DNA from: Chloroflexota bacterium
Lineage (GTDB): Bacteria; Chloroflexota; Limnocylindria; P2-11E
Direction of reading: 5' to 3'
Length of the DNA stretch: 64,000 nt
Assembly (NCBI GenBank): GCA_005889405.1
Contig: VBFY01000056.1
Span: forward strand, 46,389-110,388
A program made the position numbers and the translations under genes. This document shows, piece by piece, positions 1 through 64,000 of this stretch. Every line of letters begins with the position of its first letter. Positions within the stretch are counted from its first letter, which is position 1. The notes beneath the pieces are model-generated. The model made no database searches. It had not been told where the DNA came from and saw nothing but the letters and a program-made list of their open reading frames with translations.

Positions 1-111
1 AACCGGCCCCATCCGCTCTTCGCGAGCTTCATCGATTCAGCGCTCGCCTTCGCGCGCGCGAACGGGCGCGCCGAGGCTTCGGCACCGATGCTGCAGGAGA
101 CCCACCGATGA
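1..111 (+). CDS. 3' end of an unidentified upstream CDS (partial)
   Basis: Frame 1 is open from the window edge (...FASFIDSALAFARANGRAEASAPMLQETHR*). Its stop TGA at 109-111 overlaps the tal ATG at 108-110 (ATGA coupling). Confidence 0.3.
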   Translation, partial: NRPHPLFASFIDSALAFARANGRAEASAPMLQETHR

Positions 112-806
112 AGCTCTTCCTCGACACAGCGGAATACGACGAGATCAAGGCGGGGGTCGAGTGGGGCGTCATCGATGGCGTGACCACGAACCCGACACTG
201 ATCGCGAAGGCCGGACAGGATCACGAGACGCAGGTGAAGCGGATCTGCGGGCTCATCGGCAACGTGTCCGCCGAATGCGTAAGCGAAAAGCGTGACGACA
301 TGATCGTGGAGGGCCGCCGCATCGCCGCGTGGCACAAGAACGTCATCGTGAAGGTGCCGCTGACGCCCGACGGTCTCGGAGCCGCGAAGATCCTCGCGGG
401 CGAGGGCATCCGCATCAACGTCACGCTCTGCTTCTCGGTGAATCAGGCGCTGCTCGCGGCCGCCGTCGGCGCGTACATCGTCAGTCCGTTCGCCGGACGG
501 CTCGACGACATCAACGAGGACGGCATGCGTGTCGTGGCCGACATCGTCTCCGCATATCGGCAGCAGGAGATCAAGACGAAGGTGCTCGCGGCTTCGATCC
601 GCAACCCGATGCACGTCACGCAGGCCGCGCTCGCGGGGGCGGACATCGGCACAATGCCATTCGCGGTGCTGAAGATGCTCTTCAACCATCCGCTCACGGA
701 AGCCGGACAGAAGAAGTTCCTCGAGGACTACCGCAAGACGCAGGAGGCGAGGCCTGCGGCCCCGGCTGGCAAGCCCGTAACGCCTGAGGCCGCGACGAAG
801 CGCTGA
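108..806 (+). CDS. tal: transaldolase (short Tal/FSA family)
   Basis: 232 aa. The N-terminus MKLFLDTAEYDEIK...GVTTNPTLI and the KVPLT and SPFAGRLDD motifs are typical of short transaldolases. There is a C-terminal Pro/Ala-rich tail. Confidence 0.9.
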   Translation: MKLFLDTAEYDEIKAGVEWGVIDGVTTNPTLIAKAGQDHETQVKRICGLIGNVSAECVSEKRDDMIVEGRRIAAWHKNVIVKVPLTPDGLGAAKILAGEGIRINVTLCFSVNQALLAAAVGAYIVSPFAGRLDDINEDGMRVVADIVSAYRQQEIKTKVLAASIRNPMHVTQAALAGADIGTMPFAVLKMLFNHPLTEAGQKKFLEDYRKTQEARPAAPAGKPVTPEAATKR

Positions 807-889
807 AGATCGACTAGTACTTCCGGCGTCGCGATCTGCTAGCCGTCCGACACCGAGGCGCTCGCGGTCCATCCATAGAGTCGCGCCAC

Positions 890-1699
890 ATGGCAGCGAA
901 ACGCTGGGACTTCCGCGACGAGGATCTCCGCCGTTATTCCGTCGAGCTCGAACACCGGGTCCTGTCCGGCGACCGCAGGATCATCGTCAACGGTCGCGAG
1001 GTCTTCCACGGCGGCAAGTTCTTCGACACCGCCGGCGAGCACGCCTTCGACGTCGACGGGCACAGTGCACGTGTGCGCATCGGCAGCAACGGATTCGGCT
1101 ACACCTACCACCTCGTCGTCGACGGGCTCGCAATCCCGCCAGAAGGGGCGACGATCCCGCGTGCGCCGCGATCCGCGGTGGTCGATGTCGCAGCAGCGCC
1201 CGCACCCGACCGCGCCGTGGTGGAGCAGCCGGTCCTCGCCGCGCTCGCAGGGGGGCCGGACCAAACCGCTCTCAAACGCGTCGCGCTCGTGCGACGGGTG
1301 CGGAGCGGTGGCCGCTGGTTCTATTGGATCGCGGGATTCTCCGCCGTCAACTTCGCCTTCTTCTTCATGGGGAGCAGCACGGGCTTCGCGCTGGGCACCG
1401 CGATCGACTGGTTCCTCCAGAGGATCCTCGAAGATGTCGCAGGCCCATCCGTGGCTTGGATCGCGCACGTTGCCGTCATCGCGTTCTTCGCGTTCCTCGG
1501 CGTTCGCGCGACGGCCGGAGCGCAGTGGGCGTTCGTCCTCGGCGGTCTCGTCTACACCATCGACGGTCTGCTCCTGCTACTGGTCGGCGACTGGATCGGG
1601 ATCGTCGTCCATGCCATTGCCCTGTTCGCGATCGTGAGCGCGATCGTCAGCCTTCGCCAGCTGCGCTCCACGCCGGCGACGTCGCTCTCGTCGACCTGA
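890..1699 (+). CDS. membrane protein with an N-terminal FAIM1-like beta-sandwich domain and a C-terminal 4-TM region
   Basis: Residues ~5-85 (WDFRDEDLRRYSVELEHRVLSGDRRIIVNGREVF...AGEHAFDVDGHSARVRIGSNGFGYTYHLVVDG) align to the FAIM1 repeat pattern W.L..DG..F.I.LE....W.NG...ETAGEF...G....F.IG...Y.Y.L.VD. The C-terminal 130 aa are hydrophobic (4 predicted TM helices). Confidence 0.5.
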   Translation: MAAKRWDFRDEDLRRYSVELEHRVLSGDRRIIVNGREVFHGGKFFDTAGEHAFDVDGHSARVRIGSNGFGYTYHLVVDGLAIPPEGATIPRAPRSAVVDVAAAPAPDRAVVEQPVLAALAGGPDQTALKRVALVRRVRSGGRWFYWIAGFSAVNFAFFFMGSSTGFALGTAIDWFLQRILEDVAGPSVAWIAHVAVIAFFAFLGVRATAGAQWAFVLGGLVYTIDGLLLLLVGDWIGIVVHAIALFAIVSAIVSLRQLRSTPATSLSST

Positions 1700-1704
1700 T
1701 CGCG

Positions 1705-2817
1705 CTAGCCGCGGCGGGGTGCCTCCGTCAGCAGCAGATCGCGCAGATCAGCGCCCGCGATGCCACAGAGATCGAGAACGCAGAGCAGTAGCGCAGCCTC
1801 GTCCGAATCGGCGCGTCCGGTCTTGATCGAGATGTCGGTGGCATAGAGCGCCTCGTACGCGCGCGCGATATCAGAGCGGCTGAGACCCCGCGCATGCTGC
1901 ACGTAGCGAAGGATCGCGCCCGGTGAGGATCGGATCGCCTTCGCCTGACGTTCGGCGTCGGCGCCCGACGGCGCCGTCGACGCGAAGAGCAACACGCGGA
2001 ACTGCCAGAGGAGCAAAGCGAGGATCTGCTGCGGCGCATTCCCTTCGGCGAGAAGACGCTCGAGAAGCGGCACCGCCTCGCGATGGTTCCGTCGAACGAC
2101 CGCTTTCGTGAGCTCGAAGATGTCCGACTCGATAGCGCCGCTCACCAGTGCGCGGACGTCCGCGGCGGTCACTGGCGCGCCATTCGCGTAGGCGCCCAGC
2201 TTCTGCACTTCGTTTTCGATGCGTTCGGTATCGGGGCCAAGGGCAAAGGCGAGCGCGTCCATCGCGTCCGGCTGCAGCGCGACGTTGTGCAGTCGCGCGC
2301 GGGCGGCGATCCAGCCCTTCACCTCGAACGGCAGGAGACGCTCGATCCGCTGCGCGCGACCGCCGATCTCCTGCACCGCATCCGGCAGCGCAAGCTCCGC
2401 CGTCGCGCCCGGTTTCGCACGTCCGCGTGTCCGACCGCGAGCGGAGCGAAGAGCCTCGACGGCGACCAGCACGAGCGCCGACTCGCTCGGGAACGACGCC
2501 AGAAAGTCGGCGCTGCTGAGCGACTCGGCGTGTTCCACGAGCACCACCTGATGCTCGTCCACCGCCGCGAAGAGACCCTGCGACTGCCCGGCCATTGTGA
2601 TGGCATCGACCGGATCCGAGCGCGCGTCGAGCCGCGTCAGTCCGAGCGCGCCACCGAGCTGCGGCGATCGCCGCTGCGAGAGATCGCCCGGCTCGCCCCC
2701 TCCGCCGGCGAGCAGTGATCCGACGAGCTCACCGACGCGCAGGCGCGTACGGAACGGATCCTCGCCGTGGAGGAGGAAGACCATTCGCGTGGGCGCGGAC
2801 CACGAGGCCTGGGCCAT
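1705..2817 (-). CDS. holA: DNA polymerase III delta subunit
   Basis: ~370 aa with delta-subunit-like helical architecture. It sits in the conserved comEA-comEC-holA order and overlaps the comEC 3' end. The exact start is uncertain (possibly MVFLLHGEDPF). Confidence 0.7.
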   Translation of the reverse strand: MAQASWSAPTRMVFLLHGEDPFRTRLRVGELVGSLLAGGGGEPGDLSQRRSPQLGGALGLTRLDARSDPVDAITMAGQSQGLFAAVDEHQVVLVEHAESLSSADFLASFPSESALVLVAVEALRSARGRTRGRAKPGATAELALPDAVQEIGGRAQRIERLLPFEVKGWIAARARLHNVALQPDAMDALAFALGPDTERIENEVQKLGAYANGAPVTAADVRALVSGAIESDIFELTKAVVRRNHREAVPLLERLLAEGNAPQQILALLLWQFRVLLFASTAPSGADAERQAKAIRSSPGAILRYVQHARGLSRSDIARAYEALYATDISIKTGRADSDEAALLLCVLDLCGIAGADLRDLLLTEAPRRG

Positions 2818-4774
2818 CGAGCGTGACCTCCACCGTCCCGTCGCGATCGGTCCGGAACGTCGTGATGCGACTCAGAGCCGCGAGCGTCTCCGGCGTGGGA
2901 TGACCATACCGGTTCCCGGCGCCGACCGAGATGAGCGCGACCTCCGGGCGCACCGCGTCGACCAGGGCGACGCCGTGCGGTGTCGCGGCGCCGTGGTGCG
3001 GCGGCACATACACGCGCGAATGCAGGCCCTCGGGATGCAGCAGCAGGTCCGCGAGTGCCTCATCGGTCGCGTCGCCCATGAAAAGCGCGGAGAAACGGCC
3101 GCGCTCGATCCGGAGGATGAGCGAGGGCGTGTCGACGCGGGGATCGGCCTCGGGCGAGAGCACGCTGATCACCGCTGCGCCGACCTGGAGCCGCTGTCCC
3201 GCGCGCACCGCCCGCCGCTCGGCGTGCGCGCGCGCGATGCCGTCCGCCCAGAGATCCGCCAGCGGACCCCCGTTCAGACCGACCGGCTCGAGTGTCATCC
3301 CGACCTCATAGCGATCGAGCGCTGCGATGAGACCCGCGCCGTGATCGAGGTGCGCGTGCGTCAGAGCGAGCACGTCGATGCGGCGCCGCCACGGTGGAAG
3401 GCTCGCGCCGAGCTCCTCCATGAGACGCGCGGGATCGGGACCGCCGTCGATGAGCATGGTCGCGCCGCCGACCTCCACCAGATACGCATCGCCCTGACCG
3501 ACGTCGAGCGCGCGCACGCGTACGTCTGGATCGGCGTTCGGCCAGGCGAGCACTCCCGCGACGACCAGTACGGGCACCGCGAAGAGGGCCGCGCGCGGCG
3601 CGGCGACCGCAGGCAGCGCGATCCGCGGGACATGCAGATGACCGCGGAGGAGCGGCGCGCCGCGCACCGCCACGACCAGGGCCAGACCAACGACCGCCCC
3701 GGTCACCGGACCGGACGGCACGCTGACCGCCGCGACCGGCAGTGCCGCAAACGACTCGACGACGGTGCGCAGAGCCAGCGCGCACCCGTAGGCAACGAGC
3801 GCGACGGGCCGCGCGAGATCGAGCGACAGGACGCCGACCACGCTCGTGAGTGCGCCCGCGAACATGAGGGGCGGGAAGAGCGGCACCGCGACGAGGTTCG
3901 CGATCGGCGATATCAGCGACACTCGCCCGAACGCGGCCGCGACGACCGGCAACGTGGGCGCGCTGGCCGCGAGCGTCGTCGCGAGGCCCTCACGCAGCGC
4001 GCCGGGTAGACGTGCGAAGCGCGCGGAAAGCGGCGCCTGCCACAGCACCAGGCCCGCCGTGGCGCTGGCCGACAGCAGAAAGCCGAGGTCAGCGATCGCG
4101 GCTGGGTCCGCGAACAGCATCGCCGTGACCGCGACGTAGAGCGCGTTCGCGGTGGCCGCGCGCCGTCCCGAGGCGAGTCCGCACGATGCGACCGACGCCA
4201 TGAGCGCGGCACGCATGACGCTGGGCGCAAGCCCGACGAGCAGGCTGTAAGACACGATCGCCGCGACGGTCGCGACGGCGCGCGCAATAGGACGCGCGCG
4301 GCCGCGTAGCGCAAGCGCGACCGCGGTGCCGACGAGCGTCATGTTGAAGCCGGAGATCGCGAGGAGGTGCGTCGTGCCACTCACTGCGAACGCGTACGCG
4401 AGATCGGGCGAGACGCTGGCGCGTTCGCCGAGCACGATCCCGAGCAGGATGCCGCTCTCCGGCTCGGGCACGAGCACGCGGAGCGGACGCGCGAGATCCG
4501 CGCGCAGCCCATCCAGGGACACGAGCTGCGCGACGTCGACGCCGGGCACGGGACCGAGCACGAGGCGCAGCGACACGCCGACCGCGGACGCGCAGGCGCA
4601 GGCCCAGAGCGCTCGGCGCGGACGATCGGCGCTGGCAACCGCGAACGCCGCGCACGCGATCGCGCTCACCGCGCCGAGCACGAGCGCGAGCGGCGTCGAC
4701 GCGCGCGCAATGACCGCGATGCAGATCGCGACGAGCGCGGCAGGGAGGAGCGGCGCGACCAGAAGGATGCTCAC
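2729..4774 (-). CDS. comEC: DNA internalization competence protein ComEC/Rec2
   Basis: 681 aa polytopic membrane protein with a C-terminal metallo-beta-lactamase domain (LTHAHLDHGAGL). It is immediately downstream of comEA. Confidence 0.85.
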   Translation of the reverse strand: MSILLVAPLLPAALVAICIAVIARASTPLALVLGAVSAIACAAFAVASADRPRRALWACACASAVGVSLRLVLGPVPGVDVAQLVSLDGLRADLARPLRVLVPEPESGILLGIVLGERASVSPDLAYAFAVSGTTHLLAISGFNMTLVGTAVALALRGRARPIARAVATVAAIVSYSLLVGLAPSVMRAALMASVASCGLASGRRAATANALYVAVTAMLFADPAAIADLGFLLSASATAGLVLWQAPLSARFARLPGALREGLATTLAASAPTLPVVAAAFGRVSLISPIANLVAVPLFPPLMFAGALTSVVGVLSLDLARPVALVAYGCALALRTVVESFAALPVAAVSVPSGPVTGAVVGLALVVAVRGAPLLRGHLHVPRIALPAVAAPRAALFAVPVLVVAGVLAWPNADPDVRVRALDVGQGDAYLVEVGGATMLIDGGPDPARLMEELGASLPPWRRRIDVLALTHAHLDHGAGLIAALDRYEVGMTLEPVGLNGGPLADLWADGIARAHAERRAVRAGQRLQVGAAVISVLSPEADPRVDTPSLILRIERGRFSALFMGDATDEALADLLLHPEGLHSRVYVPPHHGAATPHGVALVDAVRPEVALISVGAGNRYGHPTPETLAALSRITTFRTDRDGTVEVTLDGPGLVVRAHANGLPPPRRGSVPYAPARR

Positions 4775-4783
4775 AGAGGTGCC

Positions 4784-5335
4784 CTAGCGGGTGGTGACGA
4801 GGTCGCGGATGTCAGAAAGCACGCGAGCCGTTACCAGCCCGCGCGTCTGCAGTTCCTCCACCTTCGTGAACGCCTTCAGCTCGCGCGCGCGCACGATCCG
4901 CGCGGCCGTGCTCGGTCCGATGCCGGGCAGCGACTCGAGCTCCGCGGCGGAGGCGTGGTTGATATCGACTTTGCGTTCTGACTCGCTGCCCACGCTGCCT
5001 GCGGGCGGCGTCTCGCCGTACCGGGGAACGTACACGCGTGCGCCGTCACGAAGCGTCGCCGCCTTGTTCAGGGCGGCGGGGTCGGCGTCAGGCGTGGTCC
5101 CGCCGGCCGCTGCCAGCACATCGGCGACCCGCGCGCCAGAGGCGAGTCGGACGACGCCGGGACGCGCCACCGCTCCTTCGACGTCAACGACGATGAGCGG
5201 CGGCGGTGTCGGCTCGGGTGTGGGTTCGACGACCTCGACCGGCACGGGAGCGGGCGCGCGCGCTCGTACGACCATCACGAGCGCGCCGGCGGCCACGGCG
5301 ACGGTGACGGCGATGACGAGCGGTCGAGGCATCAC
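4784..5335 (-). CDS. comEA: competence protein ComEA (helix-hairpin-helix DNA-binding protein)
   Basis: N-terminal signal anchor, a Pro-rich linker and a C-terminal tandem HhH (DINHASAAELESLPGIGPSTAARIV). Confidence 0.8.
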   Translation of the reverse strand: MMPRPLVIAVTVAVAAGALVMVVRARAPAPVPVEVVEPTPEPTPPPLIVVDVEGAVARPGVVRLASGARVADVLAAAGGTTPDADPAALNKAATLRDGARVYVPRYGETPPAGSVGSESERKVDINHASAAELESLPGIGPSTAARIVRARELKAFTKVEELQTRGLVTARVLSDIRDLVTTR

Positions 5336-5461
5336 CGCAGGTTGGCTGGGTCGCGGCGTCGTGGGAAGCCCCGAGGAGCCTCGCGGCTGTCACACGTTCA
5401 TGTGACGGGGCGCGCGAAAACGCGGTACCGCGATCATGCGCGGGGTCGCTGCCCTCGCGTC

Positions 5462-6219
5462 CTAGACCATCCCACGGGCGGCCCAGGCGAAACTGGCCAG
5501 CTCGAATGGCGCCGGCGGAAGCAGCGCCTTCCACCGTTCACGCAGGTGTCCCTTTTGATCCGGGGTCAGCGCCAAGTAGGCAGCACCAGCAGGCCCGACG
5601 CCATGGCTGAAGGGCTTCCACCACTCATCGAAGCTCGAGTACTTGACGCGCGCCACGAGGACCGCGTCCTCGACATGACGCAGACCGGACCCCTTGAAGA
5701 GCTCGACAAGATGACCTCGGCGGGCGCCAGCCAACGCGGACTCGTCCCGCGTCGTGAGGCCGAGGTCGCGAGCCGCCCGCCAGAACGTGGACACCGGCGT
5801 CCGCTCGCCGGCGTGATCCCAGACGGATGCCACGATGGCACCCTCGCCTCGCGTGACTCGCGCCATCTCGCGCAAGCCGGCACAGGATCGGTCATGAAGT
5901 GAACGACAAGCTGCGCGAGCCCTGCGTCGAAGACGCGGTCGGCGTACGGCAGCCCTTCCGCCGAAGCGCGGCGAACGTCGACGCCGGTGTGTCGCGCACG
6001 CGCGGCCACGACGAAGGATTCGGACGGATCGACCGCCGCGACCGACCCGGCCCCAAGCCGCGTGACCAGCTCGGTCGTGAGAGCGCCCGGACCGCAGCCA
6101 ACATCCAGCGCGCGATCGCCCGACGCTAGCCGCGCCAGATCGACGAGCTGCGGCGCGAGCTGTCGAGAGTGCACGCCCATGAAACGGTCGTAGGCCTCGG
6201 CAGGGAGGGCGAAACTCAC
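5462..6219 (-). pseudogene. class I SAM-dependent methyltransferase, disrupted by a frameshift
   Basis: The N-terminal half (motif I LDVGCGPGALT ... VVHFMTDPV) is in the frame of ORF 5566..6219. The C-terminal half (LREMARVTRGEGAIVASVWD...) is in the frame of ORF 5462..5875. The frames meet near 5880-5895 (cctgtgccggcttg; one G apparently missing relative to the expected DPVAGL). Confidence 0.55.
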
Positions 6220-6250
6220 GCGACGACTCTAGCGTCGTCGATGACGCCGA

Positions 6251-6658
6251 CTAGTTCGCTCGGCGGCGCTCCCCAGGTGGCTGCATCTGCACGATCGACA
6301 CCGGAAGACTGCCGACCGCCTCGCCGTCGACCGTGAGCTCGAACCGGTGCATCCCGTAGGTCGTGAAGCTCATGTTGTTGAGCTCGACGATCACGTTCAC
6401 GTCCTGCCCGGCGACGGCGTGAACGCTGATCTCCGGCGGGTTCGGCATCGACTGCTGCCCGTCCGGCCGCAGGAGACGGACGACGACGTTGTGCGCGCCG
6501 ACCTCGAGGCCGAGGATCGCCACCAGGAACATCCGCGGGTGCTGCGCGGGCAGACCGCTCACGCTGATATTCCGAAAGATCCCCATCAGGCTCACTTTGC
6601 CGTCCTGCCCGACGAGCGCGTGATCGCACAGCGCGCCGAGCCTGATCTCCCCGCTCAT
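6251..6658 (-). CDS. hypothetical protein (~135 aa) translationally coupled to leuS
   Basis: The ATG overlaps the leuS stop (ATGA). The protein MSGEIRLGALCDHALVGQDGKVSLMGIFRNISVSG... has no family recognised by eye. The upstream part of ORF 6251..6922 is the leuS frame overlap. Confidence 0.5.
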   Translation of the reverse strand: MSGEIRLGALCDHALVGQDGKVSLMGIFRNISVSGLPAQHPRMFLVAILGLEVGAHNVVVRLLRPDGQQSMPNPPEISVHAVAGQDVNVIVELNNMSFTTYGMHRFELTVDGEAVGSLPVSIVQMQPPGERRRAN

Positions 6659-9081
6659 TTGGTCACGATACTCACAATGCGGTCCGCCACGACGATCACC
6701 TTCGCGGGCTTCATACCGTCGAGCGTCGCCTGAACCCTCGGACTCGCCAGCGCCTTGCGCTGCACTTCGGCGTCGGGCAGGCCCGCGGGCATCGGGATGC
6801 GATCGCGTACCTTGCCGTCGACCTGAACCACGATCGTGACCTCGCGCGGCGCGGCGACAGCTTCGTCGTACACAGGCCAACGCTGCTGATGGATCGAACC
6901 GGCACCGCCCCGGCGGCGCCACAGCTCCTCGGTGATGTGCGGAGCGAACGGCGCCAGCAGCAGGATCAGCGTCGCGACGCCCTCGCTGCGGCTGGTGCCG
7001 CTCGCGTGCTGGAGCGTGTTGGCCAGCTCCATCATCGCCGCGACCGCGGTGTTGAAGTGATAGTCACCCAGGTCCGCGGTGACCTTCTTGATCGTCCGAT
7101 GCACCGCGCCGTCGACGTCGCCGTCGCGCGCGCTGGCAGGACCCGGCTCGGTCAGGCCCAGCTCCCATACCCGCCAGAGGAAGCGATGCACGCCTTCGAT
7201 CCCGGAGGCGTTCCAGTCCGCGCCGTCGACCCACGGGCCCATGAACATCATGAACAGCCGCAGCGTGTCGGCACCGTACCGCCTCACGTAGTCGTCGGGC
7301 GTCTGCACGTTGCCGCGCGATTTCGACATCTTGCGGCCCTTGAAGACGATCGTCCCCTGGTACCGGAAGCGGATCACCGGCTCGTCGAAGGGCAGCTCTC
7401 CGAGGTCGCGCAGCGCTTTCGTCATGAAGCGCATGTACAGCAGGTGCAGGATCGCGTGCTCGACGCCCCCGGTGTACTGCTGAACCGGCAGCCACTTCCG
7501 GCCGACTGTCTTGTTCATGAAGGCTGTGTCGATCTTCGGATCGACGTAGCGGTACATGTACCAAGACGAGTCGACGAACGTGTCCATCGTGTCGGTGTCG
7601 CGGCGCGCCGGCTTCCCGCACTTCGGGCACGTCGTGTTCACGAAGGAGGCGACGCGCGCCAGCGGTGAGCCGCCTCGTCCGGTGATCTCGACGTCGCGCG
7701 GCAGCTCGACGGGCAGCTGGTCATACGGGACCGGAACGGCGCCGTCGGTTTCACAGTGCACGATCGGGATCGGCGTACCCCAGTAGCGTTGTCGTGAGAT
7801 CAGCCAGTCGCGTAGGCGATATATGACCGACGGCTTGCCGACGCCGCGCTTTCGCGCCTCCTCGGCGACAGCCTGCTTCCCCACCTCGCTGCGCGTCCCG
7901 GTGAACGGGCCGCTGCGCACCATCACGCCCTCGCCGATGTACGGCTCGTCCAACCGCGCGTGCTCCGCGCCGTCGGGCGAGACGACCTCGCGGATCTCCA
8001 GCGCGTATTTCTTCGCGAAGGCAAAGTCCCGCTCGTCATGTCCCGGAACGGCCATGATCGCGCCGGTCCCGTAGGTCGACAGCACATAGTCGGCGACGTA
8101 GATCGGTATCCGCTCGCCGGTGAACACGTTGCGCGCGAACGCGCCGGTGTCGACCCCGGTCTTCTCGCGCTCGGCCGAGGTCCGCTCGATCTCCGCCATG
8201 TTCCGCGCGTGTTCGACGTAACGATCCACCTCCGCGCGCTTCGCGGACGTCGTGATCGTCGCGACCAGCGGGTGCTCGGGCGCCAGCACCATGAACGTCG
8301 CGCCGTAGATCGTGTCTGGTCGCGTCGTGAAGAAGCGGATCTCCTCGCCGGAGCTACCCTCCACTGGGAAAGCGATCTCCGCGCCCTCCGAGCGGCCGAT
8401 CCAGTTCGTCTGCAGGACCCGCACGCGCTCCGGCCAGTCCAGGCCCTCGAACTTCAGCAGCTCGTCCGCGTAGTTCGTGATCTTGTAGAACCACTGCGTC
8501 ATCTGGCGCTTCACGACGAGCGTGTCGCAGCGCTCGCAGTGTCCGTTGATCACCTGTTCGTTGGCCAGGACCGTCTCGTCGCGGGGGCACCAGTTCACCG
8601 CGGCCTCGCCCCGGTACGCCAGGCCCTTCTCGTACAGCTTCAGGAACATCCACTGGTTCCAGCGGTAGTACTCCGGATAGCAGGTGATGACCTCGCGGCG
8701 CCAGTCGATCGCGGTGCCCATGCGGCGGAACTGCTCGCGCATGTGGGCCATGTTCTTTTCCGTCCACACCGCGGGGTGGATCTTGCGATCGATGGCCGCG
8801 TTCTCCGCATTGATCCCGAAGGCATCGAAGCCCATGGGGAACAGCACGTTGTGACCTCGCATGCGCATGAAGCGCGCGGCGGCGTCCGGAGGCGCGAACG
8901 CGTACCAGTGGCCGACGTGGATGTCGCCCGAGGGATACGGGAACATCGTCAGGAAGTAGAAGTTCGGGCGATCGCTGTCATCCGGGGTGTCGTGAAGGCC
9001 GGAGCGCACCCACTCTTCCTGCCACTTCGCCTCGATGCTCGCCGGCTCGTATTTTTCTATCCGCTGCTTCGCCACCGCCAT
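6655..9081 (-). CDS. leuS: leucine--tRNA ligase
   Basis: The HIGH-region is present as HVGHWYAFAPPD and KMSKS is also present. The CP1 and anticodon-binding regions follow the LeuS pattern. The start is placed at ATG 9081 (MAVAKQRIEKYEP...) with SD aaaggagg. The ORF track extends 17 codons further upstream. Confidence 0.95.
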   Translation of the reverse strand: MAVAKQRIEKYEPASIEAKWQEEWVRSGLHDTPDDSDRPNFYFLTMFPYPSGDIHVGHWYAFAPPDAAARFMRMRGHNVLFPMGFDAFGINAENAAIDRKIHPAVWTEKNMAHMREQFRRMGTAIDWRREVITCYPEYYRWNQWMFLKLYEKGLAYRGEAAVNWCPRDETVLANEQVINGHCERCDTLVVKRQMTQWFYKITNYADELLKFEGLDWPERVRVLQTNWIGRSEGAEIAFPVEGSSGEEIRFFTTRPDTIYGATFMVLAPEHPLVATITTSAKRAEVDRYVEHARNMAEIERTSAEREKTGVDTGAFARNVFTGERIPIYVADYVLSTYGTGAIMAVPGHDERDFAFAKKYALEIREVVSPDGAEHARLDEPYIGEGVMVRSGPFTGTRSEVGKQAVAEEARKRGVGKPSVIYRLRDWLISRQRYWGTPIPIVHCETDGAVPVPYDQLPVELPRDVEITGRGGSPLARVASFVNTTCPKCGKPARRDTDTMDTFVDSSWYMYRYVDPKIDTAFMNKTVGRKWLPVQQYTGGVEHAILHLLYMRFMTKALRDLGELPFDEPVIRFRYQGTIVFKGRKMSKSRGNVQTPDDYVRRYGADTLRLFMMFMGPWVDGADWNASGIEGVHRFLWRVWELGLTEPGPASARDGDVDGAVHRTIKKVTADLGDYHFNTAVAAMMELANTLQHASGTSRSEGVATLILLLAPFAPHITEELWRRRGGAGSIHQQRWPVYDEAVAAPREVTIVVQVDGKVRDRIPMPAGLPDAEVQRKALASPRVQATLDGMKPAKVIVVADRIVSIVTK

Positions 9082-9208
9082 CTGCCGCCTCCTTTCGCCC
9101 GAATACAAAACGCCCTCCGCCCCGCCGGCCACATGCCGGACTCGGGGACGGAAGGCGACTTCCGCGGTACCACCCCTCGTTGAGAACGATCAGTACGCCG
9201 CTTCGCGG

Positions 9209-9280
9209 TGGAGCTGGCGGGATTCGAACCCGCGACCCCCACACTGCCAGTGTGATGCGCTCCCACTGCGCCACAGCCCC
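9209..9280 (-). tRNA. tRNA-Ala (anticodon GGC)
   Basis: The reverse complement folds as a cloverleaf: acceptor GGGGCUG/CAGCUCC with a G3:U70 wobble (the Ala identity element), D-arm GCGC-AGUGGGA-GCGC, anticodon arm UCACA-CUGGCAG-UGUGG (anticodon GGC), T-arm GCGGG-UUCGAAU-CCCGC and discriminator A. CCA is not fully encoded. Confidence 0.85.
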
Positions 9281-9471
9281 GATCGCTCTCCGCTCGAGCA
9301 CGCTGATAACGGACGTGACTCCGGCGAGCGCTAGATCCCGAGACTCACGCTCGCGGCTCCCGGGTGAGTTCGGCGTTCCCCGACACCGGCTCGCACCAAC
9401 CGCCGGCTCTCTTCGTCAGGGGTTTCGCGTACTGCTCCCGATCGCGGCCTTTCGAAGCAAAGTATAGGCGG

Positions 9472-9993
9472 ATGTACCCGCTGATCCGCGTCAACAAGCG
9501 CATTCCCGACGGCTCGATCTGGCAAGCCCGCCGCGGTTATCTCCTCCCGACGATCGAAGGATGGACCCGTGTGTACGGCCCGACAGGAACGCGCTGGTCG
9601 AATCCACTCGCCGGCTGGACCGCGCAACACGACGGCCTGTCGCTGTTCCATCCGGATCGGCCGTACACGATCTCCTGCCATGGTCCGGTCGATCAGAAGC
9701 GCTTCTACGTCGACATCGCGCATCGCGTGCGAGTGGAGCCCGCGCTCCTCGAATTCTTCGATCTCTTCCTCGACGTGATGATCGATCCCTCCGGCGCGGT
9801 GACCGAGAAGGACGAGTATCAACTCGTCTTTCTGCCTGCCGCGCTCCGAGACTTCGTACGCGCATCGCGCGACGAGGTCCGACGCCTCATCGCCGGTCGC
9901 GATCCCCTCTTCGATCAACGGAGCGCGTACTACGGGCTGCCCGCGGACGCCGCCGCGCTGTCGCCCGCGACTGATGACCTCGACCTGCGCTAG
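9472..9993 (+). CDS. DUF402 (FomD/Ntdp-like) domain protein
   Basis: ~173 aa from ATG 9472 (MYPLIRVNKR...) with the pattern ...FYVDIAHRV...LDVMID typical of DUF402. Identification is tentative. Confidence 0.45.
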   Translation: MYPLIRVNKRIPDGSIWQARRGYLLPTIEGWTRVYGPTGTRWSNPLAGWTAQHDGLSLFHPDRPYTISCHGPVDQKRFYVDIAHRVRVEPALLEFFDLFLDVMIDPSGAVTEKDEYQLVFLPAALRDFVRASRDEVRRLIAGRDPLFDQRSAYYGLPADAAALSPATDDLDLR

Positions 9994-11157
9994 CTAGCCG
10001 ATCTGCGGTCCGGGGCGTCGGATCGCGACGGATTGCAAGACTCCAAGCGCGAAACAGATCGAGACGAGCGAGCTGCCTCCGTGCGAGATGAACGGGAGTG
10101 GGATACCGGTGACCGGCATGAGTGAGATGGCCATGCCGACGTTCACGAGGATCTGGAACACGAGCATCGCGGCGATGCCGCCCCCGAGGAGCATGCCGAA
10201 CGGGTCGCGCGCGCGGAAGGCGACGCGCAGCGCGGCCATGAGCAGCAAGATGTAGAGCGCGAAGAGGATCACCGCGCCCATGAACCCGAGATCCTCCGCC
10301 AGTCCGGCGAAGACGAAGTCGGACTCCGCGATCGGGAGATAGCCGAGCGGTGATTGCGTCCCCGCCGTGAGTCCCTTGCCGGTGGGACCGCCGGAGCCCA
10401 CGGCGATGAGCGACTGGATGATGTTCCAGCCGGCACCCTGCGGATCCGCATACGGATCGATGAACGCCGTGAGGCGAGCCTGCTGGTAGGGCTTGAGGAC
10501 ATTCCAGATCACTGGCAACGCGGCGCCCACCATGGCGACGAGGCCGACGAGCTGCCAGAGCCGCGCACCGGCCATGAACGCCATCCCGAAGAAGATCGCG
10601 ACGAACACCAGGCTCGTGCCGAGGTCCGGCTGCCGGTAGACGAGGTACACCGCTGGTCCGAGGAACACCAGGCCGCCAAGGATCGTCAGCGGAGAGCCCA
10701 TCTTGTCGGTCCGGTCCGCGAAGAACTTCGCGAGCACGACGATCATGAGGACCTTCGCGACCTCGCTGAACTGGAACGAGAGACCGCCGAAGTTCACCGA
10801 GCGCTGTGCGCCGAGCGACGACGTGCCGATCACCAGCACGATGGCGAGCAGCCCGAGCATGAACAGATACACGAGCGGAGCGAACGTACCGAGCCAGGCG
10901 TAGTCGAACATCGCGACGATCGCCATGACCGCGACCCCGATGAGGGCCCAGATCGCGCCGCGGATGACGAACTGCATCGGATCGCCGGTGAGGGTCCGCG
11001 ACTCGACGGTCACCGCATAGGTCATGACGAGTCCGTATCCGATGAGCAGCAGCGTCGCGATCAATAGGTAGGGATCGACCTGATCGAGCCGCCGGGCGTG
11101 CGGCCGGTCGTGCAGCGGCGAGGCCGAGCGCCGCATCTCGAGCGCCTTGACGCTCAC
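9994..11157 (-). CDS. rodA: SEDS-family peptidoglycan glycosyltransferase RodA/FtsW
   Basis: ~385 aa, 10-TM SEDS protein (…PDLGTSLVF…, C-terminal ...GIPLPFISHGGSSL). It is directly downstream of PBP2 (GTGA or nearby ATG start). The ORF-track N-terminal 190 aa is the PBP2 frame overlap. Confidence 0.8.
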   Translation of the reverse strand: MSVKALEMRRSASPLHDRPHARRLDQVDPYLLIATLLLIGYGLVMTYAVTVESRTLTGDPMQFVIRGAIWALIGVAVMAIVAMFDYAWLGTFAPLVYLFMLGLLAIVLVIGTSSLGAQRSVNFGGLSFQFSEVAKVLMIVVLAKFFADRTDKMGSPLTILGGLVFLGPAVYLVYRQPDLGTSLVFVAIFFGMAFMAGARLWQLVGLVAMVGAALPVIWNVLKPYQQARLTAFIDPYADPQGAGWNIIQSLIAVGSGGPTGKGLTAGTQSPLGYLPIAESDFVFAGLAEDLGFMGAVILFALYILLLMAALRVAFRARDPFGMLLGGGIAAMLVFQILVNVGMAISLMPVTGIPLPFISHGGSSLVSICFALGVLQSVAIRRPGPQIG

Positions 11158-13028
11158 GGCGTCCCCAGCTTGTAGGCCTCGAGGATCCGCTGCGTCATCC
11201 CGACGGCGGGGTTGAAGCAGTTCTCGCAGAGCGAGCGGCTGGAGTCGAAGGTGAAGATGACCATCGCGATGTCGGCGGTCGGATCCGTGTTGTCCGCCTT
11301 CGGGAGGAACGACACGAACCAGTTGTGGAACCCGAGCTTGTTGCGGCCCGCGCTGTCCTTGCCAGCGGACGATCCGAATTCCGCGGTGCCGGTCTTCCCC
11401 GCGATCGGCAGCTTCGCGTTCGGCATGTAGGCGTGCCCGATCGTGACGACGCGACGCGCTGCCTCGCGCAGCAGCGTCAGGTTCTCCTGCGTGATGCCCA
11501 CCTTCCGCACGACGGTCGGCTGCTGGGTGAAGACGACGTTCCCCTGAGGGCCCACGACCTGCTTCAGCAAGTGCGGCTGGTAGAAGGTGCCGCCGTTCGC
11601 GACGATCGAGTACGCGTTCAGGAGCTGCAGCGGCGTCACGGCGACGAAGCCCTGGCCGATCGACTCGTGATAGGTGTTCCCGATCGTCCACGGCTCGTCG
11701 AAGGTGTTCAGCTTCCACGCCGGGCTCGGCATGATCCCGCTCGCCTCACCGGGCAGATCGATCCCGGTCTTGCTGCCGAAGCCAAGGTCGCTCCCGTACT
11801 TGAAGATGGCGTCGGGCCCGACGCCCGCGCGACCGGTGTTCGGGTTGCCGCCGCCGAGCGTGTAGAAGTAGATGTCGCTCGAGTGCGCGAAGCCGTTGAC
11901 GAAGTCGAGCGTCCCGTGGGCACGCCAGTCGTAGAACTTGTAGCCGTCGACGGTGAGAACGTTCGACGTGACGTTCACGATCGTGTTGCGGTTCGCGATG
12001 CCCTCACTGAGCGCCGAAAGGCCCGTGACCAACTTGAAAGTCGAGCCGGGTGGGTAGATATCACCGATCGCCTTGTTCACCAGCGGATGCCGATCGTCGC
12101 CGTTCAGCTGTGCCATCTGCTGAGGCGTGATGCCGTTGATGAACCAGTTGTTGTCGTAGCCGGGGTTGGAATACATCGCGAGGATCTCCCCGTTCTGCGG
12201 GTTCATCGCGATACCGACAGCCTGAGTGAAGAGGTCCTGGTCGACACCTTTCTTCAGCTCCGACTCGATCAGCTTCTGGAGGCGGTCATCGATCGTGAGC
12301 ACCACGCTGTTGCCGGTCGACGGCGGCGAGTACGCGAGCTGTTTGATCTCCCGCTGCGCCGCATCGCGCTCGATCTCGCGCCAGCCGTATTGCCCGCGAA
12401 GGTATTGCTCGTACTGGTACTCGAGACCCGTGCGGCCGGTGAGGTCCGTCTGCAGATAGCCCTGGTCTCGCAGCGCCGCGTATTCGTCTTCGGTCACCGG
12501 ACCGACATAGCCGAGCAGTGGCGAATAGAGCACGGCATCGGAGTACGAGCGGATCGACTCGGCCTCGACGCGCACGCCCGGGAACAGCTCCGCGCGCTCC
12601 GAGAGCAAGAGCGCGATGTCGCGAGCGACCGGCCGGAGCGAGACCTTGACCGGCTCGTACGGGTTGCGCGCCCGCTGCACGTCGATCGCGCTCGCGACGT
12701 CCTTCGGGTCGCGCGCAACGAGCGGTGCGAGGCGCTCGGCGAGATCCGCCTGCTCGGCGCGCGGAACGTCGAACGGAATGACGGTGACGGCGAAGCCGGG
12801 CAGGTTGCGCGCGAGCACCTTGCCATTGCGGTCGACGATCGTTCCACGCTCCGCTTCGACCGGTAGGCGCAGCACGCGGTTCTGTTCCGCGAGATCGCGG
12901 TAATGCCCACCGCTGACGACTTGCAGATCCCACAGACGCACCGTGAGTCCGGTGAAGACCAGCACGATCGCGATCGCCATCGCGATGAAGCGGTTCGGTC
13001 GAACGAAATCCCGCGACGCGCTTCTCAT
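11154..13028 (-). CDS. mrdA: penicillin-binding protein 2 (class B transpeptidase)
   Basis: 624 aa with an N-terminal TM anchor, a PBP dimerisation domain and a transpeptidase domain with STFK (…GSTFKL…), SSD and KTGT (IAGKTGTAEF) motifs. Confidence 0.85.
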   Translation of the reverse strand: MRSASRDFVRPNRFIAMAIAIVLVFTGLTVRLWDLQVVSGGHYRDLAEQNRVLRLPVEAERGTIVDRNGKVLARNLPGFAVTVIPFDVPRAEQADLAERLAPLVARDPKDVASAIDVQRARNPYEPVKVSLRPVARDIALLLSERAELFPGVRVEAESIRSYSDAVLYSPLLGYVGPVTEDEYAALRDQGYLQTDLTGRTGLEYQYEQYLRGQYGWREIERDAAQREIKQLAYSPPSTGNSVVLTIDDRLQKLIESELKKGVDQDLFTQAVGIAMNPQNGEILAMYSNPGYDNNWFINGITPQQMAQLNGDDRHPLVNKAIGDIYPPGSTFKLVTGLSALSEGIANRNTIVNVTSNVLTVDGYKFYDWRAHGTLDFVNGFAHSSDIYFYTLGGGNPNTGRAGVGPDAIFKYGSDLGFGSKTGIDLPGEASGIMPSPAWKLNTFDEPWTIGNTYHESIGQGFVAVTPLQLLNAYSIVANGGTFYQPHLLKQVVGPQGNVVFTQQPTVVRKVGITQENLTLLREAARRVVTIGHAYMPNAKLPIAGKTGTAEFGSSAGKDSAGRNKLGFHNWFVSFLPKADNTDPTADIAMVIFTFDSSRSLCENCFNPAVGMTQRILEAYKLGTP

Positions 13029-13528
13029 AGTCCGAAGGATGCCTGCTTCGCGGTCACATGGCGCATCGATCTGGCGATCGGATAGGTAGCGATCGCGAGG
13101 ACCCCGTTGTAGATCGCTCCGGCGGCGGCGCCACCGGCGAGAAGCACCGGGTCATCCAGCGGCTGTCCGACGACGATGAGGATCAGGAGGTACAGGAGCC
13201 CCGCAGCGAGCGTGGCGATGCCGACGAGCACGGCGCCGCCGAGCACCGACCGGGGGCGGACGCCACTCTCCCCGAGCCCTACAGCGGCGACAGGCACTAG
13301 CGACGCCAGGGCAAGGGCGCCGAGTGGACCACCGGAGAGGAGGTCGGCGGCGAGTCCGCCCACAAAAGCCCACCAAACAGCCTCCCGCGCTCCCGCGGCA
13401 ACGGACCAGGAAGCCGCCACGAGCACCGGCAGATTGGGACGCGCTCCGCCGACCGACACGAATGGCACCACCGCACCTTGGAGGAGCGCCGCGGCGAGCG
13501 GGATGGCGATAGCGAGCGCGAAGCGCAC
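13025..13528 (-). CDS. mreD: rod shape-determining protein MreD
   Basis: 167 aa with 5 TM helices in a MreD-like pattern. The stop overlaps the mrdA start. No mreB or mreC is adjacent. Confidence 0.6.
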   Translation of the reverse strand: MRFALAIAIPLAAALLQGAVVPFVSVGGARPNLPVLVAASWSVAAGAREAVWWAFVGGLAADLLSGGPLGALALASLVPVAAVGLGESGVRPRSVLGGAVLVGIATLAAGLLYLLILIVVGQPLDDPVLLAGGAAAGAIYNGVLAIATYPIARSMRHVTAKQASFGL

Positions 13529-13586
13529 GGAGCCCCTCCTCTGGTTGCGGAACGCGGCCGCCGTCAGGACGCTACGCGAAGCCGTT

Positions 13587-14735
13587 CTAGGGGCGAGCCC
13601 GTCCTGGTGCGCGCGTCGTCTCGATCGCCTCGCCTGGAGTCTCGGTCGCTTCGGCGAGCTCCACCTCGAGCTGCGGGAACGGATCCTCGTCGCGGAGCTT
13701 CGCCCCCACGTAGATGAGGACCAGGCGCAGCGTCGCGGCGAAAGGCACCGCCAGGACGATACCGATCAGACCGAACACCGCCCCGCCGGTGAGGAGCGAG
13801 AAGATCACGATCGCAGGGTGTAGCCGGACGGCCCGCCCGATGACGGTCGGGATGACGAGGTAGTCCTCGGCGTGCCGCAGGATCGTGTACATGGTCGCGA
13901 CGACGCCGACGTAGATCAGCTGTGACCACCCGAACGGATTCGGGTGGCCGAGCGCGACCAGGCACGCGAGCGCACCCGCCGTGATCGGCCCGACGAATGG
14001 GATCGTCTCGAGCAGGCCGGTGAGCACTCCGAGCAGCACGCTGTACGGAACACCGAGGAGCGTCAGGGCGATGGTCGTGACCGTCGACATCAGCACTACC
14101 AGAAGGAACTGACCGCGGATGTAGCGCCCCAGCATGACGTTCGTCTCACCGAGCACCTGCACGATCTCCCGCCTCTGTCTGCTCGGAAGGTTCCGCCGCA
14201 CGAACTCGTAGAGGCGAGGCGCGTCTCGCAGCAACAGGAAAGTGGCGATGAGGAACACGAGGAACTCGAGCAGGAAGTGACCGAGACCCACGACGAACGG
14301 AAGGGCGGTGCGCTGCGCCATTGCCGCGAGCTGCCTCTCGATGTCGTCCACATTCGGTCCGATAAGGACGTCGTCCACATCGCTCAATCCGAGCTGGTCG
14401 AACGTGTTCGAGATCGTCTGCTGGACGTTCGCGAGCAGGACCGGCCAGTTCTTTTGCAGGTCGCCGGCGTTCTCGGCAACGCGCGGGATGATGAGTCGGC
14501 TGCCACCGAAAATGATCGCGACCATAGCGACGAAGACGACAAGCGCCGCCAGTGTCCGGGGCACGGCAAATCGACGTTCCAGCGCACCCACAACAGGTAG
14601 CAGGATGTAGGCGACGATGAGGCCCCAGATGAACGGCTGGACGATGTCCCCCGCGCGCCAGAGAAGGACGATCGCGAGCACGACAAACCCGGCCACCACG
14701 CCACGCTTTGTCGTAATGCTCCAGCGAGCTCCCAT
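13587..14735 (-). CDS. AI-2E family transporter (UPF0118/PerM)
   Basis: ~382 aa polytopic membrane protein with an AI-2E family signature. The start is placed at MGARWSITTK. Confidence 0.75.
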   Translation of the reverse strand: MGARWSITTKRGVVAGFVVLAIVLLWRAGDIVQPFIWGLIVAYILLPVVGALERRFAVPRTLAALVVFVAMVAIIFGGSRLIIPRVAENAGDLQKNWPVLLANVQQTISNTFDQLGLSDVDDVLIGPNVDDIERQLAAMAQRTALPFVVGLGHFLLEFLVFLIATFLLLRDAPRLYEFVRRNLPSRQRREIVQVLGETNVMLGRYIRGQFLLVVLMSTVTTIALTLLGVPYSVLLGVLTGLLETIPFVGPITAGALACLVALGHPNPFGWSQLIYVGVVATMYTILRHAEDYLVIPTVIGRAVRLHPAIVIFSLLTGGAVFGLIGIVLAVPFAATLRLVLIYVGAKLRDEDPFPQLEVELAEATETPGEAIETTRAPGRARP

Positions 14736-14975
14736 CCCGCAGCGAATTATCAGGCAGCCCTTGCGATCGCTGCGGCCGTTCGAACACATGCGACGTAGTT
14801 GCCGACAACCAGGCGCCCGTAGAGCGCGGAAAGTGATCTCGCGCAGCATGCGCAGGAACTAACATCGGGCGCCGGAAAGGCGTTTCGGATAGAATGAGAG
14901 GCACGAACAGCCTCTGTTTCGTTCCCAGTTTTTCCTAGGTTCTGCGCCGATGTTTCACGTGTGTCAGGGGGCGAA

Positions 14976-15767
14976 ATGACGGTCCTCGTGGTGAGCAATC
15001 AGAAGGGCGGAGTAGGGAAAACGACCACTGCGATCAGCCTCGGCGCGGCCATGGTCGAGCACGGCCAGAACGTGCTGATCATCGATCTTGATCCGCAGGC
15101 GAACGCGACGAGCGGGCTGGGAATCAGCAAGGAGCGGGCGAATGGCATCTATGGCGTGTTGCTCCGAGAGCGTCCTATTTCCGAGGCAATCGTGCCATCG
15201 GCCCTCGCGGGTCTTGACCTGGTCCCCTCCGGTCCGGAGATGGCCGGCGCCGAGGTCGAACTTGTGCCGGTGATGGCGCGCGAATATCGCCTTCGTCAGG
15301 CGCTCCGCAATGCGGCCGGGTATGACACGGTGATCGTCGATTGCCCGCCTTCATTGGGCCTCCTGACCGTGAATGCCTTGGCCGCTGGCGACGCGGTGGT
15401 CGTGCCGGTCCAGTGCGAGTACTACGCGCTCGAAGGGCTGGCACAGCTACTGGATACGATCGAAGCGGTCCGCGAGCGGCTCAACGAGAAGCTCGAGGTT
15501 CTCGCGATCGTCCTCACCATGGAGGACCGGCGCAACCGGCTTTCGATGGAGGTGATCGACGAGGTCCGTAAGCACTTTCCCAAGCTCGTCGCGCGGGCTC
15601 GAATTCCCCGCACCGTGCGGCTCGCCGAGGCGCCAAGCCACGGCAAGCCCATCAGCGTCTACGACCCGCACTCCCGTGCGGCCAAGGCGTACGCGGAGCT
15701 GGCCCGCGAGCTCATGAGCCGACTCAAGGCGCGCGAGCCGATCGCGCTCTCCGGAGCGATCGCCTGA
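14976..15767 (+). CDS. parA: chromosome partitioning ATPase ParA/Soj
   Basis: Deviant Walker A KGGVGKTT; full-length ParA. Confidence 0.9.
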   Translation: MTVLVVSNQKGGVGKTTTAISLGAAMVEHGQNVLIIDLDPQANATSGLGISKERANGIYGVLLRERPISEAIVPSALAGLDLVPSGPEMAGAEVELVPVMAREYRLRQALRNAAGYDTVIVDCPPSLGLLTVNALAAGDAVVVPVQCEYYALEGLAQLLDTIEAVRERLNEKLEVLAIVLTMEDRRNRLSMEVIDEVRKHFPKLVARARIPRTVRLAEAPSHGKPISVYDPHSRAAKAYAELARELMSRLKAREPIALSGAIA

Positions 15768-16636
15768 TGGCACGGACGGGACTGGGGCGCGGCCTCGACG
15801 TCCTCCTCGGCCAGGCTCCCGGTGTGTCGTCGCCGGCGCTGCCGTCGCCCGCCACGAGCGAGATCCCGCTCGAGCGGATCCGGCCGAACCCGCAGCAGCC
15901 ACGCTCCAGCTTCGACGCCGACAGCATCGCCGAGCTCGCAGCCTCGATCACGCGGCACGGCGTTCTGCAACCAATAGTGGTATCTCGAGAGGGCGATGGC
16001 TACGAGCTCGTCGCCGGCCACCGACGCGTGCTGGCGGCGCGTGTCGCTGGCAAGACAACGATCCCGGCCGTCGTGCGCGACGACGTGCGCGACCGTCTCG
16101 AGCTCGCACTGGTGGAGAACCTTCAGCGCGCGGACCTCAATGCGATCGAGACCGCGCGTGCCTACAAGCTCCTCATGGAGACATATGACCTCACACAGGA
16201 ACAGGTCGCCGAACGGGTGGGGAAGTCGCGCTCGCAGGTCGCGAACATGCTCCGCACCCTCACCGCCCCGCAGGCGCTTCAAGACGCGGTGATGGAAGGC
16301 AAGATCAGCGAGGGGCACCTGCGCGCGTTACTGTCGCTACCTCTTTCGGATGCGCTCACTGCCCTAGCGACGGTCATCGCGCGCCAGCTGTCCGTGCGCG
16401 ATGCGGAAGCGCTCGCGCGGAAGATGGTGCATCCGCCGCGGCGCGGCCGATCGCGCCCGCGCTTGCGCGGCGGCGATCCCGATCTGGCGCAAGTGACAGG
16501 CGAGCTGCGTGCGGCGTTGGGCACCAAAGTGGAGGTCCTGCGCGGCCGCAAGGGCGGGCGCATCGCCATCGACTACTACTCCGACGAGGACTTCGAGCGT
16601 CTGTATGAGCTCCTGGTCCGCGCCGGCCGGGCATAG
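15767..16636 (+). CDS. parB: chromosome partitioning protein ParB/Spo0J
   Basis: ParB N-terminal box (GERR-like region VSREGDGYELVAGHRR), an HTH and a C-terminal dimerisation domain. The start overlaps the parA stop. Confidence 0.9.
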   Translation: MARTGLGRGLDVLLGQAPGVSSPALPSPATSEIPLERIRPNPQQPRSSFDADSIAELAASITRHGVLQPIVVSREGDGYELVAGHRRVLAARVAGKTTIPAVVRDDVRDRLELALVENLQRADLNAIETARAYKLLMETYDLTQEQVAERVGKSRSQVANMLRTLTAPQALQDAVMEGKISEGHLRALLSLPLSDALTALATVIARQLSVRDAEALARKMVHPPRRGRSRPRLRGGDPDLAQVTGELRAALGTKVEVLRGRKGGRIAIDYYSDEDFERLYELLVRAGRA

Positions 16637-18816
<2,180 letters not shown>

Positions 18817-18817
<1 letters not shown>

Positions 18818-19349
18818 TGGCGCGTCTGTCGGATCTCGGTGTCGATTTCCAGCACTGGTGCTTCGCGTGCGGGCGGCTCAACGACGCCGGGTTGCATCTC
18901 GACTTCGACGTCTCGCGCGACCGTGCGGAAACGCGCTTCACGCCGCAGCGCGGGCATGAGGGCTACGACGGCACGGTCCACGGCGGCATCCTCACGGCGC
19001 TCCTTGACGAGACGATGGGGTGGGCGATCTTCCATCAGGGCATCTGGGGCGTGACCGCGCGTATCGCCGTGACGTTCCGCCAGCCGGTGAAGGTCGGCGA
19101 AGAGCTGCGCGTCGTGGGCGAGGTGGCGCGCATGCGGAGTCGCGCGATCGAGACGCGCGGGACGGTGTCGCGAACGAGCGACGGTGTCGTGCTCGCCGAG
19201 GCGGACGCAACGTTCCTCGTCATGCCGGAGCAACGGCGGCGCGAGCTCGAGCAGCGCTATTCCGGCACGGATGAGGCCTTCGCGCGCGTGCGTGAGGCGG
19301 TCGAGCGGGAGCACGCCGATCGTGGTGGCGGACGGGAGCACCTGCGGAC

Positions 19350-19353
<4 letters not shown>
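18817..19353 (+). CDS. PaaI/4HBT-family hotdog thioesterase with an N-terminal CxxC motif
   Basis: [14 protein letters not shown] hotdog signature. N-terminal [15 protein letters not shown]. The GTG start overlaps the gyrB stop and the stop overlaps the gyrA start. Confidence 0.7.
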
Positions 19354-22331
<2,978 letters not shown>

Positions 22332-22577
22332 TCGCGTAGCCCTGCCGCCCTCATCCCCTTCGCGTGTGCGCTTCGCGCACGCCGCAGCAGCCGGGCGCCG
22401 CCTTCAACCTGTCAATCGCGCGTACGAATTCGGTCGCAGCAGTACCAACTGCGGCCGTTTGGGCGTTGTTTCGACGCATGCGGGCCGATATGGTCTCCCC
22501 GACAGTCGCGGACCTGGGTCGGCGCATCGAGCAGGCAGGCGTTCCGGGACCAACGCTTTGAGAGGGAAGGCAACGGG

Positions 22578-23258
22578 TTGATCGCGCTCGACGACGTGAG
22601 CAAGCGCTACCCCAATGGCACCTTCGCGCTGCGCGACGTCGACCTCCGGATCGACTCCGGTGACTTCATCTTCCTCGTCGGCGCATCCGGCGCCGGCAAG
22701 TCCACGCTCATCCGGCTCCTCATCCGCGAAGAGCTCGCGACGACCGGACGCGTGGTCGTGGACGGGGAGGACGTCGGACGGATGCCGCGGTCGCGCGTGC
22801 ACCGGCTGCGCCGGAAGGTCGGAGTCGTGTTCCAGGACTTCAAGCTGTTGCCGCGCAAGACCGTCGCTGAGAACGTCGCCTTCGCGCTCATCGTCACCGG
22901 CCACGAGGGGCGCCTCGTCCGCGAGGAGACGGAGCGCGCCCTCTCGCTCGTCGGCCTCACCGCACGGCGTGACCATTTCCCGAGCCAGCTCTCCGGTGGT
23001 GAGCAGCAGCGCACCGCGCTCGCGCGCGCGCTCGTCAACCGGCCGCGCATCCTCATCGCCGATGAGCCGACCGGCAACCTCGACCCCGTGACGAGCTGGG
23101 AGATCATCAAGCTGCTCACGCGGGTCAACGACCTCGGTACGACGCTGGTGATGGCGACGCACAACGCAGAGATCGTGAATGCCCTTCGGCGGCGCGTGGT
23201 CCACCTCGATCACGGCATGGTCGTGCGCGACGAGCGCGAAGGCCTGTACGCGGCATGA
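22578..23258 (+). CDS. ftsE: cell division ATP-binding protein FtsE
   Basis: ABC ATPase with Walker A GASGAGKST, signature LSGGEQQR and Walker B ILIADEPTGNLD. Confidence 0.9.
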   Translation: MIALDDVSKRYPNGTFALRDVDLRIDSGDFIFLVGASGAGKSTLIRLLIREELATTGRVVVDGEDVGRMPRSRVHRLRRKVGVVFQDFKLLPRKTVAENVAFALIVTGHEGRLVREETERALSLVGLTARRDHFPSQLSGGEQQRTALARALVNRPRILIADEPTGNLDPVTSWEIIKLLTRVNDLGTTLVMATHNAEIVNALRRRVVHLDHGMVVRDEREGLYAA

Positions 23259-24145
23259 GGCGCGTCGGCTACGTCCTGAGCGCGGCGGGCCAGGGCTTCT
23301 GGCGCAATCCGGTCATGAGCCTGGCGTCGACCTTCACCGTGACACTGATGCTGCTGTTGTTCGCGTTCTTCCTCACGACCGATCGCGGCCTGCAGGCGGC
23401 CGTGGGCGTGCTCGAATCGAAGGTCGAGATCGCCCTGTTCATCGACGACAACGCCAAGGTCTCGGAGGTCCTCGCGCTCAAGGCGCGGATCGAAGCCGAC
23501 CCGGCGGTGTCGCGCGTCGATTACGTCACCAAGGACCAAGCGCTCAAACGGCTGCAGGACATCGCCGACCGGCGGAAGGACTTCGTCCTCGCGAACATCG
23601 ACGGAAATCCGCTGCCCGCCTCGCTCGAGGTCAAGCTGTCGGACGCGCGCCAGGCGAAGCGGTTCGGCGACGAGCTGCGGGCGGAGATCGGCGGCGGCGT
23701 CATCGCCGACGTCATCGACAATCCGCAGGTCGTCGACCAGCTGCTCACGATCACGCGAGTGCTGTCGGTCGGCGGCCTTGCGATCCTCGCGATGATGCTG
23801 TTCGTAGCGCTGTTCGTGATCGTGAACACGATCCGCATCGCGGTGCACGCGCGTCGCGACGAGATCGAGATCATGCAGCTCGTCGGCGCGTCCGACGCCT
23901 TCGTGCGCTGGCCATTCATCCTCGAGGGGATGCTCGTCGGGACGCTGGGTGCGGTCGTGGCGCTGTCGATCGTGTTCGCCGCGGCGGGCCCGGTCACCGG
24001 CGCGATGCTGGATTTCCTGGTCACGCTGCCGATCTCGCTCGGCCCCGAATTCGCGTTCCAGCTCGCGGCGAGCGTGCTGGGCGTCGCGCTGCTCGTTGGC
24101 GCCGGAGGGGCGACGCTGTCCGTGCGTGCCCACCTCGCGAAGTGA
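23255..24145 (+). CDS. ftsX: cell division permease FtsX
   Basis: 296 aa with 4 TM helices, an extracellular loop domain and typical FtsX C-terminal helices. The start overlaps the ftsE stop. Confidence 0.9.
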   Translation: MRRVGYVLSAAGQGFWRNPVMSLASTFTVTLMLLLFAFFLTTDRGLQAAVGVLESKVEIALFIDDNAKVSEVLALKARIEADPAVSRVDYVTKDQALKRLQDIADRRKDFVLANIDGNPLPASLEVKLSDARQAKRFGDELRAEIGGGVIADVIDNPQVVDQLLTITRVLSVGGLAILAMMLFVALFVIVNTIRIAVHARRDEIEIMQLVGASDAFVRWPFILEGMLVGTLGAVVALSIVFAAAGPVTGAMLDFLVTLPISLGPEFAFQLAASVLGVALLVGAGGATLSVRAHLAK

Positions 24146-24195
24146 CACGCCGCCGTATCTTGACCGGCAGCCAGCCCGGATGGGACCATGCGCGC

Positions 24196-25515
24196 GTGGA
24201 TGCTCCCCGGCACGGCCGGGGAGGTGGGTGGAGGAAGAGCGGACTGCGCGCGACGGTCGTCGCGCTGGCGGCCCTCGCCCTCTTCATCGGACAGCAGATC
24301 CCCGCGGCGGCCGACGACCCGCTCCAGGAAGCGCTCCGCCGCAAGGAAGAGCTGGCGCGTGCGGTCACCGTGTCCCGGCAGAACGCCGAACGCTACAAAC
24401 AGGCCGCGAATCAGTTCCAGGCCGCCGTCGATTCGGCGAACGCGCGTATCTCGGAGCTCGCCGACCAGCAGGCCGCGGCGCAGACGGAGGCCGAGTCGCT
24501 GGGCTTCGAGATCCAGATCGCCGAGGAGCAGCTCGCGCTCGTCGCATTCCAGCTCGACGAGACGAAGGCGCTCGCGGACTCGCTGAACGCCCAGGCTGCG
24601 GAAGAGCAGCGTCAGCTCGTGGCGCGCGAAGACCTCTACGCGAAGCACCTCGTCGTCACCTACCGGCAGGCGCTGATCAGCCCGCTCGAGATGCTCCTGT
24701 CGTCGCACACGCTCACGGAATTCGCGAACCGCGTGCAGCAGATGATCTTCGTGAACCGCCAGGATCAGCAGCTCGCGAACGAGATCCGGAGCCTGCGGGC
24801 GGACACCGCTGCGAAGCTCGACGACGCCGCGGGCAAGCGGAAGGAGATCCTCGGCCTGCAGGAGCAGATCGCGACGCAGCGTGAGGGTCTCGCAGCCGAC
24901 AAGGCGAAATACGACAGGCTCGTGGCCGAGATGCAGACGGCGATCGCGCAGCAGGACGAGCAGCGCGCGTACGCAGACCAGAACAAGTCTCAGGCCGTCG
25001 GCGCACTGACACAGGCGAACCGCGAAACGGCGAGCCTCAATGCCAAGCTCGAGCAGGCCGAGGCGCAGTACGCGATGCTCGCGTCGCAGCTCGCCTCGAA
25101 GAGCGGCCTTGGGGCATTCAACGGATCGAAGCTCGCGATGTGGCCGCTCGTTGGTCCGATCACGTCGCCGTTCGGCGCGCGCTGGGGCGGCTTCCACAAC
25201 GGGATCGACATCGCCGCGCCGATGTACACGCCGATCCGCGCCGCGTCGTCGGGCCAGGTCGTCACCGTCGGACGCCCGTACGTTGCGTACGGCGACACGG
25301 CGGTCGTCGTCATCATCGCGCATGGCTACAACTTCTCGACGCTCTACGGCCACCTCGACGACAGCCGGTGGCCGCCGGTGCGCGTCGGCCAGTTCGTTGC
25401 GGCCGGCACGATCATCGGCTACGTCGGCATGACCGGCTGGACCACGGGCCCCCATTGCCACTTCATGACGATCGTGAACGGGCAGGCCCGCGACCCGCGC
25501 CCCTACCTTCCCTGA
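24196..25515 (+). CDS. M23/LytM peptidase with an N-terminal coiled-coil (EnvC/PcsB-like FtsEX partner)
   Basis: Signal peptide, ~250 aa of coiled-coil, then an M23 domain with HxxxD (FHNGIDIAAP) and HxH (GPHCHF). Only the distal part of track ORF 23179..25515 is genuine. Confidence 0.8.
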   Translation: MDAPRHGRGGGWRKSGLRATVVALAALALFIGQQIPAAADDPLQEALRRKEELARAVTVSRQNAERYKQAANQFQAAVDSANARISELADQQAAAQTEAESLGFEIQIAEEQLALVAFQLDETKALADSLNAQAAEEQRQLVAREDLYAKHLVVTYRQALISPLEMLLSSHTLTEFANRVQQMIFVNRQDQQLANEIRSLRADTAAKLDDAAGKRKEILGLQEQIATQREGLAADKAKYDRLVAEMQTAIAQQDEQRAYADQNKSQAVGALTQANRETASLNAKLEQAEAQYAMLASQLASKSGLGAFNGSKLAMWPLVGPITSPFGARWGGFHNGIDIAAPMYTPIRAASSGQVVTVGRPYVAYGDTAVVVIIAHGYNFSTLYGHLDDSRWPPVRVGQFVAAGTIIGYVGMTGWTTGPHCHFMTIVNGQARDPRPYLP

Positions 25516-25698
25516 GCCTGGACAAGTAGCTCGTCTTCGCGGCGCCGCGGCACCTCGCTGCGACGCTCAAGGCTGGTGGACGCTCCCTCGCCGGAGTGAA
25601 TCCGGCTCGGTCGGCGCCCCGGTGTTCCATTGCGACGTACCTCACATTGACGGCGCCTCGGCGCGCGTGTGAGGATGGAAGACGAAAGAAAGGAGGTG

Positions 25699-25776
25699 AT
25701 GTGGAGTGGGCGATGCCAATGGGAAACCAAAGACCCAGGGGCGCTCACTTCGGCCTTTCGTAATGAAACCAACTGA
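25699..25776 (+). CDS. small ORF (25 aa) with a consensus Shine-Dalgarno sequence; possible leader peptide or small protein
   Basis: aaaggaggtga lies 5 nt upstream of an ATG; the ORF is MWSGRCQWETKDPGALTSAFRNETN*. It sits in the 360-nt gap between the M23 gene and smpB. Confidence 0.25.
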   Translation: MWSGRCQWETKDPGALTSAFRNETN

Positions 25777-25816
25777 GGTGATCGCGAACTAACCCGCGGT
25801 CTTTGGAGACCCGGTG

Positions 25817-25852
25817 ACAGCGGCGGCAGAAATGCCGCCGCTGTCTCTTTTT
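25817..25852 (+). terminator. intrinsic terminator-like hairpin (12-bp perfect stem, GAAA loop, T-tract)
   Basis: acagcggcggca-gaaa-tgccgccgctgt followed by ctcttttt. It lies 22 nt upstream of the smpB start. Confidence 0.55.
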
Positions 25853-25873
25853 GTCCCTCTGTACGCTCTCGCC

Positions 25874-28564
<2,691 letters not shown>

Positions 28565-28597
28565 CCGCGTTCTGCGTATCGCTGGTAACGAAGCGGT

Positions 28598-28894
28598 CTA
28601 GCCTCCGGCGGACTCGACCCTCGGTTGCTCGAGATCGGCAGAGAAGAACGTCTTGCCGCCGCACTGCGCGCATTTCGCCGGCGCCGCCGCGCCGTGCGTG
28701 ATCGTGCCGCACGATTCGCAGCGGAAGTGACGCTGTCCGCCAGTCGCCGGGATGACTGCGGGCCCCTCCGCGAGCAGTTGCCGGATGCGGCCGAGCTCAT
28801 GCGCCACTGCGATCGGCTCGAGCCCCGCGCCCGATTGGTCGGCTTCGATGAGCTGCTGAGTGAGCGCGTCGAGTCGGCGCATCGCTTCCTGCAT
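28598..28894 (-). CDS. small zinc-ribbon protein (~98 aa)
   Basis: ATG with SD ggaggt. The C-terminal CESCG...(x12)...CAQCGG two-CxxC ribbon follows an N-terminal helical region. Only the 3' 300 nt of track ORF 28598..29998 is genuine. Confidence 0.5.
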   Translation of the reverse strand: MQEAMRRLDALTQQLIEADQSGAGLEPIAVAHELGRIRQLLAEGPAVIPATGGQRHFRCESCGTITHGAAAPAKCAQCGGKTFFSADLEQPRVESAGG

Positions 28895-28966
28895 CGTGAC
28901 CTCCCTGCGAATTCGGAGAGGATACGTCTCACGCAGGGCGCCCGAGCGACGTTCTAGTCTCGGACG

Positions 28967-29851
28967 ATGCAATACCTCGTGTTCGCGGGGTGCTGCCTCA
29001 TCTGGGGCAGCACCTTCCTCGCGATCCGCATCGGCAATGAGGCCGTGCCGCCGATCTGGGCCGCGACGATCCGCCTGGTCCTCGCCGCGCCGCTGCTGAC
29101 GCTGCTGGTACTCGCGACTCGTCAGCGCTTCCCGCGTGGGCCGGCGCTGCGCGGTGCGCTCCTGTTCGGGATCTTCAACTTCGGCGTGAATCTGTCGCTC
29201 CTCTATTGGGGCGAGCGCGTGGTGCCGAGCGGCATCGCGGCGGTGCTGTACGCCACCGTGCCGCTGTCGACGGCGCTCATCGCCGCGGCGATGCGCGTCG
29301 AGCGCCTCGTGGCGCGCAAGGTCGTTGCCGCGATCGTCGCGATCCTGGGCGTGGCGATCATCTTCTCGGGCGAGCTGAAGCTCGACGTCCCGCTCGAGGG
29401 TCTCGTCGCGGTCTTCCTGGCGGCGACGGCGGCCTCGCTCTCGAGCGTGTTCCTCAAGAGAGCGCCGCAGCCCTCTGCCCTCGCCGCGAACGCCGTGGGT
29501 GCGGCGGCCGGCGCGGTCGTGTGCGCGGCGGTCAGTCTTGCGATCGGCGAAGACCACGCGCTGCCGAACACGCTCGCCGGCTGGTGGCCGATCGTCTACC
29601 TCACCCTCGCCGGGTCGCTCGGCGCGTACGTCCTGTACACCTGGCTGGTCCAGCATTGGCCCGTCACGAACGCGAGCATGGTCGGTGTCGTCGTGCCGGT
29701 GCTCGCGGTGATCCTGGGAGCGGTCGCGAAGCAGGAGAAGCGTGCGCCCGAGTCCTACCTCGGCGCCGTGGTCGTCCTGGTCGCCGTGATCGTCGCCCTG
29801 CGCCCGTGGGCTGGCACTCGCTATGCGGGAGGTCCGGCGGTCGCCAAATAG
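28967..29851 (+). CDS. EamA/DMT-superfamily transporter
   Basis: 294 aa with 10 TM helices and two EamA repeats. Confidence 0.8.
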   Translation: MQYLVFAGCCLIWGSTFLAIRIGNEAVPPIWAATIRLVLAAPLLTLLVLATRQRFPRGPALRGALLFGIFNFGVNLSLLYWGERVVPSGIAAVLYATVPLSTALIAAAMRVERLVARKVVAAIVAILGVAIIFSGELKLDVPLEGLVAVFLAATAASLSSVFLKRAPQPSALAANAVGAAAGAVVCAAVSLAIGEDHALPNTLAGWWPIVYLTLAGSLGAYVLYTWLVQHWPVTNASMVGVVVPVLAVILGAVAKQEKRAPESYLGAVVVLVAVIVALRPWAGTRYAGGPAVAK

Positions 29852-29863
29852 GGGAGGACCGCC

Positions 29864-30274
29864 ATGCCCATCGATCACGGAGCCAAGGTGCGCACCCGGG
29901 ACGGTCATCAGGCCGGACATGTGAAGCACGCGATCTGGGATCCAAGCGGCAAAAGGATCACCGAGTACGTCATCACCACTGGCGGCTTGCTTGGTCACGA
30001 CGTGATCGTGTCGCCCGAGCTACTCGAGAGTGCCGCGCGCGACGGAAACGCGATCGTTCTGAGCATCACCAACCGCGAGCTCGACGAGCTTGCCCACTAC
30101 GAGTCGGGTGACTACACAACTCCACCGGCCGGCTGGCTCGCGCCAACGATCTATGGCTTCCCGACAGGCGGTTATCTCTGGCCGGTCGCGAGGGCGCCGA
30201 GGGACGTCGCGCCGGAGGAGCAAGAGCCATCGACCGTGGAGGGCCACAGTCCGAAGGTGGGAAACAACTTCTAA
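29864..30274 (+). CDS. PRC-barrel domain protein
   Basis: N-terminal PRC-barrel pattern (VRTRDGHQAGHVKHAIWDPSGKRITEYVI) with SD ggggagga. Confidence 0.55.
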   Translation: MPIDHGAKVRTRDGHQAGHVKHAIWDPSGKRITEYVITTGGLLGHDVIVSPELLESAARDGNAIVLSITNRELDELAHYESGDYTTPPAGWLAPTIYGFPTGGYLWPVARAPRDVAPEEQEPSTVEGHSPKVGNNF

Positions 30275-30285
30275 GGAGGATCGCC

Positions 30286-30645
30286 GTGGCACAGCTCACC
30301 GAGACAGGACGCAAGCACATCGCGTCGAAGAATTTCGCCTACATCGACAAGGAAGGTGGCGAGCATCTCCCGATCCACGACGAGGAGCACGTCCGCAACG
30401 CGATCGCGCGCTTCAACCAGACTGCGTTCGAGAGCGTCGACGCCAAGGAGAAGGCGCGGCGCAAGGTGCTCGCCGCGGCGAAGCGCCATGGGATCGAGGT
30501 CGCGAAGGATGATGAGATCGCGAAGCGCGCCGGAACGCTGAAGCGCGTACGGACCAAGCGCGGCATGCGCGGTGGAAAAAAGGTGGTCGCGTCGAAGCGG
30601 TCGACGTCGGCCCGGAAGAAGACCGCGGCGCGCCGCAGGAGATAG
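30286..30645 (+). CDS. hypothetical protein with a Lys/Arg-rich C-terminal tail
   Basis: 119 aa with a conserved-looking N-terminal domain (FAYIDKEGGEHLPIHDEEHVRNAIARFNQ) and a basic tail (KRGMRGGKKVVASKRSTSARKKTAARRRR). Confidence 0.5.
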   Translation: MAQLTETGRKHIASKNFAYIDKEGGEHLPIHDEEHVRNAIARFNQTAFESVDAKEKARRKVLAAAKRHGIEVAKDDEIAKRAGTLKRVRTKRGMRGGKKVVASKRSTSARKKTAARRRR

Positions 30646-30683
30646 CGGGGCCTATTTGGTCACGCGCGCGATGATGTCGCGCG

Positions 30684-32120
30684 GTGACCGGTCTCGAAGC
30701 GCCTGACTACTGGCTCGCGCGCCTCGTCTTCCAGCGCGCGCTCGCCGGCATCTATTTCGTCGCGTTCTTGGTGGCCGCGCATCAGTTCGCTCCGCTTCTC
30801 GGCGAGCACGGTCTCCTGCCGGTACCCGACTACGTGCGCGCAGTGGCGTTCCGGCGCTCACCGAGCCTCTTCCACTTCCGCTACTCGGACGGCCTTCTCG
30901 CGGCCGTCGCGTGGAGCGGCGTGGCCCTCGCCGCGGCCGCGCTCGCCGGGCTGCCTGATGCGTGGCCGCTGCCGCTCACGATGCTGCTCTGGGCCGTCCT
31001 CTGGGCGCTCTACCTATCGATCGTCAACGTCGGACAGACTTTTTACTCGTTCGGCTGGGAGACGCTCCTCCTCGAGACCGGCTTTCTCGCGATCTTTCTC
31101 GGGCCCGCGTGGACCCCGCCGCCGCTCACGCTCATCTGGCTGATCCGCTGGCTCGTCTTCCGCGTCGAGTTCGGCGCGGGCCTGATCAAGATCCGCGGCG
31201 ACCAGTGCTGGCGCGACCTCACCTGTCTCTACTACCACCACGAGACGCAGCCCATGCCGAATCCGCTGTCCTGGTACTTCCACCACCTGCCGAAGCGGCT
31301 GCACCGGGTGGAGGTCGTCGGCAACCACTTTGCGCAGCTCGTCGTTCCGTTCTTCCTCTTCTTCCCCCAGCCGATCGCCAGCGTCGCGGGACTCGTGATC
31401 CTCACCACCCAGAGCTGGCTGCTCCTCAGCGGCAACTTCTCGTGGCTCAACGTTCTCACGATGACGCTCGCCGTTGCGAGCCTGGACGACGACGCGCTCG
31501 GGCGGATCCTGCCGATCGCGCGACCGGACCAGAGCGCGGAGCCGTGGCACCAGTGGCTCGTCGTCGGCGTGACGATCGTCATCGTCCTGCTCAGCTACCG
31601 GCCGGCGCGCAACCTCCTCTCGCGACACCAGCTCATGAACACCAGCTTCGATCCGCTGCATCTGGTGAACACGTACGGGGCCTTCGGTTCGATCACCAAG
31701 GATCGCTACGAGGTCGTCATCGAGGGAACGGACGAGCCGGTGCTGACGCCGAGCACCGCATGGCGCGAGTACGAATTCAAGGCCAAGCCAGGCGACGTGC
31801 GCCGGCGGCCGCCGCAGTACGCGCCATACCACCTGAGGCTGGACTGGCTCATGTGGTTCGCGGCGATGTCCTCGCCGATGTACCACGAATGGTTCGTGCC
31901 GCTCGTGGTGAAGCTGCTCGAGGCCGACGCGCCGACGCTGCGTCTCCTGCGAAGCGACCCGTTCGCCGGAGCGAGGCCGCGCTTCATCCGCGCGACGCTC
32001 TACCTCTACCGCTTCACCACCCCGCGCGAGCGGCATGAGTCGCACGCCTGGTGGGTGCGGTCGCGGGTCGACGAGTACCTGCAGCCCGTCGGTCTGCGGG
32101 CGGAGCGAGCGGCCGCTTAG
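30684..32120 (+). CDS. lipase-maturation-factor (LMF1/TMEM112)-like polytopic membrane protein
   Basis: 478 aa, many TM helices with a Trp/Tyr-rich C-terminal region. It resembles the LMF family. Assignment is tentative. Confidence 0.45.
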   Translation: MTGLEAPDYWLARLVFQRALAGIYFVAFLVAAHQFAPLLGEHGLLPVPDYVRAVAFRRSPSLFHFRYSDGLLAAVAWSGVALAAAALAGLPDAWPLPLTMLLWAVLWALYLSIVNVGQTFYSFGWETLLLETGFLAIFLGPAWTPPPLTLIWLIRWLVFRVEFGAGLIKIRGDQCWRDLTCLYYHHETQPMPNPLSWYFHHLPKRLHRVEVVGNHFAQLVVPFFLFFPQPIASVAGLVILTTQSWLLLSGNFSWLNVLTMTLAVASLDDDALGRILPIARPDQSAEPWHQWLVVGVTIVIVLLSYRPARNLLSRHQLMNTSFDPLHLVNTYGAFGSITKDRYEVVIEGTDEPVLTPSTAWREYEFKAKPGDVRRRPPQYAPYHLRLDWLMWFAAMSSPMYHEWFVPLVVKLLEADAPTLRLLRSDPFAGARPRFIRATLYLYRFTTPRERHESHAWWVRSRVDEYLQPVGLRAERAAA

Positions 32121-32438
32121 CCCACGCGCGTCGGCTGGGACGCTCGCCATTCCACGAGACCACCTCATCCTTGCCGAGCATTTTGAAAGCATGAGTGAGT
32201 GATGCCCTCCCGCCCTCCGTCGCATGGCCGTGGCCCCAGTGCTCCGCGACGAGCCGCCAGCCGACCTCGAGCACCGGTCGCCCGAGCACCACGTTGGTCG
32301 GGATCAGTCCGACGAACCCTTACGCGTGCTGATCTCCGGGACTGCTCCATCACTCTTGGATCCGCGTTCATCACCGCGAACGGCGCGCGATCGCTTGCGC
32401 GCCACGGCCGGAGCACGAGGCGCTCCGTTCGCATGTGA
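32100..32438 (-). pseudogene. GNAT (RimJ/RimL-like) N-acetyltransferase remnant, frameshifted and truncated
   Basis: The N-terminal GNAT motif MRTERLVLRPWRASDRAPFAVMNADPRVME is in the frame of ORF 32165..32497. The C-terminal motif VLGRPVLEVGWRLVAEHWGHGHATEGGRASLTHAF is in the frame of ORF 32014..32292. The middle ~80 aa are missing and the 3' end runs into the stop of the convergent LMF-like gene. Confidence 0.45.
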
Positions 32439-32447
32439 CGGCCGCCG

Positions 32448-33293
32448 TCACCCGAGCGAGCTCGCCGTCCACGTGATCGTGTCGCCGATGACCGCATCCG
32501 CCTCGGGTTCGTTGTGCATCTCGTGACGCAGACCTGGATACACGCGGCGGGTCACGTTCGCCCGTCGCTCGAGCGACGCGCTGGACGAGACCGGCACGAT
32601 CGGATCCTCGGCGCCGTGCAGCACATACGTCGGTATCGGGAGAGCGCCGGTCCGGGCGAGGCGCGACTGGACCCGCGCCTGCTCGCGAAAGAGCTCCATG
32701 CCAAGGCGCGTCGTCGTGCGGTGCACGTTGAGCGGATCGGAGCGATAGGCGACCTCGACCACCGGATCATGCGAGAGCCCACCGGCCGGCAGTCGGTTGG
32801 CGATCTCCAATCGCGGGACCGCGCGGCCAAGCACCGCGGCGAGGGGCCGTCTCCAGCCCCCCACCGACGCGATGGCCGGCGCGGATAGAACGAGGATTTC
32901 GGGTTCCGGACGCGGCACATCCGCGAGCACGTAGCCGAGCGCGATGAGACCACCCATGGAGTGGCCGTAGAGGACCACGGGGAGACCTCGGGCCTCCGCG
33001 CGGATCGCCGCGAGTTGGTCCTCGACGTCGTCGTCGTACTGCGACCAGCGGTCGACGTATGCGCGGCGACCCGCGGACGCGCCGAAGCCGCGCAGGTCGA
33101 AGGCGTGTGTCTCGATCCCGGCATTCGCGAAACGCGATGCGACATGCGCATGGCGCCCCGCGTGCTCGGCGATGCCGTGTATCAGAAGAAGGTGTGCGCG
33201 CGCGACACCGACCGCGGGCCAGCGCAGCGTGCGCAGCTCGAGGCCGTCGCGCGTTCTCGCACTCCCGATGATGCCGTCCGCGAGTGCCGTCAC
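32448..33293 (-). CDS. alpha/beta hydrolase (lysophospholipase/monoglyceride lipase-like)
   Basis: HG-box LIHGIAEHAGRH, nucleophile elbow GHSMGG and a C-terminal His. GTG start at 33293 is proposed. Confidence 0.75.
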   Translation of the reverse strand: MTALADGIIGSARTRDGLELRTLRWPAVGVARAHLLLIHGIAEHAGRHAHVASRFANAGIETHAFDLRGFGASAGRRAYVDRWSQYDDDVEDQLAAIRAEARGLPVVLYGHSMGGLIALGYVLADVPRPEPEILVLSAPAIASVGGWRRPLAAVLGRAVPRLEIANRLPAGGLSHDPVVEVAYRSDPLNVHRTTTRLGMELFREQARVQSRLARTGALPIPTYVLHGAEDPIVPVSSSASLERRANVTRRVYPGLRHEMHNEPEADAVIGDTITWTASSLG

Positions 33294-33392
33294 GCGGCGA
33301 CGATATCGGCACGTACCGCGGGGGGGCCGTGGGCTGTTCGCGCCGCTCTGGCCGGCGAGCACCGCCTGGACCCTGCCGGGCGGCATTCTCTG

Positions 33393-33743
33393 TGGAGATG
33401 GGGGAGGGTCGAACTCCCCGTCCAAGGCCGTTGAAGTGAGCGCTTCTACGAGCGTGGTCGGCGGTTTTTTGTCTCGGGAAACCTAGCGCGCACCGACGCG
33501 CTCTCGGCTCCCCCAGGCCGGAAATCTTGAGTCCGCCTACCGGCCGATCGGCGGACCGCACCTTCGCTTAAGTCGCCCTTCCCGGCCCGCGAAGGGGAGA
33601 CCGGGAGGACGCTCACTGACTAGGCAGCGAGTGCGTAGGAATTTGTGCCAGTTATCTGGCTGCCGTTCGGATTAACGAGGAGGAACGGCGTTCCTCGGCT
33701 CGCGACGCTCACGTCGCCTGCCCTGTCGAAACCACGCATCCCC
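33393..33743 (-). ncRNA. ssrA: tmRNA (ssrA)
   Basis: On the minus strand: 5' GGGGAUGCGUGGUUUCGACAGGG (canonical tmRNA 5' end with G3:U70), 3' ...GGACGGGGAGUUCGACCCUCCCCCAUCUCCA (T-arm plus acceptor). An internal tag reading frame ...AAC GGC AGC CAG AUA ACU GGC ACA AAU UCC UAC GCA CUC GCU GCC UAG (...NSYALAA*) is present. Confidence 0.85.
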
Positions 33744-33775
33744 GTGACCTTCTTCAGGCACCATTAATTCTAACC

Positions 33776-34528
33776 TTGCTACGTTCGTATGTCTTCCTCG
33801 CGCTGCTCGTCACGGCGTGCTCGGGCCCCCCGCCCCGCGCCACGACCGCCACGCCCGCGACCACGCCCCCGTCCACACTGGCTGCCGTGACTCTGAGTCC
33901 CACCGCGATACCGACGACGTCACCGACCGCACTGGTCCGCTACGTCGCGATCGGCGCGTCCGACACAGTTGGCGTGGGCGCGAGCGATCCCGCGACGGGA
34001 TCCTGGCCCGCGCGCGTGGCGACGCTCCTGCCGCCTGGAAGCGCGTTCGTGAACGTCGGCGTGTCCGGATCGATCGCGCTACAGGCGCGCACCGCGCAGC
34101 TGCCCGGAGCGCTCGCCCAGCGGCCCACGGTCGTCTCGATCTGGCTCGCCGTCAACGACATGAACGCGACCATCGAGCCCGCGTCGTTCGGAAGCGACCT
34201 CGGCGCCATCGTCGACGCGCTGGTCTCGGGCACTGCGGCGAAGATCTTCGTCGGCAACGTCCCCGATCTGCGATCCGTGCCCGCGTACAAGGACGCCGAC
34301 AAGGTGGCGCTGTTCAAGGTCATCGGCGCCTACAACGCCGCCATCGCGGCCATCGTCGCGAAATATCCGGGTCGGGTCTTCGCGGTGGATCTCTTCACCG
34401 GCAGCGCCGACCTCGTGAGCACCATCACCGTTTCCGGCGACGGCTTCCATCCGTCCGACGCGGGCTATCAGCTCATCGCGGACCGCTTCGCCGCGGCGAT
34501 GCGCAGCGCCGGCATCCCCCTCCGCTAG
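33776..34528 (+). CDS. SGNH/GDSL hydrolase lipoprotein
   Basis: TTG start, lipobox LVTAC, block I GASDTVG and block V DGFHPSD. Confidence 0.7.
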   Translation: MLRSYVFLALLVTACSGPPPRATTATPATTPPSTLAAVTLSPTAIPTTSPTALVRYVAIGASDTVGVGASDPATGSWPARVATLLPPGSAFVNVGVSGSIALQARTAQLPGALAQRPTVVSIWLAVNDMNATIEPASFGSDLGAIVDALVSGTAAKIFVGNVPDLRSVPAYKDADKVALFKVIGAYNAAIAAIVAKYPGRVFAVDLFTGSADLVSTITVSGDGFHPSDAGYQLIADRFAAAMRSAGIPLR

Positions 34529-35736
34529 GCCTCGGCCGCCACGACCTCGACGGCGCGTGCGGATGGCGCCCGCACGAGCTGGGCCAGGACCAGCGCGCCG
34601 GTCGTCATGAGCAGCGTGCCGAGCACGAGCACGACCTGCGGCGGCACCATCCCGAGCAGCGCCGCCGCCAGGAATGGGGCTGCGGTGCCACGCACGCCGA
34701 GCAGGAATGCGTTCGCCGCCGCGTACTCGCCGATCCGGCCGTGCGGCGCCATGTGGACGATGTTCGTGAAACCGGTGAGCTCGCCGCTCGACACGCCCAC
34801 GCCGATGATCACCGCGACCGGCAGCAACGCCCAGGTGCCCGGCGCGACGAGATACCCGATGGGGACCAGGATCGTGAGCAGCGTCGCGATGAGCGTCTGG
34901 CGCAGCGTCGAGCCACGATCGATGAGCCGGCCGACGACCGGGTACGCCACGATCTGCGTCGCGGACTGCACGATCGCGAGCGTCCCTACAAAGGCGTTGG
35001 ACGCGTCGAAGTGGTCCACCAGCATGATCGGGAAGACCGCGAAGTTCATGAGGTTGCCGGTGCCGAAGATCGCGAACGCGAGAAGCAGCTTGCGGTAGCG
35101 ACGGTCCGCCCACACGTCGCGCGCGATCTCGAGCGCCGGGCGTCGCGCGGGCGGCGCGGCCGGTCCGTCGTAGCGGATCGCGAAGAAGGCGAGAGCGCAG
35201 GGAAGGGCGATCAGCGCCGCGGCGGCGAACACCCACTGCGCCGGCACGACACCGATGAAGCTGCCGGCCAGCGCAGCCGACCCGATGCCGGCCACCGACG
35301 CGCCGACGCGTACGTTGCCCATCGCGGACGCGCGCTCGCGATCCGGATAGATCCCCTGCATCAGCGCGGTGTACGCGGCGATGTTCGACACGGTGATGAT
35401 CCAGAACGCGACGCTGGTGAGCGCGAGCATGAACGGCGTGGCGGCCAGGAGCACCGCGATCAGAAAGACGAAACGCGAGAGGCTGGCTGCTCCTGCGACG
35501 ACGCGCACGATCGGCAGGTGGGCGAGCAGGTAGGCCGAGATCGGCGACAGCAGGTTCCCGATGAACGGGGCCGCGACGACGATGGCGACGTCGGTGGTCG
35601 ACCCGCCCATCCGGCGGACGACCACCGGCATGAACGCGATGAGGACCGAGACGAACGCGCCAGCGCCGAGGGCGCTGAAGAGGTCGATACGGAAGTTGCG
35701 ACGGACGCGCGAGGGTAGCCAGTTGGGGTCGGTCAC
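34525..35736 (-). CDS. MFS transporter (12 TMS)
   Basis: 403 aa with 12 hydrophobic segments. Confidence 0.8.
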   Translation of the reverse strand: MTDPNWLPSRVRRNFRIDLFSALGAGAFVSVLIAFMPVVVRRMGGSTTDVAIVVAAPFIGNLLSPISAYLLAHLPIVRVVAGAASLSRFVFLIAVLLAATPFMLALTSVAFWIITVSNIAAYTALMQGIYPDRERASAMGNVRVGASVAGIGSAALAGSFIGVVPAQWVFAAAALIALPCALAFFAIRYDGPAAPPARRPALEIARDVWADRRYRKLLLAFAIFGTGNLMNFAVFPIMLVDHFDASNAFVGTLAIVQSATQIVAYPVVGRLIDRGSTLRQTLIATLLTILVPIGYLVAPGTWALLPVAVIIGVGVSSGELTGFTNIVHMAPHGRIGEYAAANAFLLGVRGTAAPFLAAALLGMVPPQVVLVLGTLLMTTGALVLAQLVRAPSARAVEVVAAEA

Positions 35737-35784
35737 GGCAGGAAGTTAACGGCGGCTGCTGTGCTCTGTCACCGCCTTGTGGGG

Positions 35785-36684
35785 CTAGGGACCACGTTCG
35801 GGACGGGGTCGATAGCCGCCGCCCGGCCGCGGTCCGTACCCACGGCGAGGGCCGTAGCCGCCACCCCCCGGACCGGCCGGCCTCGGCCGGAAGCCACCCC
35901 CGCCGGGCCCGCTCTCGCGGAACGGACCGCGCGCGCCAGGCGCCGTCGAGCTGATCACGACGCGACGGTTCGGCTCCATGCCGACGGACTCGGTCTTCAG
36001 ACCCTGCTGGCTTTGCACCGACAGGTGCACGATGCGCCGCTCGTACGCGAGCATCGGCTCGAGGGTCACGGCCTGTCCGCTCGCGCGCACCCGCGAGCCG
36101 ACGCGCTGGGCGATCTCGCGGAGCTGGTCCTCTCGGCGCCGCCGATAGCCTTCGATGTCGATCGGGACGTGCACGGAACGGCCGACCCGCTTCGACGTGA
36201 TGGCGCTCACGATCTGCTGCAGCGCGACGAGGTTCTCGCCGCCGCGCCCGATGAGCGCGCCGAGGTCGGTGCCGAGGACGTCGACTCCCTCCGACCCAGG
36301 GCGATCCTCGAGCGTGACCTCGGCGTCGACGCCCATCGCCTCCAGCAACTCGCGCAGCACGGCGGCACCGAGGGCGAGCTCTTCCGCAAAGGCGGGTGAT
36401 GCCTCGTCGCTGTCTTCCTCGCGTGCGACGCGTACCGAGCCCGGATGCCGCGGGACCTCGGCCTCGTCGATCACGGCGTCGGGCTCGGCCGGGCGCTCCT
36501 CCTCCTGGAACGACAGCAGGACCCGCGCGTCCTCGCCGCCCATGCCGAGTACGTTCGCGGGCTTGCCCTTCTCCAGGATCTCGATGTCTACCTCGGTCCG
36601 TTTGCGACCGAGCGCCCTCAGCCCGCGCTCGATCGCTTCTTCGACCGTGCGACCGGTGAACTCCTCCCCGCGCAGTGGGCTCAT
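35785..36684 (-). CDS. khpB: Jag/KhpB RNA-binding protein (Jag_N + KH + R3H) with an RGG-rich tail
   Basis: R3H/KH region (IDIEGYRRRREDQLREIAQRV...) and conserved position after yidC. Confidence 0.8.
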   Translation of the reverse strand: MSPLRGEEFTGRTVEEAIERGLRALGRKRTEVDIEILEKGKPANVLGMGGEDARVLLSFQEEERPAEPDAVIDEAEVPRHPGSVRVAREEDSDEASPAFAEELALGAAVLRELLEAMGVDAEVTLEDRPGSEGVDVLGTDLGALIGRGGENLVALQQIVSAITSKRVGRSVHVPIDIEGYRRRREDQLREIAQRVGSRVRASGQAVTLEPMLAYERRIVHLSVQSQQGLKTESVGMEPNRRVVISSTAPGARGPFRESGPGGGGFRPRPAGPGGGGYGPRRGYGPRPGGGYRPRPERGP

Positions 36685-37652
36685 CGCTTCCCCCTCCTCC
36701 GTCCGCGGCGGCGACCGCCGTTCGAGGCGCCTGACGCCGTGGGCACTGCCTCGGGGTCGTCCGCCTCTTCCTTGTCCTTGTCCTTCATATCCTTACGCGC
36801 CTCGACGATCGCGGCCTGCTCACGACGATGGAGCTCGCGGTCCGCGGGCGTCGGGATGCCGCGCAGGAACGGAAGGTATTTCGGCAGCTGTCCCCAACCA
36901 CTCACGAAGTACTGCTGCACGATCTGGAACAGCGTCGTCGTGATCCAGTAGAGCGTGAGGCCGGCGGGGAACTGCGCGCCGATGACCACTGTGATGAGCG
37001 GGAACGTGTACGCCATCGACTGGGTCATGCGCTGCGCCGTGTCGCCGGTCTGGACCTGCTTGACCGGCATCGCCATGACCGAGGCGATGAGCTGCACTGC
37101 GCCGGCCAGCACCGGCAGGATGAAGAACGGATCGCGGTGCTGCAGACCTTCGATGATCCATGGCAGCCAGTGCGCGGTCGTGTCGAGTGACCCGTCGGGC
37201 GGGATCGGATTGGAGATGAACGCGTAACGGAAGCTCTCGACCATGTCGTGCGTCAAACCGGGACAGAGATTGCCTGGGGGTGGGCCGAGCCCGCAGCCAA
37301 GCTGCAGCAATGAGTTGTACAGCGCGATCAGGAGTGGCATCTGCAACACCAGCGGCAAGCATCCGGCGGCAGGGTTCACGCCGCGCTCGCTGTAGAGCTT
37401 CATCTGTTCCTGGCTGAAGCGCTGACGATCTTTGCCGTACTTCTTCTTGAGGTCCTCCATCGCCGGCGCGACCTCTTGCATCGCGCGCTGCGAGCGGATC
37501 TGCGTCACGTAGAGCGGATACAGCGCGAGCCGGATCGTGATCGTGACCAGCACGATCGCGAGGCCGAAGTCGTGGACGATCGAATACGCGAACAGGGTCA
37601 GGTTCATGACCGGATGGACGAGGAGCGTGTTCCACAGCGTCAGGAGGTCCAT
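36681..37652 (-). CDS. yidC: membrane protein insertase YidC (short Gram-positive type)
   Basis: YidC/Oxa1 core helices and charged C-terminal tail. The stop overlaps the jag start. Confidence 0.9.
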   Translation of the reverse strand: MDLLTLWNTLLVHPVMNLTLFAYSIVHDFGLAIVLVTITIRLALYPLYVTQIRSQRAMQEVAPAMEDLKKKYGKDRQRFSQEQMKLYSERGVNPAAGCLPLVLQMPLLIALYNSLLQLGCGLGPPPGNLCPGLTHDMVESFRYAFISNPIPPDGSLDTTAHWLPWIIEGLQHRDPFFILPVLAGAVQLIASVMAMPVKQVQTGDTAQRMTQSMAYTFPLITVVIGAQFPAGLTLYWITTTLFQIVQQYFVSGWGQLPKYLPFLRGIPTPADRELHRREQAAIVEARKDMKDKDKEEADDPEAVPTASGASNGGRRRGRRRGKR

Positions 37653-37867
37653 CAGTGCTCCGGCACCGGGTCATATCCGCCGGGGCTGAAGGGGTTGCAC
37701 GAGAACACACGGCGCGTCGCGAGCCAACCGCCGCGAAGCACACCGTGCTTCTCGATCGCCTCCATCGCGTACTCGGAGCAAGTGGGCGTGTACCGGCAGG
37801 CTGGCGGTAGAAGCGGGCTGACGCGCGTCTTGTAGAGGCGCAGCGCGCCCAGCATGAGTGTTTTCAT
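37652..37867 (-). CDS. yidD: membrane protein insertion efficiency factor YidD
   Basis: 71 aa with the conserved pattern ...Y..SPLLPP.CRY.PTCSEYA..A...G. Confidence 0.85.
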   Translation of the reverse strand: MKTLMLGALRLYKTRVSPLLPPACRYTPTCSEYAMEAIEKHGVLRGGWLATRRVFSCNPFSPGGYDPVPEH

Positions 37868-38205
37868 CGAGATGACTGGCGCGCGCTGCCAAGAGCCGCC
37901 TCAGCCGCGGCGCGTAAAGCCGAAAAATCCGCGGCGATCGCGTCGCGGCGCACCGTCACCACGATGTCCAGCGCGGGCGTGATATCGGCGGCGGCGCACG
38001 CCTGGCGGAAGGCTTCACGCACGCGACGCCGCGCGCGATTGCGGATCGTCGAGAGCCCCACGGTGCGCGGCGCCGACACCGCTAGGCGCATCACGTTCAG
38101 GTCATTGGGGCGCAGGCGCGCGGTGAATGCGACATCGCGTACGCCGCGCCCGATCTTTCGCACGGTCGCGATATCGGTGGACCGCCGCAAACGCGCGGCG
38201 TTCAT
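37864..38205 (-). CDS. rnpA: ribonuclease P protein component
   Basis: ~113 aa basic protein (MNAARLRRSTDIATVRKIGRGVRDVAF...RRRVREAFR) in the rpmH-rnpA-yidD-yidC context. The upstream part of ORF 37864..38631 is not coding for RnpA. Confidence 0.8.
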   Translation of the reverse strand: MNAARLRRSTDIATVRKIGRGVRDVAFTARLRPNDLNVMRLAVSAPRTVGLSTIRNRARRRVREAFRQACAAADITPALDIVVTVRRDAIAADFSALRAAAEAALGSARQSSR

Positions 38206-38219
38206 GTCGGCGAGGTCGT

Positions 38220-38357
38220 TCAGGCGACGGTCAGTCGCTTCCGTCCACGCGCGCGACGTTGTGCCAACACCTTGCGGCCGCCCGTCGTCTTCATCCGCGC
38301 GCGAAAACCGTGCACTCGCGCGCGGCGACGCGTCTTCGGCTGATACGTGCGCTTCAC
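38220..38357 (-). CDS. rpmH: 50S ribosomal protein L34
   Basis: Not in the ORF track. GTG start with SD; the product is [45 protein letters not shown] (canonical L34). Confidence 0.85.
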
Positions 38358-38566
38358 GAACTGTCCCTTCTCCCCCGAAAAAAATGGACGAACAAACGAA
38401 GAGCGGATCCTCTATGTGTGCGAGAAAGTCTAGCAGTGTGACTGTGCTACTGTTCCGTGGCTTCCAGCGGGCGGATCTTCTTCGTTTTCGCGTTCGGTGT
38501 GGCGGCATCTCGCGTGATCGTGTTGTGGGGAGCGTCGTTGTGGTCGAGCGCAGAGAAGGGGAGCCG

Positions 38567-39937
38567 TTGAACCTCAAGCAGCTCTGGCACGGGGCCCTCG
38601 GCGAGCTGCAGCTCGGACTCACCAAAGCCAATTACGACACGTGGTTCAAAGACACCGCGATCGTCTCCGAAGAGGACGATGTCTATTGCGTCGGCGTTCC
38701 CAACGCCTTTGCTCGCGAGTGGCTCGAGAACAAGTATCGGCAGCAGGTGCGGGACGCGCTGCGGCACCTCGTCGGCCGCACGGTGGACGTGCGTTTCGTG
38801 ACGCTCACGGCCGCGTCGGTGCGCTCCGATCGTCCGGTCGCGGGCGGCGGCGGCGGTTCATCCGCCACGACCTCGGCGGCGCCCGCGCAGGACCGCCGTG
38901 ACGCGACCGCCGCGGCGCTGCTCAACGCGCGTTACACGTTCTCCACGTTCGTGGTCGGTTCGAACAACCGTTTGGCGCACGCGGCGGCGCTCTCTGTCGC
39001 CGAGCGACCGGGCCACAGCTATAACCCGCTCTTCATCTACGGCGGCTCCGGCCTCGGCAAGACGCATCTGATGCACGCGATCGGTCATGCCGTGATCTCC
39101 CGTCACCCGAAGAAGCGCGTCGCCTACGCGACCAGTGAGAAGTTCACGAACGAGTTCATCAATTCGATCCGCGGCCAGAAGAGCGAGGAGTTCCGCGAGC
39201 GGTATCGGCGCATCGACGTGCTCCTCATCGACGACATCCAGTTCCTCACGGGCAAAGAGGGCACGCAGGAAGAGTTCTTCCACACGTTCAACGCCATCCA
39301 CGAAGAGGGGAAGCAGATCGTCCTCTCAAGCGACCGTCCGCCCAAAGCGATCGAGCGGCTCGAGGACCGGCTCCGCTCCCGTTTTGAGTGGGGTCTCATC
39401 GCCGATATCTCGACGCCGGACCTCGAGACCCGGATCGCGATCCTCCGCGCGAAGGCAGAGGCTCAGTCGGTCGCAGTGCCGCCACCGGTCATCGACTTTC
39501 TCGCGCAGCGGATCGTGTCGAACATCCGCGAGCTCGAGGGCGCGCTCACGAGGATCGTCGCGTATGCGACCCTGAGCGCGGTCCCGGTCACGACCCAGCT
39601 CGCCCAGGAGATGCTCCAGAACATCCTCTACAACCCGCGACAGAAGACGCTGTCACCGGATCGCATTGTCGAGACGGTCGCGCGCTACTACGGAGTGCCG
39701 TCCGAGCAGCTGCGGGGCAAGGCACGTGACAAGCAAGTCGTCCTGCCGCGCCAGATCGCGATGTACCTCATGCGCGAGGAGACTGAGGCGCCGCTGATGC
39801 GGATCGGGGAAGCCCTGGGAGGCCGCGACCACTCCACGGTCCTGCACGGCTGCGAGAAGATCGAGCGAGAGATGGCCGAGAACGACGACTTCCGACGGGA
39901 CGTTGGCGCCCTCCGGGAGATGCTGTACTCGGATTAG
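38567..39937 (+). CDS. dnaA: chromosomal replication initiator protein DnaA
   Basis: TTG start with SD gaaggggag. N-terminus LNLKQLWHGALGELQLGL...NAFAREWLENKY. AAA+ Walker A GGSGLGKTHL and a C-terminal DNA-binding domain. The ORF-track N-terminal extension is the rpmH-side spacer. Confidence 0.9.
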   Translation: MNLKQLWHGALGELQLGLTKANYDTWFKDTAIVSEEDDVYCVGVPNAFAREWLENKYRQQVRDALRHLVGRTVDVRFVTLTAASVRSDRPVAGGGGGSSATTSAAPAQDRRDATAAALLNARYTFSTFVVGSNNRLAHAAALSVAERPGHSYNPLFIYGGSGLGKTHLMHAIGHAVISRHPKKRVAYATSEKFTNEFINSIRGQKSEEFRERYRRIDVLLIDDIQFLTGKEGTQEEFFHTFNAIHEEGKQIVLSSDRPPKAIERLEDRLRSRFEWGLIADISTPDLETRIAILRAKAEAQSVAVPPPVIDFLAQRIVSNIRELEGALTRIVAYATLSAVPVTTQLAQEMLQNILYNPRQKTLSPDRIVETVARYYGVPSEQLRGKARDKQVVLPRQIAMYLMREETEAPLMRIGEALGGRDHSTVLHGCEKIEREMAENDDFRRDVGALREMLYSD

Positions 39938-40293
39938 CCTCGGGGCGTCAAAACCCCCAGAAATACCGTGGGTTTCGCGGCGGTGTCCGGGTGTGGATAA
40001 GCCCGCACAATGTGTGGATAAGCGCACCCATTTGTGGACATGTGCACCAAGACCGTGTTTGATACAACAACGACCGTTGCGTACTAAGACATCGAAGGGG
40101 CTGGCTACCTCGGTGGTCCCCAGGTCGTCCAACGCGAGTCAACAGGAGGCCTCGAGCACACGCGGGCACGCCACGAACACGCCGGACCAGTCGTGACGCG
40201 ACAACAGCATCTCGGAACGCTCATAGTCCACACCACTACTGCTGGTACCAGCGTCTTCATAGATCTTTTCGGGGAAGGTACGGAGGATCCGCG
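39938..40293 (+). promoter_or_regulatory. putative oriC: DnaA-box cluster in the dnaA-dnaN intergenic region
   Basis: Two perfect TGTGGATAA boxes (39992-40000, 40013-40021), one TGTGGACA (40033-40040) and a weaker forward gTCCACAc (~40220). The flanking sequence is relatively AT-rich (gtgtttgatacaacaacgacc). Confidence 0.55.
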
Positions 40294-41421
40294 TTGAAGG
40301 TCACTTGTCTACAGGAGAACCTCGCGCGCGGGCTCCAGATCGCTGGACGAGCGGTCTCGACGCGAGGCAGCCTGCCGATCCTTGGGAATGTCCTACTTCG
40401 TACCGAGAGCGGCCGTCTCAAGCTCACCGCGACGAACCTGGAGGTCGGAATCAACTGCTGGGTACCAGCGAAGGTCGATGACGAAGGCGCGATCACGGTG
40501 CCGGCGAAGCTCTTCACCGACTTCGTGAATTCGCTGCCCGCTGGCCCGACCGAGCTCTCTCTCAACGTTCGTACGAAGACGGTCCATCTGAAGCGCGATC
40601 CATACGAAGCGAACTTCAAAGGCATGGACGCTGAGGAGTTTCCGATCATCCCGGTCGCACCGGACAAGCCGACGACGCGTGTAAGCAAGTCGATACTCCG
40701 GCGCATGATCGGCGAGGTCGCTTTCGTCGCGACGACCGACGACAGCCGGCCCGTCCTCACCGGCGTGCTGACCACGCTCGAGAGTGACAAGATCACGATG
40801 GCCGCGGCTGACCCGTACCGCCTCTCCGTACGTAACGCGAAGCTGATGGACCGAGTCGAGGGCAAGCTCGAGGTGATTATCCCCGCGCGCAGCTTGCAGG
40901 AAGTGCAGCGCGTCCTCGACGACAGCGAGGATCCGGTCGACATCTTCGTGACTCCGAACGGCAGCCAGGTGATCTTCCACACGCCGGAGGTAGACCTCGT
41001 GTCGCGTGTGATCGAGGGCCAGTTCCCGAACTACCGCCAGGTGATCCCACAGGGCAAACCGGCCACGCGGCTCGTGGCGCAGCGGGAGGAGCTGCTGCAG
41101 GCAACGCGGCTCGCCTCCCTGTTCGCGCGCGACTCGGCGAACATGCTTCGGTTCCAGGTGAACCCGGCGGATCATCCGCCGCTCGTGATCAGCGCGAACG
41201 CCGCCGAGGTCGGGGACCAAACGGCGAAGGTGGAGGCGACCGTCGAGGGACAGAACACCACCATCGCGTTCAACTCACGGTTCATCTACGACGCGCTCGG
41301 CAGTCTGACCGCGTCCGAGGTCGCGCTTGAGCTCGGCGGGCCGCTCGCGCCAGGTGTCATCAAGATCGTCGGCGATCCCGACTACCTTCACGTGGTGATG
41401 CCGCTCCGCATCCCGGCCTAG
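40294..41421 (+). CDS. dnaN: DNA polymerase III beta subunit (sliding clamp)
   Basis: 375 aa with a three-domain clamp pattern. TTG start with SD ggagga. Confidence 0.9.
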   Translation: MKVTCLQENLARGLQIAGRAVSTRGSLPILGNVLLRTESGRLKLTATNLEVGINCWVPAKVDDEGAITVPAKLFTDFVNSLPAGPTELSLNVRTKTVHLKRDPYEANFKGMDAEEFPIIPVAPDKPTTRVSKSILRRMIGEVAFVATTDDSRPVLTGVLTTLESDKITMAAADPYRLSVRNAKLMDRVEGKLEVIIPARSLQEVQRVLDDSEDPVDIFVTPNGSQVIFHTPEVDLVSRVIEGQFPNYRQVIPQGKPATRLVAQREELLQATRLASLFARDSANMLRFQVNPADHPPLVISANAAEVGDQTAKVEATVEGQNTTIAFNSRFIYDALGSLTASEVALELGGPLAPGVIKIVGDPDYLHVVMPLRIPA

Positions 41422-41424
41422 CGA

Positions 41425-42540
41425 GTGCGCGTCGCCACACTCGCGCTCGAGGACTTCCGCAGCTACGCACAGGTCGAGCTCCCCCTCGTGAGTGGGGCCA
41501 CCGCTTTTGTCGGACCGAATGGGGCCGGTAAGACCAACCTCCTGGAGGCGATCCATCTCATCGCGCGCGGCGACTCGCCACGCGCTCGTGATGACACGGA
41601 GATGGTCCGTTGGGGCGCGAACACAGCGCGGGTTCGCACCGAAGTCGATCGCGTCGAAGACCACCGCCGCATCGAAACGCTGCTCTTCGCGCCACCCGAC
41701 GGGGAGCGCCGGCGGCCGCGACGGTACCTGCTCGACGGTGCCCCGAAGCGGTCGGAAGATGCGGCCGGCGAGCTCGTCGTCGTCGCGTTCTTTCCTGAGG
41801 ACGTCGAGCTGCTGGGCGCCGCCCCGAGCGCGCGTCGCCGCTTCCTTGACGCGATGCTGGGTCAGATCGACCGTGCGCATCGGCGCGAGATGCGTGAGCT
41901 GCAACACGTGCTCGAACAGCGCAACGCGCTCCTGCGCGTCGCGCGCGAGGAGCTCGAGCTGCCCGAAGCGGAGATCGCTTTCTGGGACGCCGAGCTCATT
42001 CGACTCTCGGCTGCGATCTCGCTCCGACGGTCGCGGCTCGCGACCGAGCTTTCGGCGCCGTTCGTCAGCGCGACCGAACTCTTCACCGGCGCCGAGGGAC
42101 TCACCCTCGCGTACGCGGGACAGGTGGAGGGCGCCACGCTGGAGGAGCGCGCGAACGCGTACGCGCGTCTGGTGCGCGAGAAACGCGAACGCGAGCGCTG
42201 GCAGGGAACATCGCTCGTCGGGCCTCAGCGCGACGATCTTGTCGTCACCTCTGACGGCCGTATGTTGCCGGCCTTCGCGTCGCGCGGGGAGCATCGGAGT
42301 GCGGTGCTCTCGCTCAAGATCGCGGAGGCGGCGTGGCTCGCATCGCGCGTCGGGGAGCAGCCGGTCTTCCTGCTCGACGACGTGCTCTCGGAGCTCGACC
42401 CCGCGCGGCGGGAGGCGCTGGCGAACGCGATCCCGCAGGACGCGCAGACGCTGCTCACCGCGGCGATCGTCACGGCCCTGCCCGACGTGCTGCGGGAGCG
42501 CGCGGCGGTGGTGCCAGTGCGGCGGGGCGAGGTCGGATGA
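41425..42540 (+). CDS. recF: DNA replication and repair protein RecF
   Basis: Walker A GPNGAGKTNLLEA, signature and D-loop (FLLDDVLSELD). Confidence 0.9.
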   Translation: MRVATLALEDFRSYAQVELPLVSGATAFVGPNGAGKTNLLEAIHLIARGDSPRARDDTEMVRWGANTARVRTEVDRVEDHRRIETLLFAPPDGERRRPRRYLLDGAPKRSEDAAGELVVVAFFPEDVELLGAAPSARRRFLDAMLGQIDRAHRREMRELQHVLEQRNALLRVAREELELPEAEIAFWDAELIRLSAAISLRRSRLATELSAPFVSATELFTGAEGLTLAYAGQVEGATLEERANAYARLVREKRERERWQGTSLVGPQRDDLVVTSDGRMLPAFASRGEHRSAVLSLKIAEAAWLASRVGEQPVFLLDDVLSELDPARREALANAIPQDAQTLLTAAIVTALPDVLRERAAVVPVRRGEVG

Positions 42541-42830
42541 GGCCGATCGCCCACGCGATCCAGAGTGCGCTGCGGACGCTGGGGATCGAGCGGGGCGTCG
42601 CGCGCGCCGACGCTGTTCGCGCTTGGCACGCGGCCGCAACGATGGTGCTCGGCGCGGACGCGGTGTCAACGCGTGCCGTGCGGGCCGACGGCGACACGCT
42701 GGTGGTGCTGGTGCCGACCGCGCAGTGGGCGGGAGAGATCCGACTCCGCGAGCGCGAGCTTCTGGTGGCGCTCGCGGACCGCGCGCCCGCGAGCCGCATC
42801 GCGCGTCTTCGATGCGTTCCCTCGCCGTGA
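42537..42830 (+). CDS. DUF721 domain protein (recF-adjacent; Rv0004-like)
   Basis: 97 aa. The ATG overlaps the recF stop (ATGA). Pattern ...WHAAATMVLGADAVSTRAVRADGDTLVVLVPTAQWAGEI. Confidence 0.7.
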   Translation: MRPIAHAIQSALRTLGIERGVARADAVRAWHAAATMVLGADAVSTRAVRADGDTLVVLVPTAQWAGEIRLRERELLVALADRAPASRIARLRCVPSP

Positions 42831-42858
42831 CGCGGCGGGTCTGGGACACTCGCGACCG

Positions 42859-44928
42859 ATGCCACAGCTGAGCTTCGTCACGACGGTCGGCAGCACGGCG
42901 GACGTGCGAGCAAGCCGCGCCGACGTGATCCTCGTCAGCGAGCCTGAGACCGGGGCGACTCTTCGTACCAAGGGCCGGCTCTACCTGCTGTTCGAAGCGT
43001 CGCCGCCCGGACCCGCGGAAAAGCTCGCCCGCGAGGTCGCCGAGCTCACGCGTCAGGAGTACTACTACGACCTTTCCGCGGGGATCGAGGTCTCGCTGCG
43101 ACGCGCGCTGCGGCAGGCGAACCGCCGCGCGACGCAGCGGCTTCGCGAGAACCGCGGGTCGACGACGCTGCAGTGCGCGTGCGCCGTGATCGTGAACAAC
43201 GAGCTCTACACCTCGCGCGTCGGCGGCGCGCAGGTGTTCCTCGTCCGTCGCGCACGGCTCTTCCTCCCCGGTGACGAGCCCGGCGAGCTCGCCGACTTCG
43301 TCCACCGCACCACGACACGCGAGGCCACGTCGCTCGGCACGGACGCCGACGTGCTGCCAAAGGTGTGGCGCCAGTCGATCGAGGCGGGCGACACGGTCAT
43401 CCTCGCGAGCGCCGCACTCGTCGACGGGCTCGGCGCCGAGGCGCTCAAGAGCGCGGCGGTCACGCTTCATCCGCGGTCGGCTGCCGAGCACATCCACAAT
43501 CGCGCGGTCGCGGACGGCGTGGTCGGGAGCGACGCGGTGATCTTCATCGAGGTCGCGCAGTCCACGAGCGCGGCCGCCCGTCTCGCGCCAGAGCCGGCGC
43601 CGATCGTACGGCCGGCCGAGGTCGCCGTGGCGGATGGGATCCGGATGAGGCTGGACGTGGTGAACCGTATCGGGCAGAACGCCCGGCGGCTGCTGCGCGG
43701 CGCGACGACGCCGGTGACCTCGGCGGCGACAAAGAGCGTCGCCGTCGGTCTCGAGCTCATGCCGCGCCGCGGTGCGGCGCTGCCCCGTCACCCCGACACG
43801 GCACGCTCGCGTTCGCGCCGGCAGCGTCGCGCCATGACGACGCTCGCCGTGCTGCTCCTCGTCGCGGCGACCGGCGTGGGCGCACTCGCCTATCGCGACT
43901 ACGAGTCGACCCGGGCCGGTCGCGAGTACCAGCTCGCCGTCGCCAACGCGGAGGACTTCATCGCGTCGGCACACCGTCTGGCCGATCGCAAGCCGCCGGA
44001 TCCCGACGGCGCGCGCGAGCGCATGGCCAGCGCGACCGCGAAACTCGACGAAGCGAGCCGCTCGACATTCGCGGATCCGGAGAAGATCGCTGCCCTGCGC
44101 GCGGATATCGCGGCCCTCTCCGACCGTCTCGACGGCGTGATCCTCGATCTCGCGCGGTTCGGGACCGGAACGAAGCTCGCGCAGGTCGTCGGGAACGTGA
44201 ACGGTCTGTACGTCACCGACCCCGGCTCCGGACGGCTCTGGCGCGTGTTCGGCGATCCGATCCAGCAGGGGCCGGTGCTCCAGCGCGGCGTCAAAGGCGT
44301 TGGCTCGCCGGTGCAGATCGCGCTCGAGGACTTCGCGGTCTACTCGCTCGACGACGCGGGCAAGCTGTGGCGTGCCGAGGGCGATCAGGTCGCCGACGTG
44401 ACCCCCGCCGAGCGTGAGAAGTGGAAGACGCCAGCCGCCCTCGCGGTGTTCGCCAGCAACCTGTACGTCCTCGACGGCGAGACCGGCCAGCTGTGGAAGC
44501 ACGAGTCGAACGACGGCGTTCGCTTCGGCCCGGCCATCGGGTATCTCGCGACGCCGCTCGCCCCGAACACAGCCCGAGCGCTCGCTGTCGACGGCGATGT
44601 CTGGATCGTGACCTCCTCCGGAGACCTGCAACGATTCCGCCGCAACCCGCTCGTCACGACCACCTCGCGCATCGACTTCGTTCCGCGCTGGGAGGGAACG
44701 GCGCCGCGCGCGAACGCCGTCCAGGCCATCGACACGCAGGGATCGATCTATGTGCTCGACTCGGGCGGCAAGCTCATCGTCCAGCTCACGCGCGAGGGCC
44801 GCGAGTTGGCGCGGTTCGCGCTGCCACCCGGACTGCCGCCGGCCGCGAGCTTCTACGTCTCCGAGTCGCTGAAGGTCGCCTACACACTTCACGGGACGAA
44901 GATCGTCGCCACGAGCATCGTGCGTTGA
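42859..44928 (+). CDS. membrane protein: N-terminal PP2C-fold pseudophosphatase domain, one TM helix, and C-terminal beta-propeller-like repeats
   Basis: Residues ~20-320 follow PPM motif order but lack the metal-binding Asp residues (EASPPG for DGxGG; GGAQ for GDSR; SAAL for SDGL). TM helix MTTLAVLLLVAATGVGALAY. Repeats GLYVTDPGSGRLW / LYVLDGETGQLW / IYVLDSGGKLI. Confidence 0.6.
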   Translation: MPQLSFVTTVGSTADVRASRADVILVSEPETGATLRTKGRLYLLFEASPPGPAEKLAREVAELTRQEYYYDLSAGIEVSLRRALRQANRRATQRLRENRGSTTLQCACAVIVNNELYTSRVGGAQVFLVRRARLFLPGDEPGELADFVHRTTTREATSLGTDADVLPKVWRQSIEAGDTVILASAALVDGLGAEALKSAAVTLHPRSAAEHIHNRAVADGVVGSDAVIFIEVAQSTSAAARLAPEPAPIVRPAEVAVADGIRMRLDVVNRIGQNARRLLRGATTPVTSAATKSVAVGLELMPRRGAALPRHPDTARSRSRRQRRAMTTLAVLLLVAATGVGALAYRDYESTRAGREYQLAVANAEDFIASAHRLADRKPPDPDGARERMASATAKLDEASRSTFADPEKIAALRADIAALSDRLDGVILDLARFGTGTKLAQVVGNVNGLYVTDPGSGRLWRVFGDPIQQGPVLQRGVKGVGSPVQIALEDFAVYSLDDAGKLWRAEGDQVADVTPAEREKWKTPAALAVFASNLYVLDGETGQLWKHESNDGVRFGPAIGYLATPLAPNTARALAVDGDVWIVTSSGDLQRFRRNPLVTTTSRIDFVPRWEGTAPRANAVQAIDTQGSIYVLDSGGKLIVQLTREGRELARFALPPGLPPAASFYVSESLKVAYTLHGTKIVATSIVR

Positions 44929-45623
44929 TCCCGCTGCGGGATGCGAATCCCGTACGCAGCGCACCGATCGTCAACCGCCTCCTCCTCGCGGTGAACCTCG
45001 CCGTCTGGCTCTACATCGTGTATCTCACTCGGCAACCGGGAGCGATGGAGGCGTTCTTCGACCGCTACTCGTTCGACTGGCTCGAGTTCACGCGGCGCAT
45101 CTCGTCAGGCGATCTTGGAGCAGCGACGTTCGTGCCCCTCGTGTCGCACATGTTCCTGCACGGCGGCTGGCTACACGTGCTTGGGAACATGCTCTATCTC
45201 TGGATCTTCGGCGACAACGTCGAAGACCGGTTCGGCAGCGCCCAATACCTGGTCTTCTACCTGCTGTGCGGCGTCGTCGCGGCGATCGGGCAGGGACTCG
45301 TCTCGCCCTCGCCGATGGTCGGCGCGTCCGGCGCGATCGCGGGCGTGCTCGCCGCCTACCTCATCATGTATCCGACCGCGCGCGTGTCGACGCTGGTGTT
45401 CCTCGGGCTGTTCATCACGATCGTCGAGCTGCCCGCGCTCATCGTCATCGGGATGTTCATCGTGCTCCAGGTCATCGAGGGTGTTGCCGAGCTGCGCCTC
45501 ACCGGTCACGCCGCCACCCAGCAGATCGCGTATTTCGCGCACATCTTCGGATTCGTCGCGGGATTGGTGTTGCTCGTATTCTTCCGGCGCGCCGATGCGG
45601 CACGCCGCGTTCGTTTCGGTTGA
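44925..45623 (+). CDS. rhomboid-family intramembrane serine protease
   Basis: The TTG start overlaps the upstream stop (TTGA). GxSG (GASGAIAG) is in TM4 and His (AHIFGF) in TM6, with 6-7 TM helices. Confidence 0.8.
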   Translation: MIPLRDANPVRSAPIVNRLLLAVNLAVWLYIVYLTRQPGAMEAFFDRYSFDWLEFTRRISSGDLGAATFVPLVSHMFLHGGWLHVLGNMLYLWIFGDNVEDRFGSAQYLVFYLLCGVVAAIGQGLVSPSPMVGASGAIAGVLAAYLIMYPTARVSTLVFLGLFITIVELPALIVIGMFIVLQVIEGVAELRLTGHAATQQIAYFAHIFGFVAGLVLLVFFRRADAARRVRFG

Positions 45624-45668
45624 CACGCAAACAGGCGAACGCGGACCGGGTGGAGGTAGCCTAAGGCG

Positions 45669-46169
45669 ATGCTCGTCCCCTGCACGGTCGAGTCGGTCCG
45701 AGTGCATGTCCTCACTGGTCAGCACGTTGTGCTGCTTCAAGCGAAGGAGAGCAACCGCCTTCTTCCGATCTGGATCGGACCCGACCAGGCACACAGCATC
45801 GCGACGCGCATCGCCGGTATCGCGAGCGAGCGTCCGCTCACTCACGACCTGATGATGGATGTGCTCACCAAGCTCGGCGTCGAGATCACGCGCATCGTCG
45901 TGAAGGATCTCGTCGCCGACGACAGCGGAGGCGGTGTGTTCCACGGCAGCCTGTTCCTGCAGTTCGGCGAGCGCGAGGTCGAGATCGACTGCCGGCCGTC
46001 TGATGCCATCGCTCTCGCGGTGCGCTGCGAGGCGCGCATCCTCGTGTCGGACACGGTGCTCGATCGCTCCGCGATCTCCGCGGAGAGCGAGGACGACGAG
46101 AACATCGCGGTGTTCAAGGAGTTCATCCAGACCCTTCCCGACGATCCGCCGGGTTCGAGCTCCAGCTAA
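45669..46169 (+). CDS. bifunctional nuclease family protein (BFN/DUF151)
   Basis: LPIWIGPDQAHSIA...RPLTHDLMMDVL...EIDCRPSDAIALAVR matches the DUF151 consensus. Confidence 0.8.
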   Translation: MLVPCTVESVRVHVLTGQHVVLLQAKESNRLLPIWIGPDQAHSIATRIAGIASERPLTHDLMMDVLTKLGVEITRIVVKDLVADDSGGGVFHGSLFLQFGEREVEIDCRPSDAIALAVRCEARILVSDTVLDRSAISAESEDDENIAVFKEFIQTLPDDPPGSSSS

Positions 46170-46885
46170 GCGGGAAGTCCCCAGAGCCGGAGGCGCAGGC
46201 GCAAGAGGTCGCGGATCGCGCGCAGGATCACCTTCGGCTGCTGGCCCTTCGCCTTACCGGCGCTGCGTGGGTAATGCGGTACGCCGACCTCCCGCATACG
46301 GATGCCAGCGCGCCTCAGCGTGATGAGCATCTCCGCTGAGAAGAAGGCGCCGTTCGAGCGGACGCTCCCCAGCGGAACGCGCTCGAACACTTCGCGACGG
46401 AAGAGCTTGAACGCGCAGTCCACGTCGCGGAAACCTCCGAAGAACATGACGCGGATCACGCGGTTGTAGACCCATGCGACGAAACGCGTTCGCGGCGGAT
46501 CCCGACGCTTCAGGCGATAGCCCAACACGACATCGACCCCGTCGATGGCGGCCGTCAGGCGCCCGAGGTCCGCGATGTCGAACTGCCGATCGCCGTCGGT
46601 GAAGAAGATGAACTCCTTCGTCCCCGACAGCAGGCCGGAGCGCACCGCGCCGCCGTAGCCGCGGCGCGCGCCGTGGTGGACGACGTGCACGCGCGGGTCG
46701 GCCTTCGAGAGGTCGTCGGCGATCTTCCCGGTCCTGTCGGTGCTGCCGTCGTCGATCACCGTGACCTCGATGTCGTCGGCGAAACGCGGCAACACCGTCA
46801 GCGCGTCACGCACCACGGCCTCCACGTGATCTTCCTCGTTGAGCGCCGGAAAGAAGAACGAGAGGCTGCTGAGTCGTGCGGACAA
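46166..46885 (-). CDS. GT2 glycosyltransferase (polyprenol-phosphate sugar synthase, DPM1/Ppm1-like)
   Basis: 239 aa with a GT-A fold, DxD (TVIDDGSTD; FTDGD) motifs and DPM1-like size. Confidence 0.8.
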   Translation of the reverse strand: MSARLSSLSFFFPALNEEDHVEAVVRDALTVLPRFADDIEVTVIDDGSTDRTGKIADDLSKADPRVHVVHHGARRGYGGAVRSGLLSGTKEFIFFTDGDRQFDIADLGRLTAAIDGVDVVLGYRLKRRDPPRTRFVAWVYNRVIRVMFFGGFRDVDCAFKLFRREVFERVPLGSVRSNGAFFSAEMLITLRRAGIRMREVGVPHYPRSAGKAKGQQPKVILRAIRDLLRLRLRLWGLPA

Positions 46886-46915
46886 CGCAGCGCAAGGTTA
46901 GCGTGTTGCGTCGGG

Positions 46916-48106
46916 ATGACCTGGAGCGACCGCAGGATCGCGATCGCGCTCGCGGCCTCAGGCGCCGTGGCGTACCTCGTCGCCGGGCTCGGACTTGTCA
47001 CCGATTACGACTATTACGGACGTCTCGCGCAGTCGCTCCTGCAGGGGCAGTGGTGGGTGAGCGAAGCGCCGCCGTGGCTCAACGAGCTCGTGCCGTGCGG
47101 CGTGGAGCGCTGGTGCGTCGTCTATCCACCGCTCCCGGCGGTGCTCGCGATGCCGCTTGCGACGGTGCTGCCGACCGCGTTCGCGCAGGTGCTCGTTTCG
47201 CGCATCGCCGGCGGTGTCTCGGCTGGGATCCTGTATCTGGCGCTGCGCGCGTTCGGCGCGCCGCGTTTCGTCGCGATCACCGGAACGGCCCTCTCGGCCT
47301 TCGGGACCACGCTGTTCTTCTCGAGCGTGGATGGACGCGCGTGGTTCGCGGCGCACGCGGTCGCGATGCCGTTCATCTGCGCCGCGCTGCTGTTCGCCGC
47401 TCGCGGCGAGCGCGCGTGGATCGTCGGCGTCTGTATCGGACTCGCGGCGCTGGCTCGCCTCCCTGTCGCCGCCGCGGCACCGGCGCTCGCGCTGCTCCTC
47501 GCGCGTCGCGCGGGCACGCCGTATCTGGGAGCGCTGGGCGGCGTCGTGATCGGCGGCGCGCCGTTCGCGCTCGTGTACGTCGGTTGGAACCTGCTGCGAT
47601 GGGGATCGGTGTTCGACGCGGGATACGTGCAGCTCACGCAGGGCGACGTCTTCTTCACGCGGGGCCTCTTTTCGCCGTTCTATCTGCCGCGCCACATCTA
47701 CGCGATCTTCCTCGAGCCACCCGACCTCGTGGAGGGGACACCGTTCTTCCTGCGGCCGCGGGGTATCGGCACGGCGCTCTTCCTGACGACGCCGGCATTC
47801 CTGTGGCTCTTTGCGGGTCTCCGCAGCGTGCGTCGTGACGCCGTCACCGCGGCCGTTGCGTTCGCGGCGCTGCTTGCGCTCGTCCCCGACATCTTCCACG
47901 GCACCGTCGGCTTCCAGCAGTTCGGCTATCGCTTTTCGATGGACGCGCAGCCGTTCCTCGTCGCGCTCGCGCTCGTCGGGGATGCGCGCGGCCGTTCCGC
48001 ATGGCGCGCGCGCCCATCGTGGCTCCTCGTCGCGGTGGTGACGGTGTCGATCGCGATCAATCTGTACGCGATGATCGCGATCACGCGGTTCGACTACTGG
48101 CAGTGA
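46916..48106 (+). CDS. polytopic GT-C-like membrane glycosyltransferase (family unresolved)
   Basis: ~397 aa with 9-11 TM helices and an acidic first-loop motif (VTDYDYYGRL). It is divergent from the GT2 gene. Only the distal part of track ORF 46673..48106 is genuine. Confidence 0.45.
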   Translation: MTWSDRRIAIALAASGAVAYLVAGLGLVTDYDYYGRLAQSLLQGQWWVSEAPPWLNELVPCGVERWCVVYPPLPAVLAMPLATVLPTAFAQVLVSRIAGGVSAGILYLALRAFGAPRFVAITGTALSAFGTTLFFSSVDGRAWFAAHAVAMPFICAALLFAARGERAWIVGVCIGLAALARLPVAAAAPALALLLARRAGTPYLGALGGVVIGGAPFALVYVGWNLLRWGSVFDAGYVQLTQGDVFFTRGLFSPFYLPRHIYAIFLEPPDLVEGTPFFLRPRGIGTALFLTTPAFLWLFAGLRSVRRDAVTAAVAFAALLALVPDIFHGTVGFQQFGYRFSMDAQPFLVALALVGDARGRSAWRARPSWLLVAVVTVSIAINLYAMIAITRFDYWQ

Positions 48107-48124
48107 CCGGATCCAGAGCCGACC

Positions 48125-51100
48125 GTGCGCGATGACCGCCGCGCGCGCCTCGCCATGGCGGGCCTCATCACCGTCGGCGTCGCGCTGCGCCTGCTGACGC
48201 TGCGGTCCCCCGGGTTCCCCAGCGACGTCGGCACCTTCCAGGCGTGGGCCGAGCATCTCGTCCAGGTCGGACCGAGCGGGTTCTATGCGCCGGACTACTT
48301 CAGCGATTACCCGCCGGCGTATCTCTACGTCCTCTGGCTGTTCGGCGCGTTGTTCGATGGTGAGCTGCTCCGTCTCGCGGTGAAGGCCGCGAGCATCCCG
48401 GCCGACATCGCGATCGCCGTCGGAGGGGCGACGCTGGTGTGGCGTCACGCGGGTCGCACGAGCGCGATCCTCGCAGCAGGTCTTTGGTCGCTCTCGCCGG
48501 CTGCGATCTTCGCCGGCCCGTACTGGGGGCAGATCGACGCCGTGGGTTCGCTGCCCCTCTTCGCGGCCCTCGTCACCGCGGGACGCGGCCGCTGGGCCAC
48601 GGCCGGTGGGCTCGCGGCGCTCGCCGCGATGGTGAAGCCGCAGTTCGGCATCGGCGTGGTGGTGCTCGCCGCCGCCGTGCTCATCGAGCTGATCCGCTAC
48701 GGACGCTGGCAGCCACTGGGGCGCGTCGCGCTCGCCGGCATCATCACGGCTCTCGCGCTGGGCGCGCCGTTCAGGGCCGGGCCCGCGGAGCTCATCGATC
48801 TCGTGAAGAAGGCATCCGAGACCTATCCGTACACCTCGCTCTTCGCGTTCAACGTCTGGTCGATCGTCGCCGATTTCTGGCAGCCCGATGCCGCGTTCGT
48901 CGGCCTCGGAACGCTCCTCCTCGTCGCGGGCCTGGTCGGCTCGTGCGTGCCGCTGTGGTGGCGCCGCGACACCGCGACGTTCCTCGCGGCGGGCACGCTC
49001 GCGGCCTGCGCCTTCTACTTCCTGCCCACGCGCGCCCACGAGCGGTACCTGTTCCCCGCGTTGGTGTTGCTGCTTCCGCTGGCCGCGGTACGCGCGCGCC
49101 TCCTCTGGCCTTACGTCGTGTTCTCGCTCGGCTTCGCGCTGACGCTGTACTTCGCGTTCACGCGCTACGCGCAGAACGACCTCAGGTCGCCGCCGTGGCT
49201 CGAGGCGTCGCTCTTCTCGCGTACGGGACAGATCGTGCTCGCGCTCTTCATGCTCGGCACCGCCGCGCTGGTCGCATGGCGGCTCCTCCGCGGCGAGGCA
49301 CGGCTCGAGCCGTCACTGGAGGTCTCCCTTCCGCCGGCACCATCGCCGGCGGCGGAGCCGCGCACCGCGTGGAGCCTGCCGTCGGCGCTCGCGGCGGGAC
49401 ACGCGCCGACGCGCCGCGATCTTTCGATCGCGCTGCTCGTCGCGCTCGCGGTCCTGGTGACGCGCGGCTATCGCATCGATCACCCGCGGGACATGTACTT
49501 CGACGAGGTCTATCACGCGCGCACCGCGTTCGAGCTCCTCGCGCAGCGCGATCCGTACGAGTGGACGCACCCTCATCTCGCGAAGGAGATGATGGCGCTC
49601 GGGATCCTCGCGTTCGGGGATGACCGGGTCGTCGGTCGCGAGCCGCTGCGCCCGAACGTCGTCGCGTTCGCCGTCGGTCCGGATGGCACGCGCGCGTACG
49701 CCACGTCTGATGGCTTCATCAGCGTCAGCGGGCGCGACGGCGCGGCGCCCCGTGACGTCGCGAAAGGTGCGCTCGGGGTCCGGCGCATCGTCCTCGACCG
49801 CGACCGCGTTTTCTGGGTCACCGATACCGAGCTCTTCCAGGATCCGCTGAAGGAGTCACCCAGCAACAGCGCCATCGCCCGGACGACGCTGCCCATGAGC
49901 GGACCGGTCACCGCCCTCTTCATGTCGAGCGGCCGTGTCGTCGCTCTGTCCGCGTCCGGCACCGCCATCTACACGGCGGTCGACGCGGCGCCGATCGTCT
50001 CGCGGCTTGGCGGCGTGGCCGCGACGTCGAACACCGACGGTACGGAGCTCTATGTTCTCGACGCGCGTGGCGACGTGCACGTCGTCGATCCGGCGACGGG
50101 ATCCGAGACGCGGCAGCTGCCCGGTGGTGGTCCGGGCCGCGCGATCGCGTATGCGCAGGGGCCGAACCGGCTCTTCGTGGCACGCACCGACGCGCCGGCG
50201 CTGGATGTCTACGAGCTACCGAACGGGCAGCGGGACTCGGTGACGCTGGGCAACGCGCGCACCGGCACGTTCTCGTCCGGCGCCACCGCCCTTGCGCTCG
50301 TGCCGCGCACGCAGTTCCTCTACGCCCTCGCGGAGGGCCGCGTCGTGGTCGTCGAGGTCCACGGTGCGTCGCCGTTCGCGTCGATACCCGTGTCCGGATC
50401 GCTTCTCGGTGTCGATAACGATGAGGACAAGCTTCTCGTCGCCGGCACAGACGGCGCCGAGCGCATCGAAACAGGACGTCACGCGCTGGCCTGGCGCCTG
50501 CCCGGCGCGGTGCTCGGCGCGATCCTCGCGTTCTTCCTCGTGCTGCTCGCGCGCCGCCTCTTCGCCTCGCCCGTCGTCGCGTGGCTCGTCGGCGCGGCGG
50601 TGCTGCTGTGCGGATCGATGTTCGCGCAGGCACGCATCGGCATGAACGACATCTACGTGGCGACCTTCATCGTCGCGGGGTGGTACTTCATCGTCGCCGC
50701 GCATACGCCGAGGCGTTCCGCCGCGCTCGATATCGTGATCGCTGGAGCAATGCTCGGGCTCGGCCTCGCCTCGAAGTGGGCCGCGGCCTACACGCTGGGT
50801 GGCGTCTTCGTGCTCGCCGTCGGCGTCACCGCGTTCGCGTATGAACGCGGACGGCCTGGGACCGGCGGACCGCTCGACCTGCTCGCGGGCCGCGGCCGCA
50901 ACGCCGCCTTGCTCTTCGCCTCGTTCGCCGTGATCCCGCTGGTCATCTACCTTGCGAGCTACGTCAGCTGGTTCGGTGGAGCGACGGCGCCGTATGGCTG
51001 GAATCTGTGGGAGCTGACGCAGCAGATGTACTGGTATCACAGCTCGCTCACCGCGCCGCACTGCGCGGGCTCGCCGTGGTGGAGCTGGCCGCTGGATCTC

Positions 51101-51694
51101 AAACCCGTCTACTGGTACTTCGGCGCGAGCAGCGGAGGCACGAATGGGTACATCTATGACGCGGGCAACATCGTGCTCTTCTGGGCGGCGCTGCCGGCTG
51201 CCGCGCTCACCGTCGCGCTTGCAGTACGCGCGCGGTCGCACTCGCTCGGCGTGCTGTCGCTCGCGATGCTCGCGCAGTACCTCGCCTGGATCCCGATCTC
51301 ACGCGTGCTGTTCTTCTATCACTTCTTCACCGTGCTGCCCTTCTATCTGCTCTGTCTGGCGGCGATGCTCGCCGTGCTGTGGGAGCGCCGGCGAAAGGCC
51401 GTGCTCGTTTTCCTCGGGGTGGCCGCGGCGGCCTTCGTCATCTTCTATCCGTACGTCTCCGGCCTGCCCATCCCCGGCGAGCTCGGGAGCCTCTACGCGA
51501 TCCTGCCCACCTGGCAGTACGACCCGACGTTCTATCCCACCGACTCGTGTCCGACGCCGGTGAGCGCCAGTGCGCTGACGTCGGCGACGGTCGCGGGAGC
51601 ATGGATCATCGAGACGGCCGTGCTGCTCCTCGCCGTCGCCGTGGCGATCGGCTTGCCGCCCGCGCGACGGCTGCTCGACCGGCTCGGGTTCTAG
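48125..51694 (+). CDS. giant membrane protein (1189 aa): GT-C module fused to a PMT (GT39)-like protein mannosyltransferase carrying an inserted YVTN-type beta-propeller
   Basis: N-terminal ~400 aa GT-C-like polytopic domain (PDYFSDYPPAYLY). Residues ~440-480 carry the PMT loop-1/TM2 signature (DMYFDEVYHARTAFELL...EWTHPHLAKEMMALGILAFG). Residues ~490-780 carry LYVLDARGDVHVVDPATG-type YVTN repeats. The C-terminal ~400 aa are polytopic. Confidence 0.6.
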   Translation: MRDDRRARLAMAGLITVGVALRLLTLRSPGFPSDVGTFQAWAEHLVQVGPSGFYAPDYFSDYPPAYLYVLWLFGALFDGELLRLAVKAASIPADIAIAVGGATLVWRHAGRTSAILAAGLWSLSPAAIFAGPYWGQIDAVGSLPLFAALVTAGRGRWATAGGLAALAAMVKPQFGIGVVVLAAAVLIELIRYGRWQPLGRVALAGIITALALGAPFRAGPAELIDLVKKASETYPYTSLFAFNVWSIVADFWQPDAAFVGLGTLLLVAGLVGSCVPLWWRRDTATFLAAGTLAACAFYFLPTRAHERYLFPALVLLLPLAAVRARLLWPYVVFSLGFALTLYFAFTRYAQNDLRSPPWLEASLFSRTGQIVLALFMLGTAALVAWRLLRGEARLEPSLEVSLPPAPSPAAEPRTAWSLPSALAAGHAPTRRDLSIALLVALAVLVTRGYRIDHPRDMYFDEVYHARTAFELLAQRDPYEWTHPHLAKEMMALGILAFGDDRVVGREPLRPNVVAFAVGPDGTRAYATSDGFISVSGRDGAAPRDVAKGALGVRRIVLDRDRVFWVTDTELFQDPLKESPSNSAIARTTLPMSGPVTALFMSSGRVVALSASGTAIYTAVDAAPIVSRLGGVAATSNTDGTELYVLDARGDVHVVDPATGSETRQLPGGGPGRAIAYAQGPNRLFVARTDAPALDVYELPNGQRDSVTLGNARTGTFSSGATALALVPRTQFLYALAEGRVVVVEVHGASPFASIPVSGSLLGVDNDEDKLLVAGTDGAERIETGRHALAWRLPGAVLGAILAFFLVLLARRLFASPVVAWLVGAAVLLCGSMFAQARIGMNDIYVATFIVAGWYFIVAAHTPRRSAALDIVIAGAMLGLGLASKWAAAYTLGGVFVLAVGVTAFAYERGRPGTGGPLDLLAGRGRNAALLFASFAVIPLVIYLASYVSWFGGATAPYGWNLWELTQQMYWYHSSLTAPHCAGSPWWSWPLDLKPVYWYFGASSGGTNGYIYDAGNIVLFWAALPAAALTVALAVRARSHSLGVLSLAMLAQYLAWIPISRVLFFYHFFTVLPFYLLCLAAMLAVLWERRRKAVLVFLGVAAAAFVIFYPYVSGLPIPGELGSLYAILPTWQYDPTFYPTDSCPTPVSASALTSATVAGAWIIETAVLLLAVAVAIGLPPARRLLDRLGF

Positions 51695-52596
51695 GGGCTC
51701 GCGCTCGGCGACGGTTCCAGCGACGGCGACGCCGACGGCGACGGCGCCGGAGAGGGCGTCGCGGTCTCGGTCGCCGTTGGCGAAGCGGTCACGGGACTTG
51801 GACGTGCCGACGTGGCCGGAGGCACGGAGCTCGCCGCGAAAAGGACCGCGATGGCGCCGCCGACCGTGACGAGGATCAGGAGCGCGAACACGACGAACGC
51901 GGCCGCGCGGCCCGCGGCGCTGGTGACCGTAGCCGAGCGACCCGGCGCATGCAGCAGGACGGTGATGTTGTCCTGACCGCCGCGGGCGTTCGCGAGGTCG
52001 ACGAGCGCGTTCGCCGCCGTGCGCACATCCTCACCGCTCGCGACCTTCGCGATCTCCTCTGGCGTGACGTGTCGCGTGAGACCGTCGCTGCAGAGCAGGA
52101 GACGGTCTGCCGGACGCAAAGTCTCGACGAAGATGTCGGGCTGGATGCCGCGAACGTCACCGGCGAAGCGCGTGATCGCGTGCGCCGCCTCACCGGAATG
52201 ATCTTCGGTGAGCTGCCGGCTCACGCCGTCGCGGATCAGGTAGGCACGGCTGTCGCCGAGGTTGGCGATGATCGCCTGATCGGCGCGCACCGCCGCCGCG
52301 ACGATCGTGGTCGCCGCATCGCGATGGCCCGAGGAGATCGCCGCCCGCAGCACCGCGGCATTGGCATCGCGCATCGCCTCCGCGAGAGCATCGCTCGTCG
52401 CGCGATCCGGCGGTGCACCGAAGAAGCGGAGCCCAAGCTCGACCATCGCGGCGTCGGCGGCGATCTCACCACCGCTCGATCCGCCGACGCCGTCCGCGAC
52501 GGCGAGCAGCGTGACGCCACGCTCTTCGCGGACGAGGTAGCGATCTTCGTTCCCGTCACGGACGCGACCTGTATCCGTCTTCACACCGGTCGCCAT
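51691..52596 (-). CDS. PP2C-family Ser/Thr phosphatase with a C-terminal TM helix and a Pro/Ser/Thr-rich tail
   Basis: Intact PPM motifs (AVADGVGG, NLGDSRAYL, CSDGLT, GQDNITV). Start MATGVKTDTGRVR is 5 nt after the kinase stop. Confidence 0.85.
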   Translation of the reverse strand: MATGVKTDTGRVRDGNEDRYLVREERGVTLLAVADGVGGSSGGEIAADAAMVELGLRFFGAPPDRATSDALAEAMRDANAAVLRAAISSGHRDAATTIVAAAVRADQAIIANLGDSRAYLIRDGVSRQLTEDHSGEAAHAITRFAGDVRGIQPDIFVETLRPADRLLLCSDGLTRHVTPEEIAKVASGEDVRTAANALVDLANARGGQDNITVLLHAPGRSATVTSAAGRAAAFVVFALLILVTVGGAIAVLFAASSVPPATSARPSPVTASPTATETATPSPAPSPSASPSLEPSPSASP

Positions 52597-52601
52597 GCGC
52601 G

Positions 52602-53885
52602 TCAGTCCTGTGACTTCCCGCTGCAGTCCTTGCCGCCGACGAGGAAGAGGCGCGCGGTCGCGCCCTGCTGCACGGCCGTCCCCGGCTGTGGCTCCTGCCG
52701 CGCGACCGTGCAGGCCTGACCCTGCGCCGCCGGGTCCACCTGCCACGGCACCGGAGACCGGTAGCCGGCCGCGATCAGAAGCCGCGCTGCCTCATCGACA
52801 CTCTTCCCGACGACGTTCGGTGCGACGTGCGCGGCGGCGGACGCCGAGGGGCCGCCGGTGGGCCGCACATCGCCGACGCGACCCTGGAAGGATGCGAAGA
52901 TCGCGAGCGTCGCGACGAGCACGGCCACGATCGCAAGGAGCGCCATCGTCGTGTCGACATGGAACTCGCGGCGACCGCCGGCGCGAAGCGGTCGCGTCAC
53001 CGGCGGGAGGACGCCTGTCGCGTCGTCACGCTGTGAGGCCGCGAGCAGATCGCGTGCGAACGCTCCCGCGCTCGCGTACCGACCCTGCGGATCTCGCGCG
53101 AGCGCCTTCGCAACGACGCGGTCGATCTCCTCGCTGATGCCGACGCGCGCCGAGCGCAGCGACGGCGGCCGACCATCCAGGCGGACGCGCAGTAGATCCT
53201 CGGTCTCCATCTCGGCGTTCGGTGGTCGACCGGCGATGAGCTCGTACGCGACGAGGCCGAGGCTGTAGACATCACTGCGTTCGGTCGGAGCGCGGCCCTC
53301 GATACGCTCTGGTGCGATGTACCTGGCCGTGCCGATGAGTTCGTGCTCGCGCGGCCCGCGCGCCGCGCGCGCGATGCCGAAGTCGGCGAGCTTTGCGGTG
53401 CCCTGCTGGTCGACGATGACGTTCGCGGGCTTCACGTCGCAGTGGATGACGCCCGCTTCATGTGCCGCGTCGAGCGCGGCCGCGATCTGCGCCACCAGAC
53501 GCGCGGCCTCGTGCGGGCGGAGCGGTCCGCGGTCCGCAACGACATCACGCAGCGTTCGCCCGCGCACGAGCTCCATCACCATGAACGCGTCGACGCCGTC
53601 GCGGCCCTCGTCGAACACCGTGACGACGTTCGGATGTAGGACGGAGGCGGCGCGCCGTGCCTCGTCGGCAAAGCGCTCACGGAACGCTTCGTCGGCGGTC
53701 GGCCCCAGGATCTTGATGGCGACATCGCGGTCGAGCCGCTCGTCGCGAGCCTGCCACACCTCGCCCGCGCCACCTTCGTCGATGCGCTTTGTCAGACGGT
53801 ACCGACCCGCGAGGAGCCGGCCCTCCTTCGTGTCCTCCCCCTGCGCGGCACGTTCTTCCGATGGCATGTCTTTCATCGGTCGCAA
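52602..53885 (-). CDS. Ser/Thr protein kinase with a TM helix and an extracellular PASTA domain (PknB-like)
   Basis: Hanks motifs (VAIK, HCDVKPANV, DFG, APE), TM LLAIVAVLVATLAIF and a C-terminal PASTA (VVGKSVDEAARLLIAAGY...). The start is 3 nt after the opcA stop. Confidence 0.9.
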   Translation of the reverse strand: MRPMKDMPSEERAAQGEDTKEGRLLAGRYRLTKRIDEGGAGEVWQARDERLDRDVAIKILGPTADEAFRERFADEARRAASVLHPNVVTVFDEGRDGVDAFMVMELVRGRTLRDVVADRGPLRPHEAARLVAQIAAALDAAHEAGVIHCDVKPANVIVDQQGTAKLADFGIARAARGPREHELIGTARYIAPERIEGRAPTERSDVYSLGLVAYELIAGRPPNAEMETEDLLRVRLDGRPPSLRSARVGISEEIDRVVAKALARDPQGRYASAGAFARDLLAASQRDDATGVLPPVTRPLRAGGRREFHVDTTMALLAIVAVLVATLAIFASFQGRVGDVRPTGGPSASAAAHVAPNVVGKSVDEAARLLIAAGYRSPVPWQVDPAAQGQACTVARQEPQPGTAVQQGATARLFLVGGKDCSGKSQD

Positions 53886-53888
53886 GGC

Positions 53889-55022
53889 TCAGGCCAGCGC
53901 CATCAGAGCAGCGAGCGCGGCTTCGTAAACGTGGTCGTTCCCGGCGATCGCGAGCTCCTCGACGAGCAGCTCGCGGATGCCGAGCGCCGGAAGCGGTACG
54001 ACGCGCTCGGCGCGCACGACGCCGCCGACGACCGCCGTGGCCGTCGCGTGACGCTGGTCCGGCGCCCGCTTGATCACGAACTCCGCGCTCTCGCGGCCGA
54101 GCGCGGCCTGGATGCGGACGCCCGACACATCGCCCGTATCGAGGCCACGCTCGAAGCGTGGCCGCAGGCGGACCATGACCGCGGCGTTGTCCGAACGCGC
54201 CATCTTGAAGAGCACGCCGCCAGCCTCTGATGGGGCGAGGGCCTCCACCGGGCGCCAGCCAAGACGCGACGCCATCCACCCGAGCAGGAGCAGCGCCTGC
54301 GACGGATGGATATCGCGGCCGTCCATGTCGACCGCGAAGCCGGCTCGTATCCCGGTGATCCCATCCAGGAACGGACGCCACGTCGGCACGTCGAAGAACT
54401 GCGCGATGAGCTCGCGCCAGTGCGTGAGCCGTGCCCAATTCAGATCCGTGATGCCGACGCGGAGGCGCGCAAGGCGTGCGACCTCCGGCAGCGTGAGGTC
54501 GGCGCGCGCGAAGTCAGCCGAATCGACGATGAGACGGTCCGCCAGCGTCACCAGATCGTCGACGTGCCGCGCGTCGCTCGGCGGCGTCCCGGTCCACCAC
54601 AGGAAGACCGGCAGGTCCGGAACGAGCAGCGGTATCACGACGCTGGCGACGCGCTCGTCAAAATCGCCGCGCACGCGCGCGAGGATCTGCTCGTACAGCA
54701 CCGGCTGCGCACCATCGGACTGCGGAACATGACAGTGGAGCTGCAACGACGCGAGCACGCCCTCTCGGCTGCGGTCGCCGAGCACGATGATCGCGCGCGA
54801 AGGATGCCGCAGCGCGAGATCTGCGACCGCCCGCGCGGCTCGCCGCGCATGTATTTCGCGCTCGGCATAGACGACGAGATTGAGCACCGATGCTCGCGCG
54901 AGCGCCTGGCCGCGCTCTTTCGCGTGCGCGACTGCGGCGCGGCGGAGCCGACCCAGCTCGCGTTCGAGCGCGTCGATGCTCCCGGCGCGCGCGCCCCAGA
55001 ACGCTTCGTCCATCACGGTCAT
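53889..55022 (-). CDS. opcA: glucose-6-phosphate dehydrogenase assembly protein OpcA
   Basis: The ATG overlaps the zwf stop (ATGA). Start MTVMDEAFWGARAGSIDALERELGRLRR. The 168 codons upstream in the track ORF are zwf-frame overlap. Confidence 0.8.
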   Translation of the reverse strand: MTVMDEAFWGARAGSIDALERELGRLRRAAVAHAKERGQALARASVLNLVVYAEREIHARRAARAVADLALRHPSRAIIVLGDRSREGVLASLQLHCHVPQSDGAQPVLYEQILARVRGDFDERVASVVIPLLVPDLPVFLWWTGTPPSDARHVDDLVTLADRLIVDSADFARADLTLPEVARLARLRVGITDLNWARLTHWRELIAQFFDVPTWRPFLDGITGIRAGFAVDMDGRDIHPSQALLLLGWMASRLGWRPVEALAPSEAGGVLFKMARSDNAAVMVRLRPRFERGLDTGDVSGVRIQAALGRESAEFVIKRAPDQRHATATAVVGGVVRAERVVPLPALGIRELLVEELAIAGNDHVYEAALAALMALA

Positions 55023-56542
55023 GGTCGTCGCCAGGTGCGGCTGTCGCGTGCGATGAGCGCGTCGGCCTGCTCGGGCCCCCACGTGCCGGCAGCGTAAGTC
55101 GCAAGCTCCTGCCGTCCCGCGTGCCACCCGGCGAGGATCGGGTCGACGAAAGCCCATTGCTGCTCGACCTCGTCGCGGCGCGTGAACAGGGTCGCGTCGC
55201 CGCGAAGTGCATCGAGGATCAGCGTCTCGTACGAGTCGGGCGCGTCGACCATGAAGGATTCCCCATACCCGAAATCCATATTCACCGAGCGGATCCGCAG
55301 GCCCTGGACGGGCACCTTCGCGCCGAAGGTGAGGGAGATGCCTTCGTCGGGCTGGATCCGTATCACCAGCTCGTTGGCGTCGAGTCCCTCCGACGCCTCG
55401 CGGGTGAAGATGCGGTGCGGCGCGACACGGAAGCGGATCGCGATCTCGGTGGAGCGCTTCGGCAACCGCTTTCCCGTGCGGATGTAGAACGGCGTGCCCT
55501 CCCAGCGCCAGTTGTCGATGAAGCACTTGAGGGCCACGTATGTCTCGGTCTGTGAGTTCGGTGCGACGCCGGGCTCGTCGCGATAGCCCACGACCCGTTC
55601 GCCGCCGATGAATCCCTGACCGTACTGGCCGCGCACGGTGAGCTCGCCGACCTCTTCCGGGGCGATCTGCCGGAGCGCGCGCAGCACCTTGACCTTCTCA
55701 TCGCGCACCGAGCGGTCGTCGAACGCGGACGGAGGCTCCATGCCGACGAGCGCGAGCAGCTGCAGGAGGTGGTTCTGCACGATGTCGCGCATCGCGCCGG
55801 CGCTGTCGTAGTACCCAGCGCGCTCTTCGATCCCGATCGATTCGGCGGCCGTGATCTGAACGTGATCGACGAACTGACGTGTCCAGATCGGCTCGAAGAT
55901 GCTGTTCGCGAAGCGCAGCACGAGGATGTTCTGGACCGTCTCTTTTCCGAGGTAGTGGTCGATCCGAAAGACCTCGTCCTCGCGGAAGACCTCCTGGACG
56001 ACGCTGGTGAGGCGCATCGCGCTGTCGAGGTCGTGTCCGTACGGCTTCTCGACCACGACGCGCGACCAACCGCTCGCCCCGCGCAGGCCATGCGCGCCGA
56101 TCGCGCGGATGATCGGCTCGTACGCAGCCGGCGGTGTCGCGAGATAGAACAGCCGATTGCCATTCGCGCCGATCTCGCCGTCAACGCGTGCGAGGACCCG
56201 ACCAAGCTCATTGAACCCGCTTTCGTCCGGCGTCGGGACGTAGCGGATGGAGCGCGCGAACGTCGTCCAGACCTCCTCGTTGATCGGCCTGGTGCGACTG
56301 AACTCCGCGACGGCGTCGTGAAGCTCGGCGCGGAACACGTCCTCGGTCATGGCGCGGCGAGCGGAACCGATCACACCGAAGCTCGCCGGCAGGAGGTGTT
56401 GCAGCGCGAGGTTGTACAGCGCCGGCACCAGCTTGCGCGACGTGAGATCGCCCGACGCGCCGAAGATGACAAGCGATGCCGGCTCGGGCGTGCGCGCAAG
56501 TCGCAAGCCTTCGCGAAGTGGATTCGCGAGCGTTACGGTCAC
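55019..56542 (-). CDS. zwf: glucose-6-phosphate 1-dehydrogenase
   Basis: VIFGASGDLTSRKL NADP site, RIDHYLGKE and EKPYGHD motifs. Confidence 0.9.
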   Translation of the reverse strand: MTVTLANPLREGLRLARTPEPASLVIFGASGDLTSRKLVPALYNLALQHLLPASFGVIGSARRAMTEDVFRAELHDAVAEFSRTRPINEEVWTTFARSIRYVPTPDESGFNELGRVLARVDGEIGANGNRLFYLATPPAAYEPIIRAIGAHGLRGASGWSRVVVEKPYGHDLDSAMRLTSVVQEVFREDEVFRIDHYLGKETVQNILVLRFANSIFEPIWTRQFVDHVQITAAESIGIEERAGYYDSAGAMRDIVQNHLLQLLALVGMEPPSAFDDRSVRDEKVKVLRALRQIAPEEVGELTVRGQYGQGFIGGERVVGYRDEPGVAPNSQTETYVALKCFIDNWRWEGTPFYIRTGKRLPKRSTEIAIRFRVAPHRIFTREASEGLDANELVIRIQPDEGISLTFGAKVPVQGLRIRSVNMDFGYGESFMVDAPDSYETLILDALRGDATLFTRRDEVEQQWAFVDPILAGWHAGRQELATYAAGTWGPEQADALIARDSRTWRRP

Positions 56543-56733
56543 GTTCGCTTAGCCAGCGCGACGCGGCGTGCGGTGTGGCTCGACGTCGCGGCACTCCTCT
56601 CGCTCGCTGCTGGCTACGCCGGCCCGCCGTTCACCTCGCGCGCGCCGTTCGGGCCGGCTGGGCGCAGACGCTCGCTCGAGGAGCGCCGCGCCGTCCTCGC
56701 CACCCCACACGCCGTCACGTCGCGCAGGCTTTC

Positions 56734-57630
<897 letters not shown>

Positions 57631-57692
57631 GCCGTCACCCCCGTCGTGCGACCGAGGATATTCGGTCCGCGCCCTCTTCCTTGCGGTAGGGT

Positions 57693-59558
57693 GTGGTCGT
57701 GGCGACCGTGAGCGAGGCGGTTACGCGTCTCGATGTGTACCGTTCGCTGGCGCGTCAGCTGCGCGCCGACAGCATCCGATGCTCGACCGCTGCCGGATCC
57801 GGCCACCCGACGTCGTCGCTGTCCGCGGCCGATCTCATGGCCGTACTGCTCGCGGGTCATCTTCGCTATGACTTCGAGCGGCCGGAGTCGCTCGCGAATG
57901 ATCACCTCATTTTCTCCAAGGGGCACGCGTCGCCGCTCGTGTATGCGATGTTCCGCGCAGCCGGGGCGATCGACGACACCGAGCTCATGACGTTCCGAAA
58001 GCTCGGCTCGCGCCTGGAAGGTCATCCCACCCCGATCCTGCCCTGGGTCGACGTCGCAACCGGTTCGCTTGGGCAAGGTCTGCCGATCGGCGTCGGGGTC
58101 GCGCTCGCCGGCAAACGGCTGCTGCGGGCGCCCTTTCACGTCTGGGTCGTCGTCGGCGACAGCGAATCGGCTGAGGGCTCGATCTGGGAAGCGTTCGATC
58201 TTGCCGGCCATGAGGGACTTGAGAACGTCACGGCGATCCTCGACATCAATCGCCTCGGTCAACGCGGGCCGACCGAACTGGAGTGGGACACCGCGGCGTA
58301 TGCGTCACGCGTGACGGCGTTCGGCCTCGACCCGATCGTGATCGACGGCCACGATCTCGCGCAGATCGATGGCGCGTACGAACGCGCGCGCTCGTCCTCG
58401 CGACCGACCGCGATCATCGCGAAGACCGTGAAGGGCAAGGGCGTCTCGTTCCTCGAGGACAAGCCGGGCTGGCACGGCAAGGCCCTCGACGCGAAGCAGG
58501 CGAAGCTGGCGCTCGCGGAACTCGGGGCCGAGCCCTCGCGTGCATTCGAGGTGCCGAGTCCGCCAGCGTGGCGGCCCGCGCCACTCCCGCAGTCCAAGGC
58601 GCCGGACCTGCGCCGCTACACCGAGCCTGTCGCGACGCGCAAGGCGTACGGCGAGGCGATCGCGGCGCTCGGTGCCGCGCGCGCGGATGTCGTGGCGCTC
58701 GACGCTGAGGTGAGCAACTCGACCCACGCCGAGGATTTCAAGAAGACCGCCCCCGATCGCTTCTTCGAGATGTACATCGCCGAGCAGCGGATGGTCGCGG
58801 TGGCCGTCGGGATGCAGGTCGTCGGCTTCGTGCCGTTCGCATCGACGTTCGCTGCATTTCTCGCGCGCGCGTACGACTTCATCCGCATGGCCGCGATCTC
58901 GCGTGCGGACATCCGTCTTTCCGGTTCGCACGCCGGCGTCTCGATCGGCGAAGACGGTCCGTCGCAGATGGCGCTCGAGGATCTCGCGATGATGCGCGCC
59001 GTACATGGCAGCACGGTGCTGTATCCCTGCGACGCGAACCAGACCGCGAAGCTCGTTGCGGCGATGGCCGACCTGCGTGGGATCTCGTACATCCGCACCA
59101 CGCGCGCGAACACCCCGATCCTCTACCGACCCGAGGACGAGTTCCCGATCGGCGGCAGCCGTATCGTGCGCGGCGGTGGCCCGGACGACCGCGTCACCGT
59201 GGTCGCGGCAGGCATCACGGTGCACGAGGGTGTGAAGGCCGCCGACGAGCTCGCGAAATCCGGCGTGAAGATCCGGCTGATCGATGCGTATTCGGTGAAA
59301 CCGCTGGACGCCCGCGGCATCGCGAAGGCCGTGCGAGAGACCGGCGGGCGTCTCGTCGTCGCGGAAGACCATTGGCCCGAGGGCGGCCTCGGCGACGCGG
59401 TCGTCTCCGCCCTGGTCGGCCTCGGCATGACCGAAATCGCTCTGCGGCACCTCGCGGTGCACGACATGCCCGGGTCGGGCAAGCCAGCCGAGCTCGTGGA
59501 GGCGGCCGGGATCGCGGGCCGCGACATCGCAACAGCGGTCCGCGCGCTGCTGGCATGA
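57693..59558 (+). CDS. tkt: transketolase
   Basis: TPP-binding GSGHP...ADLMAVLL, GDSESAEGSIWEA and transketolase Pyr and C-terminal domains. 621 aa. Confidence 0.85.
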   Translation: MVVATVSEAVTRLDVYRSLARQLRADSIRCSTAAGSGHPTSSLSAADLMAVLLAGHLRYDFERPESLANDHLIFSKGHASPLVYAMFRAAGAIDDTELMTFRKLGSRLEGHPTPILPWVDVATGSLGQGLPIGVGVALAGKRLLRAPFHVWVVVGDSESAEGSIWEAFDLAGHEGLENVTAILDINRLGQRGPTELEWDTAAYASRVTAFGLDPIVIDGHDLAQIDGAYERARSSSRPTAIIAKTVKGKGVSFLEDKPGWHGKALDAKQAKLALAELGAEPSRAFEVPSPPAWRPAPLPQSKAPDLRRYTEPVATRKAYGEAIAALGAARADVVALDAEVSNSTHAEDFKKTAPDRFFEMYIAEQRMVAVAVGMQVVGFVPFASTFAAFLARAYDFIRMAAISRADIRLSGSHAGVSIGEDGPSQMALEDLAMMRAVHGSTVLYPCDANQTAKLVAAMADLRGISYIRTTRANTPILYRPEDEFPIGGSRIVRGGGPDDRVTVVAAGITVHEGVKAADELAKSGVKIRLIDAYSVKPLDARGIAKAVRETGGRLVVAEDHWPEGGLGDAVVSALVGLGMTEIALRHLAVHDMPGSGKPAELVEAAGIAGRDIATAVRALLA

Positions 59559-60580
59559 GCCCCGGACGCTGGCTGCCGCTCACTGCGCTTTGCCTGGTCG
59601 CGATCGTCGCGATCTGCCTCGTCGATCTCCTCACCGGACCCGACATCGGGTTCTCGCTCTTCTATCTCATTCCGGTCGTCGTGACGGCTTGGTATGCCGG
59701 CCGCGTAGCGGGTGCGACCGTCGCGGTCGCTGGCGCGCTCGCGTGGCTCTTCGCCGACACGTTCAACCGCGGCATCGTGTCGCTCGGCCCCTCGATCTGG
59801 AACGGCTTTACGCGTCTCGTGATCTTCATCGCCATCGCCCTCCTGCTCGATCGCCAGCGGACCAGCTCCGCGCGTCTCGCGGAGGTCGATCACCAGCGCG
59901 AGGACTTCCTGCGGGTCCTTGATTACGAGCTGCCGCGGCCGGTCGAAGCGATCGCCGCGCTCGCGAAGAAGCTCGATCGCGACACGCCGGCGCACTCCGA
60001 GGCCCACAACACGATCCAGGAGCTGCAACGGCGCGCGCAGGAGCTGCAGTTCCTCGCCCGCGATTTCGTCTCGCTCGGGCGACTCCAGAGCGAACGACTG
60101 CTGCTCACCCGGACGCATTCCGATCTGAACGAGATCGTACGCGAGGCGGTGCGGGCGATCGCGGACAAACAGCGCGTGATCATCACGCTGGGCGCGGAGG
60201 CGCCGATCGTCGATGCCGACGTCGATCGCCTGCGGCAAGCGATCGAGAGCGTCATCCGCAGCGCGCTCCAGCATTCGACTGAGTACGTGAACGTGGCGGT
60301 CCGAATCGACGCGCGCTACGCGTGGGTCGACGTCAGCGACCGATCTCGCGTGCCACTCCGCGTGGACGATCGCGCGCTGTTCGACGATCCGGAGCGCGCC
60401 GACGACCCGCGCGCTGTCGCGGTGGCCGATCGTTTCCTGGGCCTCGAGCTCGCCCGCCTTCTTATGGAGGCCAACGGCGGATCGCTCGATATCGAGAGCC
60501 CCTCGACGCTCGGCTCACTCGTGCGTCTGCGGCTACCGCGCGCCACACGCCCGCCGCTCATGCGCTCGGCAATGGCCTAG
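59555..60580 (+). CDS. DUF4118-anchored histidine-kinase-like protein with degenerate H-box and ATP-lid (pseudokinase)
   Basis: The ATG overlaps the tkt stop. N-terminal DUF4118-like 3-TM region. The H-box reads FLRVLDYELPRPVEAI (Tyr where the phosphoacceptor His is expected). The HATPase region has no G1 DxGxG and only a weak N-box; the G2-like FLGLEL is present. Confidence 0.55.
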   Translation: MSPGRWLPLTALCLVAIVAICLVDLLTGPDIGFSLFYLIPVVVTAWYAGRVAGATVAVAGALAWLFADTFNRGIVSLGPSIWNGFTRLVIFIAIALLLDRQRTSSARLAEVDHQREDFLRVLDYELPRPVEAIAALAKKLDRDTPAHSEAHNTIQELQRRAQELQFLARDFVSLGRLQSERLLLTRTHSDLNEIVREAVRAIADKQRVIITLGAEAPIVDADVDRLRQAIESVIRSALQHSTEYVNVAVRIDARYAWVDVSDRSRVPLRVDDRALFDDPERADDPRAVAVADRFLGLELARLLMEANGGSLDIESPSTLGSLVRLRLPRATRPPLMRSAMA

Positions 60581-60600
60581 CCGCGCGCATACTCGCCGCC

Positions 60601-62097
60601 GTGCTGCGCGAGCCGCTCGCGATCCCGCTGCGCGAGGCGCGCGCGCCGCTCGTGCTTGCGCTCGACATCGGCACGTCGGGTCTGCGCGCCTTTCTCTTCG
60701 ACTCGCGCGGGCGGCCCATCGCCCGTTGCATCGCGCACGCGGATCGACCGGTGCGGACCTCCGTTGATGGCGAGGTCACCGTGGATGCGGACGAGCGCGT
60801 GCGCGCAGCGTTGGGAACGATCGACACCGTCCTCGCGAGCGCCGGGCGCCGCGCGGGTGAGATCGCGGCTGTGGCGACCTCGACGTTCTGGCACAGCCTT
60901 GTGGGCGTGGACGCGCGCGGCCGGGCGACCACGCGCGTGCTCACGTGGGCGGACACGCGTGCGCGCGGCGCGGCGGCGGACCTGCGGCGCGAGCTCGACC
61001 CTGTCGCCACTCATGTGCGCACCGGCTGTGTCCTCCACGCGTCATACCTGCCCGCGAAGCTACGGTGGCTCCGCGAGCACGAGGCGGACGCGTACGCGCG
61101 CACGGCGTGGTGGATGTCGCTCGGCGAGTACCTGTATCTGCGCATCCTCGGCGCGCGGCGCGCGGGACACGGGATGGCGTCGGCCACCGGCCTGTACGAC
61201 CAGCGCCTGCGCCGCTACGATCGCCCGCTCCTCATGCACCTCCTCGTGGGCGAGGAGACGTTCTCTCCGATCGACGACGCGCCTCTCGCCGGGATGCTGC
61301 GGGCGTTCGCGCGCCGCTGGCCGGCCCTCGCGAACGCGAAATGGATCCCCGCGATCGGGGACGGCGCGTGCTCCAATGTCGGCGCCGGCGCGATCGGTCG
61401 TGACACCGCATCGCTGTTCCTTGGGACCTCCGGCGCGATGCGGGTGGTGTACGCGACCGACGATCCGCCGATCGTTCCGGGCGGCTGGACGTACCGGCTC
61501 GATGCCTCGCGGGTCGTCGCTGGAGGCGCGCTCTCGAACGGCGGCAACGTGCTGAGCTGGCTCGCGCGCACATTCCCAGGCGTCGATGTCGCCGCCGCGC
61601 TTCGCCGCGGCTCGGTGGACGGAACGCTCGTCGCCCTTCCACTCCTGGCCGGCGATCGAAGCCCGACGTGGAACGACGCTGCGCGTGCCGCGGTCGCCGG
61701 TGTCGGGCTCGGCACCACCGCAGACGATGTCGCACGTGCGATGGTCGAGGGCGTCGCCCATCGCGTCGCGCGCCTGTGGGAGGTCACGAGCCGCGCCATG
61801 CCCGGGATCGACCGCGTCATCGCCACCGGCGGCACGCTCTTGGCGCTGCCCTGGCTCATACAACTCTTCGCCGACGCGATCGACCGCCCGATCCTGACGA
61901 GTGGCGCGGGCGAAGGATCCGCGCGCGGTGCGGCGATCGTCGCACTCGAGCGGATCGGCGCGCTCGCAGACATCGCCGCGGTGCGCTCGCCGTTCGGGCG
62001 CACCTTTCGACCTCGTCCAGCCGCGACCGCTCGCCTGCGCGCCGGGATGGAGCGCCAGCGCCACCTGGAAGAAGCCCTCGCTCCGCTGATGTCATGA
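60601..62097 (+). CDS. FGGY-family carbohydrate kinase (gluconokinase-like)
   Basis: N-terminal LALDIGTSGLRA, FGGY_N/C architecture and C-terminal ATGGTL motif. GTG start proposed. Function is inferred from the PPP neighbourhood. Confidence 0.65.
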   Translation: MLREPLAIPLREARAPLVLALDIGTSGLRAFLFDSRGRPIARCIAHADRPVRTSVDGEVTVDADERVRAALGTIDTVLASAGRRAGEIAAVATSTFWHSLVGVDARGRATTRVLTWADTRARGAAADLRRELDPVATHVRTGCVLHASYLPAKLRWLREHEADAYARTAWWMSLGEYLYLRILGARRAGHGMASATGLYDQRLRRYDRPLLMHLLVGEETFSPIDDAPLAGMLRAFARRWPALANAKWIPAIGDGACSNVGAGAIGRDTASLFLGTSGAMRVVYATDDPPIVPGGWTYRLDASRVVAGGALSNGGNVLSWLARTFPGVDVAAALRRGSVDGTLVALPLLAGDRSPTWNDAARAAVAGVGLGTTADDVARAMVEGVAHRVARLWEVTSRAMPGIDRVIATGGTLLALPWLIQLFADAIDRPILTSGAGEGSARGAAIVALERIGALADIAAVRSPFGRTFRPRPAATARLRAGMERQRHLEEALAPLMS

Positions 62098-62131
62098 TTG
62101 AGCGGGCCGCCGCTCGGAAGGGGAGAACGCT

Positions 62132-62692
62132 GTGGAGATCTTGATCCCGCTGATCGTCATCGCACTCATCGTCGTGTTCGTCATCGGTCTGTACAACCGT
62201 CTGATCACGCTGCGTCAGCGCGTGCGCGAGGCGTGGTCAGACATCGACGTCCAGCTGAAGCGGCGCCACGACCTCATCCCGAACCTCGTCGCAACGGTCC
62301 AGGGCTACGCCGCGCACGAGAAGGGCGTCTTCGAGAACGTGACGAAAGCGCGCGCGGCCGCGGTCGCGGGACAGAACGGAACACCGCAGGAGCGCGCTGT
62401 CGCCGAGAACCAGCTCACCGCCGCGCTGCGAACGGTGTTCGCGGTCGCGGAGAACTATCCGCAGCTCCAGGCCGTCCAGGAGTTCAAGGATCTGTCCGAG
62501 AACCTTGCCGCCACCGAGGACAAGATCGCGTTCGCGCGGCGCTTCTACAACGGGAACGTTCGCGACTACAACACCGCGCTGCAGACCGTCCCGACCAACA
62601 TCCTCGCGGGGATGTTCGGCTTCACTCCGGAGCAGTACTTCGAGCTGGCCGACGCGACCGAGCGCGAAGTGCCGAAGGTGTCGTTCGGCTAG
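62132..62692 (+). CDS. lemA: LemA family protein
   Basis: N-terminal TM and the LemA consensus (…RRFYNGNVRDYNTALQTVPTNILAGMFGF). Confidence 0.85.
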   Translation: MEILIPLIVIALIVVFVIGLYNRLITLRQRVREAWSDIDVQLKRRHDLIPNLVATVQGYAAHEKGVFENVTKARAAAVAGQNGTPQERAVAENQLTAALRTVFAVAENYPQLQAVQEFKDLSENLAATEDKIAFARRFYNGNVRDYNTALQTVPTNILAGMFGFTPEQYFELADATEREVPKVSFG

Positions 62693-62697
62693 CCCGC

Positions 62698-63615
62698 GTG
62701 GCCGCTCCGCCGACCCGGCTCAACATCTACGACGCCGTCGCAGCGAATCGCTGGCGCACCGTCGCGCTCATCACGGTGTTCACCGGCATCCTCGCGGCGC
62801 TCGGGTACGTCGTCGGCGAGGTGTTCACGCCCGGCGGCGGCATCGCGATGGTGCCACTCGCGCTCGGCTTCTCCGGCGTTTCCGCGACGGCCTCGTACTT
62901 TGCCGGGGACAAGCTCGTGCTCGCACAGAGCCAGGCAAGCGAGCTCGCGCCGGGTGCCGAGCCGCAGCTGCGGAACATCGTTGAGACCCTTTCGATCGGG
63001 CTCGGGATCACTCCGCCGCGTATCTATCTGATCGATGACACCGCCCCCAACGCCTTCGCCACGGGCCGTGACCCAAAACACGCGTCGATCGTCGCCACGC
63101 GCGGTCTGCTCGACAAGCTGGATCGCACCGAGCTCGAGGGCGTGATCGCCCACGAGCTGTCGCACGTCGTCAACCGAGACATCCGCGTCATGCTCCTCGT
63201 GACGGTCCTTGTCGGGACGGTCGCCCTGCTCTCGGACTGGATGTTCCGATCGTTCGCTTGGGGTGGCGGTGGGCGCCGGGGACGCGACCGTGGTGGCGGA
63301 GGGGTCATCCTGATCATCGCGCTCGTGCTCGCGATCCTCACTCCGGTCGTCGCGGCGCTGATCCAGTTCGCGGTTTCGCGGCAGCGCGAATATCTCGCCG
63401 ACGCGTCCGGCGCGCTCCTCACCCGCTATCCGACCGGACTCGCGAACGCGCTGCGCAAGATCGCGGCGGACACGGAGGCCCTCGAGGTCGCGAACAAAGC
63501 GACGGCATCTCTGTACATCGCCAACCCGCTCAAGGACGCGCCGCGTGCCCTTGACGGGCTGTTCGACACGCACCCGCCGATCGCCGAGCGCATTCGTCGC
63601 CTCGAGGCGATGTGA
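62698..63615 (+). CDS. htpX: M48 zinc metalloprotease HtpX-like
   Basis: HELSH(V) zinc motif, 4 TM helices and pairing with lemA. GTG start 6 nt after the lemA stop. Confidence 0.8.
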   Translation: MAAPPTRLNIYDAVAANRWRTVALITVFTGILAALGYVVGEVFTPGGGIAMVPLALGFSGVSATASYFAGDKLVLAQSQASELAPGAEPQLRNIVETLSIGLGITPPRIYLIDDTAPNAFATGRDPKHASIVATRGLLDKLDRTELEGVIAHELSHVVNRDIRVMLLVTVLVGTVALLSDWMFRSFAWGGGGRRGRDRGGGGVILIIALVLAILTPVVAALIQFAVSRQREYLADASGALLTRYPTGLANALRKIAADTEALEVANKATASLYIANPLKDAPRALDGLFDTHPPIAERIRRLEAM

Positions 63616-64000
63616 TGGCGGACACACCGCCTACCGATCGTCCCGCGGAGAAAGCGCCTGAACCTGAGAAGGCGCCTCTCCCTGAGAAGGCACTTCCGCC
63701 TGAGAAGGCGCCTGAGCCCGCATCGTCACACGCCGCTGTCAGCCCGCGCGCGGGCGACGCGGCGCTGCCTCTCGGATACGCGGGGATCATCGCGGTCCTG
63801 CTCGTCGTGGCGGCCATTGGTGGGGGTCTCGCGATCGGGACCATCGCGCGACCGAGCCCGACGCCGCGCCCCACTCCGGCGCCGACCGCTACGGTCCCGA
63901 CGCGAACGCCGGTGCCCACGACCGATCCGCAGGTGTTCTTCCAACAGCTGTCCGCCGGCTGCGCCACGGAGCAGGGCCTCTGGGTCGTCGCGAACGGAGG
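63614..64000 (+). CDS. membrane-anchored Pro-rich protein (partial; runs off the window end)
   Basis: The ATG overlaps the htpX stop. PEKAP repeats, a TM helix (IIAVLLVVAAIGGGLAIGTIA) and a Pro/Thr-rich region. Confidence 0.4.

Follow-up and report, generated by a model that had tools for sequence, protein, structure and literature searches.

Bacterial pseudoenzymes are little studied, and to our knowledge the sole well-understood bacterial PP2C pseudophosphatase is the soluble RssB. TAB1 is a PP2C-fold pseudophosphatase which has lost some catalytic aspartates and acts by binding. The C-terminal domain of Escherichia coli RssB is a PP2C pseudophosphatase without some of the catalytic Asp residues (PMC6546054), and PHLPP2 is reported to have a PP2C fold which has lost some catalytic aspartates and to act by binding (PMC12002173). 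All three are soluble and fused to receiver or cytosolic modules, and none of them is a receptor that spans the membrane and carries a sensor outside the cytoplasm. The nearest known systems are PstP of Mycobacterium tuberculosis, other membrane-anchored bacterial PP2Cs and a PP2C encoded at 51691-52596 of the window, i.e. of the whole stretch of 64,000 nucleotides analysed here. PstP and the window PP2C keep all metal-binding motifs, and the ectodomain of PstP and similar proteins is short or of low complexity. A six-bladed propeller sensor is known from the receptor kinase PknD of M. tuberculosis (PMC3601408). Rhomboid proteases, which also concern this locus, preferentially cleave N-out single-pass proteins of type I or III (PMC7232013).

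The 689-aa protein described here, from a soil Chloroflexota bacterium, shares with RssB, TAB1 and PHLPP2 a PP2C fold minus some catalytic aspartates, the likeness being that of a shared fold. In contrast to PstP and the window PP2C it is without the aspartates of motifs II, VIII and GDSR, probably also without that of motif XI, and has a folded NHL propeller as its ectodomain, and where the cytoplasmic module of PknD is a kinase, here it is a phosphatase fold predicted to be dead. The reading we favour, with a probability of roughly 0.55, is that of a receptor-type pseudophosphatase whose role is binding or scaffolding instead of hydrolysis; the rhomboid encoded beside it would be a facultative partner. 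The preliminary description of this DNA knew of no characterised system with such a pairing, and a literature search for pseudophosphatase-rhomboid or PP2C-rhomboid pairs likewise found none.

Gene, layout and topology of the receptor

The gene of the putative receptor-type PP2C pseudophosphatase, identified from its open reading frame, translation and homologues, lies on the + strand at 42859-44928 including the stop codon and starts with ATG. This start is supported by the N-terminus of the product (MPQLSF.TTVGST), which is kept across the orthologues at 80 loci. A chance reading frame is ruled out by a GC3 of 0.87 together with conservation across hundreds of genomes. At least 473 species genomes contain relatives of the receptor, which form an uncharacterised family, with 523 close homologues and 393 cluster representatives of the 689-aa protein. 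The 80 loci, nearly all labelled Chloroflexota, were retrieved with search patterns from a 16-sequence alignment, a 39-sequence alignment being too diverse.

Upstream, on the same strand, lie recF (41425-42540, Pfam SMC_N) and dciA (42537-42830, Pfam DciA), both syntenic in relatives. As had been noted, gyrB does not follow recF: the order is recF, dciA, receptor gene, with gyrB at 16646-18817. Downstream of the rhomboid gene, a gene with a bifunctional nuclease (BFN) domain (45669-46169, + strand, Pfam BFN_dom 3e-34) is the most constant syntenic neighbour and is there even at loci without a rhomboid. The genuine PP2C and the PASTA kinase that had been reported about 7 kb downstream are both found some 6.8 kb away on the - strand; the former is a canonical PstP-like PP2C by Pfam, with all canonical motifs in comparison with tPphA and Stp1, and the latter is a PASTA Ser/Thr kinase by Pfam (52602-53885). 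What makes this pair candidate signalling partners is its proximity (about 7 kb, opposite strand).

The protein consists of a cytoplasmic PP2C fold, a basic linker, one transmembrane (TM) helix, a stalk and an outside propeller, all encoded on the + strand. The PP2C-fold domain with its degenerate metal site (residues ~16-232, 42904-43554) is followed by an Arg-rich cytoplasmic linker (233-324, 43555-43830), modelled with low confidence (pLDDT <50 for residues 235-309 in the AF2 model) and containing the conserved stretches G-L-E-L-M-P-R-R and RRQRRA. The TM helix (residues 325-343, 43831-43887, AMTTLAVLLLVAATGVGAL) has a hydropathy of 2.08, with seven Lys and Arg residues and a net charge of +6 on its N-terminal flank and a net charge of 0 on its C-terminal flank. 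A signal peptide is absent, the N-terminal domain is cytoplasmic, and the single N-in helix is repeated in nearly all relatives. By these flank charges the protein is predicted to be N-in/C-out, i.e. of type II, which agrees with the cytoplasmic domain and single helix of the preliminary description.

In the AF2 model the TM helix runs on into an extracytoplasmic helical stalk of ~85 aa (residues 344-430, 43888-44148), with helices at 315-376, 382-400 and 407-425 and pLDDT values of 86-95. The stalk leads into a six-bladed propeller of ~255 aa (residues 431-689, 44149-44925) with the fold of the NHL type, for which Pfam NHL returns one repeat at 18.5 bits (cut-off 20); among bacterial structures the propeller most closely matches the sensor domain of PknD. 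The proposed architecture of a cytoplasmic PP2C-like domain, one TM helix and extracytoplasmic repeats therefore stands. The similar propeller that had been attributed to the giant PMT-like protein does not: no similarity was found between the two (BLASTP E 3.4), and the only other match is to PQQ_2, below threshold. A propeller common to the 477-aa neighbour was rejected as well (BLASTP E 4.5).

The rhomboid gene and its linkage to the receptor

The rhomboid intramembrane serine protease (44925-45623, + strand, 232 aa) has a six-TM GlpG-like core and matches Pfam Rhomboid at 4.8e-34 (118 bits, cut-off 22.6). With GlpG and YqgP it shares the rhomboid domain, the GxSG serine, the TM6 histidine and the TM2 H...H...N motif, but it is without their N-terminal cytosolic regulatory domain. 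The assignment is backed by an alignment to GlpG of Haemophilus influenzae (2nr9). The GASG serine Ser135 as well as His206 and His84 are invariant in all 53 orthologues compared. The net charge of +4 in the C-terminal tail places the C-terminus inside.

The start of this gene overlaps the end of the receptor gene in a TTGA junction (44925-44928, + strand), the TTG start codon at 44925-44927 sharing two nucleotides with the TGA stop codon at 44926-44928, so that both the overlap and the intact Ser/His dyad (Ser135, His206) are as first described. A four-nucleotide NTGA overlap is present in 41 of 57 rhomboid-bearing relatives and persists in most lineages, whether the start codon is TTG, GTG or ATG; at the least, this implies that co-expression and stoichiometric coupling are selected for. 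The two genes are predicted to be co-transcribed, and in this lineage the rhomboid is probably translationally coupled to the receptor gene. The operon boundaries are taken from spacing only, because a promoter and terminator scan of 40000-47000 showed no signal beyond the shuffled expectation.

Conservation of the pair, which had been put forward as a check, is found in part: the rhomboid directly follows the receptor gene at 57 of 75 loci, mostly with the overlap, and is absent from the remaining 18, which belong to several clades and include OY970306.1. On the tree these 18 form at least three to four distinct groups, and one such group lies nested within rhomboid-bearing loci. The rhomboid has been lost repeatedly, leaving the receptor protein and its TM helix unaltered. 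The more remote relatives, dead and active, have no rhomboid neighbour. Moreover, the adjacency is itself weak evidence of a functional pair because the whole block is syntenic: across all loci compared, the origin-proximal order dnaN-recF-dciA-receptor gene-rhomboid-BFN-GT2-unk-PMT holds over eight or more genes, which lie on both strands.

This constancy of gene order, together with the repeated loss of the rhomboid beside an unchanged receptor, would also be expected if the adjacency had no specific meaning and both genes were passengers of a conserved origin-proximal operon, the rhomboid serving general membrane-protein quality control. A role in quality control is known for rhomboid proteases of bacteria (PMC7232013; PMC7231995). 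Against this stands the persistence of the four-nucleotide overlap in most lineages under changing start codons, with the selection for co-expression and stoichiometric coupling that it implies, and we consider this explanation unlikely, if well worth keeping in mind. A merely incidental rhomboid neighbour leaves the widespread overlap unexplained.

The preliminary description saw in the two genes a pair for regulated intramembrane proteolysis, in which the propeller senses a signal, the rhomboid cuts the TM helix and the cytoplasmic pseudophosphatase domain is released. The adjoining genes, the frequent NTGA overlap, found in orthologues down to ~30% identity, and the intact catalytic residues of the rhomboid in 53/53 orthologues are in line with this, as is a single-pass candidate substrate whose outer helix half contains small and Gly residues (TGVGALA). 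However, the gene overlapping the rhomboid encodes a protein oriented the wrong way for a canonical substrate, N-in and of type II as opposed to the N-out type I or III proteins that rhomboids prefer (PMC7232013). Consistent co-occurrence of protease and substrate genes is not seen either (57/75 loci; none beside the remote relatives), the TM helix is not better conserved at loci with a rhomboid (0.27) than at loci without one (0.32), and synteny covers the entire region. On these grounds the proteolysis claim is weakened: classical intramembrane cleavage by the rhomboid is probably not what frees the cytoplasmic domain, and such a release pair appears improbable.

We give similarly little credence to a dedicated two-protein membrane module of dead PP2C receptor and rhomboid, which would act through unconventional cleavage of a type II protein or with the pseudophosphatase as a ligand-gated regulatory or substrate-recruiting subunit of the rhomboid. 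If such a module exists, envelope sensing would thereby be linked to signalling by Ser/Thr phosphorylation from within the dnaN-recF-dciA operon of Limnocylindria.

Fold and metal site of the PP2C-like domain

The fold of the N-domain was assigned via fold comparison and transitive homology, direct family searches having found none. A Pfam scan of the whole 689-aa protein and of each half left the N-domain without a match, even at E <= 10 (PP2C, PP2C_2, SpoIIE), a profile from the close-homologue alignment found no PP2C among PDB sequences, and NCBIfam Stp1_PP2C matches weakly (3e-4; 20 bits, cut-off 230). Comparison with canonical PP2Cs by hhalign returns the PP2C fold at 99.7% (E 1.4e-25) and reproduces exactly the two motif pairings, GTT...GDSR and GD..LLcSDGL, from which the PPM/PP2C motif order had been read. 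The central β-sandwich flanked by helices is present in a model of moderate confidence (AF2 pLDDT ~80; flap residues 132-154 <50). Conservation within the protein is strongest here, with identities of 74% (close) and 43% (distant orthologues) compared to 57% and 22% for the propeller.

A phmmer search from the N-domain reaches P0250, which carries Pfam PP2C, at 4.7e-9, and relatives with active motifs (e.g. P0250, P0251, P0263 and P0268; 810-817 aa) are found at ~5e-9. These receptor-type PP2Cs resemble the 689-aa protein in their RKG and YYxD motifs, their single N-in TM helix and the large size of their ectodomain but differ from it in retaining NED, DGMGGH, GDSR, DGLS and DNIT and in matching Pfam PP2C. 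The gene of P0250, the one case looked at, lies neither beside a rhomboid nor near dnaN-recF. The PP2C-like domain descends from active receptor-type PP2Cs that are built alike.

The metal-site positions were compared across 76 orthologues (45 close and 31 distant, the latter comprising 13 with and 18 without a rhomboid). The motif II Asp that bridges both metals (xDGxGG) is replaced by Glu46-Ala47; position 46 is Glu in 45/45 close orthologues and Thr, Ser, Asn or Ala in the 31 distant ones, and the Gly following motif II is lost in all orthologues examined. The GDSR Asp has become Gly123, a position at which Asp occurs in 0/45 close and 0/13 distant rhomboid-bearing orthologues and in 6/18 distant ones without a rhomboid. 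At the motif VIII Asp (xSDGL) the protein has Ala185, with Gly, Ala, Pro or Arg in 76/76. MAFFT, hhalign and hmmsearch all set the motif XI Asp (DNxT) against Gly223, in a register that is ambiguous by two residues. Asp225, two residues further on, could substitute given a 2-aa loop insertion and is present in 58/76 orthologues (27/45 close ones), with Ala, Val or His otherwise in the clade of the window protein; its identification as the retained motif XI Asp is the less likely one, as hhalign and hmmsearch put Gly223 there. By contrast, Arg17 and Asp22 of motif I (R-x-x-x-E-D) match K-R-P-H-N-E-D of P0250 in a gap-free alignment, and Asp22 is kept in 75/76 orthologues. The earlier statement that every metal Asp is substituted thus holds for motifs II, GDSR and VIII, probably holds for motif XI and fails for motif I, where the Arg17/Asp22 pair is retained.

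From these replacements the core metal site is predicted to be lost, and a canonical active phosphatase was considered and rejected as the identity of the protein. The domain combines the features by which RssB is defined as a pseudophosphatase, namely a PP2C fold, lost catalytic aspartates and purifying selection (PMC6546054). Residual or altered catalysis is conceivable since Glu46 (invariant in its own clade), Asp22 and Asp225 could hold one metal. A PP2C built on this non-canonical site and acting on a specialised substrate would fit the gap-free match of Arg17 and Asp22 to R-x-x-N-E-D, the frequency of Asp225 and the conservation of the domain, but is very improbable given that Glu46 gives way to Thr or Ser in distant orthologues, Asp225 varies within the clade of the window protein, no orthologue has kept the motif VIII Asp or the Gly after motif II, Pfam PP2C does not match, and comparable losses accompany inactivity in RssB (PMC6546054) and, reportedly, in PHLPP2 (PMC12002173).

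Proposed mode of action and significance

As a receptor-type pseudophosphatase, the protein would bind an envelope or external ligand through its propeller, and the signal would cross the membrane via the continuous TM and stalk helix, probably through an altered oligomeric state. By analogy with the dead PP2C domains of RssB and TAB1, on which its binding mode is modelled, the cytoplasmic domain may then work by binding phospho-Ser/Thr proteins or the nearby pair of PASTA kinase and PstP-like PP2C. The rhomboid would be a facultative membrane partner that might, for instance, take part in the turnover or quality control of the receptor or of a protein associated with it.

In this TM receptor, which hundreds of uncultured Chloroflexota from soil and freshwater possess, conservation is highest in a PP2C domain that is predicted to be dead. 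With active relatives of the same layout at hand for comparison, it would be a clean natural case of an enzyme turned into a binding module within a receptor. If the link to the rhomboid is functional, it would add a needed natural substrate or regulator for bacterial rhomboids. The receptor also opens a way to study Ser/Thr signalling and envelope sensing in a phylum for which genetics hardly exists.

Fold and metal site of the N-terminal domain

The N-terminal domain of the 689-aa protein (42859-44928, + strand) has no Pfam match in a direct family search and only a weak match to NCBIfam Stp1_PP2C (3e-4), and a search of PDB sequences with a profile of close homologues found no PP2C. A PP2C fold and PP2C ancestry are nevertheless established by three independent lines: structure, transitive homology and profile comparison. 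The AlphaFold2 model, with a mean pLDDT of 75.8 overall and about 80 over the N-domain, matches tPphA, Stp1, PstP and PppA in Foldseek (E ~1e-9, TMt ~0.7). Searched exhaustively with phmmer, residues 1-330 gave 393 cluster representatives, and 7 of 39 sampled relatives, P0250 among them, match Pfam PP2C (best 5e-20). Lastly, hhalign matches the family N-domain profile to canonical PP2Cs at 99.7% (E 1.4e-25, residues 36-232). The PPM/PP2C fold proposed in the preliminary description is thus borne out.

The catalytic site was compared in 76 orthologues (45 close, 31 distant), namely the window's own gene and 75 complete ones taken from the fetched loci, aligned with canonical PP2Cs by MAFFT, hhalign and hmmsearch. 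The motif II Asp, which bridges both metals, is replaced by Glu46 (Glu in 45/45 close orthologues, Thr, Ser, Asn or Ala in distant ones), and the Gly that follows it by Ala47 (Ala or Val across orthologues). At the GDSR Asp there is Gly123, with Ala, Gly, Gln or Arg in close orthologues, Pro in distant rhomboid-bearing ones and Asp in 6 of the 18 rhomboid-less ones. Ala185 takes the place of the motif VIII Asp (Gly, Ala, Pro or Arg across orthologues) and Gly223, by all three methods, that of the motif XI Asp, with Gly nearly invariant; Asp225, two residues beyond, occurs in only 27 of the 45 close orthologues. The motif I Arg/Asp pair is retained as Arg17 and Asp22 (Asp22 in 75/76), to which R-x-x-N-E-D aligns without gaps. 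The claim that every metal-coordinating Asp is substituted is therefore slightly overstated, while the predicted loss of the binuclear metal site stands.

The dead domain is the best-conserved part of the protein, with 74% identity to close and 43% to distant orthologues (propeller: 57% and 22%), and is therefore functional, either non-catalytically or in an altered way. The PP2C "flap" (residues 130-169, 43246-43365), RRARLFLPGDEPGELADFVH, is invariant in the close clade yet has a pLDDT below 50, and about 17 of its residues are absent from distant orthologues; it is likely a clade-specific binding surface.

Membrane topology and ectodomain

A single hydrophobic helix (residues 325-343) is preceded by an Arg-rich flank (K+R 7, net +6) and followed by a neutral one, which places the PP2C-like domain in the cytoplasm and the C-terminal 346 residues outside, a predicted type II (N-in) topology. 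In the AlphaFold2 model, a confident helical stalk (residues 344-430) is continuous with this helix and leads into a six-bladed propeller (residues 431-689). The flank charges and the model thus agree with the architecture first described. A PP2C domain, linker, one N-in TM helix and large ectodomain are common to nearly all relatives, dead or active.

The locus and its conservation

The gene lies in an origin-proximal region of the window (GC ~68%), after yidC (36681-37652, -), dnaA (37964-39937, +), dnaN (40294-41421, +), recF (41425-42540, +) and dciA (42537-42830, +). gyrB (16646-18817) does not follow recF; together with gyrA it spans 16646-22331, about 20 kb upstream of dnaA. gyrA (19350-22331, +) carries an intein inside its topoisomerase domain (residues ~111-269; Pfam Intein_splicing 1.5e-14, also Hint).

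The rhomboid gene (44925-45623, +) starts at a TTGA junction in which its TTG overlaps the TGA of the 689-aa gene. Its 232-aa product matches Pfam Rhomboid (4.8e-34), can be aligned to H. influenzae GlpG, and has the GASG Ser135, His206 and the TM2 histidines, confirming both the Ser/His dyad and the overlap noted initially. Ser135, His206 and His84 are invariant in 53/53 rhomboid orthologues, and the basic C-terminal tail is consistent with a GlpG-like N-in/C-in six-TM topology.

Further downstream are a bifunctional-nuclease-domain gene (PF02577; 45669-46169, +), a GT2 glycosyltransferase (46166-46885, -), a polytopic 477-aa membrane protein with no Pfam match (46673-48106, +) and a 1189-aa GT87, PMT and PMT_4TMC fusion (48125-51694, +), in whose middle (residues ~600-670) the only match is a PQQ_2/BamB-like one below threshold. 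The last three form a conserved block (46166-51694) that looks like a polyprenyl-phosphate-sugar/protein O-mannosylation module. The longest GT2 and 477-aa ORFs overlap head-to-head at their 5' ends by ~210 nt, and one or both probably start further in. A PASTA Ser/Thr kinase (52602-53885, -) neighbours a canonical, PstP-like PP2C (51691-52596, -) with all motifs in its catalytic domain and one TM helix (residues 234-252 from Met51); its extracytoplasmic tail, rich in Pro, Ser, Thr and Ala, is a plausible candidate O-mannosylation target of the nearby PMT-like enzyme.

Relatives turned up in at least 473 genomes when a single genome per species was scanned. The 80 loci fetched (29-88% identity) are almost all labelled Chloroflexota, and the order dnaN-recF-(dciA)-pseudophosphatase-(rhomboid)-nuclease-GT2-477-aa-PMT is kept throughout. 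Two loci of typical Limnocylindria synteny (L021, L022; 53-58% identity) bear the MAG labels Candidatus Udaeobacter and Candidatus Saccharimonadales and are probably mis-binned contigs. The nuclease gene is a steadier downstream neighbour than the rhomboid, being present wherever a locus extends far enough downstream, all 18 rhomboid-less ones included. In 8-9 relatives (L022 4774-5982; L019, L025, L026, L030, L034, L038, L039) a gene between dciA and the orthologue has a secreted, coiled-coil product of ~400 aa with an EnvC-like M23/LytM peptidase domain, which hints at a cell-wall theme; another M23 domain lies in the window at 25138-25512. A RodZ-like gene (HTH_25/RodZ_C; L084 7339-8094) directly follows P0178, a remote dead relative of 775 aa, and adds a further association with cell shape or the envelope, this time away from the origin-proximal setting.

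Possible roles: proteolysis or a receptor-type pseudophosphatase

The proposal that the rhomboid releases the dead domain by regulated intramembrane proteolysis is not well supported. The pairing is conserved in part: the rhomboid lies directly 3' in 57 of 75 loci with downstream DNA (44/44 close, 13/31 distant), and 41 of the 57 have an NTGA overlap with TTG, GTG or ATG starts, one with CTG at the aligned position (elsewhere gaps of 4-91 nt). That the 4-nt overlap is maintained does argue that the two genes are co-expressed at a fixed ratio, and hence the proteins may be linked physically or functionally. Against cleavage, the single-pass proteins that rhomboids tend to cut are N-out, of type I/III (PMC7232013), whereas the 689-aa protein is predicted to be N-in. 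The adjacency also falls within a region conserved as a whole, and several lineages do without the rhomboid. In 18 of the 75 loci the nuclease gene comes straight after, leaving too little space for a rhomboid; these form at least 3-4 groups on a neighbour-joining tree, L075 being nested among rhomboid-bearing loci. Remote relatives, dead (P0260, P0178, P0246) or active (P0250), have unrelated neighbourhoods and no rhomboid. The TM helix is no more conserved where a rhomboid is present, and the helix and flanks look alike in both groups.

As the architecture and metal-site loss are well supported and proteolysis is not, a receptor-type pseudophosphatase is the favoured reading. Each component is already known (membrane PP2C, PP2C pseudophosphatase, NHL sensor, rhomboid). 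Literature searches for a PP2C or pseudophosphatase paired with a rhomboid yielded no paper, and neither Pfam nor NCBIfam has a model for the family; one member is named "PrpC" in one database source, so the PP2C relationship has been faintly recognised. A transmembrane receptor with a dead PP2C domain as its output appears to be an undescribed combination. In such a receptor, the PknD-like propeller would sense something outside and the helix and stalk would pass the signal on, with the rhomboid as a facultative co-expressed partner. The dead domain, which keeps the motif I Asp and the Arg that contacts phosphate, would, we infer, bind phosphoproteins or the nearby kinase/phosphatase pair, much as RssB uses a dead PP2C domain for binding (PMC6546054).

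Follow-up and report, generated by a model that had tools for sequence, protein, structure and literature searches.

The gene that directly follows the transketolase gene in this stretch of Chloroflexota DNA resembles a histidine kinase with tyrosine at the position of the phospho-acceptor histidine, which raises the question of whether its product still takes part in phosphotransfer, serves another function or is simply decaying. The following features of the window (the whole stretch of 64,000 nucleotides that was analyzed) bear on the answer; for each of them, the coordinates within the window, the strand and the basis of the assignment are given.

55019-56542, minus strand: zwf, divergent (gene calls with Pfam)
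56734-57630, minus strand: gnd, short-form, divergent (NF007161 and TIGR00872, both above cut-offs)
57693-59558, plus strand: transketolase gene, tkt (NCBIfam NF004559, 922.8 bits, above cut-off)
59555-60580, plus strand: pseudo-histidine kinase coding sequence, complete, 341 aa plus TAG stop (ORF read, Pfam, AF2, Foldseek, dN/dS)
59555-59854, plus strand: DUF4118 membrane module, residues 1-100, four transmembrane helices (Pfam, AF2)
59906-59953, plus strand: degenerate H-box FLRVLDYELPRPVEAI, residues 118-133 (aligned to the H-boxes of HK853, RetS and DivL)
59924-59926, plus strand: Tyr124 codon TAC, phospho-acceptor position (codon read)
59936-59938, plus strand: Arg128 codon, H+4 position (YELPRP vs HELRTP in alignments)
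60260-60262, plus strand: Ser236 codon AGC, replacing the Mg2+/ATP-binding N-box Asn (alignment to HK853, DivL and RetS)
60332-60355, plus strand: G1-box remnant VSDRSRVP, residues 260-267 (alignment to HK853)
60428-60448, plus strand: G2-box remnant DRFLGLE, residues 292-298 (alignment to HK853 GTGLGLA)
60601-62097, plus strand: FGGY-family sugar kinase gene (gluconokinase/xylulokinase-like), 20 nt downstream (Pfam FGGY_N, FGGY_C)
62132-62692, plus strand: LemA-family gene (Pfam LemA)
62698-63615, plus strand: HtpX-like M48 protease gene (Pfam Peptidase_M48; HtpX NCBIfam 313.6 bits)

The gene starts with the ATG at 59555, which overlaps the tkt TGA at 59556-59558 (ATGA), as a preliminary description of this DNA had pointed out. 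An upstream TTG at 59372 was rejected as start codon, since the overlap with tkt would then amount to 186 nt and all homologues start at the equivalent of 59555 (MGRxLSLTAL). The profile check proposed in the same description placed DUF4118 at residues 11-98 with a score just below the cut-off (28.1 vs 28.4 bits), HisKA at residues 114-179 with only 16.7 bits (cut-off 26.9) and HATPase_c at residues 222-330 above the cut-off (31.5 vs 26.4 bits). In the AF2 model of the 341-residue protein (pLDDT 90.9), the four DUF4118 helices are followed by a DHp hairpin and a CA domain. The helices span residues 6-27, 34-48, 50-72 and 74-125, with the fourth transmembrane helix (TM4) continuous with DHp helix 1 (alpha1). 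The best Foldseek matches were DHp-CA structures of histidine kinases at E~1e-11 (ZraS, RetS, CpxA, KdpD, HK853), and DivL was also matched. Based on AF2, Foldseek and the HATPase_c score, the DHp and Bergerat-fold CA architecture of HisKA-type kinases is present, and the DUF4118 anchor and DHp-like helix described earlier are both recovered. The DUF4118 signature residues D24, Y37, P40, W82 and N83 are at least 90% conserved, canonical relatives included. A Pfam match to Thiamine_BP (E 0.016; 15.6 bits vs cut-off 24.9) was sub-threshold, lies on the CA beta-sheet and was taken as chance despite the adjoining ThDP enzyme.

The catalytic motifs, by comparison, are heavily eroded. In pairwise HMMER alignments, Y124 pairs with the H-box histidine of HK853 (SHELRTP) and of RetS and with the tyrosine of DivL (SYELRTP), in agreement with the acceptor substitution that had been proposed. 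Arg128 replaces the phosphatase Thr/Asn of HisKA kinases and is near-invariant in the family (one change), so that the E/D-x-x-T/N motif following the histidine, which is the phosphatase motif of these kinases (PMC12963549), is absent. Within the CA domain, the N-box reads VIRSALQHS vs LLNNGVKYS, with Asn changed to Ser236; G1 reads D262-R-S-R-V-P vs D-N-G-I-G-I-P, with the Asp retained and both glycines gone; and G2 reads R-F-L-G-L vs G-T-G-L-G-L, with one glycine remaining. The F-box Phe is retained. The alignment to HK853 therefore reproduces the missing G1 box (D-R-S-R) and the weak N-box of the preliminary description, and none of the alignments placed a histidine at the acceptor position or returned intact ATP-binding boxes. 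Other histidines were considered as acceptor and rejected: within the DHp domain, the family consensus has Arg instead of H113 and Gln instead of H188, while H147 and H151 fall in a variable stretch, and H240 is located in the N-box region of the CA domain. Judged by its motifs, the protein lacks what autophosphorylation requires (acceptor His, N-box Asn, G1 glycines) as well as the H+4 Thr/Asn on which phosphatase activity depends, and both activities have probably been lost. Weak binding of a nucleotide or another ligand via the surviving G1 Asp262 and part of G2 is possible.

The conservation pattern among relatives indicates which of these lesions matters. We found 176 homologues; the orthologues (n = 121) are 79-98% identical and belong to the Chloroflexota class Limnocylindria. 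At the acceptor position they carry tyrosine (52), phenylalanine (37) or histidine (32), encoded by TAC, TTC and CAC, respectively, which are single-base steps, while a 66%-identical sister has CGC (Arg). At least 12 changes at this position, in both directions, were counted on the family tree. The helix around it is frozen, as residues 119-123 and 125-127 are invariant in the 121 orthologues, and aromatics alone occur at position 124 in the orthologues, although many other residues are only one base away. This shows that position 124 is conserved for an aromatic ring rather than for phosphorylation. The family thus represents a natural mutagenesis experiment, in which the acceptor toggles between His, Tyr and Phe in frozen surroundings. 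The N-box position is Ser in 120/120 homologues listed, the G1 region reads SDRS[RH][VL]P in 119/119 homologues matched by this pattern and the G2 region reads FLGL in 115/116 matched homologues; orthologues bearing His likewise lack the N-box Asn, the G1 glycines and the H+4 Thr. Since the N-box Ser and the G1 lesions are universal, it is the loss of ATP binding, not the tyrosine, that defines the family. The earlier classification as a pseudo-histidine kinase is accordingly supported by motifs, fold and purifying selection, whereas the tyrosine is not its defining lesion.

With respect to selection, the dN/dS of the pseudokinase gene (0.156) compares to 0.109 for tkt, 0.142 for the FGGY gene and 0.104 for the M48 (HtpX) gene. 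The gene is under purifying selection like its housekeeping neighbours and is not decaying. Divided by part, the values were 0.22 for the transmembrane region, 0.18 for DHp and 0.12 for CA; constraint is strongest in the lid region (residues 257-300; 0.10), where many Arg and Asp residues are invariant. Conservation is highest in the DHp helices and this remodelled lid, and the sensor module in the membrane is preserved. Grouped by acceptor variant, omega did not differ, with 0.159 in His-His, 0.137 in Tyr-Tyr and 0.137 in Phe-Phe pairs.

To our knowledge, few pseudokinases derived from histidine kinases have been characterized (DivL, RetS-like proteins, PsmA and an evolved ChrS variant), and each of them showed that a dead transmitter can find new use as a sensor or scaffold. 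RetS (Pseudomonas aeruginosa; PDB 6DK7, 6DK8, 7N0E) and DivL (Caulobacter crescentus; PDB 4Q20) are the two best sequence matches among solved structures: a query with the whole protein put DivL (E 1.5e-10) at the top, and RetS moved slightly ahead of it when the cytoplasmic part was used. RetS is also among the top structural matches. RetS blocks GacS via a DHp heterodimer, i.e., through protein-protein contact instead of normal phosphotransfer, as also reflected in the title of entry 7N0E. In the alignment, its G1 box is degenerate as well (D-S-G-H-P), but, unlike in the present protein, neither the acceptor His nor the N-box Asn has been lost. Furthermore, RetS is a large hybrid protein that combines a periplasmic sensor with two receiver domains, and no GacS-like partner was found near the present gene.

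In DivL, Tyr550 aligns exactly with Tyr124 (SYELRTP vs DYELPRP), and the DHp-CA fold is common to both proteins. DivL has no kinase or phosphatase activity, binds ATP poorly and binds DivK~P at the regulator-docking face, and DivK~P binding survives in the variants Y550H and Y550F (PMC4211667). This tolerance of His and Phe mirrors the natural H/Y/F toggle in the present family and fits a phosphorylation-free docking role at position 124. However, the two proteins are not orthologues: local identity is ~23%, and DivL is an alphaproteobacterial protein of 769 aa that has multiple PAS domains and belongs to the CckA-DivK network, whereas the present protein from Chloroflexota has DUF4118 and no PAS. 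DivL also keeps the N-box Asn, the H+4 Thr and most of G1, while the present protein has lost the Asn, the Thr and the G1 glycines, and the metabolic operon in which the present gene sits sets it apart from DivL. PsmA, a histidine pseudokinase of the Streptomyces polarisome, has a variable acceptor (E, D, Q, V, Y) within a conserved flanking H-box, has lost the ATP-binding motifs and the E/DxxT/N motif, and occurs in one lineage in a conserved gene context (PMC12963549). The present family resembles it in the variable acceptor, the lost ATP and phosphatase motifs and the lineage-restricted conservation, but its acceptor varies among aromatic residues only in the orthologues. In contrast to the present protein, PsmA is a cytoplasmic hybrid from another phylum, with another architecture, a receiver domain and DivIVA as binding partner; no relationship between the two sequences was detected.

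By analogy to DivL, RetS and PsmA, a role as scaffold or regulator is plausible. We consider it probable that the protein is a functional, histidine-kinase-derived pseudoenzyme of the membrane, which neither autophosphorylates nor dephosphorylates a response regulator and signals via partner binding. In such a mechanism, a cue would be sensed in the membrane by the DUF4118 module, the signal would travel along the continuous TM4-alpha1 helix, and the DHp and CA surface offered to a binding partner would change as a result. We infer that this partner would most likely be a two-component protein whose gene is located outside this neighbourhood, be it a stand-alone receiver (compare DivL and DivK~P) or a true kinase (compare RetS and GacS), and that the aromatic ring at position 124 would contribute to the surface for docking. 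As to the physiological role, co-expression with transketolase, the FGGY sugar kinase, LemA and HtpX may tie signalling to sugar-phosphate metabolism or membrane quality control.

The gene neighbourhood leads to a different reading, namely a dedicated regulator or membrane tether of pentose-phosphate and gluconate enzymes (transketolase, FGGY kinase, G6PDH/OpcA) outside the two-component network, whose Arg-rich lid pocket may sense a sugar phosphate or NADPH. Across the ingroup, the start of the pseudokinase gene lies -4 to +2 nt from the tkt stop: the junction is ATGA in the present DNA, and in most orthologous loci a GTG start codon follows after a gap of 2 nt. The order zwf-gnd <> tkt-X-FGGY is fixed in 13/13 species-level genomes and in the 66% sister. 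The best NCBIfam matches of the FGGY gene were gntK_FGGY and XylB, both far below their cut-offs. The LemA and HtpX genes come next in the same-strand cluster, and every orthologous locus retains this synteny; opcA, a PASTA Ser/Thr kinase gene and a PP2C phosphatase gene are located further upstream beyond zwf and gnd. These operon partners suggest a metabolic or membrane link. The reading as a metabolic regulator is further favoured by the high constraint on the dead lid with its invariant Arg and Asp and by the lack of two-component genes nearby: no receiver domain matched (E<=1) in phmmer searches with three queries against ORFs of at least 60 aa across the whole 64-kb window, no second histidine kinase was found there, and no receiver was detected within +/-8-10 kb in the orthologous loci. 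An adjacent response regulator, whose absence had been noted before, is therefore indeed missing from the window, but orphan histidine kinases exist, so this absence is supportive only. No kdp genes were found nearby. An Rfam scan of the window revealed no riboswitch near tkt and only tmRNA and tRNA elsewhere. Scans of 57400-64000, which are uninformative for this phylum, gave no promoter-like site and no terminator-like site on the plus strand, with one terminator-like site on the opposite strand, no more than in shuffled sequences.

Several observations count against such a regulator and make it unlikely. The synteny holds at short evolutionary distance only, with the whole 20-kb block collinear among close relatives and neighbouring genes 75-96% identical; the gene order is not conserved in a 45%-identical relative, and this relative and all other members of the wider clade of dead kinases described below are found in unrelated gene contexts. 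As the shared order is confined to close genomes and the 66% sister, it is weak evidence for a link to the pentose phosphate pathway. In addition, one orthologous locus (L017) has lost the FGGY gene and retained the pseudokinase, and we found no precedent for a protein of histidine-kinase fold regulating these enzymes. An extended version envisages a sensor embedded in the membrane and translationally coupled to transketolase, whose Arg/Asp-rich lid would either accommodate a sugar phosphate or redox cofactor or serve as docking site for transketolase, FGGY kinase or OpcA-G6PDH and thereby tune pentose-phosphate flux without phosphotransfer in uncultured soil Limnocylindria. It would make this the first histidine-kinase-fold pseudoenzyme in central carbon metabolism, and is no more likely. 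If the operon link to tkt and the sugar kinase is functional, it would connect the histidine-kinase fold to central metabolism.

It could also be assumed that the protein still works in phosphotransfer, either because His-bearing orthologues are phosphorylated in trans or because a non-canonical ATP site operates, with Tyr and Phe as recent loss-of-function alleles. Parsimony places His at the root of the ingroup, 32/121 orthologues carry it, and Asp262 of G1, the F-box Phe and one G2 glycine are retained; for the His-bearing orthologues (about a quarter), phosphorylation in trans by another kinase is possible. As a general explanation, however, this appears improbable, as omega gives no sign of relaxed selection in the Tyr and Phe lineages (0.137 vs 0.159 for His-His), changes at position 124 run both ways and include Tyr to His, the next outgroups have Arg, the His-bearing members share the losses in N-box, G1 and H+4, and an identical protein with Tyr is encoded on at least 24 independent metagenome contigs. 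Even less credible is a role of Tyr124 as regulatory phosphorylation site, as first proposed for DivL, for example as a target of the Ser/Thr(/Tyr) kinase 5 kb away in the divergent operon. Although Tyr is the commonest residue at the site and the divergent cluster next door has conserved genes for the PASTA kinase and the PP2C phosphatase, 37/121 orthologues carry non-phosphorylatable Phe under the same selective constraint, and Tyr phosphorylation is not needed in DivL (PMC4211667). Finally, a decaying pseudogene or annotation artefact, which the degenerate catalytic motifs and marginal Pfam scores might have suggested, is effectively refuted by a reading frame intact in all orthologues, a dN/dS of 0.16 like that of the housekeeping neighbours, 132 invariant columns among 18 sequences at 79-89% identity and the confident AF2 model.

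Next to the preferred reading as a partner-binding pseudoenzyme stands the question of how the family relates to active kinases. The canonical small DUF4118-HisKA-HATPase_c kinases share its architecture (four transmembrane helices, DHp, CA, ~340 aa) and the DUF4118 signature at 25-35% identity, but carry VAHELR, NALKYSP, DxGxG and GLGL, all four of which are missing here. KdpD itself, which is encoded next to kdpE and kdpFABC, starts with KdpD and Usp domains that precede DUF4118 (and GAF) and the transmitter. The present protein has no counterpart of these first two domains, and its match to the KdpD model is confined to the 250 C-terminal residues (43 bits vs a cut-off of 1123); with at most 49 bits, its scores in NCBIfam fall far short of all equivalog cut-offs. 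In an alignment of 97 small DUF4118 proteins (92 library representatives, the query and four close homologues as markers), 31/97 were likewise dead, including 26/92 library representatives, and these form one clade in a crude NJ tree, where branches may have been drawn together by shared erosion. The protein therefore belongs to a sizeable clade of DUF4118-anchored dead kinases and is not a one-off. Most members of this clade have Arg at the acceptor site. At two loci (L039, L040), a gene for a 130-aa stand-alone receiver overlaps the pseudokinase gene, and at a third (L045), a receiver gene and a 648-aa kinase gene are located just upstream of it.

In a literature search, no paper joined DUF4118 with pseudokinases, and the papers found to mention DUF4118 do not treat the family; histidine-kinase-derived pseudokinases are thus a known kind, while the present family is undescribed. 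It adds a minimal (~300-340 aa), membrane-embedded and unannotated pseudokinase clade in an uncultured class of soil Chloroflexota, and the database labels "sensor histidine kinase" and "ATP-binding protein" for clade members are misleading when two-component systems are counted. When a profile of the dead clade was used as query, mostly the same orthologues were returned, together with a few added members (e.g. P0298 and P0303), one more Limnocylindria-named member (P0307) and little taxonomic information.

The pseudokinase gene opens with an ATG that shares bases with the stop codon (TGA) of the transketolase gene just upstream (ctggcATGAgc), as the preliminary description had read it. We ran the proposed profile alignment of its product with HisKA and HATPase_c, and searched further domain models.

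Open reading frame of the pseudokinase in the window, and Pfam matches of its product
59555-60580, + strand: pseudokinase ORF, 341 aa
Residues 11-98: DUF4118 membrane domain, 28.1 bits (cut-off 28.4)
Residues 114-179: HisKA, 16.7 bits (cut-off 26.9), clearly sub-threshold
Residues 222-330: HATPase_c, 31.5 bits (cut-off 26.4), just above

In NCBIfam, only partial matches of at most 49 bits were obtained, to many histidine-kinase equivalogs with cut-offs between 290 and 1100 bits. The best sequence matches among solved structures were the Caulobacter pseudokinase DivL (4Q20, E 1.5e-10), RetS and HK853. A confident AlphaFold2 model (78-sequence alignment, mean pLDDT 90.9) showed four membrane helices, the fourth of which (residues 74-125) runs on into the first helix of the DHp, the helical hairpin carrying the H-box, followed by an alpha/beta ATP-binding-type (CA) domain. 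Foldseek placed this model among histidine-kinase DHp-CA structures (ZraS, RetS, CpxA, KdpD, DivL, HK853) with E~1e-11. The DUF4118 signature residues D24, Y37, P40, W82 and N83 are intact, and the most conserved surfaces are the DHp helices and the CA lid.

Catalytic motifs of HisKA kinases and their counterparts in the window protein, from alignments
H-box acceptor: canonical His (HK853, RetS), Tyr in DivL; window protein Tyr124
H+4: canonical Thr of HELRTP; window protein Arg128 (YELPRP)
N-box: canonical Asn; window protein Ser236 (VIRSALQHS)
G1: canonical D-x-G-x-G; window protein D262-R-S-R
G2: canonical G-x-G-L-G-L; window protein R-F-L-G-L

Judged by the criteria of the HisKA kinase family, the window protein has the fold and lacks every catalytic feature. 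All factual statements made from the sequence alone were confirmed, including the membrane anchor with a DHp-like helix, the tyrosine in place of the phosphoacceptor histidine, the degenerate ATP lid and the lack of an adjacent response regulator. Going by these motifs, the pseudokinase is very probably catalytically dead: it should be unable to autophosphorylate, since the Mg-ATP site is absent, and phosphatase action is unlikely because the protein lacks the Thr/Asn of the E/DxxT/N motif, which has a role in phosphatase activity (PMC12963549).

The gene lies in the order PMT - PP2C - PASTA Ser/Thr kinase - opcA - zwf - gnd, followed divergently by tkt - pseudokinase - FGGY kinase, LemA, an HtpX-like M48 protease and a 392-aa protein, and then by CoA-transferase and enoyl-CoA hydratase genes. 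Transketolase and the short-form 6-phosphogluconate dehydrogenase scored above the NCBIfam cut-offs; the FGGY kinase was nearest to the gluconokinase and xylulokinase models, far below both cut-offs. All orthologous loci of sufficient length had this order, as did the locus of an 80% identical His-type orthologue and that of a 66% identical Arg-type sister; at L017:3144-4761 (DATEDV01) the FGGY gene is absent and LemA directly follows the pseudokinase. The junction with tkt is ATGA in the window; most orthologues start with GTG after a 2-nt spacer, and the sister has a gap of about 33 nt. Co-transcription with tkt is likely on this arrangement. A reading of the pseudokinase as a metabolic regulator is weakly supported. 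A functional link with the pentose phosphate pathway can only be hypothesised, because in the syntenic genomes the neighbouring genes share 75-96% identity in their own right, collinearity extends over the entire 20-kb block, and the gene of a 45% identical relative sits elsewhere, between helicase and rhomboid genes. We consider a dedicated pentose-phosphate role improbable.

Several further observations concern this region. The divergent zwf-gnd cluster continues with opcA, the PASTA-domain Ser/Thr kinase and the PP2C phosphatase (window ~51700-55000, - strand; L001:1982-4992 in an orthologous locus), placing a eukaryote-like kinase/phosphatase pair inside a pentose-phosphate gene cluster, conserved down to the 66% sister locus. 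Directly 3' of the HtpX-like gene, with overlapping start and stop, the 392-aa protein (window 63615-64000, cut by the window end; L001:14061-15239) is conserved in orthologous loci as the last gene of the same-strand cluster and had no match in Pfam or NCBIfam. The short-form gnd matches in two overlapping pieces at L008:5176-6068, suggesting a frameshift, and was called as a 117-aa fragment at L003:6294-6647; either real disruptions or mistakes in assembly could account for these breaks.

Residue 124 was compared across 121 sequences, the window protein plus its 120 listed homologues: 52 carry Tyr, 37 Phe and 32 His, encoded by TAC, TTC and CAC, which are linked by single-base steps. The L008 genome, 94% identical, has His where the window has Tyr. 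In a neighbour-joining tree, at least 12 changes fall on this site (the per-site median is 2), and they go both ways (Y>F 4, Y>H 3, H>Y 2, F>Y 2, H>F 1); residues 119-123 and 125-127 show zero changes. A single base change in these codons could equally give Asn, Asp, Arg, Leu, Pro, Gln, Ser or Cys; since none of these was seen at 124 among the 121 sequences, we infer from the codon table that selection acts here to keep an aromatic ring, whether or not it can be phosphorylated. Throughout the listed homologues, including those bearing His, the N-box Asn is replaced by Ser and G1 is reduced to SDRS[RH][VL]P. Because these changes are universal while residue 124 varies, the defining lesion of the family is, as judged from the alignment, the loss of ATP binding; the replacement of His by Tyr holds for the window protein itself, and is one allele of a swing position rather than the lesion that defines the family.

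This pattern contradicts a working phospho-relay protein with Tyr and Phe forms as broken alleles: all three states are under equally strong selection (omega His-His 0.159, Tyr-Tyr 0.137, Phe-Phe 0.137), reversals to His occur, outgroups carry Arg, and the ATP site is dead in the His forms too. A role of Tyr124 as a regulatory phospho-tyrosine is likewise contradicted, by Phe at this position in 31% of orthologues.

At least 24 contigs, from independent soil metagenomes, encode an identical protein. A word-indexed search returned 176 homologues. The best 120 have 79-98% identity and a length of ~339 aa, and the named ones among these 120 come from Chloroflexota or Candidatus Limnocylindria MAGs; an orthologue is present in thirteen species-level genomes. 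Over 11 loci, the pseudokinase showed a dN/dS of 0.156 (Nei-Gojobori), compared to 0.109 for tkt, 0.142 for the FGGY kinase and 0.104 for the HtpX-like protease. By domain, constraint is strongest in the CA (0.12) and weaker in the DHp (0.18) and the membrane part (0.22); residues 257-300, the degenerate lid, reach 0.10. Decay would give the reverse pattern, so the gene is not decaying; these values and the confident structural model refute a pseudogene or artefact, and the pseudokinase is almost certainly functional.

Searched exhaustively, the 50%-identity representatives yielded 19 clusters at E<=1e-30. In the nearest relatives, P0121 (66% identical) and P0122 (45%), the acceptor site holds Arg (FLRVLERELP; codon CGC, a single transition from CAC), and the N-box is dead in the same way as in the window protein. 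We aligned 97 small DUF4118 proteins (92 library representatives, the query and four close homologues as markers), 31 of which, 26 of them library representatives, lack both the N-box Asn and G1. On a crude midpoint-rooted neighbour-joining tree these 31 form one clade, apart from 65 canonical kinases carrying VAHELR, NALKYSP, DxGxG and GLGL. Together with the H-box signature L-L-E/D-x-E-[LF]-P-R-P common to the clade, this tree argues for common descent. Arg is the usual acceptor-site residue in the clade, and in many members the ATP lid is deleted outright; the window protein's subfamily and P0122 keep a full-length lid. Database labels for the named members are 'hypothetical protein', 'ATP-binding protein' or 'sensor histidine kinase'. 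Our result corrects database annotation, but a specialist would hardly be surprised by it unless the metabolic link turned out to be real.

Single Limnocylindria MAGs hold the orthologue and at least one Arg-type paralogue (locus pairs L021/L011, L022/L017, L023/L013 and P0123/L012), hence at least two DUF4118 pseudokinases per such genome. The paralogue (L021:4749-5789, L022:~8001-8957, L023:~8001-8954, L024:1498-2499) is 35% identical, with acceptor codon CGA or CGG (FLRV/IIEREL) and unrelated gene contexts. Directly 5' of it, at L021:3917-4789 and L024:495-1493, lie genes with the motif '...LPI(N/H)D..HVRNA...'; another such gene (L045:912-1751, weak DUF6582 match) is fused to a guanylate cyclase domain, and a small homologue is found at window 30286-30645 (+), 29 kb from the pseudokinase.

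At L039:5612-7002 and L040:589-1979, a member of the clade with the acceptor His but a dead CA overlaps at its start with a gene for a 130-aa stand-alone receiver, and DUF2277 and PBP_like_2 genes follow. This may be a natural DivK/DivL-like pair. Upstream of another member, L045 carries a receiver gene and a gene for a 648-aa canonical kinase. PBP_like_2 genes adjoin two members (L039, L044), and others (L041, L042) have MEDS, Usp and Na+/H+ exchanger genes as neighbours.

We propose that a membrane-level cue would change the conformation of a docking surface on the pseudokinase. That it acts by docking a two-component partner is about an even proposition; since receiver genes adjoin its clade relatives, a two-component-type partner encoded elsewhere in the genome is favoured. 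The 64-kb window itself contains neither a receiver domain nor a second kinase. DivL and RetS would be the closest working models. DivL lacks kinase and phosphatase activity, binds ATP poorly and senses DivK~P at its regulator-docking face, which it still binds when residue 550 is His or Phe (PMC4211667); RetS blocks GacS via a DHp heterodimer (PDB 7N0E entry).

Pseudokinases derived from histidine kinases are an established small class comprising DivL, RetS-like proteins, PsmA and an evolved ChrS variant. In PsmA, too, the acceptor position varies among orthologues while the flanks are conserved and the ATP motifs lost (PMC12963549). The window protein is an orthologue of none of these: it belongs to a different phylum, contains neither PAS nor receiver domains and is only ~23% identical to DivL. 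In the literature searched, we found no paper linking DUF4118 to pseudokinases. New are the family and its minimal membrane-embedded architecture, as are an acceptor site that toggles among aromatic residues only and a gene location within a transketolase operon.

Over the whole window, Rfam detected a tmRNA gene and a single tRNA gene at the gathering threshold, and no riboswitch; a transaldolase-like gene was identified by eye only.

33390-33743, - strand: tmRNA gene, 137.9 bits
9209-9280, - strand: tRNA gene
108-806, + strand: Fsa/TalC-type transaldolase-like gene (MKLFLDTAEYDEIK...), lying 57 kb from the tkt-zwf-gnd cluster, at the far window end
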